A stretch of DNA of 64,000 nucleotides. It comes from an uncultured bacterium. GTDB lineage: Bacteria > Patescibacteriota > Minisyncoccia > Phycocordibacterales > UBA9973. Below, piece by piece: positions 1 through 64,000 of the stretch; within the stretch, counting starts at the first letter, position 1; each line of letters opens with the position of its first letter. A program made the translations under genes and the position numbers. The stretch is from assembly GCA_903825255.1 (NCBI GenBank), contig CAIJZZ010000070.1, forward strand, positions 8,767 through 72,766. Direction: 5' to 3'. The notes under the pieces are model-generated. The model did no database searches. It was given only the letters and a program-made list of their open reading frames with translations, and was not told the origin of the DNA.

Positions 1-62
1 TAGTTCAATCTATTCCTGTTCCTGTAAAAAATAAGAAAATAAAAATTAAAAAAATAGTAATA

Positions 63-941
63 ATGATATTAATTTTATTAATTTCTTATAATTTTTTTAC
101 AAAAATTTTACCAATTTTACTGTTGGATTTTCCTGTATCAGAAAAGTGTATGGAGTCAGATATTCTCACATATGACCAAAATAACTCTGATTCAATAAAA
201 TACGTACAGTGTATTAGGGGTTATTCAGAAACAAAATTATCAGGTAATGGTTATGATTTACATACTCAAACAACCAGTGGCTATGTTGTATCAAATAAAG
301 AAGGAAATGATATTAAAAATATTTTATTAAAAACATATGGCACAGGAGATTTTTACAATCCAGTTGATGTTTATTTTATTGATAAAGGATTGTTTGTTTT
401 AAAAAATAATAAAAAAATATATAGTCTATATAGTTTTAAAAATGGTAGTTTAGAAAAACTCAGAGACGTTTCTTTTTATGTTAATAATATTATAGCTTAT
501 GATAATAATGAGTTATATTACAATAGTGATAAGGAAAAAGATAATACCTTAATTTATAGAGAAAATTTATTAACAGGCGAATCTTCACAAGTAGCAAACT
601 TAGATTATCTAAAAAGAGATAAGCTTTATAATCTGTTGTATTTTGTTAAAACCTTCAAAAAAAATAATTATATGATGATGACATTTGCTATAGTTGACAC
701 TGATGGAATAAATGATGATGATTATTCTTTAAACTTAGATACAGATAAATTAATAAAAACAAAAACTGAGCTTAGAATATATGCAAATAATGAATCATAT
801 TATGGTGTTCCACCCATGGCTACACTTTCTGTTGCCAATGGGAAGACAGCAGCATCTTATGGGTTAGATTATAATTTTAATGAAAATATGGATTTAGAAA
901 CTTCTATAATGCTTTCTTTAAAAAAGAATTTTATTAGATAA
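63..941 (+). CDS. hypothetical protein with hydrophobic N-terminus
   Basis: 292-aa ATG ORF. The N-terminus MILILLISYNFFTKILPILLL is hydrophobic. The body is Asn/Tyr/Asp-rich with no motif I can name. Confidence 0.5.
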   Translation: MILILLISYNFFTKILPILLLDFPVSEKCMESDILTYDQNNSDSIKYVQCIRGYSETKLSGNGYDLHTQTTSGYVVSNKEGNDIKNILLKTYGTGDFYNPVDVYFIDKGLFVLKNNKKIYSLYSFKNGSLEKLRDVSFYVNNIIAYDNNELYYNSDKEKDNTLIYRENLLTGESSQVANLDYLKRDKLYNLLYFVKTFKKNNYMMMTFAIVDTDGINDDDYSLNLDTDKLIKTKTELRIYANNESYYGVPPMATLSVANGKTAASYGLDYNFNENMDLETSIMLSLKKNFIR

Positions 942-993
942 GTATCTTCAATATAAAGATTATTTTTTTATTTAACATATAAATTCAAACTCA

Positions 994-1011
994 TGATACA
1001 ATACATTCATG
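994..1011 (+). promoter_or_regulatory. extended -10 promoter placed for a leaderless transcript
   Basis: TGaTACAAT (994-1002), then 6 nt, then ATG at 1009. No Shine-Dalgarno sequence is present. Confidence 0.55.
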
Positions 1012-1563
1012 GAAGAATTACCTAAACAAAATAAACCTTGGCAATTAATAGTAGCTTATACAGTAATAACTATTTGTTTTTTTAGTTCTTTTTATAAAGT
1101 AATTTACCCACCTATTAGTAAATGGAGAGAAAATACTATAAAAGTAAATAAATTAGAAAACATAAAAGAAGCTAAGAATTCTGTTGAATCAATTACAGTA
1201 AAGTATCAAACACAATATAATGCAAAAGATGTAATATTTATTATGAATTATAAAAATCCAATAATAACCAATCTGCCTCATCCGCAGACTTTTATTTCTT
1301 TTGGTCTAGATGGAGAAATTAAAAAAAATCAAATAGTACTTTGGTTTAACGATGACAACATTTCTCATAGAATTAAAATAGAAGCACCACAAAGCAATGA
1401 TTATGTTAAGGCAGATGCTGTAAAAAGTGGAGAGTTCCCAATTGAAAGCCCCGATATTCCTCCCGGAGGTGTATTTTTTACTTCTTTTAAGGAAGGCGGT
1501 ATATATAATTATTATTGTTCTATTCATCCTCAAGAAAAGGGTGGATTTATTGTGTTTAACTGA
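1009..1563 (+). CDS. membrane-anchored cupredoxin-like protein
   Basis: N-terminal TM segment (WQLIVAYTVITICFFSSF). The C-terminal GIYNYYCSIHPQEKGGFIVF matches the cupredoxin Cys-x-x-His ligand loop. A candidate upstream His lies in NISHRIKIE. Confidence 0.6.
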   Translation: MEELPKQNKPWQLIVAYTVITICFFSSFYKVIYPPISKWRENTIKVNKLENIKEAKNSVESITVKYQTQYNAKDVIFIMNYKNPIITNLPHPQTFISFGLDGEIKKNQIVLWFNDDNISHRIKIEAPQSNDYVKADAVKSGEFPIESPDIPPGGVFFTSFKEGGIYNYYCSIHPQEKGGFIVFN

Positions 1564-1598
1564 AAATATTTATAATTACTTTTTAATGATTTTTAATA

Positions 1599-1613
1599 TA
1601 TAATTAAATTATG
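1599..1613 (+). promoter_or_regulatory. -10 box placed for a leaderless transcript
   Basis: TATAAT (1599-1604), then 6 nt, then ATG at 1611. Confidence 0.5.
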
Positions 1614-2096
1614 TCCTTAAATGAATTGACTAAATACGTTAAAAACTCTCTCTCAACAGGAAAAACTGAAGAGCAAATAAAAAGTGCTATTAGGCAACAA
1701 GGGGGTTGGACTGAACAAGACATAGAAAAAGCTTTTTCATTTAATTTACATAAAGATAGTTATTGGCCACTTTTTATTCCAATAATTCAAGTTGTAATAT
1801 CAGTTTTTTCTTTTATTTTTGGGCTTGGGCTTTGTGGTTTTCCAGGGGACAGTGAATCTTCAACTTGTTACTTATCAAATTATCTTGTTGTGTTTTGCTT
1901 TATCATTTTTGTTGTTTTATCTTTTTATTCCTTTAATTTTTTTAAAAAATCAGGGTATAAAACAAAATATTTAATAGCTTTTATAGTTAGTTTAATTATT
2001 CCAACTTTTTTAGTTCTAAGTGGAATTTTAATGTCGAGTTTTCAACAACAACAAGCAACAGACTATACTAGCTCTAGAAATGTGATTCTTCCTTAA
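1611..2096 (+). CDS. multi-pass membrane protein with small soluble N-terminal domain
   Basis: 161-aa ORF. It has a charged N-terminal ~45 aa followed by 3-4 hydrophobic helices (WPLFIPIIQVVISVFSFIFGLGL, LVVFCFIIFVVLSFYSF, LIAFIVSLIIPTFLVLSGIL). Confidence 0.5.
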   Translation: MSLNELTKYVKNSLSTGKTEEQIKSAIRQQGGWTEQDIEKAFSFNLHKDSYWPLFIPIIQVVISVFSFIFGLGLCGFPGDSESSTCYLSNYLVVFCFIIFVVLSFYSFNFFKKSGYKTKYLIAFIVSLIIPTFLVLSGILMSSFQQQQATDYTSSRNVILP

Positions 2097-2172
2097 ATTA
2101 TAATAAGATATCTTTATCTTCTAATGTTCTTATTAGAACATGCTTCTAGGCGTGGATTATAAAAACTTAAAC

Positions 2173-2233
2173 AATAGTTTTACAAGGCTCTTGGGTAATT
2201 TCTTTTAAACATAAAGTTCGAAGTTCATAGAGT
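2173..2233 (+). repeat. conserved ~60-nt upstream motif, copy 1 (upstream of ccdA)
   Basis: AATAGTTTTACAAGGCTCTTGGGTAATTTCTTTTAAACATAAAGTTCGAAGTTCATAGAGT matches 4271-4331 at roughly 85 percent identity. Confidence 0.7.
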
Positions 2234-2305
2234 ATTGGATCCTGCGATTTTTAGCCTTGTTTTACAAGGATAATTTTATGCTACCTATAATGGGAATTTA
2301 ACTGA

Positions 2306-2320
2306 TATAATTATCTTATG
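2306..2320 (+). promoter_or_regulatory. -10 box placed for a leaderless transcript
   Basis: TATAAT (2306-2311), then 6 nt, then ATG at 2318. Confidence 0.5.
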
Positions 2321-3103
2321 GAAAATATAAATACAGATTATAAACAAAAAAGGGATTGGAGTATTTTTATCAGTAGTGTATTTTTTGTACTTGGTTTTTC
2401 GGTTGTGTTTTCTATTGTTGGAGTTTTATTACAAACAGTTTTGTCGCATTCGGGACAAACTGCTCAAGTTTGGTTAGGTAGAATTGGCGGAGTTATTATT
2501 ATTCTTTTTGGATTATTTTTATTAAAACTTTTTACTCCAAGCTTTTTAGAACAAAATCACGTTTTTGCGGTAAAAAGAAAATTCAAATCATATTATTTAA
2601 CCTCTTTTGTTTTTGGAGCAGCTTTTGCGGTAGGTTGGACACCCTGTGTAACTGCAGCACTTGGAGCTATTTTAGCGTTAGCTACTACTCAAGCGGGAAG
2701 TGCCTTTTTACTTTTATTTTTTTATACCTTAGGTATTGGCATTCCTTTTCTCTTAGTAGGTCTTTTTACTAATCAAGCACAACACCTAATAGACAGAGCA
2801 GGAAAATGGGTTTTATATTTTCAATATGTTTTTGGAGCCTTATTAATTGTAATAGGAATTTTAATTTTTACCGGTGAACTTAGTAAAATTGCTAATTTTC
2901 AATTTTTAACAAACATATTAACATCCTTAAATGTGGGTACGAGTGCTGGGGCTAATATTAATTCACTTACAATTGTGAATATATTTATTGCTTTTGTTGC
3001 CGGTCTTGGATCATTCTTGAGTCCCTGCTTGTTGCCAATTATCCCAGGTTTTTTATCTTACTTAGCTTCGACGGCAGTTAATACAAAAAAACAAAATGAA
3101 TAA
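2318..3103 (+). CDS. ccdA: CcdA/DsbD-family thiol-disulfide electron transporter
   Basis: Polytopic membrane protein with the two family Cys motifs: GWTPCVTAALGAIL, and FLSPCLLPIIPGF near the C-terminus. Confidence 0.85.
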   Translation: MENINTDYKQKRDWSIFISSVFFVLGFSVVFSIVGVLLQTVLSHSGQTAQVWLGRIGGVIIILFGLFLLKLFTPSFLEQNHVFAVKRKFKSYYLTSFVFGAAFAVGWTPCVTAALGAILALATTQAGSAFLLLFFYTLGIGIPFLLVGLFTNQAQHLIDRAGKWVLYFQYVFGALLIVIGILIFTGELSKIANFQFLTNILTSLNVGTSAGANINSLTIVNIFIAFVAGLGSFLSPCLLPIIPGFLSYLASTAVNTKKQNE

Positions 3104-4268
3104 ATCAACTAAAAATATTGTTCTAGCCATTGTTGTTTGTTTAATTGTTATATCTATTTGGTATTTGGAATCAAAAAAGCCACAAATAAATTCCACTAGC
3201 TCGGATATTATTTTAAATAATATTATTAATAACGAAAATACAACTTCAACACCGAATACAAATATAAAAAATACAACTAAAAATACCAAAACAACACAAA
3301 ACATAATTTCAGATAGAACTGTTATTAGAACCCAAAAAGCAAAAGAATATCCTAGGGCTAAAGAACTATCCGATCCACAAGGTTTTATCAATACATCACC
3401 ATTTAAATTAGCTGATATCGTTGGAAAAAAGGTTGTACTAGTAGATTTTTGGACTTACAGTTGTATTAATTGCGTGCGAACTATCCCGTATTTAAATGCT
3501 TGGTATCAAAAATATAAAGACTTAGGTTTAGAAATTGTAGGTGTGCATACTCCTGAATTTGATTTTGAAAAAGATTATAATAACGTTTCAAAGGCCGTAC
3601 AACAATTAGGTATTAAGTACCCAGTTGTTCTCGATAGTAACCAAGGTACTTGGAATGCTTATCAAAATCTTTATTGGCCACATGAGTATTTAATAGATAT
3701 CGATGGTTTTATTGTTCACGATAAAATAGGCGAAGGTTCTTATGGTGAAACTGAAAAGAATATTCAAAAAGCATTACAAGAAAGAAATTTAACTTTAGGA
3801 ATTACAACCCCGATTCCAAATTCAATAGTAAATCCTCTCGATGTGATCACTATGGATCAATCAAAAGTTGAAAGTCCTGAAACCTATTTTGGTTCTACTA
3901 GAAATGAATATCTAGGGAATGGCCAAAAAAGTGTTTCTGGACTTCAAACGCTTTCAATTCCAAATGATATTCAATCAGATACTCTTTATCTTGATGGTAC
4001 TTGGAGTTTTCAAGATCAATATGCAGAAAATACTAGCAGTACTGCTAAAATTACATATAAATACAGTGCTAAGAATGTTTACTTTGTGGCAAGTTCAAAA
4101 AATGGAGTACCGATAAAAATATTTCAAGATGGAAAATTAATTAACACTATTACGATAAAAGACAATAAGCTCTACCCCCTTATTCAAGGAACTGATTATG
4201 GGGCACACACTTTACAAATAGAAGTTGATGGGGCTGGCTTGCAAGCTTTTACTTTCACTTTTGGTTAA
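3096..4268 (+). CDS. membrane-anchored thioredoxin-fold oxidoreductase (DipZ C-terminal type)
   Basis: N-terminal TM, then an Asn/Thr-rich linker, then the redoxin core VVLVDFWTYSCINCVRTIPYL (CxxC) and a beta-rich C-terminal extension. The start overlaps the ccdA stop by 8 nt. Confidence 0.8.
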   Translation: MNKSTKNIVLAIVVCLIVISIWYLESKKPQINSTSSDIILNNIINNENTTSTPNTNIKNTTKNTKTTQNIISDRTVIRTQKAKEYPRAKELSDPQGFINTSPFKLADIVGKKVVLVDFWTYSCINCVRTIPYLNAWYQKYKDLGLEIVGVHTPEFDFEKDYNNVSKAVQQLGIKYPVVLDSNQGTWNAYQNLYWPHEYLIDIDGFIVHDKIGEGSYGETEKNIQKALQERNLTLGITTPIPNSIVNPLDVITMDQSKVESPETYFGSTRNEYLGNGQKSVSGLQTLSIPNDIQSDTLYLDGTWSFQDQYAENTSSTAKITYKYSAKNVYFVASSKNGVPIKIFQDGKLINTITIKDNKLYPLIQGTDYGAHTLQIEVDGAGLQAFTFTFG

Positions 4269-4270
4269 AA

Positions 4271-4331
4271 AATAGTGTTATAAGGCTCTCGGGTAATTTC
4301 TTTTAAACACTTGGTTCGAAGTTCATAGGGT
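4271..4331 (+). repeat. conserved ~60-nt upstream motif, copy 2 (upstream of msrA)
   Basis: AATAGTGTTATAAGGCTCTCGGGTAATTTCTTTTAAACACTTGGTTCGAAGTTCATAGGGT is the second copy of the 2173-2233 motif. Confidence 0.7.
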
Positions 4332-4359
4332 GTAGAATTTCAAATTAAAATTTAATTGA

Positions 4360-4374
4360 TATAATATATATATG
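4360..4374 (+). promoter_or_regulatory. -10 box placed for a leaderless transcript
   Basis: TATAAT (4360-4365), then 6 nt, then ATG at 4372. The TA-rich run makes the exact register ambiguous. Confidence 0.45.
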
Positions 4375-4859
4375 ACTAAAAAAATTGTATTAGCAGGAGG
4401 CTGTTTTTGGGGACTTCAAGATCTAATGAGGAGTCAACCTGGAGTCGTTAAAACTGTGGTTGGTTATACGGGTGGAAAAGTAGAAAATCCAACTTATGAA
4501 AATCATGAAGGTCACGCGGAAGCAGTAGAAATAGAATATGATACTGAAAAAACTTCTTATAAAAAAATGTTGGATTTTTTCTTTCAAATTCATAACCCAA
4601 CAACTTTAAATCAGCAAGGCAATGATAAAGGAACGTCATATCGTTCGGCAATATTTTATGGTAATGAAGAAGAAAAAAAGAAGCTGAAAATTTTATAAAA
4701 ATTGTGAATGATTCTAAGCGCTGGAAAGATCCTGTGGTTACAAGTTTAGAACCCTTAGGGAAATTTTATTTAGCCGAAGATTATCATCAAGATTATTTAC
4801 AAAAAAACCCTGGAGGTTATACTTGTCACGCTATTTATTTCGATAGTTATTTAAAATAA
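4372..4859 (+). pseudogene. msrA: peptide-methionine (S)-S-oxide reductase MsrA, reading frame interrupted at an A7 run
   Basis: The N-terminal part (GGCFWG motif) runs 4372-4698. The C-terminal part ([22 protein letters not shown]) continues in the -1 frame to the TAA at 4857-4859. The frames can only be joined within 4668-4695, around A7 at 4673-4679. Confidence 0.8.
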
Positions 4860-4949
4860 TTATTTTTTAAAAAATAACTTTTTAAATTGTTTATTAGTTT
4901 TTTAGAATTTATTTTTAATAAAACAAAAAATTTGTTACAATACTCGCTT

Positions 4950-6224
4950 ATGATGAATAAAATTAAAAGAACTTTTTTTTCACTTAAAATAAGAAATTAT
5001 AGACTTTATTTTATTGGTCAGGCTATTTCTATGTCTGGCACTTGGATTCAGACGATTGCTCAGGATTGGTTGGTCCTACAATTAACCCATTCAGGAACTC
5101 AGCTTGGTATTGTTTCCGCTTTTCAATTTTTACCAGTGCTTATCATTGGTCCATGGGGTGGGGTGATTGCTGATAGATTTTCAAAAAGAAAAATTTTATA
5201 TTTTACTCAAAGTATTTATAGTATTTTAGCTTTAATATTAGGTAGTCTTGTTTTGACCAATAGTGTTCAGATTTATGAGATTTATATTTTAGCTTTAGTG
5301 CTTGGTTTTGTTAATGTGGTTAATAGTCCGACTATCCAAACATTTATTCCGGAGATGGTAGGTAGAGAAAATTTACAAAATGCAGTTTCTTTAAATACGA
5401 CAGAAGTTAATTTAGCCAGAGCCGCCGGTCCAGCCTTGGCAGGTTTTTTGATTCTTTTTGTTGGTATTGGTTGGTGTTTTATTATTAATGGAATTTCTTA
5501 TATTGCGGTAATGACTGCTTTTTATATGATGCGAGAAAAGGAATTACATTTAACTCCAATTGTTCAAAAAAGGAAAGGGCAATTGATTGAGGGCTTGCGT
5601 TATGTTCGTTCAAATCCAATTCTTTTTAATACGATTTTAATGATGGCTATTATTGGAACTCTTTCATATGAATTTTCTGTGATACTACCATTAATCGCTC
5701 AATATACTTTTTATAGTAATGCTGGAAGTTATGCAGCACTCGTGACTGCTACAGGGCTCGGGGCAGTGCTAGGTGGATTGTTTGCTGCTAGTCGAAAAAA
5801 AATATCACCAGATATGCTTATTATTTCTGCTTTTGGTTTTGGTGTATCTTTAACTATTGCTTCTTTTATGCCGACTCTTCCACTAATGATTATTGTTATG
5901 TTTTTTTCTGGAATTTTTTCTATAAATTTTATTTCTTTAGGGAATATAACTTTGCAAACAGAAAGCAAACCAGAAATGCGGGGGAGGGTCATGGCCCTTT
6001 GGGCTGTAGCTTTTTTGGGTTCTACACCAATCGGGGCGCCGATCATAGGCTGGATTGGACAGAATATCGGGCCACGTTATGGACTTGCCTTGGGAGGTAT
6101 GGCGGCAATAGTGGCAGCGATGATTGGAAAATTTTCTATTGTTCGTAAAAATGAAATACATATTGTTTCTAGTGAAGAAAAAATATTAGAAAATGAAATA
6201 GAAAAACAAATAAGTTTGAAATAG
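4950..6224 (+). CDS. MFS transporter (EntS/MFS_3-like)
   Basis: 12-TM-like profile. The N-terminus RNYRLYFIGQAISMSGTWIQ and GPWGGVIADRFSKRK are typical of this MFS subgroup. I prefer the ATG at 4950 over the TTG at 4887. Confidence 0.85.
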   Translation: MMNKIKRTFFSLKIRNYRLYFIGQAISMSGTWIQTIAQDWLVLQLTHSGTQLGIVSAFQFLPVLIIGPWGGVIADRFSKRKILYFTQSIYSILALILGSLVLTNSVQIYEIYILALVLGFVNVVNSPTIQTFIPEMVGRENLQNAVSLNTTEVNLARAAGPALAGFLILFVGIGWCFIINGISYIAVMTAFYMMREKELHLTPIVQKRKGQLIEGLRYVRSNPILFNTILMMAIIGTLSYEFSVILPLIAQYTFYSNAGSYAALVTATGLGAVLGGLFAASRKKISPDMLIISAFGFGVSLTIASFMPTLPLMIIVMFFSGIFSINFISLGNITLQTESKPEMRGRVMALWAVAFLGSTPIGAPIIGWIGQNIGPRYGLALGGMAAIVAAMIGKFSIVRKNEIHIVSSEEKILENEIEKQISLK

Positions 6225-6240
6225 AATTTAATTAAAATCT

Positions 6241-6278
6241 TTGACAATAAGATTTCTTTGTGTTATCATAAGAGTATG
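6241..6278 (+). promoter_or_regulatory. sigma70-like promoter placed for a leaderless transcript
   Basis: TTGACA (6241-6246), 17-nt spacer, TATCAT (6264-6269), 6 nt, then ATG at 6276. Confidence 0.6.
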
Positions 6279-7148
6279 AAAGGTTTTGTTTTAAATATAT
6301 TTAAAAAGATAGATAAAAAATTAGCGCGAAAAGCGCTAAAGTTTTTTTTAGGCGGAATAACCCTTATTTTTCTAGTTTTTTTAGGCGTATTTATCGCTAT
6401 GCAATTGAATCTTACCCAAGTGGAGGGAAGTGTGGATACTAAAAGTAATTTATATAATTCAATCCAAGATGTTTTTACTCGTAAAGAACAAGTTGCTAAG
6501 ACACCAGATTGGGCCAAGACTGATGATTGGACTGTGATCAGAAGAGGTCTCACTAAAGATAAAGCATTAATAGAAAAAGCGAGCAATGTTTCTGGTGTGC
6601 CTGTCCGAACAATTCTTGCTCCTATCGTAGTAGAACAATTTCGTTATTTTGGATCAAATCGGGAACTTTTAAAAAAATTATTTTTACCACTTCAAGCTCT
6701 CGGGAACAGTGTTAAATTTTCTTATGGGATAGCTGGAGTCAAAATCGCAACCGCACAACAAATTGAAGCAAATTTAAAAGATTCTACCAGTCCATATTAT
6801 TTAGGTAGTGAATATGAACATCTTTTAGATTTCAAAACTAAAAATAGAGATAGTGAAAGAATGGCTCGTTTGACGGATGATAAAAATCATTATTATTCAT
6901 ATCTTTACACAGCTCTATTTATAAAAGAGATACAGACACAATGGGAAAATGCTGGTTACCCAATATCAAATCGTCCAGAAATATCGGCCACTATTTTTAA
7001 TTTAGGTTTTAAACATTCAGAGCCCAAAGAAAATCCAGAGGTTGGTGGATCAGATATTATAGTAAACGGTAAGACTTATACCTTCGGTGGTTTAGCTTAT
7101 CAATTTTTCTATTCAAATGAACTCGGAAAAACATTTCCAATTAATTAA
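6276..7148 (+). CDS. hypothetical membrane-anchored protein
   Basis: ATG at 6276 (MKGFVLNIF...). One TM segment (FLGGITLIFLVFLGVFIAMQL) is followed by a soluble domain with no motif I recognise. Confidence 0.55.
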   Translation: MKGFVLNIFKKIDKKLARKALKFFLGGITLIFLVFLGVFIAMQLNLTQVEGSVDTKSNLYNSIQDVFTRKEQVAKTPDWAKTDDWTVIRRGLTKDKALIEKASNVSGVPVRTILAPIVVEQFRYFGSNRELLKKLFLPLQALGNSVKFSYGIAGVKIATAQQIEANLKDSTSPYYLGSEYEHLLDFKTKNRDSERMARLTDDKNHYYSYLYTALFIKEIQTQWENAGYPISNRPEISATIFNLGFKHSEPKENPEVGGSDIIVNGKTYTFGGLAYQFFYSNELGKTFPIN

Positions 7149-7155
7149 ATATTTT

Positions 7156-7193
7156 TTGTGTATTAACTATTTTCTTAGTATAATTCATTTATG
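7156..7193 (+). promoter_or_regulatory. promoter placed for a leaderless transcript
   Basis: TTGTGT (7156-7161), 17-nt spacer, TATAAT (7179-7184), 6 nt, then ATG at 7191. Confidence 0.55.
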
Positions 7194-8789
7194 CAATATC
7201 TGAGAAATACTTCTCATAAAAGAGGCTTCACCCTCCTCGAAATCCTCCTCGTCGTCGCTGCCATTGCCATACTTGCCACTGTCATCATACTAGCTCTCAA
7301 CCCTAATAAACAATTAGGAGACACTAGAAATGCTAAAAGGAAAGTGGATCAAAGTAGTATCACCGATGCTATCGCTCAATATCAAATAGACCATGGTAAA
7401 CTACCTGGACCAGACTTAATCCCAGTAGGTACTGAAATGGATGCTAAAGAAATCTGTAAAACTAATATCACAGATTCTTCTTGTCTTAACCTCTCTGATT
7501 TAACTGATAACAATATTTACTTAAGTTCCATTCCTATTGATCCTTCGATCATCTCTGGTCCTGGCTCAGGCTATACTATTTATCAGAGTACGGCGAATAA
7601 CAAAATTGTAGTGTTAGCACCGAATATAGAAATTAGTGGAGGAGAAAGAGGCAACAATACTAATACTGTTTCAACCCCTACTGTAGATATTCCAGCTGAC
7701 ATTTACACTTCTCCTCAAGATATAACACTCGCCACTACAACTTCAGGCGCCACTATTTATTACACCACTGATGGCTCTGATCCAACTTCTAGTAGTACTC
7801 CATATTCTTCTCCCATTAATATCTTTACCACAACTACACTCAAAGCAATTGCTATTAAATCTGGGATGACGGATAGTGGAATATTTAATAGAGATTATAT
7901 TTTTATTTCAGAACCATTTGCCGGCGGTTCAGGTACAGTTGATGATCCATATCAAGTCGCTACTTCAAATCAACTAAATAACATTAGATATTTATTAAAT
8001 AAACATTTTATACAAGTAAATGATATTGATTTAAATATTGCACCGTATAATACAGGTACTGGATTTATTCCTATCGGAGATTCACTTAGTATTTTTTCTG
8101 GAACTTTTTCAGGGGGTGGATATACAATTTCAAACTTATATATTAATGCAAGTGGTGTAACTTATGTAGGCCTTTTTGGAATTATAGGTGGTGCTTATGA
8201 TACTACAATACAAAATTTAAAATTAATAAATGTAAATATATATTCAGTAAATGATCATGTTGGGGCATTAGTCGGTGCTTCTATAGGTGCTAATATTACA
8301 AATTGTTCTTCTACTGGTTCTGTAACCGGTAATGATTATGTTGGTGGGTTGGTTGGTAATGATCAAGGATATGTAAGTAATAGTTGGTCTTCTGCTTCTG
8401 TTTTTGGACATGATTATGTTGGTGGTTTGATAGGTATAGGTAATTCATCTTCAGAAAATAATTCTTATGCACGTGGAAACGTAACCGGTAATGATTATGT
8501 TGGTGGTTTTGCTGGTAATAAACAAGGTGCTACTTGGAATGATAATTATTCAACTGGTTTAGTAACTGGAGTTGGAAGTAATGTCGGAGGATTTGTAGGA
8601 AATAATAATTATATTATAAATGATTCATATTATGATTCTATAACTTCAGGAAGAGGTGACGCTGGTAATGGAGATCCTGAAACTACAACTTGGCTCAAAA
8701 CTCAATCAAATTATCCGTTATCTTGGAATTTTACAACAATTTGGAATATGGATGGTATTACTAATGACGGTTACCCATTTTTAAGATAA
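7191..8789 (+). CDS. modular type IV pilin-like protein with chitobiase-C-like and GLUG-repeat modules
   Basis: Prepilin leader and cleavage motif KRG|FTLLEILLVVAAIAILA with Glu at +5. TIYYTTDGSDPTSSSTPYSSPINI..TLKAIAIKSGMTDS resembles the CHB_HEX_C-type module. (N/H)DYVGG(L/F)xG motifs repeat (GLUG-like). Confidence 0.8.
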   Translation: MQYLRNTSHKRGFTLLEILLVVAAIAILATVIILALNPNKQLGDTRNAKRKVDQSSITDAIAQYQIDHGKLPGPDLIPVGTEMDAKEICKTNITDSSCLNLSDLTDNNIYLSSIPIDPSIISGPGSGYTIYQSTANNKIVVLAPNIEISGGERGNNTNTVSTPTVDIPADIYTSPQDITLATTTSGATIYYTTDGSDPTSSSTPYSSPINIFTTTTLKAIAIKSGMTDSGIFNRDYIFISEPFAGGSGTVDDPYQVATSNQLNNIRYLLNKHFIQVNDIDLNIAPYNTGTGFIPIGDSLSIFSGTFSGGGYTISNLYINASGVTYVGLFGIIGGAYDTTIQNLKLINVNIYSVNDHVGALVGASIGANITNCSSTGSVTGNDYVGGLVGNDQGYVSNSWSSASVFGHDYVGGLIGIGNSSSENNSYARGNVTGNDYVGGFAGNKQGATWNDNYSTGLVTGVGSNVGGFVGNNNYIINDSYYDSITSGRGDAGNGDPETTTWLKTQSNYPLSWNFTTIWNMDGITNDGYPFLR

Positions 8790-8793
8790 TTTT

Positions 8794-9159
8794 ATGAGAT
8801 GGTATCTAAGGTCAAAAATTCATAAAGCGACAGTGACCGAAGCTAATTTAAAATATATTGGTAGTATTACGATTGATAAAAAATTAATAAAAAAATCTGG
8901 CCTGGATGTTGGAGAAAAAGTTCTAGTGGTGAGTAATACTTCAGGTTCTCGTTTAGAGACGTATATTATAGCAGGGGAAGCTGACTCAGGAACTATCTGT
9001 ATGAACGGGGCGGCGGCGCATCTGATTAAAAAAGGAGAAGAAATAATTGTGATGGGTTTTGAATTATCTGCTAAAAGAATTACCCCAACAAATATTTTAG
9101 TAGATAAAAATAATAAATTTCTAAAATATTTAAAAGATAAACCAAATAAAAAAGGGTAA
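8794..9159 (+). CDS. panD: aspartate 1-decarboxylase proenzyme
   Basis: SKIHKATVTEANLKYIGSITID carries the Gly-Ser self-cleavage site. NGAAAHLIKKGEEIIVMGF is also present. The length of 121 aa fits PanD. Confidence 0.9.
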   Translation: MRWYLRSKIHKATVTEANLKYIGSITIDKKLIKKSGLDVGEKVLVVSNTSGSRLETYIIAGEADSGTICMNGAAAHLIKKGEEIIVMGFELSAKRITPTNILVDKNNKFLKYLKDKPNKKG

Positions 9160-9191
9160 TAAATTACCCTTAAATTTTTATTTAAACACAT

Positions 9192-9677
9192 TTATTTGGT
9201 AAATGTTTCAAACACTTGAATCAAAGAACCTGAATCATCACTTAAATATATTTTAAATTTACCCATCGTTTTTTGTCGTCTTTTTTTTGATGGATCAGTT
9301 GGATTTTTATCAGTGGTTAATTCAATGACCACTACATCTTTTATCTCGTCTTCCGAATAAAGATTAAAAAATAATTCAATTACGTCTGCCAGATACGGAG
9401 AGTTTCCACTAAGCAGAAATTTGCAGTCAGAAAAATTGATTTTTCCAATAGAATTATTTTTTTGTTTTAAATCTATATTCAGTCGAAACTCACTATCATA
9501 TAAGTCTTTACTGAATAGAATTAATCCAAAAGAAGATTTTTCGGGCATTTTATTATTTGGCCCGTAAGTTAGACTTTCAAAAGCTTCGCTACTTCTAAAG
9601 TAGCCTTCAATTATTAAAGCAGGTTTTTCCTTTAATAAATTGAAAATTACAGATAAAAATTTACCAGTTTCTTGCAT
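9192..9677 (-). CDS. hypothetical protein
   Basis: 161-aa ATG ORF lying alone on the minus strand between clear genes. No motif recognised. Confidence 0.5.
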   Translation of the reverse strand: MQETGKFLSVIFNLLKEKPALIIEGYFRSSEAFESLTYGPNNKMPEKSSFGLILFSKDLYDSEFRLNIDLKQKNNSIGKINFSDCKFLLSGNSPYLADVIELFFNLYSEDEIKDVVVIELTTDKNPTDPSKKRRQKTMGKFKIYLSDDSGSLIQVFETFTK

Positions 9678-9813
9678 AATGTAGAATATTTAAGATTAAA
9701 CAATTTTTTATTTACAAGGGTTAATTTAATTAAACAATATAACTAAATTTTTAAGTTGTCAATTTATTAAAAATTTATGAAAAATAGATTTTTTAACTTT
9801 TTTTATTAAAATA

Positions 9814-9831
9814 TGTCATAATTAAAAAATG
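9814..9831 (+). promoter_or_regulatory. extended -10 promoter placed for a leaderless transcript
   Basis: TGtCATAAT (9814-9822), then 6 nt, then ATG at 9829. Confidence 0.55.
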
Positions 9832-11199
9832 AAAAGAAGTATTTTAGAAAAGATATTTAGTGCCCCAGCTGAAATATTGGAAAAAGGAGTTGAGATAGGG
9901 AAGGATATCGGACATGATATAGAAAATGAGAAACCAATTCAAGAAGCGGAAGAGTATTGGAGGACCTTAGGTCCAGGTCTTACGACTGGAGCAGCAGATG
10001 ATGACCCTTCTGGGATAGCTACTTATTCACAAGCAGGTGCTTCAAGAGGTTTTGGTCTTATTTGGCTTTCACTTTTTACTTTTCCTTTTATGGCGGCAGT
10101 ACAAGAGATGTGCGCGCGGATTGGACTCGCAACTGGAGTGGGGCTCGCAGCGAATATTAAAAGACATTTTTCTAAAAAAGTTTTATTTATTTGTACCTTA
10201 CTTTTACTCTTTGCTAATGTTTTTAACATTGGGGCAGATTTAGGAGCAATGGCTAAATCAACCCAATTAATTTGGCCTTCTATCTCATTTACATTTTTGG
10301 TTATAGGTTTTGCTGTTCTCAGTTTGATTTTACAAATTTTTATTCCTTATAAACAATATTCTAAATATTTAAAATATCTCGCTTTAATTTTATTTGCTTA
10401 TGTTTTTTCTGCTTTTGCGGTAAAAATAAATTGGTTGGATGTATTTCAACATACTGTTATTCCAGTATTACATTTTAATAAAGAAGAAGTGATTTTAATT
10501 TGTGCTATTTTAGGAACTACTATTTCACCCTACCTTTTTTTCTGGCAGACTTCTCAGGAAGTGGAAGAACAAATTTTAAAAGGAGAAAAAACAGAGGAAG
10601 AACGTAAAATAAAAACTACTCCGGCTGATATTCATAAAATGCGAATTGATGTTTGGTCTGGAATGTTTTTTTCCAATATGATTATGTTTTTTATTATTGC
10701 TGCTTGTGCTGGAGCACTTTATACTAATGGTATTATTAATATTGATTCAGCTTCAGATGCGGCTTTAGCCTTACGTCCCTTTGCTGGAGATTTTACTTTT
10801 TTCTTATTTGCTGTGGGTGTGGTTGGGGTAGGACTTTTAGCAATACCGGTTTTGGCTGGTTCGGCATCTTATGCGCTTTCTGAATCTTTTGGTTGGAAAT
10901 CTGGCCTTTATCGAAAATTAAAACAAGCCACAGCTTTTTACGGAGTGATTATTTTAGCCTTGGTTTTAGGTATAGTTTTAAATTTTGTGGGACTCGATCC
11001 GATCAAGGCCCTAGTTTATGCGGCAGTCTTGAATGGTTTGATTTCACCAATTGTATTATTTTTGATAGTAAAAATTGGTTCTAGTGAAGAGATAATGGGT
11101 CAATATAAAAATAAAAAAATTGGTAGAATTGTCGGCTGGTTTACGGTAATTCTTTTATCTATAGTTAGTTTGGTTACGATATTTTTCTTATTTAAATAA
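9829..11199 (+). CDS. NRAMP-family divalent metal transporter
   Basis: GPGLTTGAADDDPSGIATYSQAGA plus about 11 TM helices are typical of the Nramp/MntH superfamily. Confidence 0.85.
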   Translation: MKRSILEKIFSAPAEILEKGVEIGKDIGHDIENEKPIQEAEEYWRTLGPGLTTGAADDDPSGIATYSQAGASRGFGLIWLSLFTFPFMAAVQEMCARIGLATGVGLAANIKRHFSKKVLFICTLLLLFANVFNIGADLGAMAKSTQLIWPSISFTFLVIGFAVLSLILQIFIPYKQYSKYLKYLALILFAYVFSAFAVKINWLDVFQHTVIPVLHFNKEEVILICAILGTTISPYLFFWQTSQEVEEQILKGEKTEEERKIKTTPADIHKMRIDVWSGMFFSNMIMFFIIAACAGALYTNGIINIDSASDAALALRPFAGDFTFFLFAVGVVGVGLLAIPVLAGSASYALSESFGWKSGLYRKLKQATAFYGVIILALVLGIVLNFVGLDPIKALVYAAVLNGLISPIVLFLIVKIGSSEEIMGQYKNKKIGRIVGWFTVILLSIVSLVTIFFLFK

Positions 11200-11202
11200 A
11201 CA

Positions 11203-11233
11203 AAAGGTATGAATCTGAGATACATACCTTTTA
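11203..11233 (+). terminator. intrinsic terminator-like hairpin
   Basis: AAAAGGTATG..loop..CATACCTTTTAT lies directly after the NRAMP stop codon. Confidence 0.55.
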
Positions 11234-11260
11234 TCATGTGAAAAATATTCGGCTTATTTT

Positions 11261-11452
11261 CTATACAGAATTAATGCTTAAAAAGGTTATAAGTAAAAAA
11301 GATACTATCCATAATCTTAATACTGAAATAAGCTTTTCTAGACGCGGTATAGATATACCAAAATATTTTTTTAACACTTTTGCTAATAATCTTGCTAGAT
11401 AGAATACTATCACGATTAAAAGCATTGCTAAAAATAATTCTATAATTATCAT
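11261..11452 (-). CDS. possible small two-TM membrane protein
   Basis: 63-aa ORF (MIIIELFLAMLLIVIVFYLARLL...WIVSFLLITFLSI). A TAAAAAT-like box lies ~7 nt upstream of its ATG. This is a weak call. Confidence 0.35.
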   Translation of the reverse strand: MIIIELFLAMLLIVIVFYLARLLAKVLKKYFGISIPRLEKLISVLRLWIVSFLLITFLSINSV

Positions 11453-11550
11453 ACAACAAATTTTTAATTCAACTTAATTATATCAAAGATAGATTTATTG
11501 TTAATAGCAAGTCTGTTGCTAGGAAGTATTTATTGCTGTATATTTTATAG

Positions 11551-12564
11551 ATGGAGATCGTTAAAGACTATGATTTAAGCGAATTGAACACTTTTGGTAT
11601 AAAAGCCAAAGCAAGGTTTTTTGTTGAAATTAAAAACGAGCTTGATTTTAATGAACTTCTTAAAACTAGAGAATATAAAGATAATCAGAAATTATTTTTA
11701 GGAGGAGGCAGTAATGTGCTGTTCACGAAAGATTTTGAAGGTATAGTAATCTTAAATAAATTAAAAGGTATTGAAATTATAAGAGAAGATTCTAATAATG
11801 TTTTAGTTAAAGCGCAAAGCGGAGAAAAATGGCATGATTTAGTATTGTTTGCTGTAAAAAAAGAATATTGGGGAATTGAAAATTTATCACTTGTGCCTGG
11901 TACTGTAGGAGCTGCACCAGTACAAAATATTGGAGCGTATGGGGTAGAGCTCAAAGATACGATCGAGAGTGTAGAATTTTTTGACTTAGAAAGTGGAGAA
12001 AAAAAAAATCTTTCAAGGGATGAATGTAAATTTGGTTATCGAGATAGTATTTTTAAAAATGAGTTAAAAGGTAAAGTTTTTATTTTAGCTGTAACTTTTA
12101 AATTAAGTAAAATTCCAAACTTGAATGTTACTTATAAAGTCTTGAAAGATTATTTAGAAAAGAACAAGATTGAGATTCAAAAAGTAAAAGATATTAGTGA
12201 TGTAGTGATAGCTATAAGACAGAGTAAATTACCAGATCCGAAGATATTAGGTAATGCCGGAAGTTTTTTTAAAAACGTGTATGTGAGCAAAAAAAATTTA
12301 GAAAAAATAAAAGAAAAATATCCTAATGTTTCTTTTTTTGAAGAAGCTGGGGTAATTAAAATACCCGCAGGCTGGTTGATCGAAGAGTGTGGCTGGAAAG
12401 GAAAGAGGTTGGGAAATGTCGGTGTACATGACAAACAAGCTCTAGTATTAATAAATTATGGTGGTGCTACAGGAGAAGAAATAAAAGATTTAGCTCTACA
12501 AATAATCGCTTCGGTTTTTGATAAATTTGGCTTAAAACTCACCCCTGAAGTCAATTTGATTTAA
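11551..12564 (+). CDS. murB: UDP-N-acetylenolpyruvoylglucosamine reductase
   Basis: FAD-binding LFLGGGSNVLF, plus GNAGSFFKN and IPAGWLIEECGWKG, are MurB signatures. Confidence 0.9.
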   Translation: MEIVKDYDLSELNTFGIKAKARFFVEIKNELDFNELLKTREYKDNQKLFLGGGSNVLFTKDFEGIVILNKLKGIEIIREDSNNVLVKAQSGEKWHDLVLFAVKKEYWGIENLSLVPGTVGAAPVQNIGAYGVELKDTIESVEFFDLESGEKKNLSRDECKFGYRDSIFKNELKGKVFILAVTFKLSKIPNLNVTYKVLKDYLEKNKIEIQKVKDISDVVIAIRQSKLPDPKILGNAGSFFKNVYVSKKNLEKIKEKYPNVSFFEEAGVIKIPAGWLIEECGWKGKRLGNVGVHDKQALVLINYGGATGEEIKDLALQIIASVFDKFGLKLTPEVNLI

Positions 12565-12621
12565 AGATTTATGGGTGTATAATTAAAGTATTAAAAGTTA
12601 ATTTAATTATTTTTTAAACTT

Positions 12622-13101
12622 ATGAAAAAAGAAAAGCTTAATATGGTTTTTTATGTTTTAATTGTCTTAGTCGTACTTTTAGTTTTAGTGCTTATTACTA
12701 TTAATGGTAAAAGGGAAATGAATAATAATATACAACAACCAAATGATGTTAGTGCTACAATTCCAGCCGGTTTAAAAATTACTACTTTAGTCGAAGGTAC
12801 AGGTAATGCAGTAAAAGCAGGTGATACTGTGGCGATGAATTATACTGGGACTCTAGCAGATGGTACAGTTTTTGATTCAAATATTGATCCAAAATTCAAC
12901 CATGTGCAACCTTTTGTGTTTACAGTTGGAGATGGAAAAGTCATAAAAGGTTGGGATTTGGGAATCGCGGGTATGAAAGTTGGAGAAAAAAGAACCCTTG
13001 AAATTGCTCCAGATTTAGCTTATGGTGCTGCTGGTTATCCTCCGGTTATTCCACAAAATGCCACACTTAGTTTTGAAGTCGAACTATTAGCTATTAAATA
13101 A
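12622..13101 (+). CDS. FKBP-type peptidyl-prolyl cis-trans isomerase, membrane anchored
   Basis: N-terminal TM, then YTGTLADGTVFDS and KVIKGWDLGIAGMKVGEKR, which form the FKBP core. Confidence 0.9.
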   Translation: MKKEKLNMVFYVLIVLVVLLVLVLITINGKREMNNNIQQPNDVSATIPAGLKITTLVEGTGNAVKAGDTVAMNYTGTLADGTVFDSNIDPKFNHVQPFVFTVGDGKVIKGWDLGIAGMKVGEKRTLEIAPDLAYGAAGYPPVIPQNATLSFEVELLAIK

Positions 13102-13110
13102 AAAAAATTT

Positions 13111-13914
13111 ATGGAAATCTCACCAGAAAAAAAAGTAAAATTATATCAAGGCTTAAGAATTGCCTTAATTGTTTTTTTAGCGGTTATTGTTGCGAGTAGT
13201 TTTACAAATATGAATTATGACAAGTATGATAATAAGCCGGTAAATACAATTTCTTTATCTGGACATGGGGAAGTTCAAGCAGTACCGGATATTGCTAACG
13301 TTGATTTTACAATTCGTAAAGAAGCTAAAACAGTAAAGGATGCTCAAGATGCTGTAAGTCAAGTTGAAAAAAAAGTTTTAGATTTATTAAAAACAGATAA
13401 TATTGCAGATAAAGATATAAAAGCACAAAGTGTTTCTTTTAACCCTAAATATGAATATCAATATACTGGAACACTAGTTCCATGTAATCAATTTGGTTGC
13501 CCACCTCGACCAGGTCAGAATGTTATTACTGGTTATGAAGCTTACGAAAGTATTAGTCTAAAAATTAGAAATACAGATGATACTGGTAAAGTTATTCAAG
13601 GCCTTGGAACACTTGGAGTAACTGAATTAAATGGTCCAAATTTTACAGTGGACAATGAAGATGCTTTGAAAGCTACTGCTCGAAAGAGTGCTATAGTTGA
13701 CGCTCAAACCAAAGCTAAAGCATTAGCCAACGATCTAGGTATTCGTTTAGGAAAAATTACCTCTTTTTCTGAATCTGGTAATTATCCAGTACCGATGTAT
13801 GCAAAAGCAATGATGGGCGCTACACTCGATACTGCTTCTTCTGCTCCAGCTGTGGTTCCAGCAGGAGAGAATACGATTAGCTCAGATGTGACTATTACTT
13901 ACGAAATAAAATAA
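13111..13914 (+). CDS. SIMPL/DUF541-family periplasmic protein
   Basis: N-terminal TM, then ISLSGHGEVQAVPDIANVDFTI and ...GENTISSDVTITYEI, which fit the SIMPL-domain pattern. Confidence 0.7.
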   Translation: MEISPEKKVKLYQGLRIALIVFLAVIVASSFTNMNYDKYDNKPVNTISLSGHGEVQAVPDIANVDFTIRKEAKTVKDAQDAVSQVEKKVLDLLKTDNIADKDIKAQSVSFNPKYEYQYTGTLVPCNQFGCPPRPGQNVITGYEAYESISLKIRNTDDTGKVIQGLGTLGVTELNGPNFTVDNEDALKATARKSAIVDAQTKAKALANDLGIRLGKITSFSESGNYPVPMYAKAMMGATLDTASSAPAVVPAGENTISSDVTITYEIK

Positions 13915-13931
13915 AAAATAATAAGTATATA

Positions 13932-13952
13932 AAAACCCCTTTTGGGGTTTTT
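13932..13952 (+). terminator. intrinsic terminator
   Basis: AAAACCCC-TTTT-GGGGTTTT hairpin with a T-run, 18 nt after the stop codon. Confidence 0.7.
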
Positions 13953-13962
13953 ATATTTAGGT

Positions 13963-13991
13963 TTGACTATTTTACTCAAAAAGAGTAATAT
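13963..13991 (+). promoter_or_regulatory. sigma70-like promoter for secE-nusG
   Basis: TTGACT (13963-13968), 17-nt spacer, TAATAT (13986-13991). Confidence 0.6.
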
Positions 13992-14047
13992 AAGATTAGC
14001 CCTTGAAAGGGGGCTTTTTTAAAAGATAAAGAAAATTAATCAAAATT

Positions 14048-14233
14048 ATGTCTAAAATTACTGAATATATTAAAGAAACCAAAGGAGAATTAAAACATGT
14101 AAATTGGCCAACTCGTAAACAGACCCTTTATTATACTTTAATTGTAGTTGTATTGTCCGTAATTGTGGCTTATTTTTTAGGCTTATTCGATTATCTTTTC
14201 TCTCAAGGTTTAGTAAAAATAATTTCTTTTTAA
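14048..14233 (+). CDS. secE: preprotein translocase subunit SecE
   Basis: 61 aa, with a KGELKHVNWPTRKQ motif followed by a single TM. It sits directly upstream of nusG. Confidence 0.8.
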   Translation: MSKITEYIKETKGELKHVNWPTRKQTLYYTLIVVVLSVIVAYFLGLFDYLFSQGLVKIISF

Positions 14234-14242
14234 ATAAATTTT

Positions 14243-14788
14243 ATGTCAAAACAAGAAACAGAAGGAGCTAGAAATTGGTACGCCATTCATACTTATGCCG
14301 GATATGAAAATGCGGTTCTTCGTAATTTACGCCAGAGAATAGATTCACTTGGTATGAATGATAAGATTTTTAATGTCATTGTGCCGGTGGAAAAGAAAAT
14401 AAAAATTAAAGCTGGTAAAAGAGTTGAAATAGAAGAAAAAATTTATCCAGGTTATGTGTTAGTCGATATGATTGTGACAGATGATTCTTGGTATGTGGTA
14501 CGCAATACTCCTCGAGTGACTGGATTCGTCGGAGCCGGAGTGAATCCTGTTCCATTAAAAAAAGAAGAAGTAGATTTCTTATTTAAGAAAATGGATAATG
14601 CTACCGCTAAACATAATATTGATTTAGCTCTCGGAGAGATGGTGCGCATTGTAGATGGCCCATTTAAAGACTTAGAAGGTAAAGTAAATTCAATTGATCA
14701 AGAACGTGGTAAAGTAAAAGTATTAGTCTCAATGTTTGGTCGTGAGACCCCAGTCGAGTTGGACTTCTTGCAAGTCAAGAAAATTTAA
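14243..14788 (+). CDS. nusG: transcription termination/antitermination factor NusG
   Basis: NGN domain (WYAIHTYAGYENAV) plus a C-terminal KOW (GEMVRIVDGPFKDLEGKV). Conserved synteny supports the call. Confidence 0.92.
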   Translation: MSKQETEGARNWYAIHTYAGYENAVLRNLRQRIDSLGMNDKIFNVIVPVEKKIKIKAGKRVEIEEKIYPGYVLVDMIVTDDSWYVVRNTPRVTGFVGAGVNPVPLKKEEVDFLFKKMDNATAKHNIDLALGEMVRIVDGPFKDLEGKVNSIDQERGKVKVLVSMFGRETPVELDFLQVKKI

Positions 14789-14805
14789 GGAGCAAAGCGA
14801 CTATA

Positions 14806-14845
14806 AATTTCTTGTGCCGACCGGTTGGCGGCGGCGAAGAAAATT
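14806..14845. repeat. singleton GC-capped hairpin between nusG and rplK
   Basis: AATTTCTTG-TGCCGACCGGTTGGCGGCGG-CGAAGAAAATT: AT-rich arms flank a GC-rich core. The architecture matches the family A elements. Confidence 0.45.
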
Positions 14846-14880
14846 GCATTAAAAGTAATATTATAGTAATCTAAAAATAT

Positions 14881-15306
14881 ATGGCAAAAAAAATAACCAA
14901 AAAAATAAAACTACAAATTCAAGCCGCTAAAGCAACACCTGCACCACCGTTAGGACCTGCTTTAGGTCAAGCTGGTATTAATATAGGTGATTTCGTCAGT
15001 AAATTCAACGCTGCCACTGCTAAGATGGCTGGAGATAAGGTTTCTGTCGTGGTTTCAGTTTACGAGGATCGCAGTTATGATTTTGTTGTAAAAACTCCTC
15101 CAGTTTCTGGTCTTATTTTTAAAGCAGCTGGGGTTGAAAAAGGTTCAGGCAAAAATACTGTTACTAAAGCTGGAAAAATAACCAAAGCACAAGCTAAAGA
15201 AATAGCTCTTAAAAAGATGACTGATTTAAATGCAAAAGACATAGAAGGGGCAATTCGGATTGTGGCTGGTTCTGCTCGGTCCGCTGGTATAGAAGTTAAA
15301 GACTAA
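14881..15306 (+). CDS. rplK: 50S ribosomal protein L11
   Basis: [26 protein letters not shown] is the L11 signature. Length is 141 aa. Confidence 0.95.
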
Positions 15307-15321
15307 ATTTAATTAAATTTA

Positions 15322-15969
15322 ATGCAACAATTCACAGAAAAAGATTATAAAAAAATTCTGATCTGTTTAACTCTTTATTTAAGTTCACTTTTTGCAGCAA
15401 ATACCTTAGGCTTAAAACTTATGCCTTTTCTTTTTGGCACACATCTTTCGGTGGCAGTTTTTTGTTTTCCAATTGTTTTTATTATGACCGATGTAATTGG
15501 AGAAGTTTATGGAAAAAAAATGGCTAAGAATTTCGTTTATGCTGGAATCTTAAGTATTTTTTTATTTTTGCTTTATTCTTTTATTTCAATGATTATGCCT
15601 TGGGCACAAGTGAGTCTTTGGGCTAAAGATGGATATAATTTAGTTTTTGGTATTTCTGTTCGTTTTTCTATAGCATCGATCATTGCTTATGCGATAGGTG
15701 AATATCAGGATGTTATTTCTTTTTTCTTTTTTAAAAAATATACCGGTGGAAAAATGTTTTGGTTACGTTCGAATTTATCTAATCTCTGGTCGCAATTGAT
15801 CGACTCCACTATTTTTATGTTTATTGCTTATTTAGGGCTAATGCCAGTAAAAACCATATTATTGATTATAATTCCATGGTGGCTCTATAAAGTGTTTATG
15901 GGATTTTTATATACCCCACTTTCTTATGTTGGAATACATCTTTTAAGAGATAAAAATGTTCAAAACTAA
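15322..15969 (+). CDS. VUT-family (YhhQ-like) queuosine-precursor/vitamin uptake transporter
   Basis: FPIVFIMTDVIGEVYG, AYAIGEYQDV and WSQLIDSTIFMFIAY align by eye to the E. coli YhhQ motifs. The profile suggests 6 TM. Confidence 0.8.
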   Translation: MQQFTEKDYKKILICLTLYLSSLFAANTLGLKLMPFLFGTHLSVAVFCFPIVFIMTDVIGEVYGKKMAKNFVYAGILSIFLFLLYSFISMIMPWAQVSLWAKDGYNLVFGISVRFSIASIIAYAIGEYQDVISFFFFKKYTGGKMFWLRSNLSNLWSQLIDSTIFMFIAYLGLMPVKTILLIIIPWWLYKVFMGFLYTPLSYVGIHLLRDKNVQN

Positions 15970-16489
15970 TAAGATAAAATATACTGCCTATGTAGCAGCA
16001 AGTATTGATGGACGTATTGCTAAAGATAGTCATAGCTTAAATACTTGGACAAGTGAAGAAGATTGGAATTTTTTTCAGCATGCTATTTCTAAGGTAGATG
16101 TTGTTGTAGTTGGAATGAATACTTATAAGGTTGTTGAAAAAAGATTAAAAAAACGTAAAACAATTGTTTTTTCTTCTAAATACAATTCGATAAAAACTAT
16201 CGGTTCAGTCACTTTTTTAAATCCAGCGAAAATAAATTTTCAAAAATTTATAAAACAAAATGATTTTAGAAATGTTGCTATTCTAGGTGGTCCAATGGTA
16301 TATACTTATTTTCTTCAAAATAAAATACTAAATGAACTTTTTGTGACTATCGAACCATGTGTTTTCACCACAGGAACCCCTATGTTTTCAGGTATAAAAT
16401 TTAAAAAACATAAATTTATTTTACAATCAGTAAAAAAACTTAATCAAAATGGAACCCTTTTGTTAAAATATAAAAACAATGCAAATTAA
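15956..16489 (+). CDS. RibD_C/DHFR-like reductase family protein
   Basis: YVAASIDGRIA, VVVGMNTYK and ILGGPMVYTYFL...ELFVTIEP fit the family pattern. The start overlaps the previous gene by 14 nt. Confidence 0.7.
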   Translation: MFKTNKIKYTAYVAASIDGRIAKDSHSLNTWTSEEDWNFFQHAISKVDVVVVGMNTYKVVEKRLKKRKTIVFSSKYNSIKTIGSVTFLNPAKINFQKFIKQNDFRNVAILGGPMVYTYFLQNKILNELFVTIEPCVFTTGTPMFSGIKFKKHKFILQSVKKLNQNGTLLLKYKNNAN

Positions 16490-17210
16490 AGCAATCAAAA
16501 CTGAGATTTTTAAAGAGAATGAAGATTTAATAAAATTCATCTCTAAACACATAAAAAATATTAAAGAAGGTTCTATTTTAGTAATATCTTCAAAAATAGT
16601 TGCTTTATCTGAAGGTAGAGTAGTTTCTAATTTAAATATTAAAGCTAAAGAAAAGTTAATTAAAATAGAAAGTGATTTAGCGATTAAAACCAAACTAGTC
16701 TGGTTTACCATTAAAGACGATATGGTTATGGCTTCAGCGGGTATTGATGAGTCAAATGGAAATGGTAGACTCATCCTTTTACCTAAAAATAGTTTTGATT
16801 CGGCAGAGTTAATTCTTAAAAAAATTAAAAAAATATTTAAAGTTAAAAAATTAGGCATTTTAATAAGCGATAGTGGGATACTTCCTTTACGAGCAGGAGT
16901 GATCGGTGTGGCAATAGGTTATGCTGGTTTTCAAGGAGTTAGGGATTATCAAGGGATGCTAGATATTTTTCGTAGGAATTTGGAATTTTCGAGAACTGAT
17001 GTTGCAGACAGCCTAGCGACTGGAGCGACCTTTTGCATGGGTGAAGGGAATGAAAGACAACCACTTGCTATAATTACAGATGCACCAGTTATTTTTAAAC
17101 AAAAAACAGATAGAAAAGAATTGATCATGAATAAAAAACAAGATATATATGCCCCACTTTTTAAAAATTTAAAAGTAAAAAAACACAAAAATAATGATAA
17201 AAAAAAGTAA
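16479..17210 (+). CDS. CofE-like (F420-0:gamma-glutamyl ligase family) protein
   Basis: VISSKIVALSEGR, ASAGIDESNGNG, ILISDSGILPLRAGVIGVAIGYAGF and ADSLATGATFCMGEGNERQP are present. It overlaps the upstream gene by 11 nt. Confidence 0.8.
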   Translation: MQIKAIKTEIFKENEDLIKFISKHIKNIKEGSILVISSKIVALSEGRVVSNLNIKAKEKLIKIESDLAIKTKLVWFTIKDDMVMASAGIDESNGNGRLILLPKNSFDSAELILKKIKKIFKVKKLGILISDSGILPLRAGVIGVAIGYAGFQGVRDYQGMLDIFRRNLEFSRTDVADSLATGATFCMGEGNERQPLAIITDAPVIFKQKTDRKELIMNKKQDIYAPLFKNLKVKKHKNNDKKK

Positions 17211-18222
17211 AAAATTTCAAACACCGTATTTAACTAATCTTATTTTAAAGCTAGCTCCTAAAATCGGAGCGAAAGTTTTAGTTGAATCAGAATGGAAAAT
17301 TGCTGGGCAAATAATTTATCCTAATGGTGTAGTCCGTTCACTTCGTATGTATTCCTTAGATTTAAATCATATTGCTTCGGCTGATATTGCCCGCGACAAG
17401 GATTTTGCTAAATTTTTTATGAAAAAAAAGGGCTATCCTATAGCAGAAGGAAAAACATTTTTTGAAAAAAATTGGGCCAAAATAGTGAAAAGTGATAGAA
17501 CGATTATTTCTGCAGATAAATATGCCAAAATGCTTGGTTATCCTGTTGTGGTGAAACCTAATAGTAAAAGCCAAGGCTCAGGGGTGTGTGTTGCTTTTAA
17601 TAAAAAAGAATTAAATAGCGCAATACTAGAAGTTTTTAAAGGTGATAAAGTAGCTATCGTTGAGCGATATTTACCAGGACATGATTATAGAGTTGTCGTT
17701 TTAGATGGGGAAATAATTTCTGCTTATGAAAGAATCCCATTATCTATAAAAGGAGATGGAAAAAGCTCAATCTTATCACTATTGAAACAAAAACAGAAAT
17801 ATTTTATTTTAAGTAAAAGAGATACCAGATTGAATTTTAATGATCGAAGAATTCAACTGAAATTAAAAAAAGCTGGTCTTACTCTTAAAAGTATTTTACC
17901 AAAAAACCTTGAGCTATTTTTATTAGACAATGCAAATTTATCTACAGGTGGGGATTCAATAGATGTTACAAAAACCATACATAATAACTTTAAAAAAATC
18001 GCAGTAAGACTTACTAAAGATATGGGGCTGCGCATAGCTGGAGTAGATATAATGGTAACTGAAGGAGATATCACTAAAAATCCCGAAAATTGTAAATATT
18101 ATATTATTGAAATAAATGCAGCCCCCGGACTAGATCACTATGTGACGACAGGGGAGGTGCAGAAGAAAAAAGTTGAAGCAATGTATTTGAAGGTTTTAAA
18201 AGCACTCGGGAAAAAAGATTAA
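17194..18222 (+). CDS. ATP-grasp ligase (RimK/cyanophycin-synthetase-like)
   Basis: GYPVVVKPNSKSQGSGV, ERYLPGHDYRVVVLDGEI, NLSTGG and AGVDIM..YIIEINAAPGL form the ATP-grasp core. It overlaps the upstream gene by 17 nt. Confidence 0.75.
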   Translation: MIKKSKKFQTPYLTNLILKLAPKIGAKVLVESEWKIAGQIIYPNGVVRSLRMYSLDLNHIASADIARDKDFAKFFMKKKGYPIAEGKTFFEKNWAKIVKSDRTIISADKYAKMLGYPVVVKPNSKSQGSGVCVAFNKKELNSAILEVFKGDKVAIVERYLPGHDYRVVVLDGEIISAYERIPLSIKGDGKSSILSLLKQKQKYFILSKRDTRLNFNDRRIQLKLKKAGLTLKSILPKNLELFLLDNANLSTGGDSIDVTKTIHNNFKKIAVRLTKDMGLRIAGVDIMVTEGDITKNPENCKYYIIEINAAPGLDHYVTTGEVQKKKVEAMYLKVLKALGKKD

Positions 18223-18255
18223 GATTAGTCAGTTGGTTTTTTTATTTTTTAGTAG

Positions 18256-18270
18256 TATATTTAAAGTATG
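18256..18270 (+). promoter_or_regulatory. -10 box placed for a leaderless transcript
   Basis: TATATT (18256-18261), then 6 nt, then ATG at 18268. Confidence 0.45.
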
Positions 18271-18597
18271 ATAGATTTAAATAAAATACAAAAAGAGATA
18301 ATGCGCAATAAAATAGAAAAAGGTTTTAATACCACTGATGTGGCTCTTGAATTTTGCCGGGCTCATGAAGAACTTTCTGAAGCTTTTTCAAAATTTAATA
18401 AAAATCAAGATGGTGTAGCTGAAGAATTTGCTGATGTGGCTATTTTTTTATTTGGTATGGCTGAAATTTTAGGTTTCGATTTAGAAAAAGAATTGGTTCG
18501 AAAAGTTAAAATTAATAAAAATCGCAAATATAAAAAATTAAAATCTCCAGACGGAAAAGATATTTTTATTAGAATTAAAACAAAAATAGATCCTTAA
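18268..18597 (+). CDS. small MazG-type nucleotide pyrophosphohydrolase
   Basis: 109 aa. HEELSEA...EEFADVAIFLFGMAE matches the all-alpha NTP-PPase EExxE/D pattern. Confidence 0.7.
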   Translation: MIDLNKIQKEIMRNKIEKGFNTTDVALEFCRAHEELSEAFSKFNKNQDGVAEEFADVAIFLFGMAEILGFDLEKELVRKVKINKNRKYKKLKSPDGKDIFIRIKTKIDP

Positions 18598-18600
18598 AAT

Positions 18601-18623
18601 AAAATCCCCAGCTGGGGATTTTA
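18601..18623. terminator. bidirectional intrinsic terminator
   Basis: AAAATCCCC-AGCT-GGGGATTTT lies between the convergent MazG-like gene and folA. Confidence 0.7.
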
Positions 18624-19139
18624 TTTTTTGATATATTCAGCAAATTCTATATCATAAATATTTAAATCATCTTTAGAATGTTTTTCACTTCTTATTTTTT
18701 GCCATTTCGTCTCTTCAATAATAGGGAAGTATACTTCGGCGTCAGAGAAAGAAGCATCTACGTGAGTAATGTAGAGTTTATCCACTCTGTCAATGAACAA
18801 TTTATAAATCATTCCGCCACCAATCACAAAATTTTCTTCGTTCTGGTTTTCAGTTTTTAGTTTGTTTTCTAATTCTTCTATTGAATGAAAAATCTCTATG
18901 CCTTCACGGTAAAAAGTTGGGTCTTGAGTAAGTACAATATTTCGACGATTTGGTAATGTTTTTCCTAGTTTGCCATCAGGGCCAATACCTAAGGATTCAA
19001 AAGTTTTTTGACCCATAATAATAGTGTGTCCACGAGTAGTATCCCGAAAGTGTTTCATGTCCGCAGGTAAATTCCAAAGAAGGTCATTCTTCTTGCCGAT
19101 TTCATTATTTTTACCAATAGCTACAATAATTGAAAGCAT
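18621..19139 (-). CDS. folA: dihydrofolate reductase
   Basis: IVAIGKNNEIGKKNDLLWNLPADMKHFRDTTRGHTIIMGQKTFESLG and VIGGGMIYKLF are DHFR signatures. Confidence 0.9.
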   Translation of the reverse strand: MLSIIVAIGKNNEIGKKNDLLWNLPADMKHFRDTTRGHTIIMGQKTFESLGIGPDGKLGKTLPNRRNIVLTQDPTFYREGIEIFHSIEELENKLKTENQNEENFVIGGGMIYKLFIDRVDKLYITHVDASFSDAEVYFPIIEETKWQKIRSEKHSKDDLNIYDIEFAEYIKK

Positions 19140-19140
19140 A

Positions 19141-19989
19141 TTATTTTATAATCTCTAAGCCTGTAATTGGTTCACCTGGATTAAAATAAGGGGCAAATGC
19201 TTGATATATTTCATCCACTAAATTTTCATCTCTTTTTTCTGCTCTATCAAAAATATTTTCTGGTAAAATTGGAAAAATATTTTCATGTGTATTCTTTCTT
19301 TGAATTAATTCCAGGGCTCCTTCATAATGAGTGTCATATATATGAGCATTGGAAATAGTATGTGTATATATTCCAGGGCGTACTTCTAATTTTTGGGCTA
19401 GTGTATACATCAATAAACTAAAACCAAAAGTATCAAAAGGACATCCCAGCATCATATCATTAGAACGAATAATGTTGTGTAAATGTAATCGTCCACCAAC
19501 AATATTTACTGTGAAAGCAAAAGGGCACGGAGCATTTTTTTTATAAGTTGCTTTCAAATTTGTTCCATATAAACCATCATCTGCTGGATCCCAGGTTATT
19601 ACCACCCCCTGTCTCGAATGTGGTTCTTCTTTTAAATGTTTGATTAATTGACCGAGTTGGTCTCTTCCGAAATGATGTCTCCAGCGATAACCATAGGCTG
19701 AGGTTATCGTACCATCTTCTTCAATAAATTGGTCCCACATTTTAGTATATTTTCTTAAAAATTCTGTATTTTTATCACCAGTGATAAACCAAACCTGTTC
19801 AGCGATAGGTGATTTTATTGGATTTTTTCGTAGAGTTAAGATTGGGAAACCCTCTTTTTCAACATCAATTTGAAAAGTAAGACCAGGTAATATTTTTATT
19901 TTATGTCCAGTACGTTCATTTAATTCCTCAATACCTTCTTCCATTATTTTTTTTATCAAATTTTGATAGATTGTGTCAAAAGTAGTCAT
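19141..19989 (-). CDS. thymidylate-synthase-family (ThyA-like) pyrimidine C5-methyl/hydroxymethyl transferase with Asp at the Asn specificity position
   Basis: ERTG, EQVWFITG, YGYRWR, catalytic Cys in NAPCPF, IIRSND and NAHIYDTH are present. LGCPFDTFGF replaces the canonical LGLPFNIASY. The stop is 1 nt from the folA start. Confidence 0.85.
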   Translation of the reverse strand: MTTFDTIYQNLIKKIMEEGIEELNERTGHKIKILPGLTFQIDVEKEGFPILTLRKNPIKSPIAEQVWFITGDKNTEFLRKYTKMWDQFIEEDGTITSAYGYRWRHHFGRDQLGQLIKHLKEEPHSRQGVVITWDPADDGLYGTNLKATYKKNAPCPFAFTVNIVGGRLHLHNIIRSNDMMLGCPFDTFGFSLLMYTLAQKLEVRPGIYTHTISNAHIYDTHYEGALELIQRKNTHENIFPILPENIFDRAEKRDENLVDEIYQAFAPYFNPGEPITGLEIIK

Positions 19990-20018
19990 ATGTTAAAGTA
20001 TACAAAAATAAAGATTTT

Positions 20019-20543
20019 ATGCCAAGCAATAATAAAAATATTAAATATCCATATTTACCAGAAGGAAAAGATATATTATATGTTCCGATTTCTGATAAAT
20101 ATATGGCTCGAGCTAAAGAAGTCGCTCGTGGTTCAAATGACCAAAGTATTCCTACTGGGGCTGTGATTGTTTCTGACGGAAAAATTATAGCTGAAGCTTC
20201 AAATAAAACACCATTATCAAATCCATTTTTAAAAAAATTACATGCAAAGTATTGCATAAGAAGAATGTTTAAAATACCTTCAGGTCAAAAATATTGGATT
20301 TGTCCTGGTTGTGCTTCGCATGAAAATCATGGAGAATATAGGGCAGTAGTTATGTTTCAAAAAAAGATAAAGGAAGTTAATTCTCCTTGTGATTTATATT
20401 TATGGGGACATTGGTGGTGTTGTAAGCCTTGTTGGGATAAGATGTTGGAACTTCCAGTACGAAATGTTTATTTATTAGAAGGAAGCGAAATATTATTTAA
20501 TTCTAATAATCCTGATAATTTAATCGGAAAACAATTTAAGTAA
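20019..20543 (+). CDS. cytidine/deoxycytidylate deaminase-fold zinc protein (divergent)
   Basis: AKEVARGSNDQSIPTGAVIVSDGKIIAEASN opens the CDA fold. HGE (in ENHGEYRAV) stands in place of HAE. CCKPCWDKM supplies the PCxxC motif. Confidence 0.6.
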   Translation: MPSNNKNIKYPYLPEGKDILYVPISDKYMARAKEVARGSNDQSIPTGAVIVSDGKIIAEASNKTPLSNPFLKKLHAKYCIRRMFKIPSGQKYWICPGCASHENHGEYRAVVMFQKKIKEVNSPCDLYLWGHWWCCKPCWDKMLELPVRNVYLLEGSEILFNSNNPDNLIGKQFK

Positions 20544-20544
20544 T

Positions 20545-20982
20545 ATGAAAAAGAAACTTTATATTGGTTGCAGTCTTACTCTTCTTCCAAATAACAAGAA
20601 AGAAGAATTTTTGAAAATGATTTCTAAAATAAAAAAAGAGTTGGATAAAAATTTTGAAATTTTAGAATTTTTAGGAATAAATGATCTTGAAACTACTCAT
20701 CCATATACTCCGAAGGAGATTTACGATTATGATATTAGAAAATGTGTTATGAAAGCTGATTGTATGCTCGCATTTTGTGATTATCCTTCTATTGGTCTCG
20801 GTTATGAGATGGCGACTGCCGTTGAAAAATTAGGTATTCCTGTATTAGCAGTGGCACACAAAGATCAAATAGTTGGTAGGATTATCAGAGGTATCGATCA
20901 GAAAAATTTTGAATTTAGGTATTATGATTCAATCGAAGAAATTATAGATAAAACAATAGAAAAATTTGACAAAATTATGTGA
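20545..20982 (+). CDS. nucleoside 2-deoxyribosyltransferase-like protein
   Basis: KLYIGCSL start and ADCMLAFCDYPSIGLGYEMATAVEKLGIPVLAV resemble the Nuc_deoxyrib_tr family layout, including the conserved Glu. Confidence 0.5.
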   Translation: MKKKLYIGCSLTLLPNNKKEEFLKMISKIKKELDKNFEILEFLGINDLETTHPYTPKEIYDYDIRKCVMKADCMLAFCDYPSIGLGYEMATAVEKLGIPVLAVAHKDQIVGRIIRGIDQKNFEFRYYDSIEEIIDKTIEKFDKIM

Positions 20983-20994
20983 AAATGCTATGCT
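20966..20994 (+). promoter_or_regulatory. sigma70-like promoter upstream of the DEAD-box helicase
   Basis: TTGACA (20966-20971), 17-nt spacer, TATGCT (20989-20994). It lies within the 3-prime end of the preceding gene. Confidence 0.5.
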
Positions 20995-21111
20995 AAAGCA
21001 TCATTCTCACTATTATTTAACGAGAACTGACGATTGTGGATATCAATATATGACTTTTTGTCGTTTAGCCCAGCCTGGGTAGCATTGATGACCATGACAA
21101 AAAGAAAATAT

Positions 21112-22431
21112 ATGATAAATAAGCAACGCAGTTTCGCGCCCGCCCGCAACGGTGAGCGTAGCGATTCGGGCAGGCGTGGAGCTTCTGCTCCATCTCGCGG
21201 TAAATTTAATAGTAGTCATTCTAGTCACTCTAAACCTAGTTTCCATTCAAAAAGTGGAGGCAGTTTTGGTAGTAAAAAAAGAAGTAGTGGTGGTAAAAAA
21301 AGATTTGGTGGAGAACGAATTGATTTTTCACGTTTTGTGAAGAAAGCTCAGATGATAAAGGAAATTCCATATGTTTCTAAACATACGTTTTCTGATTTTC
21401 CATTTAATTCACAACTTTATAAAAATATAGCTAAAGCTGGTTTTATAAATCCACGACCAATTCAAGATCAAGCTATTCCTTCAGTACTTGCCGGGAAAGA
21501 TGTTTTCGGTATGGCTAATACCGGGACAGGGAAGACAGCCGCTTTTCTTTTGCCACTTATTGAAAAAATTGCGAAAACAAAAGGTCAATCAAAAAGAGAA
21601 ACAGTACTAATTATGGCTCCGACTCGCGAACTGGCTTTACAAATAGAATCAGATTTTAAAAATCTCGCTTTTGGGTTTGGAATGTTTTCTGTTTGTTGTG
21701 TCGGTGGACTTCCAATAATGAAACAAATTTCTGAATTAAAAATGGGTGTCTCTTTTGTAATCGGCACCCCAGGTCGCTTACGAGACCTTATTGCTCGAAA
21801 AGTGTTAGATTTATCACAATGTCACTCTGTGGTACTCGATGAGGCAGATCGAATGCTTGATATGGGCTTCCGTGATGATATGGTTTTTATTTTAGCTAAG
21901 TGCCCAAAAGAGGATAGACAAACTCTTTTCTTTTCTGCCACACTCTCACCTGAAATTAAAAAACTCACGACTGAATTTCTAAAAGATCCAGTTTTCATTT
22001 CTGTTATCTCTGGGGAGACTGCCAAAAATATTGATCAGGATATCGTGCGAGTTCGCACAAAAGAAGAAAAATTAGAAAAGCTTCATGAAATTTTAAAAAA
22101 AGATGGATCAGATAAAGTTTTAATTTTTCGAGAAATGAAACACAGTGTAGACACTTTAACTAAGGAATTAAATCATTTAGGTTTTAAAGTCGGTTCGATT
22201 CATGGTGACAAAAGAAGCCGAGAACGTATTCGTACTCTAGACGCTTTTAAGCAAGATAAAATAAATATTTTAATTGCGACAGATGTCGCGGCTAGAGGCC
22301 TAGATATCCCTGATGTGACCCATGTGATCAATTATGATATTCCACAGAATTACGATACTTATGTGCATCGTATTGGACGTACTGGCCGTTCAGGTAAATC
22401 AGGCACTGCTCTCACTTTCGTGCCAGCCTAA
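21112..22431 (+). CDS. DEAD-box ATP-dependent RNA helicase with basic Ser/Gly/Arg-rich N-terminal tail
   Basis: Q-motif PRPIQDQAIP, then ANTGTGKTAAF, VLDEADRML, SATL and HRIGRTGRSG. The start is uncertain: in-frame ATGs at 21088, 21094 and 21112. Confidence 0.9.
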   Translation: MINKQRSFAPARNGERSDSGRRGASAPSRGKFNSSHSSHSKPSFHSKSGGSFGSKKRSSGGKKRFGGERIDFSRFVKKAQMIKEIPYVSKHTFSDFPFNSQLYKNIAKAGFINPRPIQDQAIPSVLAGKDVFGMANTGTGKTAAFLLPLIEKIAKTKGQSKRETVLIMAPTRELALQIESDFKNLAFGFGMFSVCCVGGLPIMKQISELKMGVSFVIGTPGRLRDLIARKVLDLSQCHSVVLDEADRMLDMGFRDDMVFILAKCPKEDRQTLFFSATLSPEIKKLTTEFLKDPVFISVISGETAKNIDQDIVRVRTKEEKLEKLHEILKKDGSDKVLIFREMKHSVDTLTKELNHLGFKVGSIHGDKRSRERIRTLDAFKQDKINILIATDVAARGLDIPDVTHVINYDIPQNYDTYVHRIGRTGRSGKSGTALTFVPA

Positions 22432-22442
22432 ATATATAAATC

Positions 22443-22471
22443 AAAAAAACCGCCTACTAGGCGGTTTTTTT
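22443..22471. terminator. bidirectional intrinsic terminator
   Basis: AAAAAAACCGCC-TACTA-GGCGGTTTTTTT lies between the helicase gene and the convergent rpmB. Confidence 0.8.
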
Positions 22472-22478
22472 ATAGGTT

Positions 22479-22727
22479 TTATTTTGATTTAATTAAGCCA
22501 GCTTTTTTAAGTGTGGCATAAATTCCATTTTTATTCATTGTGCGCATACCGCGGGTTGAAACTTCTATAATAATAGATTTGTTAAGTTCCGGCACAAAAA
22601 TCTTCTTCTTTTGAAGATTTGGGAATTTACGCTTTTTACCAGTTGGGTTGAATTTAGTGGCACGAGTCCTGTTAGAATACCCACCTCCGACAATTGAACC
22701 TTTTTTTGTGATTGCACATGTTTTCAT
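22479..22727 (-). CDS. rpmB: 50S ribosomal protein L28
   Basis: MKTCAITKKGSIVGGGYSNRTRATKFNPTGKKRKFPNLQKKK fits the L28 pattern. Confidence 0.88.
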   Translation of the reverse strand: MKTCAITKKGSIVGGGYSNRTRATKFNPTGKKRKFPNLQKKKIFVPELNKSIIIEVSTRGMRTMNKNGIYATLKKAGLIKSK

Positions 22728-22762
22728 AACGATTTTTCTATGTTATCATTAAATTCATATTT

Positions 22763-23383
22763 ATGCAACCCATTGATGCAATTTTTTTTATAGCCATACT
22801 TATCATGTCCGTAGTAATTCACGAAATATCTCACGGTTTTATGGCAGAATATTTTGGGGATAAGACAGCTAGAATGGCTGGTCGCTTAACTTTAAATCCG
22901 ATTAAACATCTAGATCCGATTGGTTCTATTTTATTACCAGCTCTTCTTGTCTTTAGTGGTTCTCATTTTTTAATCGGCTGGGCTAAACCGGTTCCATATA
23001 ATCCGAATAATCTTACAAATAAAAAATGGGGAACTATTGCGGTAGCGGCAGCTGGAGTTTTGGCTAATTTATTAATTGCTCTTATTTTCGGTATTTTAAT
23101 TCGACTAGCTCCATCTTTTAATTTACCGCTCTCTTTTTATAATATAACCATCGAAATTGTAATGGTTAATATTGGTTTAGCCATTTTCAATCTTGTGCCG
23201 ATTCCACCCCTTGATGGTTCTAAGATACTTTTTAATCTCTTGCCAGATTCAATGTATTCTATTGTTCAATTACTTGAACAATATTCTTTGATCTTTTTGG
23301 TTATTTTTATTTTCTTTTTTTCCAATTATTTATATCCAGTTCTGTCTTTTTTATATCATATCTTTACTGGATTAGTAATTTAA
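22763..23383 (+). CDS. M50-family site-2 metalloprotease
   Basis: HEISHG (HExxH) lies in the first TM. LNPIKHLDPIGS and a later NLVPIPPLDGSK motif are also present. Confidence 0.8.
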   Translation: MQPIDAIFFIAILIMSVVIHEISHGFMAEYFGDKTARMAGRLTLNPIKHLDPIGSILLPALLVFSGSHFLIGWAKPVPYNPNNLTNKKWGTIAVAAAGVLANLLIALIFGILIRLAPSFNLPLSFYNITIEIVMVNIGLAIFNLVPIPPLDGSKILFNLLPDSMYSIVQLLEQYSLIFLVIFIFFFSNYLYPVLSFLYHIFTGLVI

Positions 23384-23413
23384 TTATTTTATTACTCGTT
23401 CATATGACTCGCT

Positions 23414-24016
23414 TTAGCGTGTCGAGCAAGCTTCTAAATAATTTTTCTCAATTACTTCCCAATTTAAATTAGCAAAGAAAGCTTCAACATACTTTTTCTT
23501 TTCTGAGGTTGGATAGTCATATACAAAAGCATGTTCCCACATATCAATTCCTATAATCCAATTGAGCCCATTTAGTTGCCCCATATGATGTTCGTCTATC
23601 CAAGCAGGAATGAGTTGGTTGGTTTGTTTGTCGAAATAAAGTGCTGCCCAACCGACGCCACGAGTCATCGTTAAGGTTTTAAAACCAGTGAGCCAGGCTT
23701 CAAACGAAGGAGTTATTTTTTCAATAGCCATTTTAAATTGAGAATTTACTGGTAAGGATTTTGCTCCACCTTCTAATGAGCCAAAAAAATATTCATGGTT
23801 GCGCATACCATTAAACTCAAAACCAAAACGTCTTTGTAATTCACCGATAACATAAGCATTTTTTTCATAATCAGACATATATTCTGATATTTTTTCTGAA
23901 ATTAAATTGCTGTTTTTCACATAGCCAGCATATAACTTCAAATGTTCTTCGATGTTTTTCGACGAGATTCCTTTTAATTCTCCGATATTAAATTTTTTTT
24001 CTATAAATTTTTCCAT
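23414..24016 (-). CDS. Fe/Mn-family superoxide dismutase
   Basis: GIDMWEHAFVYDY (Asp and His ligands), MRNHEYFF and IEEHLKLYAGYV are present. I place the start at MEKFIEKK (24016). The longer track ORF runs into a GC-rich repeat. Confidence 0.82.
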   Translation of the reverse strand: MEKFIEKKFNIGELKGISSKNIEEHLKLYAGYVKNSNLISEKISEYMSDYEKNAYVIGELQRRFGFEFNGMRNHEYFFGSLEGGAKSLPVNSQFKMAIEKITPSFEAWLTGFKTLTMTRGVGWAALYFDKQTNQLIPAWIDEHHMGQLNGLNWIIGIDMWEHAFVYDYPTSEKKKYVEAFFANLNWEVIEKNYLEACSTR

Positions 24017-24030
24017 AAATTTTATTCGTT

Positions 24031-24097
24031 GTGCTGTTTTTTCAGGTCCTCGGTCCTCCTCGCGAGTACGCTCGGCCAGACCATTCAAAAACAGCAC
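24031..24097. repeat. family A GC-capped hairpin element, copy A1
   Basis: Arms GTGCTGTTTTT / AAAAACAGCAC enclose TCAGGTCCTCGGTCCTCCTCGCGAGTACGCTCGGCCAGACCATTC. The core matches 59515-59564 at 49 of 50 positions. Confidence 0.85.
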
Positions 24098-24130
24098 AAC
24101 TTCATTATATTAATATGGTAACATTATAAC

Positions 24131-25009
24131 ATGCAGACAGATGAAAATTGGATTAAGAAATTTAGGCTTCTAATTCTTGTTGTTTTCCTTTTAGTTTGTG
24201 TTACTTTTCTTTTTTACTTAGATTGGCAAGAATCCCATAAGGAGTTTACTTTTGCAGTGTTGGATATAGGTCAAGGAGATGCTCTTTTTATAGAGTCTCC
24301 GACTGGTGTGCAAATACTCGTCGATGCTGGACCGACAAAAAAAGTTTTGAATGAATTATCAAAAGTAATGTCACCATTTGATCGCAGCCTAGATGCAATT
24401 ATTATGACGCACCCAGACCAAGATCATATTGGTGGATTTGCGGATGTTTTGAAATATTATAAAGTAGGGGAAGTTTTCGAACCAGGAATCTTAACTGATT
24501 CAAAAACTTATCAAAATTTAGAGGTAGAAATACAGAAGAAAAAAATCCCAGATATTTTAGCGCGCCGCGGAATGCGGTTAGATTTAGGTGGGGGAGCAGT
24601 GCTAGATATTTTATTTCCAGATCGAGATGTCTCTGCTTGGGAAACAAACGAAGGTTGTATTGTCGCACGTCTTTCATATGGTGATATCTCTGTGATGTTG
24701 ACTGGGGATGCACCGATTAAAACAGAAAAAATAATTTTGAGTGAAAATAAAAGCGAACAACTCAAAAGTACTATTTTAAAAGCTGGACACCATGGTTCGC
24801 GTACTTCTACTTCACAAGAATTTTTACAAGCTGTAAATCCAGAATATGCTTTAATTTCTGTTGGAAAAGATAATAAATATGGTCATCCACACCAAGAAGT
24901 ATTAGACCTTTTGAATAAATTTAAAGCTCAAATTTTACGAACGGATCTGCTCGGCACAATAATAATGAAATCTGACGGAGATATGTTAAAATGGAAATAT
25001 GCAAGATAA
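24131..25009 (+). CDS. ComEC/Rec2-type metallo-beta-lactamase domain protein (MBL domain only, one TM)
   Basis: VLDIGQGDALFIE, IMTHPDQDHIGG, MLTGDA, KAGHHGSRTS and YGHPH match the ComEC C-terminal nuclease-like domain. No channel domain is present. Confidence 0.8.
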   Translation: MQTDENWIKKFRLLILVVFLLVCVTFLFYLDWQESHKEFTFAVLDIGQGDALFIESPTGVQILVDAGPTKKVLNELSKVMSPFDRSLDAIIMTHPDQDHIGGFADVLKYYKVGEVFEPGILTDSKTYQNLEVEIQKKKIPDILARRGMRLDLGGGAVLDILFPDRDVSAWETNEGCIVARLSYGDISVMLTGDAPIKTEKIILSENKSEQLKSTILKAGHHGSRTSTSQEFLQAVNPEYALISVGKDNKYGHPHQEVLDLLNKFKAQILRTDLLGTIIMKSDGDMLKWKYAR

Positions 25010-26243
25010 AAAAGTAGAAAAACTTATTAAAAGTGAGGCAAAAAGACAAGCAGAGGGCTTGGAACTTATTCCTTCTGAAAACTATGTTTCAGAAGATGTA
25101 TTAAAAGCGAATGGTTCTATTTTTACTAATAAATATTCAGAAGGTTATCCAGGTCGTAGGTATTATGGTGGACAGGAATTTACTGATCAAGTTGAGAGAT
25201 TGGCGATAGAAAGAGTTTGTAAACTTTTTAATTGTAAATTTGCGAACGTTCAGCCTCATTCTGGTGCTCCAGCCAACTTAGCAGTTTATGCAGCGCTTTT
25301 ACAGCCGGGGGACACGGTACTTGGTATGGATTTATCGCACGGTGGACATTTGACGCATGGACATCCGATGACCTTACCAGCGAAGATTTATAAATTTGTG
25401 ACTTATAAAATGAAAGATCCTGATACAGGAGAGATTGATTATGAGGATCTTCGTCGGGTAGCACTTCTGACAAAACCAAAAATAATTTTAGCTGGTTTCT
25501 CAGCTTACCCTCGAACCCTAGACTATAAAAAATTCGTAGAAATTGCCCATGAAGTGGGGGCAGTCACGATGGCAGATATGGCGCATATCGCTGGACTTAT
25601 CGCAGGCAAAGCACTGCGCAATCCATTCGATGATGGTTTTGATATTATCACTTCTACGACGCATAAAACTTTACGTGGTCCGCGTGGAGGCATAATACTC
25701 ACTCGAGAAAACGAAGAGATCGCGAAGAAAATTGATAAAGCTATTTTCCCTGGTATTCAAGGTGGTCCGCATATGCATATCATTGCCGCCAAGGCTGTGG
25801 CTTTTGGTGAAGCTTCAACTCCGAAATTTAAAATATATGCAAAACAGATTCTTAAAAATGCTAAAGCCATGGAACAAGTTTTCAAGAAAAATAATATCCG
25901 AATGATTGGTGGTGGCACAGATAACCATTTAATATTAGCGGATGTTTTCGGCTCATTGGGTGTGACAGGCAAAGAAGCACAGACAGTTCTCGATGAAGTT
26001 GGAATCACGCTTAATATGAATTCAATTGCGGGGGACACTAGAAAACCACTTGATCCTTCTGGTATTAGATTTGGCACACCAGCTATAACGACTAGAAGAT
26101 TTAAAGAGAAAGAATGTAAACGCGTAGCGGAGCTTATGATTCTGACCCTTAAGAACAAAAATGATAAGAAGGTTAAAGAAGCAGTGCATAAAGAAATTAA
26201 AAAATTAGCCAAAAAATTTCCAATACCAAAGAAATTTGTATAA
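24999..26243 (+). CDS. glyA: serine hydroxymethyltransferase
   Basis: ELIPSENYVS, RYYGG, VQPHSGAPAN and TSTTHKTLRGPRGG (PLP lysine) are present. Confidence 0.95.
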   Translation: MQDKKVEKLIKSEAKRQAEGLELIPSENYVSEDVLKANGSIFTNKYSEGYPGRRYYGGQEFTDQVERLAIERVCKLFNCKFANVQPHSGAPANLAVYAALLQPGDTVLGMDLSHGGHLTHGHPMTLPAKIYKFVTYKMKDPDTGEIDYEDLRRVALLTKPKIILAGFSAYPRTLDYKKFVEIAHEVGAVTMADMAHIAGLIAGKALRNPFDDGFDIITSTTHKTLRGPRGGIILTRENEEIAKKIDKAIFPGIQGGPHMHIIAAKAVAFGEASTPKFKIYAKQILKNAKAMEQVFKKNNIRMIGGGTDNHLILADVFGSLGVTGKEAQTVLDEVGITLNMNSIAGDTRKPLDPSGIRFGTPAITTRRFKEKECKRVAELMILTLKNKNDKKVKEAVHKEIKKLAKKFPIPKKFV

Positions 26244-26245
26244 AA

Positions 26246-26878
26246 ATGGATAAAGAAAAATTAGATGAATCATCAGAAAATGAAACAGAGGTGGAAGTAA
26301 AGTTCCAACCTACTGAAGAACAATTAAAAAAACTTCTAGAAGGAGCAATATTTGTGCATGAAAAAGAAAATCATGATATTTATTATGATTTTAATGACTA
26401 TAGGTTAACTAAACAAGATGTTCGGTTGCGATTTAGAAATGGATTTCCTCAATTAAAAGTGGGAAAGGAACGGGGTGTAGCTGATGAAATAAAAAATGAA
26501 GAAGATATAAAAAAATATTTTAAGACAGACTTGGATTTAAAAGATTATATTTATAAAAATATGACTGTTTTTATTGAATATAAAGTAAAAAGAAAAGAAT
26601 ATGAAAAGGAAGGATTTACGATTGATTTAGATGATTGCAATTTTGGTTATAAATTATGTGAAATCGAAAAGATAGTAAAAGACAAGAGTGAAATTAGTAA
26701 AATAAAAAAAGAGATATTAGATTTTGCTTTTAAAAATGGAATTGAATATAGGAAAATTTCTTCTAAGAGAGATGAGTATCTCAGGAAAATGAGACCGGAA
26801 GTTTATAAAGAGCTCAACGGGAAAAAGATGGAAGATGAAGAAAAATTTAAAGATCAATGGCCTGCTGGTATACATTAA
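26246..26878 (+). CDS. CYTH-domain protein
   Basis: An N-terminal EVEVKF (ExExK) motif and an overall charged beta-barrel-like pattern. Confidence 0.65.
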   Translation: MDKEKLDESSENETEVEVKFQPTEEQLKKLLEGAIFVHEKENHDIYYDFNDYRLTKQDVRLRFRNGFPQLKVGKERGVADEIKNEEDIKKYFKTDLDLKDYIYKNMTVFIEYKVKRKEYEKEGFTIDLDDCNFGYKLCEIEKIVKDKSEISKIKKEILDFAFKNGIEYRKISSKRDEYLRKMRPEVYKELNGKKMEDEEKFKDQWPAGIH

Positions 26879-26893
26879 AATTTTGAATTAATT

Positions 26894-27601
26894 ATGGTAA
26901 AAAAAATAAAGCATAAAGGTAAGTTAATAGTAATTGATGGAATAGACGGAAGTGGGAAAACCACTCAAATAAATTTATTAACAAATAAATTAAAAGCTGA
27001 TGGGTTTAAAGTTAAAATTGTTCATTTTCCTAATTATGATAATTTTTTTGGTGCTTTTATAGGGCACTGTTTAAGTGAACAATATTATAATTTTCTTAAT
27101 GTCCATCCTAAAATAGTTTCAGTTCTTTATGCAGCCGATAGGTGGGAGTCTGGAGAACAAATAAAAAAAATGCTAAAAGAAGGATATATCGTTGTTCTTG
27201 ATCGATACGTAAGTGCAAATCAAATTCATCAAGGGGGAAAAATAAAAAGTGCAAAAAAAAGAGCTAGTTTTATAAAGTGGCTTAATCAAATGGAATATGA
27301 GGTTTTTAAAATTCCAAAACCAGACTTAACTTTATATTTAAATTTACCGATTAATATTGTTTTAGAACTTTTGAAAAAACGTGAAAGTAGTAAGATAAAA
27401 AGAGAATATTTAAAGAAAGGTAAAAAGGATGTGCATGAGGCAGATGTGAATTTTTTAATTAATTCACGTAAAAGCGCCTTAAAACTCGTAAAGGAAATCC
27501 CAAATTTTATAAAAATTGAGTGCTCAAAAAAAGGCGAGATTCTATCACGAGAAAATATTCACGAAATGGTTTATGGAGAAGTTAAGAGGATTTTAAAATA
27601 A
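26894..27601 (+). CDS. tmk: thymidylate kinase
   Basis: P-loop VIDGIDGSGKTTQ and the DRY-like LDRYVSAN motif. Confidence 0.88.
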   Translation: MVKKIKHKGKLIVIDGIDGSGKTTQINLLTNKLKADGFKVKIVHFPNYDNFFGAFIGHCLSEQYYNFLNVHPKIVSVLYAADRWESGEQIKKMLKEGYIVVLDRYVSANQIHQGGKIKSAKKRASFIKWLNQMEYEVFKIPKPDLTLYLNLPINIVLELLKKRESSKIKREYLKKGKKDVHEADVNFLINSRKSALKLVKEIPNFIKIECSKKGEILSRENIHEMVYGEVKRILK

Positions 27602-28024
27602 ATGAAAATAAAAATTAAAAAATTAAAAGAGAATGCGAAGCTGCCGAAATATCATCATCCCGGGGATGTTGGGATGGATATGTATGCGATGGAGACAAAA
27701 ACTATGCAACCAGGAGAGCATTATCGTTTCTGGCATGGTTTTGCGCTAGAATTTCCCGAAGGTTATGGAGCTTTTGTGATGGACAAAAGTAGTATTTCAA
27801 AAATTGGGCTACATCAAATAGGGGGAATTTTTGATGCTGGGTATCGGGGAGAATACAATACTTTATTGGTAAATTTATCAGATAAGCCGTATACTTTTGA
27901 AGAGGGAGATAAGGTTTCACAGCTTGTGATTATGCCTGTAGTTATTGGAGAATTAGAGGAAGTTGATGAGCTAAGTGAATCAGCCCGTGGAGAAGGAATG
28001 TTTGGGAGTACAGGAAAAAAGTAA
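27602..28024 (+). CDS. dut: dUTP diphosphatase
   Basis: GDVGMDMYA, GIFDAGYRGE and the C-terminal RGEGMFGSTG are present. Confidence 0.9.
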   Translation: MKIKIKKLKENAKLPKYHHPGDVGMDMYAMETKTMQPGEHYRFWHGFALEFPEGYGAFVMDKSSISKIGLHQIGGIFDAGYRGEYNTLLVNLSDKPYTFEEGDKVSQLVIMPVVIGELEEVDELSESARGEGMFGSTGKK

Positions 28025-28025
28025 A

Positions 28026-29843
28026 ATGGAAATAAAAAAAGAACTAGAAAATTTAATAAAGAATGTTATATCTCAAATGTTTAATATTGATAAAGAATTT
28101 GTTGTCGATTTAGAACATCCAGCAGATTTAAAAAATGGAGATTACTCTTCTAATATTGCAATGATTTTCTTTTCATCTGTTAGGCAAGATACTAGAAAAA
28201 ATATTGGTTCCGACAATATAAATATTTTTGGATCCTATAATTTAGGAAACTATGATTGGAAAAATCCAAGAGAATGTGCAGAATCCATAAAAAGTGAAAT
28301 CTTGAAAGACAAACCAATTTTTTTAGAAAAAATCGAAGTGGCCGGAGCTGGTTTTATTAATTTTTATTTATCTAGAGAGTTTTTTACTGAAAGTATAAAT
28401 GAAATTTTAAAAGAAAAAGAAAATTTTGGAAAAAATAAAATATTAGATGGTAAAAAAGTGATGGTAGAATATACTCAGCCGAACCCTTTTAAACCTTTTC
28501 ATATTGGGCACCTGATGAGTAATGCGATAGGGGAATCAATATCTCGTATTGTAGAAGCAACGGGCGCAAAAACTGTCCGGGCGAATTATCAAGGTGATGT
28601 GGGCCCACATGTGGCGAAAGCTATTTATGAAATAATGAAAAATCCACTTTGTATTGAAAAGTTACACCGAGGAAATGATGGTAAAGAAAATCTTGCCTCA
28701 GCCCAAGCACATCATATTGGAGAGTGTTATGTAAAAGGCAACGATGCTTATGAGACCAACGAGACAGCTAAACGTGAAATTGATGAGATTAATAAAAAAA
28801 TATATAACCGAAGTGATGAAAAAATAAATGAGATTTATGACATAGGTAGAAAGGTAACCTTAAAAGCTTTTGAAGAAATATATAAAATATTAGGTACAAA
28901 ATTTGATGAGTATTTTTTTGAGAGTGAGATGGCAAAGATTGGACAGAAAATAGTAGAAGAAAATACCGACAAGGTTTTTGAAAAATCAGACGGTGCTATT
29001 GTTTTTCATGCCGAAAAATATGATCCGAAATTACATACTAGAGTTTTTATAAATTCTCAAGGCTTACCGACCTATGAAGCCAAGGAGCTTGGGTTAAATG
29101 AGACAAAATTTACTAAAGAAAATCCTGACCTTTCTATCGTGACTACTGCAATTGAGCAAGCGGAATATATGAAAGTAGTGCAAAAAGCATTGGAGATCAT
29201 GAAGCCTGAAATGGCTAAAAGAATGAAACATGTGACTCATGGCATGATGCGCTTAGTAACAGGCAAAATGTCTTCCAGAAAAGGCAATGTGGTGACAGGT
29301 GAATCACTACTTCACGATTCGATGGAAATTATAAGAGAAAAAATAAAAGAGCGAGAATTCACAGATGAAGAGAAAGAAAATATTGCTCGATTAGTCGGAG
29401 TGGCAGCTTTGAAGTATTCTATTTTAAAGTCCTCACTTGGTGGTGACATTATTTATGATTTTGAAAAGTCTATTTCTTTTGAAGGGGATTCTGGTCCATA
29501 TCTGCAATACACAGCCGTGCGAGCTAATTCAATTTTAATAAAAGCGAAAGAGTTTAAAATAGAAGCTGGTAAAGAAATTCCAACAGAAATTACTGAATTA
29601 GAAAAAATAATCTATCAGTTTCCGGAAGTGGTGGAACGTGCTTATTATTCTCTTGAGCCACACCATATTGCTACCTATCTAACAGAACTTACGAGTGCTT
29701 TCAATACTTTTTATGGCAACACTAAAATTCTTAATGTTGAAAATAAATATATTTCCTACCACCTAAATCTCGTAAAAGCATATTACCAAACTATGCAAAA
29801 TGGTCTCTGGCTTTTAGGTATTCAAATTCCAGAGAAAATGTAA
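28026..29843 (+). CDS. argS: arginyl-tRNA synthetase
   Basis: NPFKPFHIGHLMSNAIG (HIGH) and MSSRKGNVV (KMSK-like). I prefer the ATG at 28026 (MEIKKELENL), immediately after the dut stop. Confidence 0.92.
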   Translation: MEIKKELENLIKNVISQMFNIDKEFVVDLEHPADLKNGDYSSNIAMIFFSSVRQDTRKNIGSDNINIFGSYNLGNYDWKNPRECAESIKSEILKDKPIFLEKIEVAGAGFINFYLSREFFTESINEILKEKENFGKNKILDGKKVMVEYTQPNPFKPFHIGHLMSNAIGESISRIVEATGAKTVRANYQGDVGPHVAKAIYEIMKNPLCIEKLHRGNDGKENLASAQAHHIGECYVKGNDAYETNETAKREIDEINKKIYNRSDEKINEIYDIGRKVTLKAFEEIYKILGTKFDEYFFESEMAKIGQKIVEENTDKVFEKSDGAIVFHAEKYDPKLHTRVFINSQGLPTYEAKELGLNETKFTKENPDLSIVTTAIEQAEYMKVVQKALEIMKPEMAKRMKHVTHGMMRLVTGKMSSRKGNVVTGESLLHDSMEIIREKIKEREFTDEEKENIARLVGVAALKYSILKSSLGGDIIYDFEKSISFEGDSGPYLQYTAVRANSILIKAKEFKIEAGKEIPTEITELEKIIYQFPEVVERAYYSLEPHHIATYLTELTSAFNTFYGNTKILNVENKYISYHLNLVKAYYQTMQNGLWLLGIQIPEKM

Positions 29844-29850
29844 ATAAAAA

Positions 29851-29880
29851 AGCCCCACGGTGTTCTGTGAGGGCTTTTAA
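29851..29880 (+). terminator. intrinsic terminator after argS
   Basis: AGCCCCACGG-TGTT-CTGTGAGGGCT followed by TTTT. Confidence 0.65.
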
Positions 29881-30085
29881 AAAATGGTATTAAAAAAATA
29901 AAATTGCATTTTTAGATATCATAGTGCTTCACAAGATCAAATAACCCTGAACTAAATTAATGCTACCAAAAGCAAGTTAATTTATTACACTAAACAATCC
30001 AATATGCCCGTAAGCAAAAAAGTGCAATTTAATTAGATATTACAACAATCTAGGAAAAAAGCAATTTTTTTGTTAAGCTTTTAAT

Positions 30086-31834
30086 ATGGAATTAAAAACA
30101 CCCAAATTTGATAGTGCGATAGAAAAAGTTCTAGAAACACTTGTTCCACATACAAGGGAATGTAGGTGGCTGGGCGTGCATGAGCATTGTGAAGGAAAAT
30201 TTAAAATCGAGGAGGAGGATATTAAATTTTTAAAGAAATTTAAAGTGCCACCGCCAAATTATTGTCCGACATGCAGAAGAATGCGTCGTCTTCCGCATAT
30301 GAATATGTCTCGACTTTTTAAACGCAAATGTGATGTTCCAGGACATAATGAAATGATGATTTCAATTTTATCAGAAGAATGTCCATTTCCTGTTTATGAT
30401 TATAAATATTTTATTGATGATGAATTTGATGCTTTTTCTTTTGGTATGGAATATAAGAATGGGAATAGTCCGATGGAAACACTTTTTTCTCTGCGTAATA
30501 AATTTCCAATGCCATCTTTCTTAAATCGTGACCCATCTTCAGTAAATAGTGACTATTCAAACGGTGGACGGAACGTTAAAAATGGTTATTATGTTTTTGG
30601 TTGTTACACAGCAGAGGATGTTTGGTATTCTAGCTTAATAAATAAAAGTCGTAATGTTATGGATTCTGTTGCCTTAAATCATTCAGAATTTGGGTATGAA
30701 AGTATTGCCTCAGATCATATATATAAATCTTCCTTTGTCTATTTTTCTACTAATTGTATAGATAGTATATTTTTATTTGATTGTCGTAATTGTCAGAACT
30801 GTTTTGGTTGTATAAATTTACGTAATGCAAATTATTATATTTTTAATGAAAAATTTTCAAAAGAAGGTTATGAAGAGTTTATTAATTCTATTTATCCACT
30901 TTCTTTAGAAAAACTTAACTCTTTTAAAGAAAGGTTTTGGAATCTTGTAAAAAGTTTACCAGCGAATGGGACTAGGAATGTTTTAGTTAATAATGTTTCT
31001 GGGGTAAATTTAAGAAATTCTAAAAATTTATTTGATACTGTAAACGCAGATAATTCAGAAAATATTAGACATGCTGATGGGGCTCTTTCTCATAATGATT
31101 CCATGGATTTTCTTTTTTCTGGTGGGCATTCAAGTTTACTTTATATGACCACTAATATCGGTTCACAGTCTAGTAGAGTAAAGTTTTCTGTGTCTTCAAA
31201 ATTTTGTACTGATTCTGAATTTATCTTTAATTCAAAGAATTTGAACAATTGCTTTATGTGTTTTGGTTTACAAAATAAATCATATTGTATTTTAAATAAA
31301 CAATATTCTGAAGAAGAATATTATAAAATTGTTGATGAAATAAAAACTGAAATGCTCAGGAGGGAAGAATACGGAGACGGACTAGGAATAGAATTTTCTG
31401 CTCAAGCCTACAATTTTTCTCTAGGACAAATTTCTTATCCTTTAAGTAGTGAAGAAATAATAAAACTTGGTGGATACGTTGCAAGAGAACCTGAAACAAA
31501 TGTTGGAAATACTCCAACTCTTAATTATTCTGACTTACCTAAAACAATTAACGAAATATCTAATGATATTTTAAATGAAGCTATTTTTTGTGAAGAGAGT
31601 GGTAGACCGTTTAGAATAGTAATTTCTGAACTTGAATTTTATCGAAGAATGAATTTACCATTACCGAATATACATCCATCATTGCGTATGGAGAAAAGAC
31701 TTAGTTTTATGAAGGATGGGAAAAAATATAAGGCTATCTGTGCTAAATGTAAAAAAGATATTGAAACCATTTATGATCCAGTTGAAAAATTTTTATTATA
31801 TTGTGAAAAATGTTACCAGCAGGAAGTTGCTTAG
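30086..31834 (+). CDS. Cys-rich protein with internal duplication and terminal zinc-ribbon-like motifs
   Basis: CPTCRRMRRL lies near the N-terminus and CAKCKK...CEKC at the C-terminus. Two modules end in CRNCQNCFGCINLRNANYYIFNEKFSKEGY and LNNCFMCFGLQNKSYCILNKQYSEEEY. Confidence 0.6.
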   Translation: MELKTPKFDSAIEKVLETLVPHTRECRWLGVHEHCEGKFKIEEEDIKFLKKFKVPPPNYCPTCRRMRRLPHMNMSRLFKRKCDVPGHNEMMISILSEECPFPVYDYKYFIDDEFDAFSFGMEYKNGNSPMETLFSLRNKFPMPSFLNRDPSSVNSDYSNGGRNVKNGYYVFGCYTAEDVWYSSLINKSRNVMDSVALNHSEFGYESIASDHIYKSSFVYFSTNCIDSIFLFDCRNCQNCFGCINLRNANYYIFNEKFSKEGYEEFINSIYPLSLEKLNSFKERFWNLVKSLPANGTRNVLVNNVSGVNLRNSKNLFDTVNADNSENIRHADGALSHNDSMDFLFSGGHSSLLYMTTNIGSQSSRVKFSVSSKFCTDSEFIFNSKNLNNCFMCFGLQNKSYCILNKQYSEEEYYKIVDEIKTEMLRREEYGDGLGIEFSAQAYNFSLGQISYPLSSEEIIKLGGYVAREPETNVGNTPTLNYSDLPKTINEISNDILNEAIFCEESGRPFRIVISELEFYRRMNLPLPNIHPSLRMEKRLSFMKDGKKYKAICAKCKKDIETIYDPVEKFLLYCEKCYQQEVA

Positions 31835-31867
31835 TAACTCTTGCATTTTTTGATTTTTCTCGGTATT

Positions 31868-32050
31868 CTTAAGGTATGCGTTGAAGAGGCCCCGTCCGAA
31901 TAATCCGGGCAGACATCACCTCGGAGCATTAGGAAGAAACCCCAAAAGGGAAGTAGAACCTATTAAATGAGAAGTAATCAAGGTGGTACCACGGGGAAAC
32001 TCGTCCTTGTATAGTAATTATTGTAATTATTATACGTGGACGAGTTTTTT
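31868..32050 (+). promoter_or_regulatory. T-box riboswitch leader (Ile specifier) with intrinsic terminator
   Basis: T-box sequence AATCAAGGTGGTACCACGG (31976-31994). A candidate specifier AUC-A lies at 31915-31918 in an internal loop of a short stem (GAGG..CCCG/CGGG..CCTC). The terminator AAACTCGTCC...GGACGAGTTTTTT ends at 32050, 30 nt before ileS. Confidence 0.8.
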
Positions 32051-32079
32051 ATTTATCAATTTAAAATTAAATTAAAAAT

Positions 32080-35000
32080 ATGGAGGATCAAAATAAAAAA
32101 TCAGAAAGTGCCTTGCGCGAAGAAGCGGTTTTAAAATTCTGGAAAGAACAGAAAGTTTTTGAGAGTTCTTTAGCAAAAGAGTCGCCAAAGGGTGAGTATG
32201 TTTTTTATGAAGGTCCTCCGACCGCGAACGGTAAGCCTGGTATTCACCACTTGGAAGCTAGAGCTTTTAAAGATGCCATCCCACGTTACAAAACAATGTG
32301 CGGATATCATGTACGTCGAAAAGGAGGTTGGGACACACATGGTTTGCCAGTAGAGCTACAGGTAGAAAAAGAATTAGGGTTAAAATCTAAAAAAGAAATT
32401 GAAGAATACGGTATCGCAAAATTTAATCAAAAGTGTAAAGAGAGTGTTTGGACTTATGTAGACCTTTGGGAGAAATTTACAGAGAGAATAGGGTATTGGG
32501 TAGATCAAGAAAATCCATATGTAACATATCATAATGATTATATTGAATCTGTTTGGAATGTAATTAAAGAAACGAATAAACAAAATTTACTTTATAAAGA
32601 TTATAAGGTGGTACCTTGGTGTCCACGTTGTGGTACGACACTTTCTTCTCACGAGCTTGCGCAAGGGTATGAAGTGGTGAAAGATTTGTCAGTTACTGCG
32701 AAGTTTAAAATTAAAGCCTCGTCCAGTACTTCTGCTCGGGTCCTCGGTCTGGGGCCAGACCACTCGCAGAAGCACATGGACTCGGCTAATGCCTATATAC
32801 TTGCTTGGACAACGACACCTTGGACTTTGCCTGGTAATGTTGCACTTGCTGTCGGGGAAGATATTATTTATGTAAAAATAAAAAAAGATGATGAAATTTT
32901 AATTCTTGCAAAAGCAAGGCTTTCGCAAATAGAAGGTGAATATGAAATTCAAGAGGAATTAAAAGGTAAAGATTTGATCGGCTTAGAATATGAACCATTG
33001 TATCCATTTTTGAAAGATAATATTTCTGAAAAAGAAAAACCAAAATTAGAAAAAGCTTTTCAGGTGCATAAGGCTGGTTTTGTGACGACGGAAGATGGTA
33101 CTGGGGTAGTGCATACAGCTGTGATGTATGGACAGGATGACTTTATTTTAGGTAATGAAGTTGGCTTACCGAAACATCATCTTGTGGGTCTCGATGGAAA
33201 GTTTTTAAAAGATACTGGCTTTTTAGAAGGCAGGTTTGTACGGGATGAAGAGGTAGCAGTAGATATTATTAAAGATTTAGCAAGTCGCGGGCTTTTATTT
33301 AAGAAAGAAAAATATGAGCACTCATATCCACATTGTTGGCGTTGTCACACAGCGCTCATTTATTATGCGCGAGATTCTTGGTATATAAAAATGACTGCAC
33401 TGCGAGATAAAATGGTGGCAGAAAATGAAGGCATAAATTGGGAGCCAGAATATATCAAAGAAGGGCGTTTTGGCGAGTGGCTTCGAGAAATAAAGGACTG
33501 GGCGATTTCTCGAGAGCGATATTGGGGTACACCCTTACCTGTGTGGACTTGTGAAAAGTGTCACCAGAATGAAGTAGTTGGTAGTATTGCCGATCTAAAA
33601 GCAAAAATAAAAAAGTCTGGGAATAATTATTTTGCTATGCGCCACGGTGAGGCAGATAATAATTTAAGTGATTTATATTATAAAGATCCTCATCATACAG
33701 CTAAATTAACAGAAAAAGGAAAAGCTCAAGTTTTAGAGAGTGCTAAAAATTTTAAAGAAAAAATTGATATAGTTATCGCGTCTCCTTTTGAAAGAACTAA
33801 AGAAACTTCTAAGATTATTTGTGAACAAATAAATTTTCCTATAGAAAAAATAATTTACGATGAAAGAATTCAAGAATGGGAAATTAGTTCAAATTTTGAG
33901 GGGAAAGGAAGGGCAACTTTTAAACAGTATTATGAAAAAGATTATTTAGATAATCCGACCGAAGTATTACCAGACGGAGAAAGTTTTACCGAGCTTATAA
34001 AAAGAGTTGGTAGTTTTATTTATGATTTAGAAAATAAATATTCAGGTAAAAATATTTTAATTGTTGGGCATGCAGGAGTCGGTGATGCATTAGGCTTTGT
34101 AATAAATGGGCTAACCCCTGATTCTTTTTCGAGTAAAAATGACCCATTTAATCCACTTCAAAATGCTGAAATTAAAAATTTTGATTTCATTCCACTTCCA
34201 CATAATGAAAATTATGAACTTGATTTACACAAACCATATATTGATGAAGTGGAGTTAGTTTGTGACTGCGGAGGGAAATTAGTCAGAGCGAAAGAAGTCA
34301 TGGATGTGTGGCTCGATTCTGGTACGATGCCTTTTTCGCAAGATCATTATCCCTTCAATGGGGAGATTCAATATCCTGCTGATTTTATTTCTGAAGCGAT
34401 AGATCAGACACGTGGTTGGTTTTATACTTTACACGCCGTTGGAGCTTTGATGGGACGGGGAAAAGCTTATAAAAATGTAATTTGCTTAGGACTTCTACTT
34501 GATGCGAAGGGTAAGAAGATGTCTAAATCTGTTGGAAATATCGTGGACCCTTGGGAGATGATTGAGAAGTACGGAGTAGATACTTTGCGCTTTTGGATGT
34601 ATTCAGTGAATCAACCAGGGGAATCAAAACTTTTTGATGAAAAAACTGTTTTAGAATTACATCGTCAGATTTTTGGTTTGCTCTATAATGTGCTCGCATT
34701 TTATGAATTATACCGTGATCCACAATTAGAAGTTCTAGAATATAAAAAACCAGAAAATATTTTAGACCAATGGATAGTCGCTAAATTAGACGAACTTATT
34801 AAACTCTGCACTCTAAAAATAGAAGATTATAAATTATTGGAGCCAGCTCGAGCTATTAAAGATTTTATTGGGGATCTTTCGACTTGGTATTTACGTAGAT
34901 CTCGAGAGAGAATAAAAGAAGGAGATATTGAAGCCAAACAAACTTTATATTTTATTCTAAAAACTTTAGCGAAAATTATGGCACCGTTTGCGCCTTTTTC

Positions 35001-35583
35001 GGCGGAAGATATTTGGCAGAAATTGAAGAATGAAAATGACATAGAAAGTGTGCATTTAGAAAGTTGGCCTACCTTCGCTCTCGCTACGGCGGGCGAGGCC
35101 CAAAATATTTTAGAGAATATGGATCAAGTTAGAAAGATTGTTTCTCTGGGACTAGAAGCTCGACAGAAAGCGGGGATAAAAGTACGTCAACCGCTACAGA
35201 AATTAGAAGTTGCAAACCTATCATTAAGAGCAGAATTTTTAGAAATTATTAAAGATGAATTGAATATAAAAGAAGTGACAGTAAATAAGAAATTAGAAGC
35301 AGAAGTATTTTTAGATACAGAAATTTCTGAAGAATTGAAGATAGAGGGGCAATATCGCGAGTTCGTGCGAGCTATTCAAGATATGCGTAAAAAAGCTGGG
35401 CTAACACCCTCTGATGTTATTATACTTTCTGTTGAAACTGGCGAGGAAGGTAGAAAAATAATTGAAAAATTTGAAACTGAAATTAAAAAAACAGTCCTTG
35501 CCTCAAAAATAGAATTTTCTCCTAATGATGGGGATACTGTAAAAGTTGATGAATTGATTTTCAAAATACTCATTCAAAAATAA
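32080..35583 (+). CDS. ileS: isoleucyl-tRNA synthetase (type 2) carrying an internal histidine-phosphatase domain and two short GC-rich inserts
   Basis: PPTANGKPGIHHLE (HIGH), WTTTPWTLPGN, WISRERYWGTPLP and KMSKSVGN are present. The protein is 1167 aa because of insertions. Confidence 0.95.
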   Translation: MEDQNKKSESALREEAVLKFWKEQKVFESSLAKESPKGEYVFYEGPPTANGKPGIHHLEARAFKDAIPRYKTMCGYHVRRKGGWDTHGLPVELQVEKELGLKSKKEIEEYGIAKFNQKCKESVWTYVDLWEKFTERIGYWVDQENPYVTYHNDYIESVWNVIKETNKQNLLYKDYKVVPWCPRCGTTLSSHELAQGYEVVKDLSVTAKFKIKASSSTSARVLGLGPDHSQKHMDSANAYILAWTTTPWTLPGNVALAVGEDIIYVKIKKDDEILILAKARLSQIEGEYEIQEELKGKDLIGLEYEPLYPFLKDNISEKEKPKLEKAFQVHKAGFVTTEDGTGVVHTAVMYGQDDFILGNEVGLPKHHLVGLDGKFLKDTGFLEGRFVRDEEVAVDIIKDLASRGLLFKKEKYEHSYPHCWRCHTALIYYARDSWYIKMTALRDKMVAENEGINWEPEYIKEGRFGEWLREIKDWAISRERYWGTPLPVWTCEKCHQNEVVGSIADLKAKIKKSGNNYFAMRHGEADNNLSDLYYKDPHHTAKLTEKGKAQVLESAKNFKEKIDIVIASPFERTKETSKIICEQINFPIEKIIYDERIQEWEISSNFEGKGRATFKQYYEKDYLDNPTEVLPDGESFTELIKRVGSFIYDLENKYSGKNILIVGHAGVGDALGFVINGLTPDSFSSKNDPFNPLQNAEIKNFDFIPLPHNENYELDLHKPYIDEVELVCDCGGKLVRAKEVMDVWLDSGTMPFSQDHYPFNGEIQYPADFISEAIDQTRGWFYTLHAVGALMGRGKAYKNVICLGLLLDAKGKKMSKSVGNIVDPWEMIEKYGVDTLRFWMYSVNQPGESKLFDEKTVLELHRQIFGLLYNVLAFYELYRDPQLEVLEYKKPENILDQWIVAKLDELIKLCTLKIEDYKLLEPARAIKDFIGDLSTWYLRRSRERIKEGDIEAKQTLYFILKTLAKIMAPFAPFSAEDIWQKLKNENDIESVHLESWPTFALATAGEAQNILENMDQVRKIVSLGLEARQKAGIKVRQPLQKLEVANLSLRAEFLEIIKDELNIKEVTVNKKLEAEVFLDTEISEELKIEGQYREFVRAIQDMRKKAGLTPSDVIILSVETGEEGRKIIEKFETEIKKTVLASKIEFSPNDGDTVKVDELIFKILIQK
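32728..32773 (+). repeat. family A GC-capped hairpin element, copy A3 (in frame inside ileS)
   Basis: ACTTCTGCTCGGGTCCTCGGTCTGGGGCCAGACCACTCGCAGAAGC. The arms are CTTCTGC/GCAGAAG and the inner stem is GGTCTGG/CCAGACC. It encodes ...TSARVLGLGPDHSQKH... Confidence 0.75.
35066..35101 (+). repeat. family B GC-rich element, copy B1 (in frame inside ileS)
   Basis: GGCCTACCTTCGCTCTCGCTACGGCGGGCGAGGCCC shares CCTTCGC..GCTACGG..CGGGCG with 58417-58451. It encodes PTFALATAGEAQ. Confidence 0.6.
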
Positions 35584-35593
35584 TTAAAAAAAA

Positions 35594-35611
35594 TGTTAAA
35601 ATAAAGATATG
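35594..35611 (+). promoter_or_regulatory. extended -10 promoter placed for a leaderless transcript
   Basis: TGtTAAAAT (35594-35602), then 6 nt, then ATG at 35609. Confidence 0.5.
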
Positions 35612-36193
35612 AAAAAAGTATTTATTGTGCATGGTTTTGGTGGTATACCGAATGCGGGCTGGATTCCATGGTTGATGGAAGAATTAGCTAAAAAGGGAGT
35701 ATATACTTGTGCTTTACCGATGCCTCAATCTAAAAAGCCAGTGGTTTCAAAGTGGGTAGAAGAAATCGCTCACGCAATAAATAATGCACCAGAAGACGAA
35801 ATATATTTAGTCGGACATAGTCTGGGTGTGGCGGCTATTTTCAGATATTTTGAAAATATCCATGAGGGTAAAAAGATTTCAGGAGCGGTTTTGATGTCTG
35901 GTTTTACGAGTCCACTAGATCCAGAAAATCCAAGTAGTGTTTACAGAGAAATAGATTCTTTTACTGTACCAGGAATCGATCTTGAAAAAATAAGAAACAA
36001 AGCCTTGAAATTTGTTGTTTTTCATAGTACTAATGATCCGGTTGTACCTTTTTCCCATGCTTTGAAAATTTCTAATGCACTAGATTGTAAACTTGTGCAA
36101 GTTGAAAAAGGCGGACATTTCTTTATTTTAGCAGAGCCGATTTGTTATGAAATTCCCGAGTTGCTTGAAATTTTAAATGAAGTTTTAAAATAA
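35609..36193 (+). CDS. alpha/beta hydrolase (YdeN/RBBP9-like serine hydrolase)
   Basis: FIVHGFGG and the nucleophile elbow LVGHSLG. Its 194-aa size fits this small hydrolase family. Confidence 0.72.
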   Translation: MKKVFIVHGFGGIPNAGWIPWLMEELAKKGVYTCALPMPQSKKPVVSKWVEEIAHAINNAPEDEIYLVGHSLGVAAIFRYFENIHEGKKISGAVLMSGFTSPLDPENPSSVYREIDSFTVPGIDLEKIRNKALKFVVFHSTNDPVVPFSHALKISNALDCKLVQVEKGGHFFILAEPICYEIPELLEILNEVLK

Positions 36194-36197
36194 AGAT

Positions 36198-36845
36198 ATG
36201 AAAATTAAAAAATTAGGGCGTTGTTGTTTAATAATAGAAGAAAATGGTAAAAGGATTATGACGGATCCAGGGAAATATACGATTTCATTTCAAAATGAAG
36301 AAAAAAATATTGATTATATTTTTATAACACACGAACATACTGATCATGTTCATGTTGATTCTTTAAAAATTGTTTTAAAAAATAATCCTTATGCTGTAAT
36401 TATTACCAATGTTTCTGTTGGTAAAATTTTAGAAAAAGAAAAAATAAGATTCTCTTTAATAAAAGATAGTCAAGAAATGGTTTTGGGTGAAAATATATTA
36501 ATTGAAGGTGTCGGAAAATTACATAAACAAGTTTATCAGAGTATTCCTGCAGTAGAAAATGTTGGTTTTATTTTAAATAAAAGATTTTTTTATCCAGGAG
36601 ATGCGTTGTCTAAAATTGAAAAAAAAGTAAATATTGTTGCTTTTCCAGTTTCTGCAAGCTGGTTAAAATTAAGCGAATCAGTTGATTGGCTAAAAGAATT
36701 GGCTCCTCAAATTGCATTTCCTGTTCATGATGGAATTTTAAATGATTATGGTAAAAAAGCCTTTTTTGGCAATTGTCAAAAACTTTTACCAGACATTAAT
36801 ATTGAATTTAAAGTCTTAGAAGAAAATATTGAGGTAGAATTTTAA
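36198..36845 (+). CDS. MBL-fold metallo-hydrolase
   Basis: The THEHTDHVH (HxHxDH) motif. Confidence 0.72.
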   Translation: MKIKKLGRCCLIIEENGKRIMTDPGKYTISFQNEEKNIDYIFITHEHTDHVHVDSLKIVLKNNPYAVIITNVSVGKILEKEKIRFSLIKDSQEMVLGENILIEGVGKLHKQVYQSIPAVENVGFILNKRFFYPGDALSKIEKKVNIVAFPVSASWLKLSESVDWLKELAPQIAFPVHDGILNDYGKKAFFGNCQKLLPDINIEFKVLEENIEVEF

Positions 36846-37426
36846 TGCACCATATTTACCATACAGAAGGTTTAATATTAGGAAGCAAAGACTCTGGGGA
36901 GACAGGAAAGTATTATGCTATTTTTACTCGGGACTTGGGGATGATCAATGCCTCTGCTCAAGGTGTGCGAAAAATGTCTTCAAAGCTTCGCTACGTGCTA
37001 CAAGATTTTTCTTACATTAAACTTGACCTAGTACGAGGCAAAGATTTTTGGCGACTCACGAATGCCTCTAAAACAAATCAATTAGAAAATATTTTAAAAA
37101 GGTCAGAAGCTTTAACTGTTTTTGGAAATATTACTCGTCTTTTAAGACGCTTATTAGCTGGTGAATATCCCAATGAAGATTTATTTAAAGATGTTTTAAA
37201 TGGTTTATCTATTTTAGAAAAAGCAGACTCTAAGGAAGAATTTCAAAATATTGAAGTGATAATGGTTTTAAGGATACTTTCAAATTTAGGTTATATAAGT
37301 GGAGACGAATTATATGAAAATCTAACCAAGTCTCCATTTGAAGGAAACTTAATATTTGAAATAAGTAAAAATAGATCAAAAATATTATCTGAAATAAATA
37401 AGGCTTTAAAAGAAACACATTTATAA
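36845..37426 (+). CDS. recO: DNA repair protein RecO
   Basis: OB-fold N-terminus TEGLILGSKDSGETGKYYAIFTRDLGMINASAQGVRK. The ATG overlaps the upstream stop (TAATG). Confidence 0.78.
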   Translation: MHHIYHTEGLILGSKDSGETGKYYAIFTRDLGMINASAQGVRKMSSKLRYVLQDFSYIKLDLVRGKDFWRLTNASKTNQLENILKRSEALTVFGNITRLLRRLLAGEYPNEDLFKDVLNGLSILEKADSKEEFQNIEVIMVLRILSNLGYISGDELYENLTKSPFEGNLIFEISKNRSKILSEINKALKETHL

Positions 37427-37430
37427 TTTG

Positions 37431-37448
37431 TGTTATAATTAAAGAATG
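37431..37448 (+). promoter_or_regulatory. extended -10 promoter placed for a leaderless transcript
   Basis: TGtTATAAT (37431-37439), then 6 nt, then ATG at 37446. Confidence 0.6.
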
Positions 37449-39377
37449 TTGCCTGATGACAGAGAAAAATTAAATAAAGTAGAGGAATTAAAAACAAGAC
37501 TTTATAGTAAAAATTTTAAACCTAAAATAGAAAGTCGTGATGTTTTCATTCACCAAACTCAAAAAGAAATTCCAGTATCCTGGACAGAAGAGGGGAATTC
37601 TGGTTCTAAATTAATACAAAAAATATTTATGCGCACATCTATTTTTAAAAAATTTTTTATTGGTTCAATGATTTTTTTTGTTTTAGCTTTAGGGTTTGCT
37701 TTATATCAATTTTTAGCTGGAGGGAATACAGTTTCTAATGATAATATTGATATTTCAGTTTTGGGAAATGCCTTTACTGCTGGTGGAGAAGAATTACCCC
37801 TACAGGTTGAAATAACTAATCGAAATAATTCTGCTTTAGAATTAGCAGACTTAGTGGTGGAATATTCAAAAAGTTCTTCTCAGGACGTAGCTTCAAATAC
37901 TCTTCGTATTCGTGATTCTCTTGGAACTATTCCTGCCGGAGGAGTAAAAACTGATAGCGTAAAAATGGTTATTTATGGAGAACAAGGTAGTATTGTTCCT
38001 ATTAAAATTTCTTTAGAATATAGAGTTGAAAATTCTAATGCTATTTTTGTAAAAGAAAAACCATATTCAGTGACTATAAATTCTGTGCCAATTAATCTTT
38101 CAGTCGATGCACCTGCTGAGATAAGTTCCAATCAAGAATTAACTTTAAATGTGAAAGCAATTCTCAACGCCGCACAACCAGCTACAAAGATGTTAATGCG
38201 AATTGATTATCCAATAGGTTTTCAATTTGAATCTGCTACACCAGCCCCAGCAATTGGTAATAATGTTTGGAATTTAGGAGATTTAGCTCCAGGGGTAGAA
38301 CACAATATTTCTATTGTTGGTAAAATGGTTGATGTTTTTGATGGTGAACAAAAAATATTTCATATCTGGAGTGGCTCACAATCAGATGCTGATAATTCTC
38401 AAATTGGTTTAGTTTATAATTCTCTAGGTTATACTGTTTTAATTAAGAAATCTTCTATAGAAGCAAAATTATACATAAACGGTGTTTATCAAAATGAATA
38501 TACTTCTGATTCTAGAACAGGTATTTCAGGACAAATTCAGTGGGTTAATAATTTAGATACAGAAATAAATAATTTACAAATTGTAGCAAAAATTACTGGC
38601 AATGCACTTGATCGTAAGACCATAAATGCCAATCAAGGTTTTTATAATTCTTCTATTAATTCAATTATTTGGGATAAAAGTTCTCAATCAAATTTTGCTA
38701 CAGTCAGTCCTAATGAATCTGGTGCTCTTGGCTTTTCATTTTCACCACTTTCTATTTTTTCTAGTGCAAATGGAATGATTTCTAATCCCTCTATTAATAT
38801 TGATGTTTCCATTACTGGTGAACAGCCAGGAGAAGGTAACGTAATTATGGAATTAAATAATACTGAATCAAAAGTAATAAAAATTATTTCTGATGTCGGA
38901 TTAGCAACAAAAGCGTTGTATTATTCAGGACCATTTTCTAATACAGGTCCAATTCCTCCTAAAGCAGAAAAAGAAACTACTTATACTATTACTTGGTCTA
39001 TTTCAAATACAGCTAATAATATTTCAAATGCACAAGTTAAAGCTACATTACCACCTTGGTCTAGATTTACAGGCTTAATTTCTCCCGATACAGAAAATTT
39101 AACTTACAATGATTCAACTAAAGAAATAATTTGGAAAATTGGTTCGATTTCACGTGGTACTGGTATAACAAATACAGGGAGAGAAGTTTCTTTTCAAATA
39201 GGCTTTAATCCTTCACTTTCTCAATTTGGTACTCAACCTATTATAATAAACGATGCTGTTTTGACTGGACATGATGATTTTGCTAATGTGGATGTGAGTG
39301 TCAATAAGACCTCTTTAGATACTGGGCTTTCTAGTGATTCAGGTTCTCTGTCAAATGGGGGTAGGGTAGTAGAATAA
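37446..39377 (+). CDS. large single-pass membrane protein with beta-rich extracytoplasmic region
   Basis: 643 aa. A cytoplasmic ~65 aa is followed by a TM (FFIGSMIFFVLALGFALYQFLAG) and a long Ser/Asn/Thr/Ile-rich beta-type sequence. Confidence 0.6.
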   Translation: MLPDDREKLNKVEELKTRLYSKNFKPKIESRDVFIHQTQKEIPVSWTEEGNSGSKLIQKIFMRTSIFKKFFIGSMIFFVLALGFALYQFLAGGNTVSNDNIDISVLGNAFTAGGEELPLQVEITNRNNSALELADLVVEYSKSSSQDVASNTLRIRDSLGTIPAGGVKTDSVKMVIYGEQGSIVPIKISLEYRVENSNAIFVKEKPYSVTINSVPINLSVDAPAEISSNQELTLNVKAILNAAQPATKMLMRIDYPIGFQFESATPAPAIGNNVWNLGDLAPGVEHNISIVGKMVDVFDGEQKIFHIWSGSQSDADNSQIGLVYNSLGYTVLIKKSSIEAKLYINGVYQNEYTSDSRTGISGQIQWVNNLDTEINNLQIVAKITGNALDRKTINANQGFYNSSINSIIWDKSSQSNFATVSPNESGALGFSFSPLSIFSSANGMISNPSINIDVSITGEQPGEGNVIMELNNTESKVIKIISDVGLATKALYYSGPFSNTGPIPPKAEKETTYTITWSISNTANNISNAQVKATLPPWSRFTGLISPDTENLTYNDSTKEIIWKIGSISRGTGITNTGREVSFQIGFNPSLSQFGTQPIIINDAVLTGHDDFANVDVSVNKTSLDTGLSSDSGSLSNGGRVVE

Positions 39378-39409
39378 AAATGAATTACAAATTATGAATT
39401 TAAAATAAA

Positions 39410-40762
39410 ATGAAAAAAGAAGAAAATACAACTGAAAATGATTTAATGGAAAAAATAGTTTCGCTTTGTAAGCGACGTGGTTTTATTTTTCCTGGATCAG
39501 AAATATATGGTGGACTCGCGGGTACATACGACTGGGGACATTTTGGAGTAGCCCTAAAAAATAATATTAAGCAATATTGGTGGAAAAAATTTGTTGACTC
39601 TAGGCGAGACATGTATGGCTTAGATGCTGCGATTTTAATGCGTCAAGAAGTTTGGCAAAAAGCTGGACATGTTGAGAACTTTGCGGATCCGATGGTGGAA
39701 TGTGAAAAATGTCATAAGAGATTTAGAGCTGATCAAATTGAGAATAAAGAAAAATGCGCTGAGTGTGGGGGAAAGTTAGGAAAACCTATGCATTTTAATA
39801 TGATGTTTAAAACCCAAGTCGGAGTCATTGAAGATTCTTCAGCGACTTCATACTTGCGTCCTGAAACTGCTCAAGGTATGTTTATTAATTTTAAAAATAC
39901 AGTAGATGCTTTTCATCCGAAATTGCCTTTCGGTATGGCACAGATTGGTAAAGCTTTTCGGAATGAAATAACTCCACGCGATTTTATTTTTCGTCAGCGA
40001 GAATTTGAACAGATGGAGATAGAATATTTTGTGCGAGAAACAGATTGGGAAAAATATTTCGAATACTGGCGTGGGGAGATGCTCGATTGGATGGAAGAAG
40101 TTGGTATTGATATGAATAAAGTGCATGAGATAGAAGTTGACAAGGAAGACCGAGCGCATTATTCTTCACGTACGGTAGACTTTGAATTTGATTACCCTTT
40201 TGGACAGAAAGAACTTTTCGGTTTGGCTTATCGGACCAATTTTGATTTAAAAAATCATGGACTTGAATATGTGGATGAAGAAGCTAATCGCGCTTCAAAG
40301 GACATTGCGCGACATGATCCTGTAGGATCAAAAATGATTCCCCACGTTGTGGAGCCGACTTTTGGTGTTGACCGTGCAGTGCTTTCAATTTTACTTTCAG
40401 CCTATACTGAGGAAGATAAAGGAGAGGAGGTGAGACCATATCTAAAATTTAAACCGAATATTGCACCAGTAATTTGTGCGGTGTCGCCACTTTTGAAAAA
40501 TAAACCTGAGCTTGTGGAATATGCGAATACAAAAGTTTTTGCTCCGCTTAAAGCAGAATTCGGCCGGGTGCTTTGGGATGACAATGGCAACATCGGTAAA
40601 CGCTATCGTCGCCAAGATGAAATAGGCACTCCATTTTGTATTGTGGTGGATTTCGATACCCTCGCTGATAACACTGTGACTGTACGGGATAGGGACACTG
40701 CCTTACAAGTACGTGTAAAAGTTTCAGAACTAGCAAATTATATTAAAGAAAAAATTAGTTAG
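39410..40762 (+). CDS. glyQS: glycyl-tRNA synthetase (dimeric class II type)
   Basis: CKRRGFIFPGSEIYGGLAGTYDWGHFG, YLRPETAQG and FRNEITPRDFIFRQREFEQMEIEYF are present. Confidence 0.93.
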   Translation: MKKEENTTENDLMEKIVSLCKRRGFIFPGSEIYGGLAGTYDWGHFGVALKNNIKQYWWKKFVDSRRDMYGLDAAILMRQEVWQKAGHVENFADPMVECEKCHKRFRADQIENKEKCAECGGKLGKPMHFNMMFKTQVGVIEDSSATSYLRPETAQGMFINFKNTVDAFHPKLPFGMAQIGKAFRNEITPRDFIFRQREFEQMEIEYFVRETDWEKYFEYWRGEMLDWMEEVGIDMNKVHEIEVDKEDRAHYSSRTVDFEFDYPFGQKELFGLAYRTNFDLKNHGLEYVDEEANRASKDIARHDPVGSKMIPHVVEPTFGVDRAVLSILLSAYTEEDKGEEVRPYLKFKPNIAPVICAVSPLLKNKPELVEYANTKVFAPLKAEFGRVLWDDNGNIGKRYRRQDEIGTPFCIVVDFDTLADNTVTVRDRDTALQVRVKVSELANYIKEKIS

Positions 40763-40869
40763 TTTGTAATGATAGAGAAAATACAAAATAAGAAAAATGA
40801 AATTGAAGAAGAAATAGAATTAGAGAAAAAATTCTATAAAATTAAATAATGATTTATATTAAACTGCAT

Positions 40870-40889
40870 ATCTACGCCATGGCGTAGAT
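40870..40889. terminator. perfect 20-nt palindrome, terminator-like
   Basis: ATCTACGCCATGGCGTAGAT lies downstream of glyQS, but the following T-run is weak. Confidence 0.4.
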
Positions 40890-40933
40890 AGATTTTAATA
40901 ATATGTTTAAAAAAATATGTTAAAATAGAATTT

Positions 40934-42202
40934 ATGAAATACACAAAAAAAGTTTTAAAGAATGGTTTGAGGGTGATAACTGTGCCGATGAAGGATAATC
41001 CGACAGCGACAGTTTTGGTGTTAGTAGAAGCGGGTTCAAAATATGAAACAAAAAACATTAATGGCCTTTCTCATTTTTTGGAACATATGTGTTTTAAGGG
41101 AACCATAAAGCGCCCGAAGGCAATTGATATCTCAAAGGAATTAGACGCTATAGGGAGCCAATATAACGCTTTTACAGCCCAAGAATACACAGGTTACTAT
41201 GCGAAATCAGATGCTAAACATTTCAAGCAGATATTCGATGTGGTTTCTGATATTTACTTAAATTCAACTTTTCCGGAAATAGAAATGCAGAAAGAAAAAG
41301 GAGTGATTATCGAAGAGATAAATATGTATGAAGATATGCCACAGCGACATGTGCAAGATTTAATGATGGAGCTTCTGTATGGTGACCAGCCAGCGGGTTG
41401 GAACATTGCCGGTGAGAAAAAAAATATTTTGGGAATGGTGCGAGATGATTTTGTTGCCTACAAAAAAGCGCATTATCTACCGGAAGCGACTCTTATCGTC
41501 GTGGCAGGGAAGGTAAAAGAAAAGGATGTTTTAAAAGAAATAAATAAAATTTTCAGTAAAGTTGCGAATGGAAAAAAAGCAAAAAAATTAAAAGTAATTG
41601 AAAAACAATCTACACCTCAAGCTTTAGTTAAATGGAAGGAAACAGACCAGACCCACTTTGTGCTTTCTGTTCGGACTTATGATTTATTTAATAAAAAAAA
41701 TGCAGTGCTTTCAGTTCTAAGTGGAATTTTGGGTGGAGGGATGAGTTCAAGACTTTTTCAAAAATTACGAGAGGAAATGGGAGTGGGGTATTATGTTCGA
41801 GCTTATAATGATGCTTTTACAGATCATGGATTTTTTCAAATTTCAGCAGGAGTAGACAATAAAAGAATCAATGAAGTGATTGAGGCTTGCTTGGAGGAAT
41901 GCAGAAAATTAATTAAGGAAAAAGTTTTAACAGAAGAATTAAATAAAGTAAAAGAATGTTTGATTGGGAACATGAAGCTCTCCCTAGAGTCCACTGATGA
42001 TATTGCTACTTTTTATGGTAGTCAAGAACTTTTAAAGAAGGAAATAAAAAATGCTGAAGAAAAAGCTAAAGAATTAAGGAAAGTTACGGCTAAACAAGTA
42101 CAAGATTTAGCTAAAGAAATATTTCAGAACAGTAAACTAAACCTTGCATTAATTGGACCTTTCAAAGAAAAAGAAGAATTCTTGAAAATTTTAAAATTTT
42201 AA
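40934..42202 (+). CDS. M16-family (pitrilysin-like) zinc peptidase
   Basis: The inverted zinc motif HFLEHMCFKGT (HxxEH) and a downstream EE. Confidence 0.88.
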   Translation: MKYTKKVLKNGLRVITVPMKDNPTATVLVLVEAGSKYETKNINGLSHFLEHMCFKGTIKRPKAIDISKELDAIGSQYNAFTAQEYTGYYAKSDAKHFKQIFDVVSDIYLNSTFPEIEMQKEKGVIIEEINMYEDMPQRHVQDLMMELLYGDQPAGWNIAGEKKNILGMVRDDFVAYKKAHYLPEATLIVVAGKVKEKDVLKEINKIFSKVANGKKAKKLKVIEKQSTPQALVKWKETDQTHFVLSVRTYDLFNKKNAVLSVLSGILGGGMSSRLFQKLREEMGVGYYVRAYNDAFTDHGFFQISAGVDNKRINEVIEACLEECRKLIKEKVLTEELNKVKECLIGNMKLSLESTDDIATFYGSQELLKKEIKNAEEKAKELRKVTAKQVQDLAKEIFQNSKLNLALIGPFKEKEEFLKILKF

Positions 42203-42208
42203 TATCTG

Positions 42209-42226
42209 TGTTATTATATTCTTATG
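42209..42226 (+). promoter_or_regulatory. extended -10 promoter placed for a leaderless transcript
   Basis: TGtTATTAT (42209-42217), then 6 nt, then ATG at 42224. Confidence 0.5.
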
Positions 42227-43303
42227 TTTGAGAATAATAACTTTACCTCTGTTTCTATTACTACTGGTACGATGATTCGGGCAGTTTTAGTGATTTTAGC
42301 TTTTCTATTAATTTGGTTGTTGCGTGATCTTGTCTTAATTATTTTAACTTCTATTGTCATAGCTTCATTTGTTGAATCAGCTGTTTTAAGAATGAAAAAA
42401 CATGGGATAGGTAGAGTTTTCGGAGTGGTTTTAATGTATGTAATTGGACTTTCTTTTTTGGCGACCATTTTTTATTTATTTGCTCCGCTTTTGATTACTG
42501 AAATATATAATTTTTCTACTTTCATTGCTGTTTATTTTCCTGATGTTGGTTTCCTTAATTTTTTCCAAAGTAGTGCTTTTTCTGGAGCTAAAGATATTGT
42601 GAATAATCTTTCTGGCCATTTGTCTTTAGGTGATTTACTGACTACCTCTAGAGCCTTTATGAGTAGTTTGGCTGGAGGTTTTTTCCAAACACTTTCTGTT
42701 ATTTTCGGTAGTATCTTTAATGTTTTTATGATCATAATTATTTCTTTTTATCTTTCAATTCAAGAAAAAGGTATAGAAAATTTATTACGTATTATTATTC
42801 CGTCGAAGCGTGAAGAATATGCTGTTGATTTATGGGAACGTTCACGTCGAAAAATAGCACTTTGGATTAAAGGTCAATTACTTTTGGGGCTTTTAGTCGG
42901 CGTGTTAGTTTATTTAGTTTTGGCTTTGTTGGGAGTTCAATATGCTTTATTGATGGCTATTTTTACTGCTTTTTTAGAACTTATTCCATATGGATTTTTA
43001 GTGGCGATGGTTCCAGCTATCGCTATCGCTTATTTAACGGGGGGCTTAGAAAGTTCTTTGATGGTGGCTGGAGCCTTTTTTATAATTCATCAATTTGAGG
43101 TTTATTTATTAGCTCCGTTAATCGTCAGAAAAGTAGTGGGATTATCACCATTAGTAGTGATTATTGCTGTTTTAGCTGGTTTTAATCTAGCCGGAGCATG
43201 GGGATTAATTTTAGCGATTCCGGTAGCAGTCTTTTTTATGGAATTTTTGGGTGATATGGAAAAAAATAAAATTTTTAGTAAAACGAACCATGAAACAAAA
43301 TAG
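42224..43303 (+). CDS. AI-2E family transporter (PerM/UPF0118)
   Basis: About 8 TM. LELIPYGF and a Gly-rich C-terminal TM bundle are typical of the family. Confidence 0.82.
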   Translation: MFENNNFTSVSITTGTMIRAVLVILAFLLIWLLRDLVLIILTSIVIASFVESAVLRMKKHGIGRVFGVVLMYVIGLSFLATIFYLFAPLLITEIYNFSTFIAVYFPDVGFLNFFQSSAFSGAKDIVNNLSGHLSLGDLLTTSRAFMSSLAGGFFQTLSVIFGSIFNVFMIIIISFYLSIQEKGIENLLRIIIPSKREEYAVDLWERSRRKIALWIKGQLLLGLLVGVLVYLVLALLGVQYALLMAIFTAFLELIPYGFLVAMVPAIAIAYLTGGLESSLMVAGAFFIIHQFEVYLLAPLIVRKVVGLSPLVVIIAVLAGFNLAGAWGLILAIPVAVFFMEFLGDMEKNKIFSKTNHETK

Positions 43304-44738
43304 TTTTTATTTAACTACAACTCTGCCGTATGTAAATGCAGATTTACATATGGGGCACGCGCTTGAATTTATTCGGGCAGATATTATTGCACGTTATAAA
43401 AAACTAGAGGGTTATGAAGTATTTTTTAATACTGGTACTGATGAACATGGTATGAAGATACAAGAAAAAGCGGATTCTTTAAAATTAAGTCCGCAAGAAT
43501 TTGTGGATCAGAGTTTTTTACGTTTTAAAGATTCAGTAAAAATATTTGGTATGTCAGAAGACTTACATTTTATTCGTACTACAGATAAAGCTCATGAGAA
43601 AGCGGTAAAAGAATTTTGGCTAGTAATTTATAAGAATGGTTATATTTATAAAAAAAATTATGAAGCGAAATATTGTGTTGGTTGTGAAGAAATAAAAAAT
43701 GATTCAGAAATCATAAACGGAGAATGCACGATTCACCCTGGAAGACCGCTTGAAATAATAAATGAAGAAAATTATTTTTTTAAGTATTCGGTATTTCAGG
43801 AAAAACTACAAGATCTTTATAAGCAAAATCCAAATTTTGTGGTACCAGATTTTCGTTTTAATGAAATTAAAGCTTTTGTGGAAAGAGGCTTACAAGATTT
43901 TTCTATTTCCCGTTTAAAATCAAAAATGCCTTGGGGAATAGAGGTACCAGGAGACTCTGAACATGTGATTTATGTGTGGTTTGATGCATTAGTGAATTAT
44001 ATTTCTACTTTGGGGTGGCCAGAAATAGGAGAAGGGACAGATTTTGATAAATATTGGGTGCACGGCACACCGACGCAATATTGTGGGAAAGATAATTTAC
44101 GTTTTCAGTCTGCAATGTGGCAAGCGATGTTGATGGCAGCCGAGATTCCAAATTCGCACCAGATAATCATCAATGGCTTTATTACTGGGGACGGGGGAGT
44201 AAAAATGTCTAAAACCTTAGGTAATGTAGTTGATCCTAAAACAATTGTAGAAGAATACGGCACTGATGCACTTCGTTTTTTCTTAGCGCGAGAAATTTCT
44301 CCTTTTGAAGATTCACCATTTACTATTGAGCGCTTTAAAGATGCATATAATTCAGGGCTAGCGAATGGGTTAGGGAATTTAACTAGTCGTATCATGACTA
44401 TGGCAGAAAATAATTTATCGGAGCCTGTTGTTTTAGGTGAATTTAATTTTGATGAAAATATTAAAAATGAAATAGAAAATTTTAATTTAAAAAATGTGAT
44501 AGATTTAATTTGGGTAAAGATTAGTAAACTAGACGAAACAATCCAGAAAGAACAGCCATTCAAATTAGTTAAAACAGATTTAGAAAAAGGAAAGGAAATA
44601 ATTAAAAATTTAGTTTTAGATTTATGGAACATTGCGAAGTCTCTAGAACCATTTTTACCTGAAACAGCTAAAAAAATAGAAGATTTAATTAAAGAAAATA
44701 AAAAACCAGAAACACCTTTATTTTTAAGAAAAGAATAA
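43290..44738 (+). CDS. metG: methionyl-tRNA synthetase (short form)
   Basis: TLPYVNADLHMGHA (HIGH-like) and KMSKTLGNVV. I prefer the start at MKQNSFYL (43290), which overlaps the upstream gene by 14 nt. Confidence 0.92.
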   Translation: MKQNSFYLTTTLPYVNADLHMGHALEFIRADIIARYKKLEGYEVFFNTGTDEHGMKIQEKADSLKLSPQEFVDQSFLRFKDSVKIFGMSEDLHFIRTTDKAHEKAVKEFWLVIYKNGYIYKKNYEAKYCVGCEEIKNDSEIINGECTIHPGRPLEIINEENYFFKYSVFQEKLQDLYKQNPNFVVPDFRFNEIKAFVERGLQDFSISRLKSKMPWGIEVPGDSEHVIYVWFDALVNYISTLGWPEIGEGTDFDKYWVHGTPTQYCGKDNLRFQSAMWQAMLMAAEIPNSHQIIINGFITGDGGVKMSKTLGNVVDPKTIVEEYGTDALRFFLAREISPFEDSPFTIERFKDAYNSGLANGLGNLTSRIMTMAENNLSEPVVLGEFNFDENIKNEIENFNLKNVIDLIWVKISKLDETIQKEQPFKLVKTDLEKGKEIIKNLVLDLWNIAKSLEPFLPETAKKIEDLIKENKKPETPLFLRKE

Positions 44739-44739
44739 A

Positions 44740-45588
44740 ATGCCGAAATATATTGATATCCATTGTCATGTAAATTTTAAAACCTTCAAAGAGGATGGAG
44801 ATGAAGTTATAGGTCGTGCCTTAGATGCAGATACTTGGCTTTTTAATGTTGGTAGCCAATATAGTACCTCAAAGAGAGCAGTAGAGATAGCCCATAAATA
44901 TAAAGAAGGGGTGTATGCAATCATTGGACTTCACCCAATACATCTCGAAGAAGCGTTTCATGATGAAGATGAGGTGGGAGGTGATGGTTTTATGTCGAGA
45001 GCAGAAGTTTTTGATAAAAATAAATATTTGGAATTAGCTAGAGATCCGAAGGTAGTAGCTATCGGTGAATGTGGATTAGATTATTATCATTTAGATTCTG
45101 ATTCAATTCAAAAACAAAAAAAAGTTTTTATAGAACAAATTGAACTAGCCAATGAAGCAGAGAAGCCACTGATGCTACATATCAGGAATAACCCAGATGA
45201 TAAGAGTCATAATGCGTATTTTGATACTTGGGAGATTTTAAAAGAGAATGCGAAAGTCAAAGGAGTGTCGCATTTTTTTGCTGGTAGTGTAGAGGATATG
45301 CAAAGGTTTGTGGACATAGGATTTTATATTTCTTTCGCGGGTCCAATTACTTATAAACCCAAGCCTGAAATTTGTGATTATATTTCTGTTATAAAAGCGA
45401 CTCCACTAGATAAAATTTTAACGGATACTGATTCGCCTTATGTCGCTCCGGTGCCATATCGTGGAAAAAGAAACGAGCCATCTTATGTACGAGAAATTGT
45501 AAAAAAAATCGCCGAAGTCAAAGGTCTACCTGAAGAAACTGTCGCAGAGGCGATAGTGGAGAATGCTAAAAGACTTTTTGGAATATAA
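44740..45588 (+). CDS. tatD: TatD-family metal-dependent hydrolase
   Basis: IDIHCHVNF, IGECGLDY, LHIRN and TDSPY are present. Confidence 0.88.
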   Translation: MPKYIDIHCHVNFKTFKEDGDEVIGRALDADTWLFNVGSQYSTSKRAVEIAHKYKEGVYAIIGLHPIHLEEAFHDEDEVGGDGFMSRAEVFDKNKYLELARDPKVVAIGECGLDYYHLDSDSIQKQKKVFIEQIELANEAEKPLMLHIRNNPDDKSHNAYFDTWEILKENAKVKGVSHFFAGSVEDMQRFVDIGFYISFAGPITYKPKPEICDYISVIKATPLDKILTDTDSPYVAPVPYRGKRNEPSYVREIVKKIAEVKGLPEETVAEAIVENAKRLFGI

Positions 45589-45604
45589 ACGCAATAGTAA
45601 TTTA

Positions 45605-45640
45605 AAAAAGAGGTGTTTATTTTTATAAACACCTCTTTTT
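45605..45640. terminator. bidirectional intrinsic terminator
   Basis: AAAAAGAGGTGTTTAT-TTTT-ATAAACACCTCTTTTT. Confidence 0.8.
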
Positions 45641-45656
45641 GATATTAAGGATATTT

Positions 45657-45983
45657 TTATTTAAAAGTCTCCTTTATCTTTTTTTCACCCTTTTCGAATT
45701 CTCCCTCCTTTAACATTTTTTTAGCGTTTTTTAGAATTTGTAACGCTTCAGATAGCTCGGCAGTTGCCTGGTTGTTCCACATATTTTTATCGTGTGGTAG
45801 AAAGCGAATGATAAAATTCGGTTTTTTGCTTTTAATATTGGTATCATTAACGCAAGATGGGTTAACGGTGTAATTTATACTTTTTGTATTTTCGTCCATC
45901 TTTTCTATTTCTATTTTCAACCCACCGATTTCCTGAGCTTTATTTCCCGCTTCAAGAGTAAATTCAGATACTTTTAGTGCCAT
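45657..45983 (-). CDS. hypothetical protein
   Basis: 108-aa ATG ORF. A TAAAAT box lies 7 nt upstream of its ATG on the minus strand. No motif recognised. Confidence 0.45.
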   Translation of the reverse strand: MALKVSEFTLEAGNKAQEIGGLKIEIEKMDENTKSINYTVNPSCVNDTNIKSKKPNFIIRFLPHDKNMWNNQATAELSEALQILKNAKKMLKEGEFEKGEKKIKETFK

Positions 45984-46092
45984 AATTTTTATTTTAAAGA
46001 GTTTATACTATTAAATCATATTTGATTTTAGCTTAATATAAAAAAATTATTTGTCAATATAAACCGGTGATGAATTTAAACATCACAGTTTT

Positions 46093-46121
46093 TTGACATT
46101 TAGAGATAAAATTGCTAATAT
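46093..46121 (+). promoter_or_regulatory. consensus-like sigma70 promoter for rpsF-ssb-rpsR
   Basis: TTGACA (46093-46098), 17-nt spacer, TAATAT (46116-46121). Confidence 0.7.
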
Positions 46122-46127
46122 AACCAA

Positions 46128-46221
46128 GTCTCATTTGAACTGGCTCTGAATCCAGTTCACAAGGTCCATAATGAGATTTTATAAAAATTAACAATAGTTC
46201 GCGTTTAAACGCGAAAAAATA
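46128..46221 (+). promoter_or_regulatory. structured 5-prime leader of the rpsF operon
   Basis: Nested helices TCTCATT/AATGAGA (46129-46176) and GAACTGG/CCAGTTC. The perfect palindrome TTCGCGTTTAAACGCGAA (46198-46215) lies just before the ATG. Confidence 0.4.
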
Positions 46222-46716
46222 ATGACTAATGAAGAAGAAAGTAATATAGTAGATCCTCGCATTTACGAGGTTAGTTATCTTTTAGCACCTACTATTCCAG
46301 AAGAAAATGTAGCTGGTTTATATGGAGATTTAAAAGAACTCATCGCCTCACTAGGGGGTAGTGTGATTTCCGATGAAATGCCAAAATTAATTGAGCTTGC
46401 ATATCCAATGTTAAAAGTAGTGCAAAATGTTCGAAACAAATTTAGCTCTGCTTATTTTGGCTGGGTGAAATTTAGTATGGAAGCAGAAAAAGTTTTAGAA
46501 TTAAAAAAGAAAGTTGATTTAGATCCAAACATAGTTCGTTCTTTGATTATTAAAACCGTCAAAGAAAATACTCTCGCTTCAAAGAGATTTGTTAGTAAAG
46601 AAGGTGGTCATAGCAAGAGACCAATGTTTACTAAAAAGGAAAACAATCCTGAAGAAGCTGCTCCAATAAATAAAGAAGAAGTCGATAAAGAGATCGATGC
46701 GATGATCTCTGTTTAA
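46222..46716 (+). CDS. rpsF: 30S ribosomal protein S6 (extended C-terminus)
   Basis: The YEVSYLLAP start, LAYPM and the rpsF-ssb-rpsR synteny. Confidence 0.85.
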   Translation: MTNEEESNIVDPRIYEVSYLLAPTIPEENVAGLYGDLKELIASLGGSVISDEMPKLIELAYPMLKVVQNVRNKFSSAYFGWVKFSMEAEKVLELKKKVDLDPNIVRSLIIKTVKENTLASKRFVSKEGGHSKRPMFTKKENNPEEAAPINKEEVDKEIDAMISV

Positions 46717-46747
46717 GATTATTAATAATTTTAATTAAATAAAAATT

Positions 46748-47203
46748 ATGTATCTAAATAAAGCAATCGTTATAGGAAATCTTACTCGCGATCCAGAATT
46801 AAGATCATTACCTTCAGGGATAAAAGTTTGTTCATTTTCTTTGGCTACAAATAGAGTGTGGAAAGATAAAAATGGAGCGAAACAAGAATCAGCTGATTAT
46901 CACAACGTGGTAGTTTTCGGCCGACAAGCTGAAACTGTCGCTCAGTATATGAAAAAGGGGAGTTCAATGCTCGTAGAAGGTAGAATGCAGACTAGAAGTT
47001 GGGATGATAAAACTAGTGGAGAGAAAAAATATCGCACAGAAATAGTTGCAGACAGAACTCAATTTGGACCAAAAGGTGGTTCAACAGGTTCTAGTTCAGG
47101 CGGAGCAGTAAATACTCCTTCTAAAGCTCCAGAGAGTGGGGGAGAGATGGATACTATCGAATATCCAGAAGAAGATATCAATCCAGAAGATATTCCATTC
47201 TAA
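46748..47203 (+). CDS. ssb: single-stranded DNA-binding protein
   Basis: MYLNKAIVIGNLTRDPELR opens the OB fold. A Gly/Ser-rich linker leads to the acidic tail EDIPF. Confidence 0.92.
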   Translation: MYLNKAIVIGNLTRDPELRSLPSGIKVCSFSLATNRVWKDKNGAKQESADYHNVVVFGRQAETVAQYMKKGSSMLVEGRMQTRSWDDKTSGEKKYRTEIVADRTQFGPKGGSTGSSSGGAVNTPSKAPESGGEMDTIEYPEEDINPEDIPF

Positions 47204-47241
47204 ATAAATAAATTATTAATCAAGAATTATAAATAAAAAAA

Positions 47242-47442
47242 ATGAAACAAGATTACTTTTCATCAAATAATATAAAATATATAGACTACAAGGATATTGA
47301 AATTCTAAAAAAATTTTTGAATCCAAATGGTAAAATTGTCAGTCATAAGCGTACTGGAGTGACTTCAAAAAATCAACGTCAGCTTGCCATGGCAGTGAAA
47401 CGAGCTCGTTTTATGGGCTTATTGCCATTTGTCGCTAAATAA
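47242..47442 (+). CDS. rpsR: 30S ribosomal protein S18
   Basis: IDYKDIEILKKFLNPNGKIVSHKRTGVTSKNQRQLAMAVKRARFMGLLPF. Confidence 0.9.
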   Translation: MKQDYFSSNNIKYIDYKDIEILKKFLNPNGKIVSHKRTGVTSKNQRQLAMAVKRARFMGLLPFVAK

Positions 47443-47460
47443 AAAATTTATTTGAAATTT

Positions 47461-47490
47461 AAAAAAGCCCTCCATTTGGAGGGTTTTTTT
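47461..47490. terminator. bidirectional intrinsic terminator
   Basis: AAAAAAGCCCTCC-ATTT-GGAGGGTTTTTTT lies between rpsR and the convergent efp. Confidence 0.85.
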
Positions 47491-47499
47491 AAATTAAAT

Positions 47500-48087
47500 T
47501 TATTTGCTAGCTCGTTCGACGTAATCTCCATTTTCAGTATTAATGATGACCGTGTCACCTTCATTGATAAACATTGGAGCGTTTATTGTAGTTCCGTTTT
47601 CGAGAGTAATCACTTTATTGCCACCCTTAGAAGTATCTCCGCGAACTGCTGGTGGAGCTTCTTTGACTTTGAATTCCATTTTGATAGGTAGAGTTAGCCC
47701 AATAGTTTTTTCTTCATCGTCATCTGTCGTCCAGACGAGAGCGGTGACATTTTCATTCGCTTTTAAAAATTTAGCAGTATTGCCAAGCAAGTCACCATTT
47801 AATTTAAATCTATTTTTAGGATCTTCTGGGTCACAGAACCAATATTCGCCTTTATTACTGTATAAAAATTTCACATCTCGTTTTTCGATTTCAGCTTCAT
47901 CGGCTTTATCGGAAACGTGATAAGTAGCGGGGAAGACCTTTCCAGAAATTAAACTTTTTAATTTAACCTGGTTTTGAGGTTTGCGTTGTTGAGTTCGAGC
48001 GACATGAGACTCAATAACTTCACAAGGTTCGTCGTCATGAATAATTACTTTCTTTTCTCTTATTGCACTATATTCTAATGTTGCCAT
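47500..48087 (-). CDS. efp: elongation factor P (atypical domain-I loop)
   Basis: Three-domain EF-P layout. The C-terminal GDTSKGGNKVITLENGTTINAPMFINEGD is present. The loop reads HVARTQQRKPQNQVKL instead of FVKPGKGQAFARVKL. Confidence 0.88.
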   Translation of the reverse strand: MATLEYSAIREKKVIIHDDEPCEVIESHVARTQQRKPQNQVKLKSLISGKVFPATYHVSDKADEAEIEKRDVKFLYSNKGEYWFCDPEDPKNRFKLNGDLLGNTAKFLKANENVTALVWTTDDDEEKTIGLTLPIKMEFKVKEAPPAVRGDTSKGGNKVITLENGTTINAPMFINEGDTVIINTENGDYVERASK

Positions 48088-48179
48088 ATTTTTATACTAG
48101 CAGAAAAAAATTTTAAATCAAACTTTTTATGTTTAATTTATTTTATTGTTTATTTACCAATAAAGACTAGTAAGTATTT

Positions 48180-48725
48180 TTACGGTAAATAGGCTTTTCC
48201 ATTTGTGCTGACATTATGTACTAAAAGAGAATCTCGAAAAGCGGTAAGTGTTTCAATAATTTTCCCCTTATTAGTATTATTTGGTATTGTAATAAGATAT
48301 TCAAGGTTAAGGTCAGTTACATTTGGCATATTTTTACGAGCTGATTCAAAAGATTTAGTTAAATCTTCTTCTGAAGTTGAATTAATAAGTCTTTGAACTA
48401 CTAATCCATAAGTATCAATAATACTATTTATTTCAGTTGTATCAGCTCCGCAAAGACTTTTAAAATATTTTTCTCTTAATCTAATATCAGTGCCTGCCTT
48501 AAAGATAACCACAAACTGTGTCAGTGAATCATCATTTTTAAATTCAACCGGATAAAGATTTTTTGTTTTATATTGAGGAACAGAACAATTACCAAGGGGG
48601 TTAGATGAAATATATTTATTTTGGGGAATAGGCTTGTTTTTCAAAAATAAGAAAAAAGCTAAACCAATAATTGAGAGGATAAGTACTATTAATAAAACGT
48701 TGGTTAATTTATTGTTTTTTTGCAT
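48180..48725 (-). CDS. hypothetical membrane-anchored protein
   Basis: 181 aa, with an N-terminal TM (LTNVLLIVLILSIIGLAFFLFL). It lies immediately downstream of recA on the same strand. Confidence 0.5.
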   Translation of the reverse strand: MQKNNKLTNVLLIVLILSIIGLAFFLFLKNKPIPQNKYISSNPLGNCSVPQYKTKNLYPVEFKNDDSLTQFVVIFKAGTDIRLREKYFKSLCGADTTEINSIIDTYGLVVQRLINSTSEEDLTKSFESARKNMPNVTDLNLEYLITIPNNTNKGKIIETLTAFRDSLLVHNVSTNGKAYLP

Positions 48726-48734
48726 AAAATTATT

Positions 48735-49805
48735 TTATTCTTCTTCCTTAAACTTCTTTCTTATCTCCTTTAGAATATCTGTAGCGATTTTTTTATTTTC
48801 TTTGAGGAATGTGCGAGTGTTGTCATAACCGACTCCTAATTTTATTTTCTCGCCCTGTGAAGCCTTGGCGGAGGAGGGTTCTTTTTCGCCACCTGGTGTA
48901 TAAAAATAAGAGTTACCAGTTTTTTCTATGATTTTAAATTTTTCACCAAGAGCCATTATTTCTCCTTCTTTAGAAATACCTTCGTTGTAAATGATATCAA
49001 ATTCAGTTTGTTTGAATGGTGCCGCCACTTTATTTTTTACGACTTTTACGCGAGTGCGGGAACCGACGACGTCTTCGCCTTTTTTAATTTGAGCAATTTT
49101 ACGAATATCTAATCGAATAGAAGTATAGAACTTCAAAGCTTTTCCACCAGTTGTTGTTTCTGGATTACCAAACATTACACCGATTTGCATACGGATTTGG
49201 TTGATAAAGATAACAACCGTTTTTGATTTAGCGACGATAGCCGTGAGTTTTCGAAGCGCTTGTGACATTAAACGAGCTTGTTTCCCGACGTGGTATGCGC
49301 CCATATCACCTTCGATTTCATCTTTTGGAGTAAGGGCAGCGACAGAGTCGATGACAATTACATCAATCTTACCAGTACGAACTAAACTTTCTACTATTTC
49401 TAAGGCTTGTTCACCTGTATCCGGTTGAGAAATAAGTAAGTCATTAATATTTACGCCAAGTTTTTTAGTGTATTCAGGATCCATAGCGTGCTCAGCATCA
49501 ATGTAAGCACAAACACCACCTAGTTTTTGAGCTTCAGCCACGATATGCAAAGAAAGGGTAGTCTTACCCGAGGATTCTGGTCCAAAGATTTCAATAATTC
49601 TGCCACGTGGAATTCCTCCGACACCGAGCGCCATATCTAATCCAATAGAGCCTGTCGGAATGACATTGATATCTACTTTCGGTGTGTCACCCATTTTCAT
49701 AATGGATCCTTCCCCGAATTTAGTCTGGATCGCCTTTAATGTATCTTCTAAGCCTGATTGATTTACTGTTTTGTCTTCTTTTTTCTCTTTTTTCTTTTGT
49801 TGCAT
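48735..49805 (-). CDS. recA: recombinase RecA
   Basis: [13 protein letters not shown] (Walker A), [10 protein letters not shown], and the loop regions [19 protein letters not shown]. Confidence 0.96.
48850..48880 (-). repeat. family B GC-rich element, copy B2 (in frame inside recA)
   Basis: The recA-sense strand reads AACCCTCCTCCGCCAAGGCTTCACAGGGCGAG, about 25 of 33 identical to 53929-53962. It is flanked by the direct repeats GGCGAAAAA / GGCGAGAAA. Confidence 0.65.
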
Positions 49806-49832
49806 AAACTTTTTAGTAATTTTGTAGGATTT

Positions 49833-49885
49833 GCTTTTTCGAGCTGGTCTGGCTTCAAACCGAGGACCCGAGAAAAAGTAAAGCC
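49833..49885 (-). repeat. family A GC-capped hairpin element, copy A4
   Basis: The reverse complement reads CTTTTTCTCGGGTCCTCGGTTTGAAGCCAGACCAGCTCGAAAAAG. Confidence 0.75.
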
Positions 49886-49892
49886 TATAAAA

Positions 49893-50249
49893 TTACTTTA
49901 ATATTAATTTATAATTTTTTTCATCACTATTTTTAAATTTATCTTCTGCTTTTATATCAATTATATTATACCCCAAGAGGAGTGCAATCGTTTCATCAAA
50001 GTTGCCTTGTTGGTCGATTGAGATTATTCTACCATTTATGCTTAAGTTTATTGCATTTTTTGCATTACCAGTGATTCGCATAATCTCACCAGGAGTAGTA
50101 GACCCGTCCATGATATTTATAATCTGTACATTTTTTATTTTTACACCGAAGATCAAGTCTCTTGAGCCGATAAAAACAAAAATTATTATTATCAGAAATA
50201 AAAGTGATACCGATCCTATTTTAACAATTTTTTTCGCGTCTTGGTTCAT
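49893..50249 (-). CDS. hypothetical single-TM protein
   Basis: 118 aa, with a TM (IGSVSLLFLIIIIFVFIG). It lies between ftsK and recA on the same strand. Confidence 0.5.
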   Translation of the reverse strand: MNQDAKKIVKIGSVSLLFLIIIIFVFIGSRDLIFGVKIKNVQIINIMDGSTTPGEIMRITGNAKNAINLSINGRIISIDQQGNFDETIALLLGYNIIDIKAEDKFKNSDEKNYKLILK

Positions 50250-50260
50250 TTTGGTTAGAC

Positions 50261-50329
50261 GGGTAATATTTTATTTTGCTCGGGTCCTCGGTTTGGGGGG
50301 AGCCCTGCTCGCAAAACAAAATATTACCC
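50261..50329 (+). repeat. family A GC-capped hairpin element, copy A5
   Basis: 19-bp arms GGGTAATATTTTATTTTGC / GCAAAACAAAATATTACCC (18 of 19 paired) enclose TCGGGTCCTCGGTTTGGGGGGAGCCCTGCTC. Confidence 0.75.
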
Positions 50330-50332
50330 TTT

Positions 50333-52534
50333 CTAGATTACATTTCCTCCATCTTCTGTGTGTTCGATTTTTTCTAGTACCTCTCGAGGTTTTGCGCCAT
50401 CTCCTGGTCCGATCACTCCACGGTCTTCGAGCATATCCATAAGTCTTGCAGCTCGAGCATAACCAAGTTTTAATTTTCTTTGTAAATATGAAGTTGAAGC
50501 TTTTCCGGCTTCAATGATACAAGCACGAGCTTCTTCATACATTTCATCTTCTTCGTCTGCATCATCTAAGGTGCTTTCAAAAATACTTTTATCAGCTGAA
50601 ATTGAACCAGAAGTTAAAGAAATTTCATCATTTATTTCATCTTTATATGTTTCCACTAAATATTTAACTACTTTTTTTACTTCACCTTCAGAAATAAAGG
50701 CAGATTGTAGACGTTCTGGTTGAGCATCTCCTGAAGAATAAAGCATATCACCAGCCCCGAGTAGTTTTTCGGCTCCGCCAGCATCTAAGATAGTGCGTGA
50801 ATCTATTTGTGAAGAAACTTTAAGAGCAATACGAGCAGGGATATTGGCTTTAATAAGTCCAGTAATGACATTTACTTCTGGGCGCTGAGTGGAAAGAATT
50901 AGGTGGATACCGACAGCGCGAGACATTTGAGCGAGACGAACGATAGCAGATTCAAGTTCTCTAGGGTATGTGGTCATTATATCGGCTAACTCGTCTATTA
51001 TAATGACAATATATGGCATACGCTCAGCATTTACTTCTGTTTCTACTCCGGCGCTGTCTGTTTTAATTTTTTTATTATTTTTACCAAAAACATTTTCATG
51101 GTATGAACTTATGTCTCGCACAGATTCTGCTTCTAAAATATCATATCGACGGTCCATTTCCTTCGCGGCCCATTTGAGAGCCAGAATTGTTTTTTTAGCA
51201 TCAGTGATGACGGGAGTGAGTAAGTGCGGAATTTTATTATAAAGAGTAAGTTCAACACGTTTTGGGTCAATTAAAATTAATTTCAAATCATCTGGTCCGT
51301 TTCGGTAGAGAAGAGAAGTAATCATCGAATGTATGGTGACTGATTTTCCAGAACCAGTAGTTCCAGCGACGAGACAGTGAGGCATTTTGGCTAAATTACC
51401 AAACATGGCTTTCCCAGAAATTCCACGACCGAGGGCGACCGTAATCGGCTTGTTTGAATTTTGGAATTTTTCATCTGAAAGGAGAGTAGCAAGGCCGACG
51501 ATTGATTTTGATCTATTAGGAATTTCGATACCGACGAGAGACTTACCAGGGATCGGAGCTTCAATACGAATCGGGTGCGCAGCGAGAGCGAGAGATAAAT
51601 CATTTTGTAATCCGACTATACGAGAAAGTTTCATGCCTTCAGCTGGTTTTAATGCATAGCGAGTGACTGTGGGTCCCACAGTGATCTCATCCATTTCAAC
51701 TTCAATACCGAAGTTTGCGAGTGTGCGTTTAATAATATTCGCATTGGCTTTAATGTCGCCAGTGTTTGGCTTGCCTTTATCTTCTTCCAGTAATGAAAGT
51801 GGGGGAGGCACGTAAGAAGATAAAAGATTTTTTCTTTTTTTGATTGGGATCTCTTCCTCTTCATTTTCTTTCGGTAAAACTAATTCTTTTTCTTTTTTAC
51901 TTATGCCTAAATTTTTGATGATTTTATCACCAAGATTTTCTTTTTCAGTTTCTTCCTCTTCCGCGTCCTCCTCAATAGGTTCTTCCTCGATTCTTTCTTT
52001 CTTTTTAAAAATATTAAAAATACTTTTTAAGATTGGCAGAAGCATTGGTTTAGTATCAAACATTATTAAAATAGAAATTATTAAAATAGCACCAAGTAAA
52101 ACGATGCTAGCATAAACATCAAAAAGAGAAACGAACGGAGCAGATAAAATTCTACCCAAAAGTCCGCCAGTGTTACTTCCGGAAGTTATATCTATGATAC
52201 CCAAACTAGAAAGTAAAAACATTAGAGAACTGAAAGTGCGATTCCAGCCAATGTTTGGTCGTTCGGATTTAACAAAAGAAGATCCTAATAAAATAAAAAG
52301 AATTGGTAGAAGTATATAACCAATTCCTAATAAATAATAAAAAATATCATAAACGAATTGTCCCGCTACTCCAGCCATATTGAAAGCGGACATAAAAAGA
52401 AAAAGTGCTAAAACAAAAAAAACAACTGCCCAAATACCATGTTTGGTTTCTGTTTTTAATTTAGAAATATTTTTTTTACTTTTGTCATTATTTGAATTTT
52501 TGTTGATAGTTTTTTGCTTGTCATTTTTTACCAT
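50333..52534 (-). CDS. ftsK: DNA translocase FtsK/SpoIIIE
   Basis: N-terminal TM block, an acidic linker, the motor with AGTTGSGKSV (Walker A) and VIIIDELADIM, and a C-terminal gamma wHTH (TSYLQRKLKLGYARAARLMD). Confidence 0.93.
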   Translation of the reverse strand: MVKNDKQKTINKNSNNDKSKKNISKLKTETKHGIWAVVFFVLALFLFMSAFNMAGVAGQFVYDIFYYLLGIGYILLPILFILLGSSFVKSERPNIGWNRTFSSLMFLLSSLGIIDITSGSNTGGLLGRILSAPFVSLFDVYASIVLLGAILIISILIMFDTKPMLLPILKSIFNIFKKKERIEEEPIEEDAEEEETEKENLGDKIIKNLGISKKEKELVLPKENEEEEIPIKKRKNLLSSYVPPPLSLLEEDKGKPNTGDIKANANIIKRTLANFGIEVEMDEITVGPTVTRYALKPAEGMKLSRIVGLQNDLSLALAAHPIRIEAPIPGKSLVGIEIPNRSKSIVGLATLLSDEKFQNSNKPITVALGRGISGKAMFGNLAKMPHCLVAGTTGSGKSVTIHSMITSLLYRNGPDDLKLILIDPKRVELTLYNKIPHLLTPVITDAKKTILALKWAAKEMDRRYDILEAESVRDISSYHENVFGKNNKKIKTDSAGVETEVNAERMPYIVIIIDELADIMTTYPRELESAIVRLAQMSRAVGIHLILSTQRPEVNVITGLIKANIPARIALKVSSQIDSRTILDAGGAEKLLGAGDMLYSSGDAQPERLQSAFISEGEVKKVVKYLVETYKDEINDEISLTSGSISADKSIFESTLDDADEEDEMYEEARACIIEAGKASTSYLQRKLKLGYARAARLMDMLEDRGVIGPGDGAKPREVLEKIEHTEDGGNVI

Positions 52535-52573
52535 ATTTATCTATTTTAACATAAATTTAAAAATTTATTTTAT

Positions 52574-52648
52574 AAAAAAACAAAATATGAAAGTTTTCTG
52601 GCGGACAAGACGCAGCCAGTGCCCGCAGGCGAAAACTTTCACATTTTG
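52574..52648. repeat. singleton long GC-capped hairpin
   Basis: 24-nt arms AAAAAAACAAAATATGAAAGTTTT / AAAACTTTCACATTTTGTTTTTTT (23 of 24 complementary) flank CTGGCGGACAAGACGCAGCCAGTGCCCGCAGGCG. Confidence 0.7.
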
Positions 52649-52731
52649 TTTTTTTTATTAATCCCTCTGACAAGGGGGAAATAAGGGGTTAAAAAACTTG
52701 CCTTTTTTATTGTCCTATATATAATGGACGT

Positions 52732-53619
52732 ATGTTAGAGGAAAATAAAAATTTAAAGGACTCTGTTCAAAATACACCTAGTTCTTATAGGACAGATTCT
52801 AATATAATTGAGATGGACACTTATTTTTCTATCTCTTATATAAAGACTAAAAAACTTATTACAGCGCTTTATATGGTAACGGACATGATTGATAAAGATG
52901 AACCATTAAGGAATAAATTAAGGACATTAGGAGGGAATCTTATATCGGACATATATTCTTTTTCACAAATTGATTTATCTGAAAAGATGAATAATAAGAT
53001 TTTAGAAATAGTGTCTTTTTTAGATATTCTTAGTGCAATCGGAATGATTTCTGAAATGAATTGTAATATTCTAAAAAAGGAGTTTTTTGAATTAAAGAAA
53101 GTCGTTAATGAGATTAAATCAGAATCAGATTTGTTAGGATTTTTTACAGAAGATTTAGAAAATAATCTTCAAGAAAATTTGGGAGTTAATAATTACCAAA
53201 ATCAATTTTCATTAAAGACAAACGATAACCTAAAGAATGATTTTGTTAGACATAATCAAGTCCATAATATTAATGGACACGAACATAAAGGACACCAGAC
53301 AAGGATAGGTGTCCAAAAAGGAAGTACTTTAATGAAGGCTCTTAATGAAGTTAAAATTCCAACCAATATCCTATCCTTAAATGTTAAAGATCATAAAACT
53401 GATTTTAACGAATTGAAAAAACAAAGGAGAGATGAAATTGTTAAAATAATAAAAGAAAAAAATGGAGCTACTATAACGGACATTAAAAATTCTGCAAAAG
53501 GGGTGCTACTTTCTTGTGGTGAAAAAACTTTACAAAGGGAACTGATTTCTATGGTACATAATGGTGTCCTTTATAAAATCGGAGAAAAAAGATGGTCTCG
53601 CTATTTTTTATCAAAATAG
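52732..53619 (+). CDS. hypothetical protein with C-terminal winged-helix DNA-binding-like domain
   Basis: The C-terminus RRDEIVKIIKEKNGATITDIKNSAKGVLLSCGEKTLQRELISMVHNGVLYKIGEKRWSRY resembles a DeoR/wHTH module. Confidence 0.55.
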   Translation: MLEENKNLKDSVQNTPSSYRTDSNIIEMDTYFSISYIKTKKLITALYMVTDMIDKDEPLRNKLRTLGGNLISDIYSFSQIDLSEKMNNKILEIVSFLDILSAIGMISEMNCNILKKEFFELKKVVNEIKSESDLLGFFTEDLENNLQENLGVNNYQNQFSLKTNDNLKNDFVRHNQVHNINGHEHKGHQTRIGVQKGSTLMKALNEVKIPTNILSLNVKDHKTDFNELKKQRRDEIVKIIKEKNGATITDIKNSAKGVLLSCGEKTLQRELISMVHNGVLYKIGEKRWSRYFLSK

Positions 53620-53928
53620 ATTAAAAACTAAATTTTATTCAAACATTTTGCAACGTTTATTCGCTCTAATGCGTATATAAATACGTACTCTATGGTTTGC
53701 ATTTTAGGTAAAAATATGCGATTATTAGAGTGTGGGTTTTGTTTCATTTAGTTTGTGTTGTAAAGCACAGATTATGAAGGAGTTTATCCACATAATATTT
53801 GCTGTATTTAATAGCAAATATTATAATGTTATTATGTTTATGGAACGCACATAAGTGTGCAGTTCTGTATTCATAAATTGTATTTATTTTTGTTCACAAT
53901 TTCGTCGAAAAAATTTTGAATAAAAATA

Positions 53929-53962
53929 AGCCCTCCTTCGCGAAAGCTTCGGACGGGCAAGG
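53929..53962 (+). repeat. family B GC-rich element, copy B3
   Basis: AGCCCTCCTTCGCGAAAGCTTCGGACGGGCAAGG, an isolated GC-rich island in AT-rich intergenic DNA. Confidence 0.75.
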
Positions 53963-54260
53963 AAAGGTCATTGAAAACTAAAGAGGAAAAATCTTGTGGA
54001 ATTTTCTACAGGATAGATTCGTTTTGGTTTTCTTTTCAACCAAAGACTGATTTAGTCTTTGGAAGAAGTTTAAAGTAAATCTGTTCACTGTCAATTTTTT
54101 CTACCCAACTTATTAGTCTTATTATTATTATTTTTTGGTAGATAAAAACAGTGATAGAAAAATATGCTTTTAGTTTTGTCGAAACTAATTAATGGCATAT
54201 TACTTCATCTAAATTTTATTTTAAAAAATAGAACTAGATAGAAGTATATTAGATAATTTT

Positions 54261-57200
54261 ATGAGTAATTTATTCAAATCAAAATTCCTTATGGGATTTA
54301 TGGTTGTCGCTCTTGCATTCTCATTTTCTTTTCTTGGTAACACATCAAAAGTAAATGCTGCAGATGGCACTATCACAAAAACTTTAAGGTTAAAAATGCG
54401 AGATGTTCAAGTTAAGTATCTACAACAGACACTTAACGAAACAGGCTACGCTGTCGATGGTAATGGTGCTGGATCTGCTGGTCAAGAGACCACTTATTTC
54501 GGTAATGCTACCTTGGCTTCTGTAAAAGCTTTTCAAAAAGCTAACGGCTTAACCGCTGATGGAATTTTTGGAGCTAAATCACGTGCAGCTCTTCTAGCTA
54601 CACCTGGTACAGGAACAACGACAACTACGACAACAACTACAGGTACAACAACTGGTTGTCCAGCCGGAGCTATGTATAACTCAATCACGGGTGTACTTTG
54701 CTCTTCTTCAACTTCAACAACTACTACAACTACTACAACAACACAGTCTGGTCCTATATCAGCTATGTTGTCTACAGATAATCCAGCTGCTGGCACTATT
54801 GTTGCTGGTCAAGCAACTGCTGATTTGTTACACATTACCTTCACTGGTAACGGTACAGTTAATTCTGTAACCTTACAGAGAAGTGGTGTTTCCGATCAAA
54901 ATACACTTTCCAATGTCTATCTATATGATGGCGTGACTCGTGTTACAGACGGATATTCTTTCAACACAACTGGTATGATTATGATGAATAATCTTAATCT
55001 CGTTGTAAATGGTTCAAAGACTATCGCTGTAAAGGCAGATGTCGCTACAACAAATTCTTATGACGTAAAAGTTGCTTTAGTTGGCTTTACTTCAGGTACT
55101 ACTGCTAACACAGTCAGTATTATGGGTAATGACATGTATATTGCATCTGGTGGAAGTCTAGCTACTGTTGCTAAAGATTCTACTGGTGTCGCTACTGGTG
55201 CTACTGGTGGTAACACTGTGGCTAACGCAAGTGTGAATGCTGGTACAACTGGCTACACAGTATGGCGTCAAGTCATGCAAGTAAATACACGAAATGTTCA
55301 GCTTAAAGCTGCTAATTTCCGCATCACAGGATCAGCTCCTTCTGATGCACTTGCAAACGTAAATCTTTTTGTTGATGGACTTCAAGTTGGTACACAAGCA
55401 ACTATGACCATGGCAAATGGTTCAAATTATCTTACATTTGATATGAGTGCTGCTCCAGTTACTCTTACGACAGGCGGACACACCTTTGAGGTGCGTGGCG
55501 ATATCGTAAAAGGTTCAAGCTTCAGCTTCACAGTATCCTTACAGCAAGCTTCTGATTTGATGGTCACTGATCCTCAGATCGGCGTAAACATTGCTGTTTG
55601 TGGAACACTTGCATGTACTGGTTCATTCTCAGCAAGTACTGCTGGTACAATCTCAATCGGAGCTGGTTCAGCTACTGTTGTGATTGATCCTACCTTCAAT
55701 ACAATGACAAATGTTACTGGTGGCTCTTCAAACATTGCTATTGGTAAATTCAAAATTCATGGTTACGGCGAAGATGTAAAAGTTACATCATTACCTGTAT
55801 CTGTGGCTTTGTCTTCTGCTGCAGGTGCAGCCAATGCTGGTATTCAGAACGTAACTTTGTACTTTAATGGTTCACAAGTTGGTTCTCAGATATCTTTAAC
55901 TTCTAGTTCAGCTTTTGGAGCATCAAATTGTACAACTGGTGGAGCCAGCTTCAATTGTTACAGTAATACATTCTCTCTAGGCTCACAGATGATTATTCCT
56001 GCTGCCACAGATAGTATCCTTGAAGTTCGTGCCGATCTAAGAAAGACTGATGGTACAAGCTACACAGCTGGTACTGTTTCTGCAAACCTTGGAACTGGTA
56101 CAGCTGAAGGATTCAATTCTAAGGCTGCTATCACAACCAATGCTCAGACAGGCAATACTCTTACCATCCAGACAGGTCTTCTAGCTGTTGCAAAGAATAC
56201 TGGTTATTCTAACCAAACAGTTAGTCCAAATACTGCTGGTGTAAAACTTGGTTCATATGTTATTCAGAACCAAAGTTCTTCTGAATCAGTTCGTGTTACT
56301 AGTCTTGTTGTAAATCTATACGATAGTACAGCTACAACACCACTTGATAACACCACAACCACTCCAAAGTTAAATAATTTCTCTGGATTAAGAACTTCTG
56401 AAACTTCAGGTTCTGGCTCAACCCCAGTTCAACCTCAAGCTACAAATACTTTCTCTGTAGACTTTACTCTAGCTCCAGGAGCCACCAAGATCATCGACGT
56501 GTTTGCTGATACAAGTTCCACAACCGGTGGTGCTCAAGTTATCACCAAGCTTGCTGTTAATGCTCTTGGTTCATCAAGTAACACTTCAATCAGTATCGCA
56601 GCTCAACAAGGACAAACAGTCACTTTGAACTCTGGTACAGTTGGAGCTCCAGTACTTGTTTCTGCTTCTTCAACCGCTGCTCAATTCGTTCCAGCTGGTG
56701 ATCCAACCAATACTGGCACAGGCGCAGCTGATGCTACACGAGCAGATTACACATTCGTATCAACCAATGGTGCTGCTACAATTTCCGAACTTAAATTCAC
56801 TGTTAGTGGTTCAGCAACGAATCCTATCATGAGTGTTAAAGTCGGTTCAGCTACAGCTCCAGTCGTTTCTGGTGTTGCATGGTTACAAGGTTTGAATCTT
56901 GCTGTGCCAAACGGAGGCTCAGGTCTAACTGTTACTGCATATGCTACATATGCTCCAGTTGGTACTAATGCAGTTACTCCTAACACTACAGCAACGATTT
57001 CCTTGAGTTATGTTAAATACCAATCTGGTACTTCAGTCTCTACTGTAACCTTCCTTACCGCTGGTGGTAAGACTTACAATGATGTAGACGGAAGTGGCAC
57101 AGTTACTGCTGGTGATATTCGTACAGTTGCCCAAGATAAAGTCGTAGCTACTGCTGGTGCCGTAACTGGTACTATTACTGCTAACGCTACTACTTTTGTC

Positions 57201-58052
57201 ACAAGTCAATTTAGTTCTGCTCTTACCGAACCTGCAACTATTACCTTAGATAAATCTGCTGGTAATGTTTGGACAGTAAGTGCTGGTACTGGATGGACTA
57301 CTGCAGTTGTCACAGGTGGTACTGCTACTGCCTTCCCAACTTCTGTAACTTCCGCTACTGGTGAAGTTATCACCTTTACTGGTGGTACAACTACTACTGG
57401 AGCTGGAACCGCTGTAGTTACTTTAACTAGAACAGCTGGATTCTATACTCTTGGTTCAACAGTAGCCGCTGGTGACTCTGATCTTGGTTTGACAGCTTCT
57501 GCTGGTGTCCCTGCTCCAACTATGACAATGGTTGGTTCACGACCTACAGTTACTGTTAACACCACTTCAAACTCTGGTCTACAGATCAGTACAGTTGAAA
57601 ACAAAATTGGTGAATTAACAATCGCTGCTGATGCTAAGGGTGATATCAAACTTAATCAAGTTACCTTTAATGTAAGTAGTTCTAACTTCACAGCCGGTAC
57701 TCTTACATACACCTTGCCTCGTATTGCAGACGGTACAACCACTATCTCAGGTAGTGCATGTACTCCTCCAACCACGACCGCTGCTTCCGTACAAGTTGTT
57801 TGTAACTTAGGTTCAGCTACCCTTACTGACTTTGATGGATACACCATCTCAGCTGGTACTTCAAAGACTTTGAGCTTGTTCATGACTATTGCTGGTACAG
57901 CCGCTGCAAGTAGTACACAAACCATTGCAAGTTCTGTATTAAATACAGGATTTAATTGGGATGATACTTCAACCAACGGTGTAACTGGTACTAATCTTTC
58001 TGGTTCAAATCTATACAACTTCCCAACTGGAAGTTACTCAGTGCATAACTAA
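54261..58052 (+). CDS. giant Thr/Ala/Gly/Ser/Val-rich surface protein with signal peptide and peptidoglycan-binding domain
   Basis: Signal peptide ...SKVNA|ADG. A PG_binding_1-like segment (VQVKYLQQTLNETGY...VKAFQKANGLTADGIFGAKS). Poly-Thr linkers flank GCPAGAMYNSITGVLC. More than 1000 aa of diverged beta-sandwich-like repeats follow. Confidence 0.8.
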   Translation: MSNLFKSKFLMGFMVVALAFSFSFLGNTSKVNAADGTITKTLRLKMRDVQVKYLQQTLNETGYAVDGNGAGSAGQETTYFGNATLASVKAFQKANGLTADGIFGAKSRAALLATPGTGTTTTTTTTTGTTTGCPAGAMYNSITGVLCSSSTSTTTTTTTTTQSGPISAMLSTDNPAAGTIVAGQATADLLHITFTGNGTVNSVTLQRSGVSDQNTLSNVYLYDGVTRVTDGYSFNTTGMIMMNNLNLVVNGSKTIAVKADVATTNSYDVKVALVGFTSGTTANTVSIMGNDMYIASGGSLATVAKDSTGVATGATGGNTVANASVNAGTTGYTVWRQVMQVNTRNVQLKAANFRITGSAPSDALANVNLFVDGLQVGTQATMTMANGSNYLTFDMSAAPVTLTTGGHTFEVRGDIVKGSSFSFTVSLQQASDLMVTDPQIGVNIAVCGTLACTGSFSASTAGTISIGAGSATVVIDPTFNTMTNVTGGSSNIAIGKFKIHGYGEDVKVTSLPVSVALSSAAGAANAGIQNVTLYFNGSQVGSQISLTSSSAFGASNCTTGGASFNCYSNTFSLGSQMIIPAATDSILEVRADLRKTDGTSYTAGTVSANLGTGTAEGFNSKAAITTNAQTGNTLTIQTGLLAVAKNTGYSNQTVSPNTAGVKLGSYVIQNQSSSESVRVTSLVVNLYDSTATTPLDNTTTTPKLNNFSGLRTSETSGSGSTPVQPQATNTFSVDFTLAPGATKIIDVFADTSSTTGGAQVITKLAVNALGSSSNTSISIAAQQGQTVTLNSGTVGAPVLVSASSTAAQFVPAGDPTNTGTGAADATRADYTFVSTNGAATISELKFTVSGSATNPIMSVKVGSATAPVVSGVAWLQGLNLAVPNGGSGLTVTAYATYAPVGTNAVTPNTTATISLSYVKYQSGTSVSTVTFLTAGGKTYNDVDGSGTVTAGDIRTVAQDKVVATAGAVTGTITANATTFVTSQFSSALTEPATITLDKSAGNVWTVSAGTGWTTAVVTGGTATAFPTSVTSATGEVITFTGGTTTTGAGTAVVTLTRTAGFYTLGSTVAAGDSDLGLTASAGVPAPTMTMVGSRPTVTVNTTSNSGLQISTVENKIGELTIAADAKGDIKLNQVTFNVSSSNFTAGTLTYTLPRIADGTTTISGSACTPPTTTAASVQVVCNLGSATLTDFDGYTISAGTSKTLSLFMTIAGTAAASSTQTIASSVLNTGFNWDDTSTNGVTGTNLSGSNLYNFPTGSYSVHN

Positions 58053-58117
58053 TTTAGTTATAGCTTAGCGTTTCTCGATACGGATAAATCGGGAGTCTAG
58101 CTGACTAAAATCGCTCC

Positions 58118-58154
58118 AAAAAACCCGATCGCCATTAAGGCGACGGGTTTTTTT
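58118..58154 (+). terminator. intrinsic terminator after the giant gene
   Basis: AAAAAACCCGATCGCC-ATTA-AGGCGACGGGTTTTTTT. Confidence 0.8.
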
Positions 58155-58199
58155 GCGTTTATAGTTATGGTGATTTTATATGATATAATATGAATATAT

Positions 58200-58343
58200 A
58201 TGAAACATTTTTTCAAAATACTTTTAATTTTTCTAGGAATGATAGTTTTGGGCTTAATTGGAGTTTTTATACTTAGTTTTTTCAATGATACAGCCAGACA
58301 AGACAATTCAAACACTGGAGTTCCAATAAATCTTCAGAAATAA
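58200..58343 (+). CDS. possible 47-aa single-TM protein (not in ORF track)
   Basis: Own translation: MKHFFKILLIFLGMIVLGLIGVFILSFFNDTARQDNSNTGVPINLQK, ending at the TAA at 58341-58343. TGaTATAAT at 58181-58189 lies 10 nt upstream of the ATG. Confidence 0.4.
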   Translation: MKHFFKILLIFLGMIVLGLIGVFILSFFNDTARQDNSNTGVPINLQK

Positions 58344-58360
58344 GATAACTCAATCTAAGA

Positions 58361-58388
58361 TTGCAAAATAGTATGTTTATGCTATAGT
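58361..58388 (+). promoter_or_regulatory. sigma70-like promoter for rplJ-rplL
   Basis: TTGCAA (58361-58366), 16-nt spacer, TATAGT (58383-58388). Confidence 0.55.
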
Positions 58389-58394
58389 ATATTT

Positions 58395-58600
58395 ACCGCA
58401 AAGAAAACAGGCAAACAGCCCTCCTTCGCATAAAGCTACGGACGGGCGCAGTAAGTCCTGTTTAGTGGGTCGATATTCTGACGTTAAGTCGGAAAAACCT
58501 TGCGGCTATTAAGCCGTTTTTTTTATTAGAAAATAAGGAGCGTTGCGACTATATTTTCTTGTACTCCGACTTTAGTCGGAGAAGTTAATCAAAAAAAATT
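58395..58600 (+). promoter_or_regulatory. long structured leader of rplJ-rplL (possible L10 autoregulatory leader/attenuator)
   Basis: Helix AAACAGG/CCTGTTT encloses element B4. A CGGCT-ATTA-AGCCG hairpin with a T8 run lies at 58503-58524. A CTCCGAC-TTTA-GTCGGAG hairpin lies near the start codon. Confidence 0.4.
58417..58451 (+). repeat. family B GC-rich element, copy B4
   Basis: CAGCCCTCCTTCGCATAAAGCTACGGACGGGCGCAG. Confidence 0.75.
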
Positions 58601-59083
58601 ATGTTATTAAAATCAAAAAAAGAAGAAATAATTAAAGATCTTGAAAAATCAATTGATAGCTCTAAATCAGTAGTCTTTGTAAATTTCCATGGAATTCATA
58701 CTCCAGAGGAAACAGTATTACGTAGAGATTTAAGAAATCAAAATGTTTTTTATAAAGTCGCCCGAAAAACATTTTTCAAGCGCGCGTTAAACGGAAAAGC
58801 TAAAGGTGAATTACCAGAATTACCTGGTGAAGTAGCGATGGTTTATGGGGCGGATCAAATCGCTCCAGCTCGTGAAATTTACAATTTTCAAAAAATTCAT
58901 AAAAATGTTTTAAATATTTTAGGTGGAATTTTTGAAGGTAAATTTGTAAATAGTGCCGAGATGACTGAAATTGCAATGATTCCAAGTCGTGAAGTATTAT
59001 ATGCTAAGTTTGTGAATGTTATTAATTCTCCAATTCAAAAGTTCGCTGTTGTTTTGGATCAAATTGCTAATTCAAAAAGTTAG
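58601..59083 (+). CDS. rplJ: 50S ribosomal protein L10
   Basis: 160 aa. KEEIIKDLEKSIDSSKSVVFVNFHGI fits L10, and the gene sits directly upstream of rplL. Confidence 0.9.
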   Translation: MLLKSKKEEIIKDLEKSIDSSKSVVFVNFHGIHTPEETVLRRDLRNQNVFYKVARKTFFKRALNGKAKGELPELPGEVAMVYGADQIAPAREIYNFQKIHKNVLNILGGIFEGKFVNSAEMTEIAMIPSREVLYAKFVNVINSPIQKFAVVLDQIANSKS

Positions 59084-59119
59084 TATTTGTTTTATTATAA
59101 AAATTAATTAAAAAATATT

Positions 59120-59485
59120 ATGTCAGATAAATTTAAAGATATTATAGAAAAAATTGAAACTATGTCCGTGCTTGATTTGCACGAATTAGTCAAAGCTTTA
59201 GAAGAGAAGTTTGGAGTTTCGGCTGCGGCTGTTGCTGTTGCTGGTCCTGCCGCTGGTCCTGCCGCTGAGGAAAAAGATGCCTTTACTGTGGTCTTGGCTT
59301 CCGCCGGTGAACAAAAGATTGCCGTGATGAAGATCGTAAAAGAAGTATTAGGTCTAGGACTTAAAGAAGCTAAAGATCTAGTCGATGGCGCTCCAGCAAC
59401 TTTGAAAGATGGAATGAAAAAAGCTGAAGCTGAAGAAGTGAAGAAAAAGATAGAGGAAGTAGGTGGAAAAGTAGAGCTTAAATAA
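59120..59485 (+). CDS. rplL: 50S ribosomal protein L7/L12
   Basis: Ala/Pro hinge [17 protein letters not shown] and the C-terminal domain [22 protein letters not shown]. Confidence 0.95.
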
Positions 59486-59488
59486 ATA

Positions 59489-59586
59489 AAAAAAACACAA
59501 ATAACTAAATTTTTTCAGGTCCTCGGTTCTCCTCGCGAGTACGCTCGGCCAGACCATTCAAAAATTTTTTATTTGTGTTTTTTTAA
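59489..59586. repeat. family A GC-capped hairpin element, copy A2
   Basis: Arms AAAAAACACAAATAA...TTATTTGTGTTTTTT enclose TCAGGTCCTCGGTTCTCCTCGCGAGTACGCTCGGCCAGACCATTC. It starts 4 nt after the rplL stop. Confidence 0.85.
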
Positions 59587-59591
59587 TTTTT

Positions 59592-59706
59592 ATCCCTATA
59601 TATTGTTTTCTAGGGTACGGATTTTTCAAAGATACATAAGTCTTAAAAAATCCTGAAGTTTTCGCGCCGTCGCGCTCAAAACCCCCTAAAAATAATATAT
59701 GGGGAT
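59592..59706. repeat. 115-nt unit bounded by ~24-nt inverted repeats (MITE-like or structured RNA)
   Basis: ATCCCTATATATTGTTTTCTAGGG (59592-59615) is largely complementary to CCCCCTAAAAATAATATATGGGGAT (59682-59706). The interior holds the helix GGATTTTT/AAAAAATCC. Confidence 0.5.
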
Positions 59707-59734
59707 TTTTGTATTTCAGTTTTTTAAAGAGAAA

Positions 59735-59752
59735 TGATATAGTAAATAAATG
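59735..59752 (+). promoter_or_regulatory. extended -10 promoter placed for a leaderless transcript
   Basis: TGaTATAGT (59735-59743), then 6 nt, then ATG at 59750. Confidence 0.55.
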
Positions 59753-61423
59753 GAAAAAATCGCTTTTATTTCTGTTTATAATAAAGAAGGAATTGATAAA
59801 TTTGCCAAGGATTTAATTGATTTGGGCTGGAAAATAATGTCTTCAGCTGGTACGGCTAAATATCTAAAAGATAAAGGAATCGAAGCTATGGATTTGACTG
59901 ATTTTGTCGGAGCACCGATTTTCGGACACAGAGTGGTTTCTTTATCGCGAGAATTTTATGCGATGCTTTTAGCTAGGAGGGAGGTTAAAGAAGATATGGC
60001 AGAGCTTCAAAAATTAAAATTACCTCTTATTTCACTTGTTTGTTGTGATATGTACCCACTGATAGAAGAAATAAATAAAGAGGGTTCGACCCTTGAAGGA
60101 GTGATTGAAAAGACAGATATTGGTGGGCCGACGATGTTACGAGCAGCAGCGAAGGGAGGTCGTATCGTAGTTTGCGATCATGATGATCGCGAAAAAGTAA
60201 TTGAATATTTAAAAAATGACAAAAAAGACGAACAGCAAGATAAAAATTTTATAAAAATGCTTGCCGCTAAAGCAGAGTTCACAGTAGCGAAATATTGTAT
60301 GGCTTCAGCAGAGTATTTAAGTGAGAAATCTTATAAAGGAATTTTAGGTGAATTGTCGGATAATTGTTGTTATGGCGAGAATGCTTACCAAAACCCTTCA
60401 GCTTTATATGAAATTAATGATAGTCCCTCGGCCATAGACCTACGGGCGAGGCCATTTAGTCCGACTAAATTTAAGCTTTTGACTGAGACCCCACTTTCTT
60501 ATAATAATTTTTGTGATCGAGATAAAATAATTCAAACTTTAACCCATATGGCAGCTGGCTGGGAATTAAATTTTAAAAAGCCAATTCCTTTTATGGCCGT
60601 GGCCGTAAAACATGGTAATGCCTGTGGTTTTGGTGTAAGTCACGATAAAATGGATGCGCTTAAAAAAATGATTGAAGGAGATGTAAAAGCAATTCACGGT
60701 GGCTCTATTTTTACTAATTTTAAAATAACAGAAGAAGAAGCTGAAGAATTGATTCATTATAAAATGCCTGAAGGGGGGAGGAGACTTTTAGATACAGTTA
60801 CGGCTCCTTTTTTTAATCATGAAGCAATAGAGATTTTGGCTCGTAAAAAAGGGAAATGTAGAATTGTGGTTAATAAAAATCTCGATAATCTTAAAGGAGA
60901 ATCTCTTGACCGAGAAAATCGTTTTCGTTATGTGCGAGATGGATTTTTAGTTCAGCCGAATTATACTTTTGTGCCAAATTTTAAAGAAGCTGTAATTGAA
61001 GGTGATAGCTCAATAATTGAAAAAGAAAAAGTTTGTTTAGATTTGATTTTAGCTTGGGCGATCGGTTGTACGAGTAATAGTAATACTATCACAATAGTGC
61101 GGGATGGTAGATTACTAGGTAATGGAGTTGGTCAGCAGGATAGAGTGGGAGCAGCAAAGCTTGCAATCGCGCGAGCGGATGATGCATATATCGCTTTAAC
61201 TGGAGAGGATTCTAAGGCCAATCTAGAGAATGCTATTGTTTATAGTGATAGTTTTTTTCCTTTTTCAGATGGACCGAAAGTGCTGATCGATCGAGGTATT
61301 AAAATTATTTTTGCCACATCTGGTTCGGTACATGATAAAGAAGTGATAAAAGACTGTCTAGCGGAAGGAGCTACCTTAGTAATGTTTCCGGACAAAACAA
61401 GTCGTGGTTTTGCTTGGCATTAA
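59750..61423 (+). CDS. purH: bifunctional AICAR transformylase / IMP cyclohydrolase
   Basis: MGS-like N-terminus (IAFISVYNKEGIDKFAKDL), then GGPTMLRAAAKG, YGEN, LSYNN and the C-terminal SRGFAWH-type end. Confidence 0.92.
   Translation: MEKIAFISVYNKEGIDKFAKDLIDLGWKIMSSAGTAKYLKDKGIEAMDLTDFVGAPIFGHRVVSLSREFYAMLLARREVKEDMAELQKLKLPLISLVCCDMYPLIEEINKEGSTLEGVIEKTDIGGPTMLRAAAKGGRIVVCDHDDREKVIEYLKNDKKDEQQDKNFIKMLAAKAEFTVAKYCMASAEYLSEKSYKGILGELSDNCCYGENAYQNPSALYEINDSPSAIDLRARPFSPTKFKLLTETPLSYNNFCDRDKIIQTLTHMAAGWELNFKKPIPFMAVAVKHGNACGFGVSHDKMDALKKMIEGDVKAIHGGSIFTNFKITEEEAEELIHYKMPEGGRRLLDTVTAPFFNHEAIEILARKKGKCRIVVNKNLDNLKGESLDRENRFRYVRDGFLVQPNYTFVPNFKEAVIEGDSSIIEKEKVCLDLILAWAIGCTSNSNTITIVRDGRLLGNGVGQQDRVGAAKLAIARADDAYIALTGEDSKANLENAIVYSDSFFPFSDGPKVLIDRGIKIIFATSGSVHDKEVIKDCLAEGATLVMFPDKTSRGFAWH
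60424..60452 (+). repeat. probable family B GC-rich element, copy B5 (in frame inside purH)
   Basis: TCCCTCGGCCATAGACCTACGGGCGAGGCC shares CTACGG..GCGAGGCC with the ileS copy. It encodes SPSAIDLRARP in a segment ~8 aa longer than the E. coli PurH equivalent. Confidence 0.45.
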
Positions 61424-61424
61424 T

Positions 61425-61550
61425 CCCGTAGTAGAAAATGGCATTAAAAGAATTTTAGATTAAATATTTTTTATGAAAAAAGAAGAATTATTAAAATTAA
61501 TTAAAAAAGTGGGAATGCTCTTTTAGAGCAATGCCATTTTTCACTACAGG
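61425..61550 (+). other. long-range helix spanning the purH-purB spacer
   Basis: CCCGTAGTAGAAAATGGCATT (61425-61445) pairs at 19 of 21 positions with AATGCCATTTTTCACTACAGG (61530-61550). The second arm ends at the purB ATG. Confidence 0.45.
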
Positions 61551-62924
61551 ATGAAAAATAATACAATGTTTTCAATTTCTCCATTAGATGGAAGATATCA
61601 AGATAAAATTTTAGACTTAGGACCGATTTTTAGCGAATTTGGTTTAATGAAATATCGGACAATTATTGAGATAAAATTTTTTCAGGCTTTAGATAAAGTA
61701 AAAGTTTTGCCTCGTAAAATTTCTAAAAATGAAAATGATTTTTTAAATTCCTTAATTAATAATTTTTCTATAACAGATTTTGAACGGATTAAATTTTTTG
61801 AAAAGACGACCAATCACGATGTTAAAGCCGTAGAATATTTTTTAAAAGAAAAAATGAAGGTCGGGAGTTTATTTGACTGTATGGGATATATACATTTAGG
61901 TAGAACCTCGGAAGATATAAATAATCTTTCTCATGCTTTAGCTCTCCGTGATGGAATTAAAATAATTCTAGAAAATTATCAAAGAGTTGAAAAGTTATTA
62001 TTAAACTTAGCTAAGGAAAATAAAAAAGTTCAAATGTTGGCACTTACTCATGGTCAACCAGCGAGTCCGACTACTTTCGGTTGGGAAATGAATGTATTTG
62101 TAGCACGTTTAAGACATGGTATTAAACAATTAAAAGATTTTAAATTAAAAGTTAAATTAAATGGGGCCACAGGTGGAGATAGCGCCCTATATTTTGCTTA
62201 TCCAAAAATTAATTGGCGAAAATTTTCGAATGATTTTATTTTAAGTTTAAATGAAAAAAATTCTGAAATAAAATTCATCAATAATCCATTTACTACTCAA
62301 ATCGAACCACATGATACTTATCGAGAACTCTTTGATCTTTTACGTGGGCCTAATTTAGTTTTGATTGATTTTAATCGGGATATGTGGAGCTATATTTCAA
62401 GAGGTGTGGTCGTGCAGATTCCTAAGGCAGGAGAGGTTGGTTCTTCAGCAATGCCTCAAAAAGTAAATCCGATTAATTTTGAAAATGCTGAAGGTAATTT
62501 AGGATTAGCTAATGCATTATGTGAATTTTTTGGTAGTAAATTAACTATTTCTCGCTTACAAAGAGATCTTTCTGATTCGACTGTAGAGAGGAATTTCGGT
62601 TTAGTTTTCGGTCACATTAAAATTTCTTTATTATTTATTGCAAAAGGATTGAGCGTAATAAAAGTTGATCAAAAAGCGATGGAAATGGAACTTGAAAAAC
62701 ATTGGGAGGTTGTTTCAGAAGCCTATCAAGTTATCTTACGTAGTTTGGGAGTCGAGGATGGCTATGAATTATTGAAAGATTTTACTCGAGGTAAAGTCGT
62801 TACAAAAGAAATGATGTATTCGTTTATCGAAGAAGTAGCAAAAAAACATAAACTTTCAAAAGAAATTGTCCAAAAAATGAAAAAAATTACTCCGCAAAAT
62901 TATGTCGGTAATCGAAATTTCTGA
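61551..62924 (+). CDS. purB: adenylosuccinate lyase
   Basis: SPLDGRY, GRTSEDINN, THGQPASPTT and GSSAMPQKVNPINFEN (signature loop) are present. Confidence 0.93.
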   Translation: MKNNTMFSISPLDGRYQDKILDLGPIFSEFGLMKYRTIIEIKFFQALDKVKVLPRKISKNENDFLNSLINNFSITDFERIKFFEKTTNHDVKAVEYFLKEKMKVGSLFDCMGYIHLGRTSEDINNLSHALALRDGIKIILENYQRVEKLLLNLAKENKKVQMLALTHGQPASPTTFGWEMNVFVARLRHGIKQLKDFKLKVKLNGATGGDSALYFAYPKINWRKFSNDFILSLNEKNSEIKFINNPFTTQIEPHDTYRELFDLLRGPNLVLIDFNRDMWSYISRGVVVQIPKAGEVGSSAMPQKVNPINFENAEGNLGLANALCEFFGSKLTISRLQRDLSDSTVERNFGLVFGHIKISLLFIAKGLSVIKVDQKAMEMELEKHWEVVSEAYQVILRSLGVEDGYELLKDFTRGKVVTKEMMYSFIEEVAKKHKLSKEIVQKMKKITPQNYVGNRNF

Positions 62925-62960
62925 TTGTTTTTTATTAAAAAAGCTATATAATACAAGGAT

Positions 62961-63542
62961 ATGGAAATTCTAAGTAAATTATTAGGAACCCCCGCGAGAG
63001 TCAAATTAATGAGGCTTTTTCTCTTGAATCAAGGAAAAGGTTTTAATAATAAAGAGATTATTAAAAGAAGTCGAGTTAGCCCAAGTATTGTACGTAAAGA
63101 AATAAGTTTATTAGCTTCGGTTGGTTTTATAAAAAAAAGAGCCGAAGAATGGCATTTTAATGGAGCTTTTAAATATACAAAAGAATTTGAAAGACTTTTA
63201 ATAACTTCTGACACCTTAGATAAAGAATTAATTTTAAATGATTTTAAAAAAGTTGGTAAATTGAAGTTGTTACTTGTTTCTGGACTTTTTATAAAAAAAG
63301 ATGATAGCCGAGTAGATATGCTGATAGTCGGGGATAAATTGAATAAAGGTAAAATAGAAAAGGAAATTAAAAAACTTGAAGCCGAAATTGGCAAAGAATT
63401 AGTCTATGCTCTTTTTGATTCAAAAGAATTTAACTATCGATTGAGTATGTATGATAAGCTCGTGCGGGACATCCTTGACTTTCCCCACGAAATCATTTTT
63501 CAAACTAAAGAGTTATCCACACAAGCTTTAAAAAAAGACTAG
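62961..63542 (+). CDS. hypothetical protein with N-terminal winged-helix-like domain
   Basis: ARVKLMRLFLLNQGKGFNNKEIIKRSRVSPSIVRKEISLLASVGFIKKR resembles an ArsR/MarR-type wHTH. Confidence 0.5.
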   Translation: MEILSKLLGTPARVKLMRLFLLNQGKGFNNKEIIKRSRVSPSIVRKEISLLASVGFIKKRAEEWHFNGAFKYTKEFERLLITSDTLDKELILNDFKKVGKLKLLLVSGLFIKKDDSRVDMLIVGDKLNKGKIEKEIKKLEAEIGKELVYALFDSKEFNYRLSMYDKLVRDILDFPHEIIFQTKELSTQALKKD

Positions 63543-63568
63543 AAATTGGTATAATTATATTACTTAGC

Positions 63569-63619
63569 TTTTTAAGGTCGAACCCCGTCGCTCGCGAGCG
63601 ATAGGGGAACTTAAAAAAA
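63569..63619. repeat. singleton GC-capped hairpin (possibly a diverged family A element)
   Basis: Arms TTTTTAAG / CTTAAAAA enclose GTCGAACCCCGTCGCTCGCGAGCGATAGGGGAA. It contains the CTCGCGAG palindrome also present in A1 and A2. Confidence 0.5.
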
Positions 63620-63654
63620 TTATTATTAGTTAAATTAAGTTATTAATTATATTT

Positions 63655-64000
63655 ATGAGTAATATTTGGCTTACTTGGGGTGACGTCTTTAATGCTTCAC
63701 TTCAGAGTGTGTGGTGGGGTTTTATTCAATTTGTTCCGAAGTTAATTATCGCAATTATCCTCTTTATTATCGGATGGGTCTTAGGTGCTTTGATTGCGAA
63801 AGCTTTCCAGCAAGTTGTGAGTGCTCTTAAAGTAGACAAACTTTTTCAGTCAATTGGGGTGGAACAGTTTTTTATGAGAGCTGGTATCAAACTTAATTCA
63901 GGTTATTTTATTGGTGAAATTGTAAAATGGTTTATAATCATTATTTTCCTTTTGCCTTCACTTAGTCTGCTTGGTTTAGATTATATTTCATCCTTCTTAA
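63655..64000 (+). CDS. membrane protein, 5-prime partial at window end (TM_helix/MscS-N-terminal-like)
   Basis: Own translation from the ATG at 63655 is open to the window end: MSNIWLTWGDVFNASLQSVWWGFIQFVPKLIIAIILFIIGWVLGALIAKAF... Confidence 0.55.
   Translation, partial: MSNIWLTWGDVFNASLQSVWWGFIQFVPKLIIAIILFIIGWVLGALIAKAFQQVVSALKVDKLFQSIGVEQFFMRAGIKLNSGYFIGEIVKWFIIIIFLLPSLSLLGLDYISSFL

Follow-up and report, generated by a model that had tools for sequence, protein, structure and literature searches.

A histidine phosphatase domain inside isoleucyl-tRNA synthetase of Patescibacteria and its free-standing counterpart next to ileS

Why an aminoacyl-tRNA synthetase (aaRS) should carry a phosphatase within its own chain is the question raised by the ileS gene described here. 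Few enzymes have been studied as thoroughly as aminoacyl-tRNA synthetases, whose editing, tRNA-binding and signalling domains have each revealed new biology. The window, i.e. the whole stretch of 64,000 nucleotides that was analysed (contig CAIJZZ010000070.1, from an uncultured patescibacterium), contains ileS at 32080..35583; this and all further features lie on the forward strand. The 1167-aa product is identical to the public protein P0021 (NCBI/ENA) and was matched by the NCBIfam model TIGR00392 (ileS) with 852 bits at a cut-off of 621. An initial annotation had read this gene as an isoleucyl-tRNA synthetase (IleRS) with a PGAM-type histidine phosphatase in its interior; the ORF was recovered as described, and the motifs quoted for the phosphatase (FAMRHGEADNN, LTEKGKAQ, ASPFERTKET, IQEWEISSNFEGK, PDGESFTELIKRV and ILIVGHAGV) are all present in the translation.

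The host protein was classified as a type-2 (eukaryote-like) IleRS: its best PDB matches were 8c8w and 8c8u (IleRS2) along with 1ile, IleRS1 (1ffy) being far weaker, and the Pfam domain tRNA-synt_1 was found in two pieces, at aa 17-516 and in the C-terminal part. For the structural alignment 8c8w was used, which is P. megaterium IleRS2 and the closest solved IleRS to the window protein. Subdomains were named following PMC7191050. The first 507 residues (32080..33600), aligned to 8c8w 2-475, comprise the first Rossmann half, the CP core, the CP1 editing domain, CP2 and the first half of CP3, and include the editing motifs WTTTPWTLP (32806-32832) and GTGVVHTA (33097-33120) as well as, 5′ of the insert, CEKC (C491, C494; 33550..33561), which provides the first two Cys of the zinc knuckle in CP3. 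The second Cys pair, CDCGG (C728, C730), is located together with DVWLDSG, at which the second Rossmann half begins, at 34261..34323, and the KMSKS loop (aa 813-817) follows at 34516..34530. Among 62 relatives the Cys4 pattern of CP3 was all-or-none, with four Cys in 42 proteins and no Cys in 20; a Zn motif is also known from CP3 of Tt IleRS, and CP3 is described as a peripheral, structurally variable subdomain (PMC7191050). The class I signature reads GIHH (32239..32250), the swapped GXHH form in place of HXGH, and is shared by 34 of the 62 relatives; GXHH has been reported as a functional IleRS2 variant with mupirocin hyper-resistance (PMC10485003). An acquired mupirocin-resistance IleRS of the MupA/MupB kind was rejected, the corresponding NCBIfam exception models scoring 755-778 bits at a cut-off of 1900. 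Since TIGR00392 clears its cut-off and both KMSKS and the editing motifs are present, the host is regarded as a functional type-2 IleRS.

In the alignment to 8c8w, query residues 2-507 corresponded to chain residues 2-475 and query residue 711 onward to chain residue 483 onward; the two halves are thus normally connected by about 7 residues, and aa 508-710 are extra. Approximately 203 additional residues (33601..34209) hence stand in for a linker of about 7 residues in the CP3 subdomain, in line with the proposal that a block of ~200 aa replaces a short linker, and the interval initially given for it, 33613-34215, deviated by no more than 12 nt at the 5′ and 6 nt at the 3′ boundary. Pfam identified His_Phos_1 (PF00300) at aa 519-683 (33634-34128), with E = 6.3e-26 and 91.7 bits (cut-off 21.7) in the full IleRS and E = 2e-27 on the initially claimed interval alone. 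Pfam and PDB alignment together placed a complete His_Phos_1 domain between the WxCxxC segment and the ELDLHKPYID/CxC/DVWLDSG segments of IleRS, as had been suggested.

Modelled alone with AF2, the insert reached a pLDDT of 92.9 and a pTM of 0.89, with a folded core at approximately aa 516-701 (33625-34182), and Foldseek aligned this model to 4ij6, 4pz9, 1h2e and 9mmh with a probability of 1.00 and TM-scores of 0.72-0.74 over 190-206 columns; the view of the insert as a self-contained module with the full histidine-phosphatase fold is upheld by these predictions. A profile of the insert matched 4ij5 best among PDB entries (3e-22), followed by CobC and PhoE. The small branch-1 phosphatases PspA/iPSP1 from Hydrogenobacter (4ij5), PhoE/YhfR (1h2e), CobC (6nru, 6e4b), GpgP Rv2419c (4pz9) and HFP of the riboflavin pathway (9mmh) resemble the insert in their length of ~200 aa and the order RHG...R...E...H (profile E down to 3e-22, TM about 0.74, identity 17-24%). 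Unlike them, the insert has an N-x-Y signature of its own before strand 1 and reaches no NCBIfam equivalog cut-off, and whereas they are free-standing metabolic proteins, the module of the window is embedded in an aaRS or, elsewhere, operon-coupled to it. The insert represents a complete and independently folding histidine phosphatase of branch 1, of the small PhoE/CobC/PspA type, and the variable CP3 subdomain has taken it up at its tip. The full-length IleRS model (49 close sequences; mean pLDDT 70.5, pTM 0.39) had values of 83-95 in the insert and below 50 in the Rossmann fold, and is too poor to show where the active site of the phosphatase lies with respect to the synthetic and editing sites.

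The active-site residues were assessed in 62 species-level orthologues. RHGE (33640..33651) contains the catalytic Arg521 and the nucleophile His522, ERTKET (33790..33807) the second phosphate-binding Arg572 and Thr576, IQEWE (33868..33882) the general acid Glu599, and VGHAG (34063..34077) the second catalytic His664. R521, H522, R572, E634, R642 and H664 were invariant (62/62), and E599 and N528 were each conserved in 61 of 62. The entry linker with the N-x-Y signature, KKSGNNYF, is located at 33610..33633, and S513, G514, N515 and Y517 were invariant in alignments A4 and A5. The last phosphatase strand (NAEIKNF), the exit linker PLPHNEN and the return to IleRS at YELDLHKPYID occupy 34162..34230, the last AF2 strand being aa 698-701 and the 8c8w alignment resuming at aa 711. 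Insert length varied between 195 and 206 aa, and mean pairwise identity was 43% in the insert as compared with 62% in the rest of the protein, i.e. the insert evolves faster. This, together with its lower G+C content (0.27 versus about 0.38-0.42 elsewhere), is what a catalytically dead spacer or decaying remnant tolerated in CP3 might look like; such a remnant is nonetheless highly improbable given the invariant catalytic residues across 62 divergent species, the narrow length range, the high-confidence predicted fold and the retention of catalytic residues in nearly all copies elsewhere. The alignments indicate that the catalytic residues are intact, as originally noted, and under purifying selection.

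For the distribution, GTDB species genomes were scanned for the locus with a three-sequence alignment, nine fragmentary homologues having proved too divergent as a query, and 565 loci were confirmed by tblastn. At least 80 species-level Patescibacteria loci span the insert and both flanks, with the insert at the same site, and nearly all insert-bearing loci form one uninterrupted ORF. A search with the insert plus flanks returned 20 proteins, mostly fragmentary, and the whole protein was used for the homologue search instead; PF00300 was present in 120/120 of the closest full-length relatives. The dip in local G+C would also suit an assembly chimera at ~33.6 and 34.2 kb, an intein or a transposon cassette. 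The same junctions, however, recur in at least 80 independent species genomes and many metagenomes from different projects, and the reading frame is continuous; the recurrence across assemblies refutes an artefact, so that the junctions, which the initial annotation had left to be verified, are not chimeric. An intein or mobile element was likewise discarded: Pfam detected neither a Hint/homing-endonuclease nor a transposase domain, and repeats, whether terminal or at a target site, were lacking at 33601 and 34209, the boundaries at which a mobile cassette would carry them. The chance that the insert is an artefact or a recent mobile insertion is regarded as negligible.

The architecture has been present in hundreds of public genomes since 2013-2015, its bearers being annotated merely as 'isoleucine--tRNA ligase' or 'class I tRNA ligase family protein', so the module is invisible in present annotation. 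Full-text literature searches and targeted papers on IleRS and CPR nowhere described it, which agrees with the earlier remark that no aaRS with such a module had been described. Position in CP3, clade-wide spread, a free-standing operon-coupled form and further insertion sites including ValRS are additions to that first account.

The phosphatase subfamily of the insert is encoded in sister Parcubacteria (e.g. Staskawiczbacteria) by a separate gene of ~190 aa between argS and an insert-less ileS. These free-standing proteins of 189-195 aa are encoded directly upstream of ileS, and the spacer from the phosphatase stop to the ileS start is -11 to +24 nt in 25/26 loci, which suggests that the separate cistron is translationally coupled to the ileS start in these lineages. 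The argS-[phosphatase]-ileS-recO synteny of the sister lineages is common to the locus of the window, where Pfam and synteny place argS upstream at 27975..29843 and recO downstream at 36845..37426. Cistron and internal domain are two forms that occupy an otherwise syntenic argS-ileS-recO locus, and in insert-bearing loci a free-standing copy was absent within flanks of ~6 kb. N and Y of the N-x-Y signature were invariant in 25 free-standing ileS-adjacent proteins and present in 42/44 and 38/44 inserts, respectively; these residues are common to both groups and not conserved in other aaRS-embedded copies. Fused and adjacent states interleave in the trees of the phosphatase domain and of IleRS; both are rough neighbour-joining trees without support values and were used solely for this interleaving of architectures.

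Related phosphatase domains were detected at at least four further sites in IleRS and ValRS, some of these proteins having 2-4 copies, and the best 150 cluster representatives included 107 aaRS-embedded and 40 free-standing phosphatases. Throughout all architectures the catalytic R and H of RHGE were retained in 108 of 109 domain copies and all five catalytic residues (R, H, R, E or D, H) in 107 of 109; the position of Glu599 is E or D in all other copies except one. Some of the additional copies are located in an anticodon-binding-domain loop, distant from the acceptor end, and precise geometry is therefore not required. Comparison of these sequences shows a recurrent partnership between the phosphatase and class Ia synthetases, and the inserted phosphatase is one form of a dedicated and ancient association with IleRS in Parcubacteria/CPR. 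In much of the CPR, three independent kinds of comparative evidence, i.e. domain fusion, coupled operon partners and repeated independent insertion with duplication, thus connect IleRS, and locally also ValRS, with an accessory domain of unrelated chemistry whose catalytic residues are intact, and from this pattern a real, selectable and undescribed function is predicted. That the module is an active phosphatase functionally coupled to IleRS is accordingly considered very probable from these sequence patterns.

An IleRS with an additional enzyme domain has a precedent in NF040702 ('isoleucine--tRNA ligase, N-acetyltransferase domain-containing'). The window protein differs from it, with 309 bits at a cut-off of 1999 and no GNAT domain in Pfam, and in the relative P0239, which combines His_Phos with GNAT, the GNAT domain is C-terminal, not internal. 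A subset of the insert-related IleRS proteins has an added C-terminal HD phosphohydrolase domain; it gave a weak HDIG match and no specific family, and is therefore not callable as YqeK-like or SAH-like. Small phosphatases fused to nucleic-acid or nucleotide enzymes are represented by the bifunctional RNase H/CobC-like acid phosphatase (NF005567, Rv2228c type) and Mycobacterium MutT1 (Nudix plus His_Phos). These are end-to-end fusions with other partner enzymes, in contrast to the internal insert of the window, which matched the phosphatase half of NF005567 with 58 bits, far under the cut-off. Equivalog assignments were also rejected for CobC alpha-ribazole phosphatase (TIGR03162, 64-69 bits versus 162.9) and PspA phosphoserine phosphatase (46-51 bits versus 350).

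As to what the phosphatase acts on, the main rival to a tRNA-end substrate is a missing phosphoglycerate mutase (PGM): a metabolic enzyme of this or another kind (phosphoserine phosphatase etc.) would have become linked to ileS for co-expression and later been swallowed into a permissive surface loop, with no part in the mechanism of aminoacylation. PGM was reported missing in several shallow Parcubacteria clades, perhaps through forms too divergent for detection (PMC7304191). The free-standing form has the short archaeal dPGM model as its best NCBIfam match (102 bits, cut-off 225), then CobC and PspA; one source names a member 'putative phosphoglycerate mutase', the related representative P0159 is assigned to K15634/gpmB, among structures small-molecule phosphatases or mutases come closest, and CP3 is peripheral and structurally variable. 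dPGM has a substrate-binding ERHYG...K motif after the catalytic Glu, plus a C-terminal tail. In the insert the residues following E599 are EWEISSNFEGK, and the domain ends at ~aa 701 and returns to IleRS with no such tail; 'PGAM-type' in the strict sense of dPGM was therefore rejected, the insert alone scoring 54 bits versus 225 (dPGM_arch), 26.5 versus 81.7 (pgm_1) and 38 versus 261 (GpmB). The dPGM, CobC and PspA models all remain below half to two-thirds of their cut-offs. Moreover, co-expression alone leaves unexplained the independent insertions at five or more IleRS/ValRS sites, the tandem copies (up to four), the complementary distribution of fused and adjacent forms, and the fact that 107 of the 150 closest representatives are aaRS-embedded; on balance the metabolic origin is judged unlikely. 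If it were true, Parcubacteria metabolic reconstructions that score PGM as absent would be corrected.

Equally unlikely in our estimate is a small-molecule phosphatase that serves the synthetase, acting on 2′/3′-NMP, AMP or PPi, whose removal would pull the reaction forward, on Ap4A-type side products, or on a phosphorylated or phosphoramidate antibiotic mimicking Ile-AMP (on-target immunity). A capped active site as in PhoE, CobC, PspA and GpgP would fit such substrates, as would the existing fusions of His_Phos to nucleotide and nucleic-acid enzymes (RNase H/acid phosphatase, MutT1) and the GNAT or HD domains of related IleRS proteins; the GXHH motif of the host, the mupirocin hyper-resistance form, suggests antibiotic pressure on the IleRS target. 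A gene for a 2H (LigT/CPDase) phosphoesterase, which neighbours the phosphatase gene at two loci of a sister free-standing clade and not of the IleRS-linked clade, would match a pathway from 2′,3′-cNMP via NMP to the nucleoside. Against these points, no phosphorylated IleRS inhibitor is known as a candidate, a diffusible substrate gives scant reason for tethering or tandem copies, and PADLOC returned no meaningful match, with zero matches to defence-system models. Histidine phosphatases need a terminal phosphoryl group, and the adenylate itself is consequently not a substrate. PHROGs gave as its sole match an uncharacterised phage His_Phos family.

A phosphoprotein substrate is very unlikely. 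The module would in this case clear an inhibitory phosphate from IleRS/ValRS, e.g. one set by a Hip-like kinase near KMSKS, or from a partner. Among the targets of the kinases HipA and HipT are class I synthetases, CP3 adjoins the second Rossmann half that bears KMSKS, and some members of the superfamily, e.g. SixA, PGAM5 and Sts-1, are protein phosphatases. The matches to SixA, however, were weak and far under the cut-off, the insert has a capped architecture of ~200 aa and not the minimal open SixA type, and zero kinases were found in the conserved neighbourhood.

The leading reading, put forward tentatively and by analogy, is the removal of a 2′- or 3′-phosphate from the tRNA acceptor end. 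The initial annotation had named removal of a tRNA 3′-phosphate as one speculative role, next to action on a phosphorylated inhibitor or nucleotide; the comparative data lend modest, indirect support to an RNA-end role. The module would be an active phosphomonoesterase which has to stay beside the synthetase and would provide an extra hydrolytic station for the mobile acceptor end; a terminal phosphate, arising from RNase or toxin damage or from (pyro)phosphorylation, would be taken off, leaving A76 open to aminoacylation. The analogy is with the CP1 editing domain of IleRS, ValRS and LeuRS, itself a hydrolytic domain within the Rossmann fold that handles the same tRNA end. If the proposed mechanism is true, both would work on the mobile 3′ end, a likeness in working and not in ancestry. 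CP1 has an unrelated fold and chemistry, hydrolysing a misacyl ester where the phosphatase is predicted to hydrolyse a phosphomonoester via phospho-His, and CP1 is universal and located at the CP1 point, whereas the phosphatase insert is CPR-restricted and located at the CP3 point. Enzymes that repair or detoxify tRNA 3′ ends would likewise restore an aminoacylatable 3′-OH. The bacterial CCA-adding enzyme has an HD domain for 3′-end repair, and HD domains also occur in the above subset of IleRS; HD enzymes are metal-dependent, while the His_Phos module is metal-independent and belongs to another superfamily. Toxin pyrophosphorylation of the tRNA CCA end blocks aminoacylation with tRNA-species specificity, and small alarmone hydrolase antitoxins counter this modification by toxSAS (PMC11559606 and others).

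The combined claim of an active, coupled phosphatase that acts on the tRNA end is regarded as about evenly balanced. A wider proposal, that in the CPR class Ia synthetases acquired a histidine phosphatase time and again, to serve as a third catalytic station in the 'end-healing' of tRNA-Ile and tRNA-Val before charging, is rather doubtful. We know of no histidine phosphatase that acts on RNA ends. Should tRNA-end repair or detoxification be true, it would add a tRNA quality-control step and a new substrate class of histidine phosphatases; end-healing in particular would amount to a novel type of RNA-repair or anti-toxin activity embedded in an aaRS, and would give the superfamily its first substrate at an RNA end. 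The system is compact and testable: it consists of a single protein, its domain can be excised, and nature provides a split version.

Several observations speak against this substrate. In the nearest structures, all of them small-molecule phosphatases, a cap covers the active site, which suits a metabolite better than the end of a macromolecule; the copies in the anticodon-binding domain lie away from the acceptor end; the HD and 2H associations were seen in a minority of cases; it is not evident why only IleRS and ValRS would need such a function; and the absence of PGM from several shallow Parcubacteria clades offers a mundane alternative. The window contained zero tRNA genes and zero Rfam matches over its 64 kb. 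Hints towards a ribose-phosphate or RNA-end substrate are the HD domain subset, the 2H neighbour, the toxins acting on CCA ends and the basic free-standing forms. The latter are strongly basic (mean pI 9.35, in AT-rich genomes that are Lys-rich overall), and the fused forms, unlike them, are not necessarily so, the insert of the window being acidic.

The ileS gene was read as a single uninterrupted ORF (32080–35583, + strand) coding for 1167 aa in the window translation, which contained every motif listed by the initial annotation for a histidine phosphatase inside an isoleucyl-tRNA synthetase (IleRS). The product was identified as IleRS by NCBIfam (TIGR00392, 852 bits vs. a cut-off of 621), and Pfam matched its class I synthetase domain as two separate parts, with His_Phos_1 (PF00300) at aa 519–683 (E 6.3e-26). 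When the interval first proposed for the phosphatase (33613–34215) was translated alone, His_Phos_1 was recovered at E 2e-27. Among solved structures P. megaterium IleRS2 (8c8w/8c8u) was the closest and T. thermophilus 1ile the next. Chain residues 2–475 of 8c8w aligned with query residues 2–507 and chain residues from 483 onward with query residues from 711 onward, so that approximately 203 extra residues (aa 508–710, nt 33601–34209) occupy the place of about seven in a normal IleRS2. Query residue 507 was aligned to residue 496 of 6ldk, which locates the insertion site within CP3 as defined for C. albicans IleRS (residues 473–534; PMC7191050). CP3 connects CP2 with the Rossmann fold's second half; it contains a Zn motif in Thermus, and its topology differs in each solved IleRS (PMC7191050). 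Both Cys pairs of the CP3 zinc knuckle flank the insert on the + strand, C491/C494 (33550–33561) before and C728/C730 (34261–34269) after it. Among 62 species-level orthologues these four cysteines were retained or lost as a unit (CCCC in 42/62, none in 20/62), and the phosphatase insert was present in both groups.

The host synthetase belongs to IleRS type 2 and, in sequence terms, is functional: the editing motifs and KMSKS are present, and its signature motif is GIHH. The latter replaces the class I motif HXGH at aa 54–57 (window 32239–32250, + strand); the swapped motif GXHH has been reported to lead to mupirocin hyper-resistance of IleRS2 (PMC10485003). Within the 62 relatives the motif was GIHH in 34, HYGH in 9, ALHH in 6 and VLHT in 3. 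Membership in MupA/MupB or in the GNAT-containing IleRS was tried and failed.

The insert is neither an assembly chimera nor a recent mobile insertion: it was found in many independent genomes, no repeats were found at its boundaries, and a Pfam scan of the protein gave no intein or transposase domains. A public protein (P0021) is identical to the IleRS of the window, and PF00300 was present in all 120 best full-length relatives (64–77% identity). A GTDB scan with one genome per species gave at least 599 pattern matches, 565 of which were confirmed; in all of the best 80 confirmed loci the insert and both flanks were covered at 41–69% identity, nearly always in a single intact ORF. Of these 80 loci, 79 were titled as CPR/Patescibacteria or plain 'bacterium' MAGs, the exception being titled Nitrospira sp. 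They include Nomurabacteria, Campbellbacteria (with one complete chromosome), Zambryskiibacteria, 'Paceibacterota' and the RAAC4_OD1_1 genome of 2013. The G+C content of the insert is 0.27 vs. approximately 0.38–0.42 in its flanks, a dip inside the range found elsewhere in the window. In two related MAG loci ileS carries an in-frame stop with the rest of the gene intact (L025, TAG at 5728–5730; L045, TAA at 5575–5577), which may reflect sequencing error, a pseudogene or readthrough. In locus L001, ileS and tuf are each split into several ORFs in the manner of frameshift errors.

The insert is a self-contained, complete domain, which was folded on its own by AF2 (aa 506–711, 42-sequence alignment; pLDDT 92.9, pTM 0.89) and matched end to end to histidine phosphatases of approximately 200 aa in Foldseek (TM 0.72–0.74). 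Its structural neighbours were the Hydrogenobacter phosphoserine phosphatase (4ij5/4ij6), mycobacterial GpgP (4pz9), the riboflavin-pathway HFP (9mmh), PhoE (1h2e) and CobC, and a PDB-sequence profile search gave the same ranking. All criteria that can be tested place the module in branch 1 of PF00300. It reached none of the NCBIfam equivalog cut-offs (CobC 69 vs. 163) and is therefore classed with the small branch 1 histidine phosphatases of PhoE/CobC/PspA type; membership in the CobC and PspA families failed. The dPGM models scored far below their cut-offs, so that a bona fide phosphoglycerate mutase (dPGM) was rejected. The main rival explanation of the module's role, that it supplies the phosphoglycerate mutase reported missing in several shallow Parcubacteria clades (PMC7304191), is considered unlikely in view of these sub-threshold scores and the absence of dPGM substrate motifs.

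Mean pairwise identity among the 62 orthologues was 43% for the insert and 62% for the remaining protein. R521, H522, R572, E634, R642 and H664 were invariant (62/62), E599 was kept in 61/62, and the insert length ranged only from 195 to 206 aa. Fixed residues and stable length despite the lower identity mark a domain under catalytic constraint whose surface evolves freely. The five catalytic residues were kept in 107/109 domain copies examined; the phosphatase fold and catalytic set are intact.

A profile was run exhaustively against 1.84 billion cluster representatives and gave 262 matches at E ≤ 1e-30. The best 150 of these comprised 107 domains that lie within class I synthetases, 40 free-standing proteins (approximately 190–210 aa) and 3 other or longer proteins that lack an IleRS flank (two with two domains). 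Insert and free-standing proteins share their ends, an N-terminal 'N-x-Y-F-x-(L/M)-RHGE' and a C-terminal 'GELRKLN/NAEIKxF'. In the sister loci L082/L083 and L086 the gene order was argS–phosphatase–ileS (insert-less, 931–955 aa)–recO, and the argS...ileS...recO synteny is common to the window and the insert-bearing loci. A metagenome scan with subsequent classification placed the free-standing gene immediately 5′ of an insert-less ileS in approximately 27 loci and the insert at CP3 in approximately 24, with approximately 10 cases elsewhere or at contig ends. The spacer from phosphatase stop to ileS start was −11 to +24 nt in 25/26 adjacent loci, ATGA overlaps included. The adjacent clade held 2114 proteins at E ≤ 1e-10, with Staskawiczbacteria and 'Parcubacteria group' as named members. 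No free-standing copy was found within approximately 6 kb of ileS in the window and the insert-bearing loci. The genetic coupling of phosphatase and IleRS is conserved, and fusion in some lineages, translational coupling in others and the lack of co-occurrence in the flanks examined together give the textbook pattern of two partners linked in function and probably also physically. Both states were interleaved in rough NJ trees, one built from the phosphatase domain and one from IleRS without the insert columns, which suggests several switches between them.

The argS–ileS interval of the window, the place of the free-standing phosphatase gene in sister lineages, is filled by a 582-aa Cys-rich ORF (30086–31834) with many CxxC pairs, only a weak treble-clef zinc-finger match and homologues in 9 of the loci compared. 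Just 5′ of argS (26246–28024) lies a nucleotide-metabolism cluster of a CYTH-domain protein, a thymidylate kinase/dNK-like protein and a dUTPase. The two small hydrolase genes between ileS and recO (35609–36845), a Ser_hydrolase (PF06821) alpha/beta hydrolase and an MBL-fold gene, were found in only 8 and 13 related loci, respectively, and thus stand outside the conserved unit. In locus L085 a free-standing phosphatase (6001–6597) keeps the downstream synteny (small ORFs, CLIPPER-like protein, peptidase M16) with ileS absent from the locus, and defence-island-like genes lie upstream (AbiEii, NERD, MazG, SLFN-like helicase, DUF3800).

Further insertion sites were seen in both IleRS and ValRS. 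Two tandem CP3 copies occur in the IleRS proteins P0208, P0234 (Candidatus Peribacteria) and P0275; one copy follows the DxWFxSG motif in P0180, and P0180, P0200, P0217 and P0249 carry one in the loop where the anticodon-binding domain begins (approximately window aa 880–893). The ValRS P0273 (1538 aa; L084 703–5319) has one copy after EPMISPQWF and one at the CP3-equivalent site, and the ValRS fragment P0141 has four, one after EPMISPQWF and three in tandem at the CP3-equivalent site. Co-expression alone would hardly account for such repeated insertion into two synthetases, a further point against the missing phosphoglycerate mutase. The valS gene of L084 is closely preceded by one for a PemK toxin. 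P0239 (1066 aa, 'isoleucyl-tRNA synthetase' at JGI) contains an IS200-like Y1 transposase domain in the editing region (aa 340–461), His_Phos at aa 680–854 and a C-terminal GNAT acetyltransferase. The IleRS P0117 and P0130 end in an HD phosphohydrolase of approximately 200 aa (PF01966; HDIG and HD_3 similarity weak) and thus hold two different phosphohydrolase modules per synthetase; ORFs of 1334–1392 aa with a similar extension were seen in five loci (L010, L011, L012, L069, L079).

In the literature searched, recent broad IleRS papers included, no synthetase with a histidine phosphatase inside it was described, consistent with the initial view of an undescribed architecture, nor was the operon-coupled split form or the multi-site recurrence; public annotations of these proteins leave the domain unmentioned. 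The architecture belongs with those of the multi-domain aaRS. IleRS with an extra catalytic domain has a precedent in NF040702 (GNAT-containing IleRS), and fusion of His_Phos to nucleic-acid enzymes in the RNase H/acid phosphatase type. The case for a function of the module is unusually strong, and it raises a biochemical question that can be tested directly.

Selection probably favours a phosphatase kept beside IleRS or ValRS, with a flexible point of attachment. Histidine phosphatases require a terminal phosphoryl group, and the mobile tRNA 3′ end would be the sole substrate feature that is common to class Ia synthetases and already processed by an inserted hydrolase (CP1). Because of these two points and three weak, independent hints, we tentatively propose as a possible substrate a tRNA acceptor-end phosphate, whose removal would license aminoacylation. 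Each hint points weakly to a ribose 2′/3′-phosphate: the HD domain co-fused in a subset of window-type IleRS; a 2H (LigT/cyclic phosphodiesterase) gene that forms a conserved trio with the phosphatase and a hydrophobic protein of approximately 150–200 aa in a sister free-standing clade (L135 4526–6455; L139 4173–6153); and the documented toxins that block charging by (pyro)phosphorylation of the CCA ends of specific tRNAs (PMC11559606 and others). Against a tRNA-end substrate stand the nearest structures, which are capped small-molecule phosphatases, and some copies, which are distant from the acceptor end; why only Ile and Val should be concerned is left without explanation, and we know of no precedent for RNA-end substrates in the histidine phosphatase superfamily. 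A small-molecule phosphatase that serves the synthetase by acting on a nucleotide, PPi or an inhibitor appears improbable, about on a par with the phosphoglycerate mutase, and a phosphoprotein phosphatase highly improbable.

The trio of L135 adjoins a defence-like island (EcoRI-type methylase, GmrSD/HNH, PD-(D/E)XK, reverse transcriptase). More distant His_Phos proteins (L134 4059–5045, L141 2610–3596, L140 1415–2488) carry a C-terminal HxGH domain which, judged by eye, resembles cytidylyltransferase/TagD-type nucleotidyltransferases.

What the first reader, a model, noticed from the sequence alone, without database searches (positions are those of the whole stretch)
32728..32773. Family A element sits in frame inside ileS (RPE-like insertion in an essential gene)
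ACTTCTGCTCGGGTCCTCGGTCTGGGGCCAGACCACTCGCAGAAGC is a strong hairpin, with arms CTTCTGC/GCAGAAG and inner stem GGTCTGG/CCAGACC. It is markedly more GC-rich than the surrounding gene. Translated in frame, it contributes ..SSTSARVLGLGPDHSQKHMDS.. between the conserved VTAKFKIK strand and the AYILAWTTTPWTLPGN motif. Other IleRS proteins have only a few residues at this position. In-frame palindromic repeat insertions in protein-coding genes are established for Rickettsia palindromic elements. This looks like the same phenomenon in a different, AT-rich lineage.
Basis: partly seen in the sequence, partly recalled or inferred. Interest (0 to 1): 0.7.

Follow-up and report, generated by a model that had tools for sequence, protein, structure and literature searches.

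The report
Hairpin repeat inserted in-frame in ileS
A 72-base GC-rich hairpin in the isoleucyl-tRNA synthetase gene of this Patescibacteria genome is one copy of a widespread repeat family that sits in frame in many housekeeping genes, as the palindromic elements of Rickettsia do.

Summary
The hairpin is longer than reported: 32715-32787, 73 nt, -37 kcal/mol, the strongest 80-nt fold in the window.

It corresponds to 24 extra codons that replace a 3-residue beta-turn just before the AWTTTPWT editing motif. 69 of 120 close IleRS orthologues, distant type-2 IleRS and the closest solved structure (8c8w) all have only the short turn.

The window holds four clear copies of the family and one degenerate copy. 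Every copy has a conserved bulged core (TCRGGTCCTCGG ... GCCAGACCA) inside copy-specific but complementary arms.

68 of 118 non-redundant low-GC copies lie deep inside long ORFs, in several frames and both orientations. Hosts include PolA, UvrA/B/D, LeuRS, PheT, KsgA, RecJ and the CCA-adding enzyme.

The ileS site is a hot spot. 47 of 120 orthologues carry an insert of at least 8 residues there, from at least six hairpin types, scattered across the IleRS tree. One is family A on the opposite strand.

This is an RPE-like selfish hairpin element in a new lineage. How it moves is unknown, and its translation has not been shown directly.

The parts
32080..35583 (+). ileS ORF (1167 aa). It is a type-2 IleRS with an internal His-phosphatase domain and is the host gene of the insert.
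   Evidence: ORF list and translation. It is 100% identical to database protein P0001, which carries the Pfam tRNA-synt_1, Anticodon_1 and His_Phos_1 domains.
32715..32787 (+). The complete hairpin, i.e. the family-A copy inside ileS. Codons 213-236 (nt 32716-32787) are extra relative to orthologues and replace the 3-residue turn G/N-Q-E/D.
   Evidence: Fold at -36.8 kcal/mol, z = -4.8. Insert-specific columns in the 120-sequence alignment. Empty orthologous sites in L084, L043 and L004. A 21-residue gap in PDB 8c8w.
32715..32728 (+). Outer left arm AGCCTCGTCCAGTA. It pairs with 32773-32787.
   Evidence: Homologous arms occur at the ileS site of L081, L082, L085, L086, L208 and L209, and in pheT copies L156 and L160.
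32729..32735 (+). Inner stem, left strand: CTTCTGC. This is the drifted form of the family's T-run, CTTTTYC.
   Evidence: Compensatory variants are CTCTTGC/GCAAGAG (L085) and CTCATTC/GAATGAG (L086).
32736..32747 (+). Box 1: TCGGGTCCTCGG, the conserved 5' half of the bulged core helix.
   Evidence: GGTCCTCGGT occurs 5 times in the window against 0.5 expected. It is invariant in the 80-copy alignment, partly because the search pattern required it.
32748..32753 (+). Apical segment TCTGGG, the shortest subtype. Other copies carry 7-33 nt here.
32754..32765 (+). Box 2: GCCAGACCACTC, the conserved 3' half of the core helix.
32766..32772 (+). Inner stem, right strand: GCAGAAG.
32773..32787 (+). Outer right arm CACATGGACTCGGCT.
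24028..24100 (+). Family-A copy between the divergent sod and metallo-beta-lactamase-fold genes. It is absent from the same spacer in L081-L084.
   Evidence: (71.6 bits).
49817..49895 (-). Family-A copy upstream of recA.
   Evidence: (46 bits).
50256..50335 (+). Degenerate family-A copy between ftsK and a small ORF. Box 1 is intact and box 2 is lost.
   Evidence: The covariance model did not detect it.
59484..59589 (+). Family-A copy just after rplL, inside an A-run/T-run terminator-like hairpin. Its apical segment differs from that of the 24028 copy at one base in 22.
   Evidence: I3; 70.2 bits.

Best explanation
The segment is one copy of a non-autonomous, GC-rich palindromic repeat (family A) that populates AT-rich Paceibacteria/Parcubacteria genomes. 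It is selfish hairpin DNA of the same kind as the Rickettsia palindromic elements.

Shown:
- The whole 72-73-nt hairpin is a derived insertion in ileS. It replaces a 3-residue beta-turn six residues upstream of the threonine-rich editing motif.
- It keeps the reading frame and has no stop codon.
- The family has a conserved, bulged core helix, 5'-GGTC(C)T(C)GG / CC-A-GACC-3'. The core is flanked by a T-run/A-run stem and by outer arms that differ from copy to copy but stay complementary.
- Copies sit in intergenic, terminator-like hairpins and also, in frame, in many housekeeping genes.

Inferred:
- The element is translated into a 24-residue hydrophilic, probably disordered surface loop (ASSSTSARVLGLGPDHSQKHMDSA). 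The enzyme tolerates the loop; the peptide is a passenger, not the selected feature.
- Copies spread within a genome mainly as the core module, either by insertion into the apex of an existing hairpin or by short-patch gene conversion between copies. Occasionally the whole hairpin moves.
- Only in-frame, stop-free insertions in permissive loops of essential genes survive. Together with apex-targeting of hairpins already present, this makes a few sites such as this ileS turn recurrent hot spots.
- Arm complementarity is kept by hairpin-templated repair or compensatory substitution, so the constraint acts on the nucleic acid, not on the protein.

The enzyme that moves the element is unknown.
For: Insert versus empty site:
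- The 120-orthologue alignment and the nucleotide comparison with L084, L043 and L004 place the indel on the hairpin.
- Distant type-2 IleRS have a 5-6-residue turn, and PDB 8c8w shows a gap.

Repeat family:
- Five copies in the window.
- 118 non-redundant low-GC copies.

Architecture:
- Outer arms are 31% identical between copies. Matched left and right arms give a duplex of -17.7 kcal/mol, against -6.5 for mismatched pairs.
- In the inner stem, 11 of 11 pairs show changes on both sides, and 81% of cells are paired against 33-52% in slid controls.

Coding copies:
- 68 of 118 lie at least 150 nt inside long ORFs, in five of the six frame/orientation classes.
- Hosts include PolA, UvrA/B/D, LeuRS, PheT, KsgA, SMC, the CCA-adding enzyme, ComM and RecJ.

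Independent events at the ileS site:
- Patchy distribution on the IleRS tree.
- L207 carries the element on the minus strand with unrelated arms. L208 carries a genome-specific variant with a compensated 1-bp deletion in both boxes, and the same variant is in its recJ.

Module behaviour:
- Within one locus, 50% of copy pairs share the apical segment at 0.9 identity or better, against 5% between loci. Arms are not shared in this way.
- The window, L081, L208 and L209 share ileS arms but hold different cores.

Nucleic-acid-level constraint:
- Stem changes are non-synonymous yet compensatory.
- There is no third-position excess: 0.31/0.22/0.22 and 0.24/0.23/0.30, against 0.36/0.28/0.52 in flanking ileS.

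Loop location: coil with pLDDT below 50 between two strands.

No match to a curated RNA family or terminator pattern: no Rfam hit, and no terminator-like call at the ileS copy.
Against: - No target-site duplication, transposase or other mobilising protein was identified. No transposase family is among the precomputed Pfam hits listed for L081-L086 and L207-L210.
- No filled/empty pair between near-identical strains was available, so recent movement is inferred, not seen.
- Arms at the ileS site are homologous across distant IleRS lineages. That also fits one old insertion spread by homologous recombination, or vertical descent with later core replacement.
- In L082, L083, L085 and L086 the ileS copies are the only family-A copies in about 23 kb. 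That is odd for a simply promiscuous element.
- Translation of the insert is not demonstrated.
- The structural model is only moderate: mean pLDDT 70, pTM 0.48.
- The family was ascertained with a pattern that fixes both boxes, so invariance of the core is partly circular.
Confidence: 0.8

Rival explanations
1. Ancestral coding sequence: the segment is an old, lineage-specific IleRS loop conserved for its amino-acid sequence, and the hairpin is incidental.
For: About 11-15 of 120 orthologues carry a similar peptide..QVLG..PDHS[QE]KH.., at the same position in the same frame.
Against: - These orthologues are scattered among lineages with the short turn that is shared with Clostridia and archaea.
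- The nearest relative, P0002 (77% identity), has a different core in the same arms.
- The same DNA occurs antisense at the site, in unrelated genes, and in intergenic DNA.
- Substitutions are compensatory at the nucleotide level and non-synonymous.
Confidence: 0.03
2. A functional cis-acting structure selected for its own sake. The conserved bulged core could be a binding site on DNA or RNA: a REP-like site for a nucleoid protein, nuclease or RAYT-type enzyme; an mRNA stability or processing signal; a translational pause site; or a DNA-uptake signal in these competence-dependent bacteria. The ileS copy would be kept because it does something.
For: - Variable stems with conserved internal boxes and strong covariation are the usual signature of a functional structured nucleic acid.
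- Intergenic copies sit in terminator-like A-run/T-run hairpins after genes such as rplL.
- ComEC is encoded in related loci.
- ileS retains a copy in several genomes in which the flanking 20 kb has none.
Against: - The element is absent from ileS in most orthologues, and other hairpin types replace it at the same site.
- It works in neither a fixed orientation nor a fixed frame in genes.
- There is no T-run after the ileS copy.
- It matches no curated RNA family.
- The density, about 5 per 64 kb, is far below what I recall for known uptake sequences.
- A function for intergenic copies would not by itself explain the in-frame genic ones.
Confidence: 0.12
3. The insert is not translated. It is removed from the transcript (intron-like or RNase-processed and religated) or bypassed by the ribosome, as the GC-rich 'byp' elements of some yeast mitochondria are reported to be (from memory).
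For: It is a very stable hairpin inside an essential gene. Patescibacteria are known for intervening sequences in rRNA genes (from memory).
Against: - All 68 genic copies examined keep the host frame open through the element. All insert-bearing IleRS orthologues are full-length in frame. That constraint would be unnecessary if the element were removed. However, disrupted genes would have been missed by the way these copies were ascertained.
- No ribozyme or intron family matches.
Confidence: 0.04
4. An assembly or amplification artefact: a chimeric palindrome created during metagenome assembly.
For: Palindromes can arise as MDA or assembly chimeras.
Against: The same family, with the same core, occurs in more than 100 contigs from many independent projects and assemblers. 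It is always in frame in intact genes. The protein is in public databases with identical sequence.
Confidence: 0.01

Closest known systems
Rickettsia palindromic elements (RPE-1 to RPE-10; Ogata et al. 2000, 2002, as summarised in PMC10969869)
   Same: Both are short palindromic repeats in a reduced, AT-rich genome. Both occur in many copies and have no transposase of their own. Both insert in frame in unrelated housekeeping genes, including aminoacyl-tRNA synthetases and DNA-repair genes, adding a peptide without destroying the protein, and also occur in intergenic DNA. In both, the inserted peptides are predicted to lie where they are compatible with the fold.
   Different: The phylum differs (Patescibacteria, not Alphaproteobacteria). 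No sequence relationship was tested. Family A is shorter: 73-119 nt, median about 97, against roughly 100-150 bp. It is strongly GC-rich against its genome. Only a bulged core of about 30 nt plus a T/A-run stem is conserved, and the arms are specific to each copy. Different cores sit in the same arms at one site. The same protein loops are hit repeatedly and in both orientations.
REP/BIME elements and their RAYT (TnpA-REP) transposases (PMC3733652)
   Same: Both are imperfect GC-rich hairpins with bulges, dispersed in many copies and often found after genes, where they can act as terminators or stabilisers. Conservation lies in the structure and in a short motif.
   Different: REPs are 20-40 bp, carry a GTAG or CGTC head, and are extragenic by definition. 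Here 58% of copies are intragenic, the unit is 70-120 nt, no GTAG/CGTC head is evident, and no RAYT gene was seen.
Bacterial MITEs (Correia, ERIC, BOX, RUP, Nezha and others; PMC10969869, PMC3184786)
   Same: Both are small, non-autonomous, fold into hairpins, and occasionally give in-frame fusions with host ORFs.
   Different: MITEs have conserved terminal inverted repeats that match a parent IS, and they have target-site duplications. Here the termini are the variable part, no duplication is visible, and no parent IS is known.
GC clusters and 'byp' elements of yeast mitochondria, and coding palindromes of Nematomorpha mitochondria (PMC6649704; the yeast elements from memory)
   Same: Both are GC-rich or perfect palindromes embedded in essential protein genes of AT-rich, reduced genomes, with arms evolving in concert.
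   Different: Those are organellar. Byps are skipped by the ribosome and need not be in frame. The Nematomorpha palindromes are not a dispersed family with a conserved core.

Membership tests
RPE-like in-frame palindromic repeat (functional class) | Dispersed repeat with many copies in the genome or lineage | tested here: met
   Four clear copies and one degenerate copy in 64 kb. At least 120 metagenome stretches.
RPE-like in-frame palindromic repeat (functional class) | Palindromic: folds into one long hairpin | tested here: met
   -36.8 kcal/mol, z = -4.8. Matched arms -17.7 against -6.5 kcal/mol. Covariation.
RPE-like in-frame palindromic repeat (functional class) | Inserted in frame in unrelated, intact housekeeping ORFs and absent from orthologues | tested here: met
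   For ileS. For other genes. Absence from orthologues was shown only for ileS and for one intergenic site.
RPE-like in-frame palindromic repeat (functional class) | The insert lies in a surface loop compatible with the fold | tested here: inconclusive
   The AF2 model has a low-pLDDT coil between two strands, and the gap falls in a turn of solved IleRS by sequence alignment. Solvent exposure was not computed and the model is only moderate.
Rickettsia RPE families proper | Sequence similarity to an RPE-1..10 consensus | not tested
The host phylum differs.
Rickettsia RPE families proper | Element conserved over its whole length of about 100-150 bp within a family | tested here: not met
   Only the core and the T/A-run stem are conserved. 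Outer arms are 31% identical between copies. The ileS copy is 73 nt.
MITE | Conserved terminal inverted repeats shared by all copies | tested here: not met
   The termini are the least conserved part.
MITE | Target-site duplication flanking the element | tested here: inconclusive
   No direct repeat is visible at the ileS or sod-spacer junctions. The comparison genomes are too diverged to define exact ends.
MITE | A related autonomous IS with a transposase | not tested
   No transposase family is among the precomputed Pfam hits for the genes of L081-L086 and L207-L210. No whole-genome search was possible.
REP/BIME | 20-40 bp, extragenic, with a GTAG or CGTC head | tested here: not met
   Copies are 73-119 nt, 58% are intragenic, and the consensus has no such head.
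Any Rfam RNA family (riboswitch, ribozyme, sRNA, intron) | A covariance-model match | tested here: not met
   No hit at gathering score in the window. No hit on the elements at E <= 1 in L108, L153 and L124.
Intrinsic terminator | A GC-rich hairpin followed by a T-run | tested here: not met
   No terminator-like call at 32715-32787, and the downstream sequence is AATGCCTATATA. Some intergenic copies do have A-run/T-run flanks.

The most novel reading that the evidence does not exclude
The family is not just another MITE-like repeat but a modular, 'Russian-doll' hairpin system. Interchangeable GC-rich core modules (family A, the type-2 and type-6 cores, the L147 core) would be inserted into, or exchanged at, the single-stranded apex of hairpins that already exist: terminators in spacers, older elements in genes. 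An as yet unknown structure-specific enzyme, or hairpin-templated repair, would do this.

Fixed surface loops of essential enzymes such as the IleRS editing-domain turn would then behave as cassette sites whose peptide content turns over between lineages. This would be a new mobility mode, and a general source of the lineage-specific protein insertions of Patescibacteria.
Probability: 0.25. Interest if true: 0.85.

Novelty: new member of a known kind. Interest (0 to 1): 0.62.

Why it matters
In-frame palindromic 'selfish DNA' in essential genes has been regarded as a peculiarity of Rickettsia (review PMC10969869). Four of the full-text searches were aimed at a prior report of such elements in Patescibacteria/CPR bacteria; none of the papers they listed describes one.

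Here a single family interrupts IleRS, LeuRS, PheRS-beta, Pol I, UvrABD, RecJ, KsgA and other core genes across many groundwater, soil and sediment metagenomes.

Three things follow:
- It is a concrete mechanism for part of the lineage-specific insertions and length variation of Patescibacteria proteins.
- It provides natural maps of permissive loops in essential enzymes.
- It has a practical consequence. These GC-rich hairpins will disturb homology-based annotation, alignment-based phylogenomics, and possibly assembly of these genomes.

The recurrent hot spots, with swapped cores in shared arms, also offer a tractable system for asking how hairpin elements move without a recognisable transposase.

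Tried and rejected
- Exact-protein look-up of the window's IleRS found no contig on record. P0003 had no DNA file.
It returned only about 20 Patescibacteria loci, none with an insert. It was still useful for showing that the short turn is ancestral.
- The viral-contig scan for the element found nothing.
- A protein-level census of the element-encoded peptide failed. A doubled profile found 17 candidates and no hit, using up one large search.
- Rfam matched none of the element copies tested.
- The type-6 core of L081 was not found anywhere else in the loci held.
- A search for an 'empty scaffold', meaning ileS-type arms without a core, found none in Patescibacteria loci.
- The GC-rich patch at 35056-35108 in ileS resembles another window repeat, but the orthologue alignment does not show a clear insert there.
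- I considered the hairpin as an internal terminator and rejected it, because there is no T-run.
- I considered that the arms were copied from the flanking target. The sod-spacer comparison with L081-L084 does not support this.
Full report
**1. The observation**

The quoted 46-nt string lies at 32728-32773 on the + strand. The pairing extends outward to 32715-32787. The whole 73-nt stretch folds into one hairpin of -36.8 kcal/mol. Dinucleotide-preserving shuffles average -22.6 (z = -4.8), and none of 200 fold as well.

In a scan of all 80-nt windows it is the most stable fold in the 64-kb window, which averages -11.1 with sd 4.8. GC is 0.60-0.63, in a window of 0.33 and a gene of about 0.36.

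It lies inside a 1167-codon ORF, 32080-35583, that encodes isoleucyl-tRNA synthetase. The frame stays open and reads ..VTAKFKIK ASSSTSARVLGLGPDHSQKHMDSA NAYILAWTTTPWTLPGN...

The organism is a member of the Patescibacteria. The protein is identical to a database entry, and its 119 best relatives (64-77% identity) are named Paceibacterota, Nomurabacteria, Minisyncoccia or Parcubacteria where a name exists.

**2. It is an insertion**

In a MAFFT alignment of the 120 proteins, the only long stretch of window-specific residues is aa 214-236, which is nt 32719-32787. That is the hairpin.

69 of the 120 have just KFK[VI]-KGQENT-YILAWTTTPW. The same 5-6-residue turn is present in far more distant type-2 IleRS from other Patescibacteria, Clostridia, Chloroflexota and archaea. 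So the short state is ancestral.

The closest solved structure (8c8w) aligns with a 21-residue gap at exactly this point.

At the DNA level, empty sites in L084, L043 and L004 read AAA-(AAT/GGA)CAAGA(C/A)AAT-ACT. In the window, 72 nt replace the three turn codons.

An AlphaFold2 model (mean pLDDT 70, pTM 0.48) places strands at 197-211 and 238-244, with a coil of pLDDT below 50 at 215-234 between them. This is what a tolerated surface loop would look like, but exposure was not measured.

**3. It belongs to a repeat family**

GGTCCTCGGT occurs five times in the window, against 0.5 expected. Four clear copies and one degenerate copy share the following:
- a T-rich strand;
- box 1, TC[AG]GGTCCTCGG;
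- a variable apical hairpin;
- box 2, GCCAGACCA(TTC/CTC/GCTC);
- an A-rich strand.

A scan of viral contigs found nothing.

After removing hits in GC-rich contigs, which look like chance, 118 non-redundant copies remain in contigs of 31-44% GC.

The two boxes form an imperfect helix with two bulged C residues, GGTC(C)T(C)GG / CC-A-GACC.

Outside the core, sequence is not conserved between copies: outer-arm identity is 31%. Yet each copy's left and right arms are complementary, at -17.7 kcal/mol against -6.5 for arms paired between different copies. Total hairpin span is 73-119 nt, median about 97.

On an 80-copy alignment, all 11 inner-stem pairs show changes on both sides. 81% of cells are paired, against 33-52% when the partner column is slid.

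No Rfam family matches, even at E <= 1.

A covariance model built from the alignment finds four copies in the window. In five orthologous loci it finds only the copies inside ileS.

**4. In-frame insertion in genes is the rule for this family**

68 of the 118 copies lie at least 150 nt inside long ORFs.

| Frame / orientation class | Copies |
|---|---|
| Sense, frame 2 (..FSQVLG..PDHSK..) | 31 |
| Sense, frame 0 (..SGPRFSG..) | 16 |
| Antisense, frame 0 (..NGLAG..RGPEK..) | 16 |
| Other classes | 5 |

Pfam scans of 21 host ORFs give the following:
- UvrA, UvrB, UvrD/PcrA (three);
- DNA polymerase I (four, same position);
- LeuRS and another class-I synthetase;
- PheRS beta (three, same position, both orientations);
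- KsgA (the peptide flanks suggest about six further copies at the same position, in both orientations);
- SMC, CCA-adding enzyme (two), ComM, an FAD oxidase, and RecJ.

**5. The ileS turn is a hot spot**

47 of 120 orthologues carry at least 8 extra residues here. They fall into at least six peptide types.

On a neighbour-joining tree the states are thoroughly interleaved. Family A appears in nine or more separated places. The window's nearest relatives carry type 6 (P0002) and type 2 (P0003).

Every insert whose DNA I could fetch is a hairpin:

| Insert | Locus | MFE (kcal/mol) |
|---|---|---|
| Type 6 | L081 | -32.6 |
| Type 2 | L209 | -55 |
| Type 3 | L210 | -33 |

L207 has family A on the opposite strand at this site, with unrelated arms (58 bits).

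L208 has a family-A variant that lacks one G in box 1 and the pairing C in box 2. The same variant sits in recJ of that genome.

These cannot all descend from one insertion read in one frame.

**6. What moves**

Copies from the same locus share the apical segment far more often than copies from different loci: 50% against 5% at 0.9 identity or better. Their outer arms are no more alike than those of random pairs.

Conversely, the ileS inserts of the window, L081, L208 and L209 share homologous arms (..CTCGTCNAGTACTTCTGC / GCAGAAGCACATGGACTCGGCT..) but hold different cores. The same arms with a family-A core occur in pheT (L156, L160). L147 has the same inner stem with yet another core.

Whole hairpins can also be duplicated. 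L085 has two copies in ileS with identical left arms.

In the sod/beta-lactamase-fold spacer, the window's copy, arms included, is absent from L081-L084. L081 has only a 12-nt GC hairpin there.

My reading is that the core module spreads or is homogenised within a genome. This would happen either by insertion at the apex of an existing hairpin or by short-patch conversion, with the arms largely belonging to the site. This is inference. No target duplication, no transposase and no strain-level filled/empty pair were found.

**7. The constraint is on the nucleic acid**

Between ileS copies the 7-bp stem reads as follows:

| Copy | Stem (left / right) |
|---|---|
| Window | CTTCTGC / GCAGAAG |
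| L085 | CTCTTGC / GCAAGAG |
| L086 | CTCATTC / GAATGAG |

These changes alter the peptide (SA, LA, HS) but keep the pairing.

Mean pairwise differences by codon position are 0.31/0.22/0.22 in the left half and 0.24/0.23/0.30 in the right half. Flanking ileS gives 0.36/0.28/0.52. So there is no third-position excess. The sample is small.

The ileS copy is not followed by a T-run and is not called as a terminator.

**8. Comparison with known systems**

Functionally this matches the Rickettsia palindromic elements as summarised in PMC10969869: short palindromic repeats without a transposase, inserted in frame in unrelated housekeeping genes.

It differs in five ways:
- the host phylum;
- its size;
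- its GC-richness against the genome;
- conservation limited to a bulged core, with copy-specific arms;
- recurrent hot spots with exchangeable cores.

It fails the defining features of classical MITEs (conserved termini) and of REPs (20-40 bp, extragenic, GTAG/CGTC head; PMC3733652).

Four of the five full-text searches were aimed at a prior description in Patescibacteria. None of the papers they listed reports palindromic, MITE or REP elements in that group. The library is incomplete, so prior description elsewhere cannot be excluded.

**9. Verdict**

The interpretation (RPE-like in-frame insertion in an essential gene) is supported. The element is a new member of a known kind.

The more novel possibility, modular cores targeting hairpin apices at fixed protein loops, is not excluded. 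I give it about one chance in four.

Interest is 0.62. It is not a new principle. It is a clear, large-scale second instance of a phenomenon thought nearly unique to Rickettsia, in a major uncultivated radiation, and it has features that make the mobility question approachable.

Noticed in passing
window 31872-32058: A reduced T-box-like leader lies in front of ileS. The Rfam T-box hit is sub-threshold (38.9 bits against a gathering score of 93, E = 2e-7). It has the canonical AAGGUGGUACCACG box, a possible AUC (Ile) specifier in GCAGACAUCACC, a very short stem I, and a strong terminator hairpin (31994-32050, -31 kcal/mol) followed by a T-run 30 nt before the start codon.
   Followed up: partly
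window 32080-35583 (about aa 515-700); P0001-P0120; L173:131-3022: All 120 IleRS of this clade carry a histidine-phosphatase domain (PF00300) inside the synthetase. Two also carry an HD domain (P0097, P0110). A LeuRS in L173 carries a NUDIX domain. Hydrolase domains inserted in aminoacyl-tRNA synthetases seem to be a feature of these bacteria.
   Followed up: no
window 21130-21200: This is the second strongest in-ORF hairpin of the window (-34 kcal/mol, GC 0.68). It lies in the N-terminal extension (aa 33-56) of a DEAD-box helicase ORF, 21034-22431. It may be an in-frame insert of another hairpin family.
   Followed up: partly
window 52576-52653; 53928-53970; 58408-58458; 35056-35108: These are further GC-rich hairpins with AT-rich complementary arms but different cores. 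Two share GCCCTCCTTCGC..GCT.CGGACGGGC. A similar string lies inside ileS at 35056-35108, but the orthologue alignment does not show a clear insert there.
   Followed up: partly
window 50256-50335: A degenerate family-A copy between ftsK and a small ORF. Box 1 is intact and box 2 is replaced (GGGGGGAGCCCTGCTCG). The arms are still perfectly paired (-32.8 kcal/mol). The covariance model misses it.
   Followed up: partly
L208:625-678 and L208:10646-10699: Two copies in one genome, in recJ and ileS, share a compensated deletion: one G is lost from box 1 and the pairing C from box 2. This is a genome-specific core variant.
   Followed up: yes
L107:4708-4783: A family-A copy in which box 1 is triplicated in tandem (GGTCCTCGGGTCCTCGGGTCCTCGG).
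   Followed up: no
L081:1583-1594: At the position where the window has the 73-nt family-A copy between sod and the beta-lactamase-fold gene, the closest relative has only a 12-nt GC hairpin, CGCCATAAGGCG. This could be a target, a footprint or a coincidence.
   Followed up: no

Follow-up and report, generated by a model that had tools for sequence, protein, structure and literature searches.

The recA gene of a tiny-genome, Nomurabacteria-like bacterium very probably carries a somewhat decayed copy of a short, non-autonomous repeat of 30 nt, which is tolerated as a loop extension of the protein and belongs to a family that has spread without target duplication. The copy lies within the window, by which we mean the whole 64,000-nt stretch of DNA that was analyzed; its coordinates are given in Table 1 with those of the other family copies found there.

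The recA insert and its repeat family

The window RecA matched PDB RecA chains, including that of E. coli, over residues 16-349 (phmmer, E ~1e-120), retained GPESSGKTT in the alignment to these chains, and has close homologs carrying Pfam domains PF00154 and PF21096. Its insert region is 16 residues longer than the corresponding region of E. coli RecA (2+12+2); a first-pass annotation had rightly noted a longer protein and had put the difference at about 14 residues. That annotation had also reported a GC-rich, in-frame insert, and its sequence was as described: the coding strand of the insert region reads GGT GGC GAA AAA GAA CCC TCC TCC GCC and continues AAG GCT TCA CAG GGC GAG AAA ATA AAA, with a GC content of ~70% in the insert (21/30 bases) against 33% in the window, and 40-nt windows over the insert reach GC fractions of up to 0.53-0.58. 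The size assigned to it, 12 codons or 36 nt, was not borne out: the repeat unit is 30 nt (10 codons), and the alleles without an insert are shorter by other lengths, as described in the next section.

The unit belongs to a family, here referred to as the SSAKA element, with the 30-nt consensus NCCTCC-TCCGCYAARGCTWC-GGAGGN-CAAG, in which the two arms of a GC-rich stem of 6 bp (NCCTCC/GGAGGN) enclose 14 conserved loop nucleotides and are followed by CAAG, a 4-nt tail. Covariation was observed between stem positions 1 and 26 among 77 copies (T-A 24, C-G 29, G-C 3, A-T 2) and was seen inside each GC class too; the stem contains a T:C mismatch in 22/77 copies. As DNA, the consensus hairpin is modestly stable (-5.9 kcal/mol, z = -2), and the loops GCGAAAGC, GCTAAAGC and GCCAAGGC presumably resemble stable DNA mini-hairpins. 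The recA copy folds as DNA no better than shuffles (z = -0.09), so that no active structure is claimed there; this copy appears no longer to be an active hairpin.

Table 1. Positions of recA, of the repeat unit and its flanks, and of other family copies in the window.
Feature	Position	Strand	Remarks
recA, 356 aa, intact	48735..49805	minus	listed ORF
Repeat unit in recA, 30 nt, in frame, CCCTCCTCCGCCAAGGCTTCACAGGGCGAG	48849..48878	minus	residues 310-319
5' stem arm of recA copy, CCCTCC (unit positions 1-6)	48873..48878	minus	fits consensus NCCTCC
3' stem arm of recA copy, decayed, ACAGGG (consensus GGAGGG)	48853..48858	minus	4/6 pairs left
Upstream 9-mer, GGCGAAAAA (G-E-K codons)	48890-48882	minus	pre-existing loop; empty alleles read ..GEKAEK.. 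or ..GEEK..
Downstream 9-mer, GGCGAGAAA	48854-48846	minus	element's 3' stem end and tail (GGC GAG), plus flanking AAA
Intergenic family copy, CCCTCCTTCGCGAAAGCTTCGGACGGGCAAG, 31 nt	53931..53961	plus	family HMM E = 1.7e-4; absent from L081
Second intergenic family copy, CCCTCCTTCGCATAAAGCTACGGACGGGCGCA	58419..58450	plus	90% identity to 53931 copy; HMM E = 1.2e-3
In-frame copy in IleRS-like class I tRNA synthetase gene	35068..35097	plus	HMM E = 0.013

The likeness to an intergenic element that the first-pass annotation had seen by eye was confirmed. The 20-mer CCCTCCTCCGCCAAGGCTTC from the recA insert matches positions 53931-53950 with three mismatches (17/20), a level of match that none of 100 shuffles produced; blastn aligned the insert with the same element at 27/35 positions with one gap. 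When 1.3 Mb was searched with an HMM from 54 other copies, built without SSAKA-type recA copies, the window insert was recovered with E = 0.031. With a 7-copy HMM restricted to non-recA copies, its E-value was 0.11 for a search of the window and 2.3 for a search of 1.3 Mb; this HMM found the recA inserts of loci L013, L082/L083, L041 and L084 at E <= 0.016. The window recA copy is the weakest member of the family. The recA inserts of L082 and L084 occupy the same site as the window insert, and the latter is 91% identical to the L084 insert over 45 nt. HMM matches for the recA inserts of L002, L004 and L013 fell on the minus strand; on a first reading, which these hits support, the three would be family copies in reverse orientation. 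The L002 recA is only three codons longer than the empty allele.

Family copies occur both between genes and within numerous housekeeping genes. In a metagenome scan, the 30-mer was present in contigs of 35% to 73% GC, and the family was also found in Kiritimatiellae and viral contigs; in the Paceibacteria DNA sampled, the copy number was low, with ~15 copies in 1.3 Mb. In-frame copies in the scan were located in UvrC, GyrB, DnaK, MetRS, NusA, SSB, ribosomal proteins and others, and the hosts confirmed by Pfam comprise UvrC, class I and class II tRNA synthetases, Hsp70, ribosomal proteins L1, S1 and S2, GyrB, MetRS, NusA, HsdM, SSB and TypA. Gene-embedded copies almost always read (P/S)SSAKA(S/T)E(G/D)K, and 21/26 of those in contigs below 46% GC share a single phase; the recA copy has the same reading phase and the same 30-nt unit. 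This phase, which is the one read in most gene-embedded copies of AT-rich genomes, gives a hydrophilic peptide. Open reading frames of at least 120 aa hold 26/34 copies in AT-rich contigs and, because the unit is exactly 10 codons, the reading frame is never shifted. Multiple copies were found nested in one another's loops or in tandem. The copies in Kiritimatiellae do not add 10 codons but stand in place of a linker that is about as long, indicating that simple insertion is not the whole story.

Within the window, the copy in the IleRS-like gene (32080..35583) encodes residues 997-1006, PTFALATAGE. Neither Rfam at gathering thresholds nor ARAGORN found anything in the window, which means that its GC islands do not correspond to known RNA genes. 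A role of the intergenic copies as terminators was considered and rejected: the hairpin and T-run at 53931 would make a minus-strand terminator between two plus-strand genes, and the T-run is also present in L081, without the hairpin. Ten window ORFs were scanned against Pfam, and no transposase or other mobilizing gene was identified among them.

The RecA loop as an insertion site

The insert had been expected in a disordered region before the RecA C-terminal domain. Instead, it was located inside that domain, at the turn of a beta-hairpin between E. coli K294-G295 and E296-K297. The AlphaFold model was poor overall (mean pLDDT 51, shallow alignment) and was used for the C-terminal domain alone, where pLDDT was 74-88; in this model, residues 307-317, bracketed by strands 299-302 and 321-325, fall below a pLDDT of 50. 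The recA copy appears to be tolerated here as a neutral loop extension.

The RecA C-terminal-domain turn is an insertion hotspot. Expansion at this loop was found in 63/121 close RecA sequences and comprises at least eight insert types, which are scattered over the RecA tree; the nearest neighbors of the window RecA in this tree are empty. Of the eight family copies detected in 1.2 Mb from 80 species-level loci, four lie in this recA loop. For other recA insert types, near-identical sequences were found at further positions of the same loci, with 100% identity over 49 nt in L033 and 95% over 62 nt in L017, and the same is true of types E and F. Each of the four insert types tested as DNA recurs at other places of the same genome or of a related one.

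Empty alleles are common among the relatives of the window RecA. Its 90% protein cluster has two other members, both of 346 aa, which is the empty-allele length, and the cluster representative, P0101, reads TPGGEQKEKV. About half of the RecA sequences at 86-95% identity have no insert at all, including the two nearest, P0001 and P0002. The first-pass annotation had named an extra segment common to all related RecA sequences as the result that would refute it, and its reading passes this check. The common empty allele of the clade is nine codons shorter than the window allele. L081, which among the syntenic relatives is closest to the window and shares 88% DNA identity with it across 9.6 kb, has a clean empty recA site, GGA GAA|GAG AAA, at which 33 nt are absent; the prediction of relatives lacking exactly 36 nt thus failed at the nearest empty allele. 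L081 also lacks the 31-nt element at 53931-53961, and the remaining spacer aligns almost base for base. These two gaps are two of only three indels of at least 30 nt between the window and L081 over the 9.6 kb. The absence of both copies from a close syntenic relative indicates that family copies appear or disappear over short periods. The earlier view of the extra recA segment as a tolerated, in-frame copy of the dispersed GC-rich family seen at 53931-53961 is supported.

Target duplication and alternative explanations

The first-pass annotation had read the two GEK-encoding 9-mers beside the insert as a target-site duplication. In its full form, this explanation holds that a transposon-like element, moving by cut-and-paste or copy-and-paste, inserted with a 9-nt duplication of GGCGARAAA, and that the empty allele is shorter by 36 nt. 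Both 9-mers are indeed present; GGCGAAAAA and GGCGAGAAA are identical at 8/9 positions and flank most of the GC-rich stretch. Their likeness, however, can be traced to a pre-existing GEK on one side and to the end of the element on the other. The common empty alleles already carry GEK-x-EK. GGC GAG forms the 3' end of the element itself, as a comparison with GGAGGGCGAG in L130 and L147 shows, and the GGGCGAG/GGGCAAG end recurs in copies in unrelated genes, TypA among them. The 33-nt empty allele of L081 likewise departs from the expected 36 nt, the junction ambiguity of the 53931 copy against L081 is at most 3 nt (AAG), and no flanking duplication was detected in 51 canonical copies at k = 3, 4, 5 or 9. 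As judged from these sequences, a 9-nt target duplication at the recA insert does not appear to be real and is not supported, and insertion by this route is very unlikely. Even less credible is an origin without mobile DNA, in which a hypervariable, low-complexity loop grew by slippage or duplication of a GEK-coding repeat; the GC-richness would then reflect Pro, Ser, Ala and Gly codons, and the likeness to the 53931 element would be due to chance. In favor of this origin, GAR AAR codons are repeated in the loop and loop length varies widely among relatives, but the DNA-level matches lie in unrelated genes and spacers on both strands, the stem covaries, and the 53931 copy is a clean presence/absence difference. 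The same 30-mer moreover occurs in contigs spanning 35% to 73% GC, for which shared peptide composition cannot account. The insert could alternatively be a selected module, the RecA of this clade requiring a longer loop, for instance for partner binding or evasion of a phage inhibitor, and recruiting repeat-encoded peptides to this end. The clade loop is already 11 residues long against four in more distant Paceibacteria, over half of the alleles carry a further extension, and the insert site adjoins residues that we take to lie near the double-stranded-DNA 'gateway' of the E. coli RecA C-terminal domain. Nevertheless, insert peptides are unrelated between types, close relatives have no insert, the same peptides appear in many unrelated proteins, and the loop is predicted by the model to be unstructured; we consider selection for such a module improbable.

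A more serious contender concerns the history of the insert. The insert-bearing recA segment may have arisen once in a Nomurabacteria ancestor and then been inherited, or been acquired through homologous recombination between related genomes, with no insertion in the lineage of the window and with allele exchange and loss producing the patchiness. As to the nature of the insert, this account and our preferred one agree; they differ in history alone. The insertion point is identical to the codon, K-E-[..]-(E)K, in all 11 SSAKA-type RecA alleles, and the three SSAKA-type recA inserts with DNA sequence share a rare tail, CGAG, which is found in 2/77 copies elsewhere. These two features are fitted as well by one old insertion, followed by descent or recombination, as by repeated insertion. 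The inserts of the window and L084 are also identical at 27/30 positions, against 78% for the genes overall. Conversely, the alignment of the window with L084, judged by eye, shows no long stretch of elevated identity around the insert, the nearest relatives of the window, both by RecA core and by synteny, have an empty site, and at least seven other, unrelated insert types occupy the same loop, demonstrating that independent gains at this site do occur. We regard a single origin as a tenable but less favored possibility. Under the preferred explanation, a decayed copy of a dispersed repeat, spread of the family would proceed without target duplication, and by analogy with the REP/RAYT transposase system the most likely route would be a trans-acting enzyme that recognizes a single-stranded DNA hairpin together with the 4-nt tag. 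Homologous recombination between recA alleles may add to the explanation of the patchy distribution.

Relation to known repeats and significance

The closest known systems are the intragenic REP and RPE repeats. REP sequences form the GTAG and CGTC superfamilies, are mobilized by the RAYT tyrosine transposase, and in some cases lie in frame in genes, with DNA repair, replication and tRNA synthetase genes among their hosts (PMC3733652, Di Nocera et al. 2013). Like them, the SSAKA element is an imperfect GC-rich palindrome of 20-40 nt, dispersed, with a 4-nt tag beside the stem and some copies in frame in housekeeping genes; target duplication is not expected for REP, and none was seen for the SSAKA element. 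Its tag, however, which follows the stem on the 3' side, is not GTAG or CGTC but CAAG (CTTG when read on the opposite strand), and GTAG was found only on the reverse strand of a GCTAC variant, inside the loop of some copies, which led us to reject assignment to the GTAG/CGTC REP superfamilies. The two also differ in that REP are mostly extragenic and often arranged as inverted dimers (BIMEs), whereas SSAKA copies are mostly genic (in AT-rich contigs), favor a single phase, occur nested or in tandem, and have a unit of exactly 30 nt. A literature search that included DNA and peptide strings returned no description of SSAKA elements in CPR bacteria, the nearest paper being PMC3733652.

The SSAKA element shares with Rickettsia palindromic elements (RPE) the presence of palindromic repeats in frame in essential genes of a small-genome bacterium, tolerance at surface positions, and additional intergenic copies. 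RPE were reportedly presented by Ogata et al. in 2000, a study cited in PMC3733652, as 'selfish DNA in protein-coding genes'. RPE-1 is ~100-150 bp and is not known outside Rickettsia; the SSAKA element measures 30 nt, contrasts by its high GC content with an AT-rich host genome, and is distributed over CPR bacteria, Kiritimatiellae and viral contigs. MITEs are likewise non-autonomous, short, dispersed and possible inside genes. They measure 50-500 bp, however, and have IS-matching terminal inverted repeats and target duplications, whereas the SSAKA element is a single 30-nt hairpin whose 51 canonical copies lack duplications at the k values given above; a MITE assignment was rejected on these grounds. 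The GC clusters of yeast mitochondrial DNA and the derived 'byp' elements are short, mobile GC-rich palindromes of a very AT-rich genome, some of them in coding sequence, and resemble the SSAKA element in lying partly inside coding sequence in an AT-rich genome. They are organellar, and byp elements are skipped by the ribosome; SSAKA gene copies, by contrast, keep the frame, contain no stop codon and have a length divisible by three, so that translation would be the simplest reading.

These observations show short repeats colonizing essential proteins at surface loops that appear tolerant. Unexplained short protein insertions are common in small-genome uncultivated bacteria, and the recA case shows at least some of them to be copies of mobile GC-rich repeats, not adaptations, with consequences for annotation, for recA and other marker-gene phylogenies, and for structure prediction. 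If the one-phase bias and the hotspot reflect an insertion mechanism and not selection, they would constitute a new route by which selfish DNA persists in gene-dense genomes. One benign phase, the lack of target duplication, nesting in the element's own loop, and accumulation at certain surface loops further suggest, although we hold this to be doubtful, that the SSAKA element represents an undescribed cross-phylum class of codon-length, 30-nt hairpin repeat adapted to coding genes. Such a class would imply a dedicated, novel mobilization or gene-conversion mechanism aimed at coding DNA. With empty alleles and filled alleles of many types, the recA loop offers a natural assay of repeat movement and could also act as a fine-scale strain marker. 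The element itself was common to CPR bacteria, Kiritimatiellae and phages.

The recA insert and its empty allele

The window (33% GC) encodes a RecA that matches E. coli RecA and other RecA structures at E of about 1e-120 with its ATP-binding loop intact, and its closest database relatives are Candidatus Nomurabacteria / Paceibacterota RecA proteins (86–95% identity). We aligned its 120 best homologs with it (121 sequences in all). The loop between ..GNSYFY and KLGVGYD.. proved short (e.g. TPAGEKAEKV) in 58 of the 121 and longer in 63, so the extra segment is not common to all relatives. More distant Paceibacteria have four residues at this turn (e.g. GEEK), as does E. coli. The coding strand of the window recA reads here ACA CCA GGT GGC GAA AAA GAA CCC TCC TCC GCC AAG GCT TCA CAG GGC GAG AAA ATA AAA.

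The contig encoding the closest protein (P0001, 95% identical), L081, is syntenic with window 48731-58166 at 87–88% DNA identity, and just three indels of at least 30 nt separate the two over the shared 9.6 kb (table). One is the extra recA stretch, which by this comparison is evidently an insert; another is the intergenic copy at 53931, cleanly missing in L081 from a spacer that aligns at nearly every other base. Two closely related genomes therefore differ at both family B copies of the shared region. The third difference is uncertain because a run of N adjoins it in L081, and may be an assembly gap. Just beyond the syntenic block, window 58174-58292 pairs with L081 1-117, and the alignment then picks up again at L081 1690. 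In between, L081 carries a gene (167-1561; 464 aa, peptidoglycan-binding domain) to which nothing in the window corresponds at that position.

In the HMMER alignment the added residues fall between those that correspond to E. coli G295 and E296, with W290 and W308 of the E. coli protein as reference points for the numbering. The insert thereby lies in the turn between strands WYSY and EKIGQG, inside the C-terminal domain, and not in a disordered region before that domain as had been proposed. An AlphaFold model built from a 38-sequence alignment was poor overall (mean pLDDT 51; C-terminal domain 74–88). It places strands at 299-302 and 321-325, a coil with pLDDT <50 at 307-317 and the insert at residues 310-319, which fits a surface loop extension and is weak evidence taken alone.

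The first-pass annotation, which described a family B copy tolerated in frame within recA, was largely right: the 356-aa reading frame is intact, L081 lacks the insert, and the 20-mer at its core matches 53931-53950 with 3 mismatches, with no such match in 100 shuffles. Circularity was addressed by two profile tests, with HMMs that omitted the recA copies in question. With an HMM from non-recA copies alone, searched against 1.3 Mb, the recA inserts of L013, L082/L083, L041 and L084 were all recovered at E <= 0.016, whereas the window recA copy scored less well (E = 0.11 in a search of the window by itself). A larger HMM, with all SSAKA-type recA copies left out, matched the window copy at E = 0.031 in 1.3 Mb. 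As judged by profile similarity, the recA insert is a member of a dispersed repeat family. L082 (via P0011) and L084 (via P0004) carry this element at the identical recA codon, in better-preserved form (CCCTCCTCCGCTAAAGCTACGGAGAGCGAG and CCCTCCTCCGCTAAGGCTACGCAGGGCGAG). In the window copy the 3' arm reads ACAGGG in place of GGAGGG and shuffled sequences fold just as well, so this copy appears to be decaying, presumably as a neutral passenger. Further family B copies lie inside genes of L021 and L022; the window EF-P gene (47500..48087) carries none.

Target site and mode of insertion

Two 9-mers flank the recA stretch (48890-48882 and 48854-48846; 8 of 9 positions identical), as reported, but their reading as a 9-nt target duplication around a 36-nt insert did not hold. 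Empty alleles already contain GEK-x-EK, so the upstream GGCGAAAAA was part of the loop before any insertion. The downstream GGC GAG comes from the element itself, as the end of its 3' stem arm plus its tail; the element finishes in GGAGGGCGAG in TypA (L130) and in L147. The empty site of L081, the nearest empty allele, reads GGA GAA|GAG AAA and is shorter by 33 nt, not 36 nt. The empty site of the intergenic copy at 53931 leaves an ambiguity of at most 3 nt (AAG). Across 51 canonical copies, with k = 3, 4, 5 and 9 at every offset tested, flanking sequences matched no better than background. Family B makes no target duplication.

The recA insert is in frame, sits in a loop and differs in presence from a close relative. 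In its 4-nt tag beside a short GC stem, its lack of duplication and its nesting in hairpin loops, the family most resembles REP elements, which are mobilised by RAYT-type single-strand transposases, and it may move in a similar way; REP elements, however, carry a GTAG or CGTC tag, and family B has neither. Among the ten window ORFs scanned against Pfam, no such enzyme was identified. The SSAKA-type recA inserts have a rare CGAG tail in common and an identical junction, so a single ancient insertion, passed on by descent or by exchange of alleles, is a real alternative to a recent insertion in this lineage. REP and RPE repeats that lie in frame within genes for repair, replication and tRNA synthetases are on record from Rickettsia, Opitutus and Thauera, among others (PMC3733652), so the kind of event is known. 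In the literature covered, which left out most subscription journals, we found no account of this family or its 30-nt one-phase habit, of the family in CPR bacteria, or of a recA hotspot.

Diversity of inserts in the recA loop

Among the 63 extended alleles we distinguish at least eight unrelated peptide types: PASAKGSG (14), SSAKA (11), KAGSPDAS (8), LPLxKGEE (7), ARHDSAES (5), PAQ/PAEASAK (4), ARPDGR (3), SPEG (2) and others. All enter the same loop, which is thus an insertion hotspot (window about 48840-48900; same site in loci L001-L021), and 9 of 21 species-level genomes of the clade carry a loop insert. On a neighbour-joining tree of the RecA core, poorly resolved for so conserved a protein, the types are scattered, and the two nearest neighbours of the window RecA are empty. 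As DNA, the inserts are rich in GC and frequently form palindromes. Those of L033 and L017 recur elsewhere in the same or related loci (100% over 49 nt and 95% over 62 nt); type F has several copies in each of L010, L017 and L021, and type E copies occur in L033, L035, L039, L023, L018 and at window 40292-40333; the family of this last copy also accounts for the ARHDSAES inserts in recA from other genomes (L006). Among 80 species-level loci, selected solely by recA similarity, four of eight family B copies sit in the recA loop, about 0.2% of the DNA searched. A preference for this target, tolerance of inserts there, or recombination among conserved recA alleles may explain the enrichment.

Repeat unit, host genes and range

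A metagenome scan for CCTCCTCCGCYAARGCTWC returned at least 120 stretches. Among the matches listed, GGAGGR CAAG was conserved beyond the scan pattern without having been selected for, and the unit is therefore 30 nt long: N CCTCC TCCGC YAAR GCTWC GGAGG N CAAG. Positions 1 and 26 covary in 77 copies among these matches (T-A 24, C-G 29, G-C 3, A-T 2); the covariation is present in every GC class and hence reflects pairing, not genome composition. Positions 12 and 15 likewise covary (T-A or C-G). The stem is imperfect, with a T:C mismatch at the 4:23 pair in 22 of the 77 listed copies. On contigs <46% GC, 26 of 34 listed copies lie inside ORFs of at least 120 aa, and 21 of these 26 are read in the phase (P/S)SSAKA(S/T)E(G/D)K. 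Units also nest within one another's loops, always at GCT|TCGG (L086, L100, L153, L094 and L127, up to three deep in L127). L161 and L108 are also among the contigs with nested or tandem copies; one tandem array, at the ribosomal protein S1 N-terminus in L108, repeats VEEVKEEASSSAKAAEDKK.

Hosts confirmed by Pfam comprise UvrC, class I and class II tRNA synthetases (MetRS twice, at the same site; ThrRS), Hsp70, ribosomal proteins L1, S1 and S2, GyrB twice, NusA, HsdM, SSB, CCA-adding enzyme, TypA/BipA and cysteine-desulfurase-like proteins. The MetRS genes, on different contigs (L116 4525-6003; L129 3-908), share the site LGW|PSSAKATEGK|PD, which looks like a second conserved insertion site. 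A related copy in L022 (9286-9314) also follows LGW (LGW|PASAEAAAGK|PN). Family B extends beyond CPR bacteria: a 61%-GC contig (L162) whose named relatives are Kiritimatiellae has two copies in a pyruvate carboxylase B subunit, and in most homologs the position of the element is taken by an Ala/Pro linker of comparable length. The pattern also occurs in thirteen IMG/VR viral contigs (L205-L217), where ORFs run through it in that phase, and the extended stem arm is visible in about nine of them; the predicted phage contigs with the element have 46–69% GC.

The window holds further GC-rich repeats (table). The IleRS-like ORF 32080..35583 contains two in-frame copies of different families, and a His_Phos_1 (histidine-phosphatase) domain at residues 519-683 between the catalytic-domain halves (Pfam E = 6e-26). 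The inverted pair of family A, a second GC-rich family, flanks a 118-aa gene upstream of recA. The in-frame GC islands of the DEAD-box helicase and PurH encode KQRSFAPARNGERSDSGRRGASAP and PSAIDLRARP.

Coordinates of recA, repeat copies and GC islands (window positions unless a locus is named)
Feature	Position	Details
recA ORF	48735..49805, minus	RecA of 356 aa
Indel 1 vs L081	48852-48884	33 nt, recA
Indel 2 vs L081	53931-53961	31 nt, intergenic family B copy
Indel 3 vs L081 (uncertain; adjoins N run)	54036-54065	30-nt AT-richer hairpin CTTCCAAAGACTAAATCAGTCTTTGGTTGA
Family B, EF-P	L019 1822-1851	in frame, ..DLSSAKATAG..; another Nomurabacteria genome
Family B, IleRS-like class I tRNA synthetase	35068-35097	in frame, PTFALATAGE, residues 997-1006
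Family B	58419-58450	between genes
Second-family GC-rich repeat, IleRS-like ORF	32731-32769	in frame, CTCGGGTCCTCGGTCTGGGGCCAGACC (SARVLGLGPDHSQ, residues 218-230)
Different-family repeat, class II tRNA synthetase (ORF 39410..40762)	40292-40333	in frame, ASKDIARHDPVGSK
Family A pair	24037-24091 and 59510-59564	55 nt, 98% identical
Family A pair	49824-49882 and 50269-50327	59-nt inverted repeat, 76% complementary
GC island (>=70% GC), DEAD-box helicase	21122-21191	in frame
GC island (>=70% GC), PurH	60425-60453	in frame
GC islands (>=70% GC)	52600-52634, 59662-59687, 63575-63608	between genes
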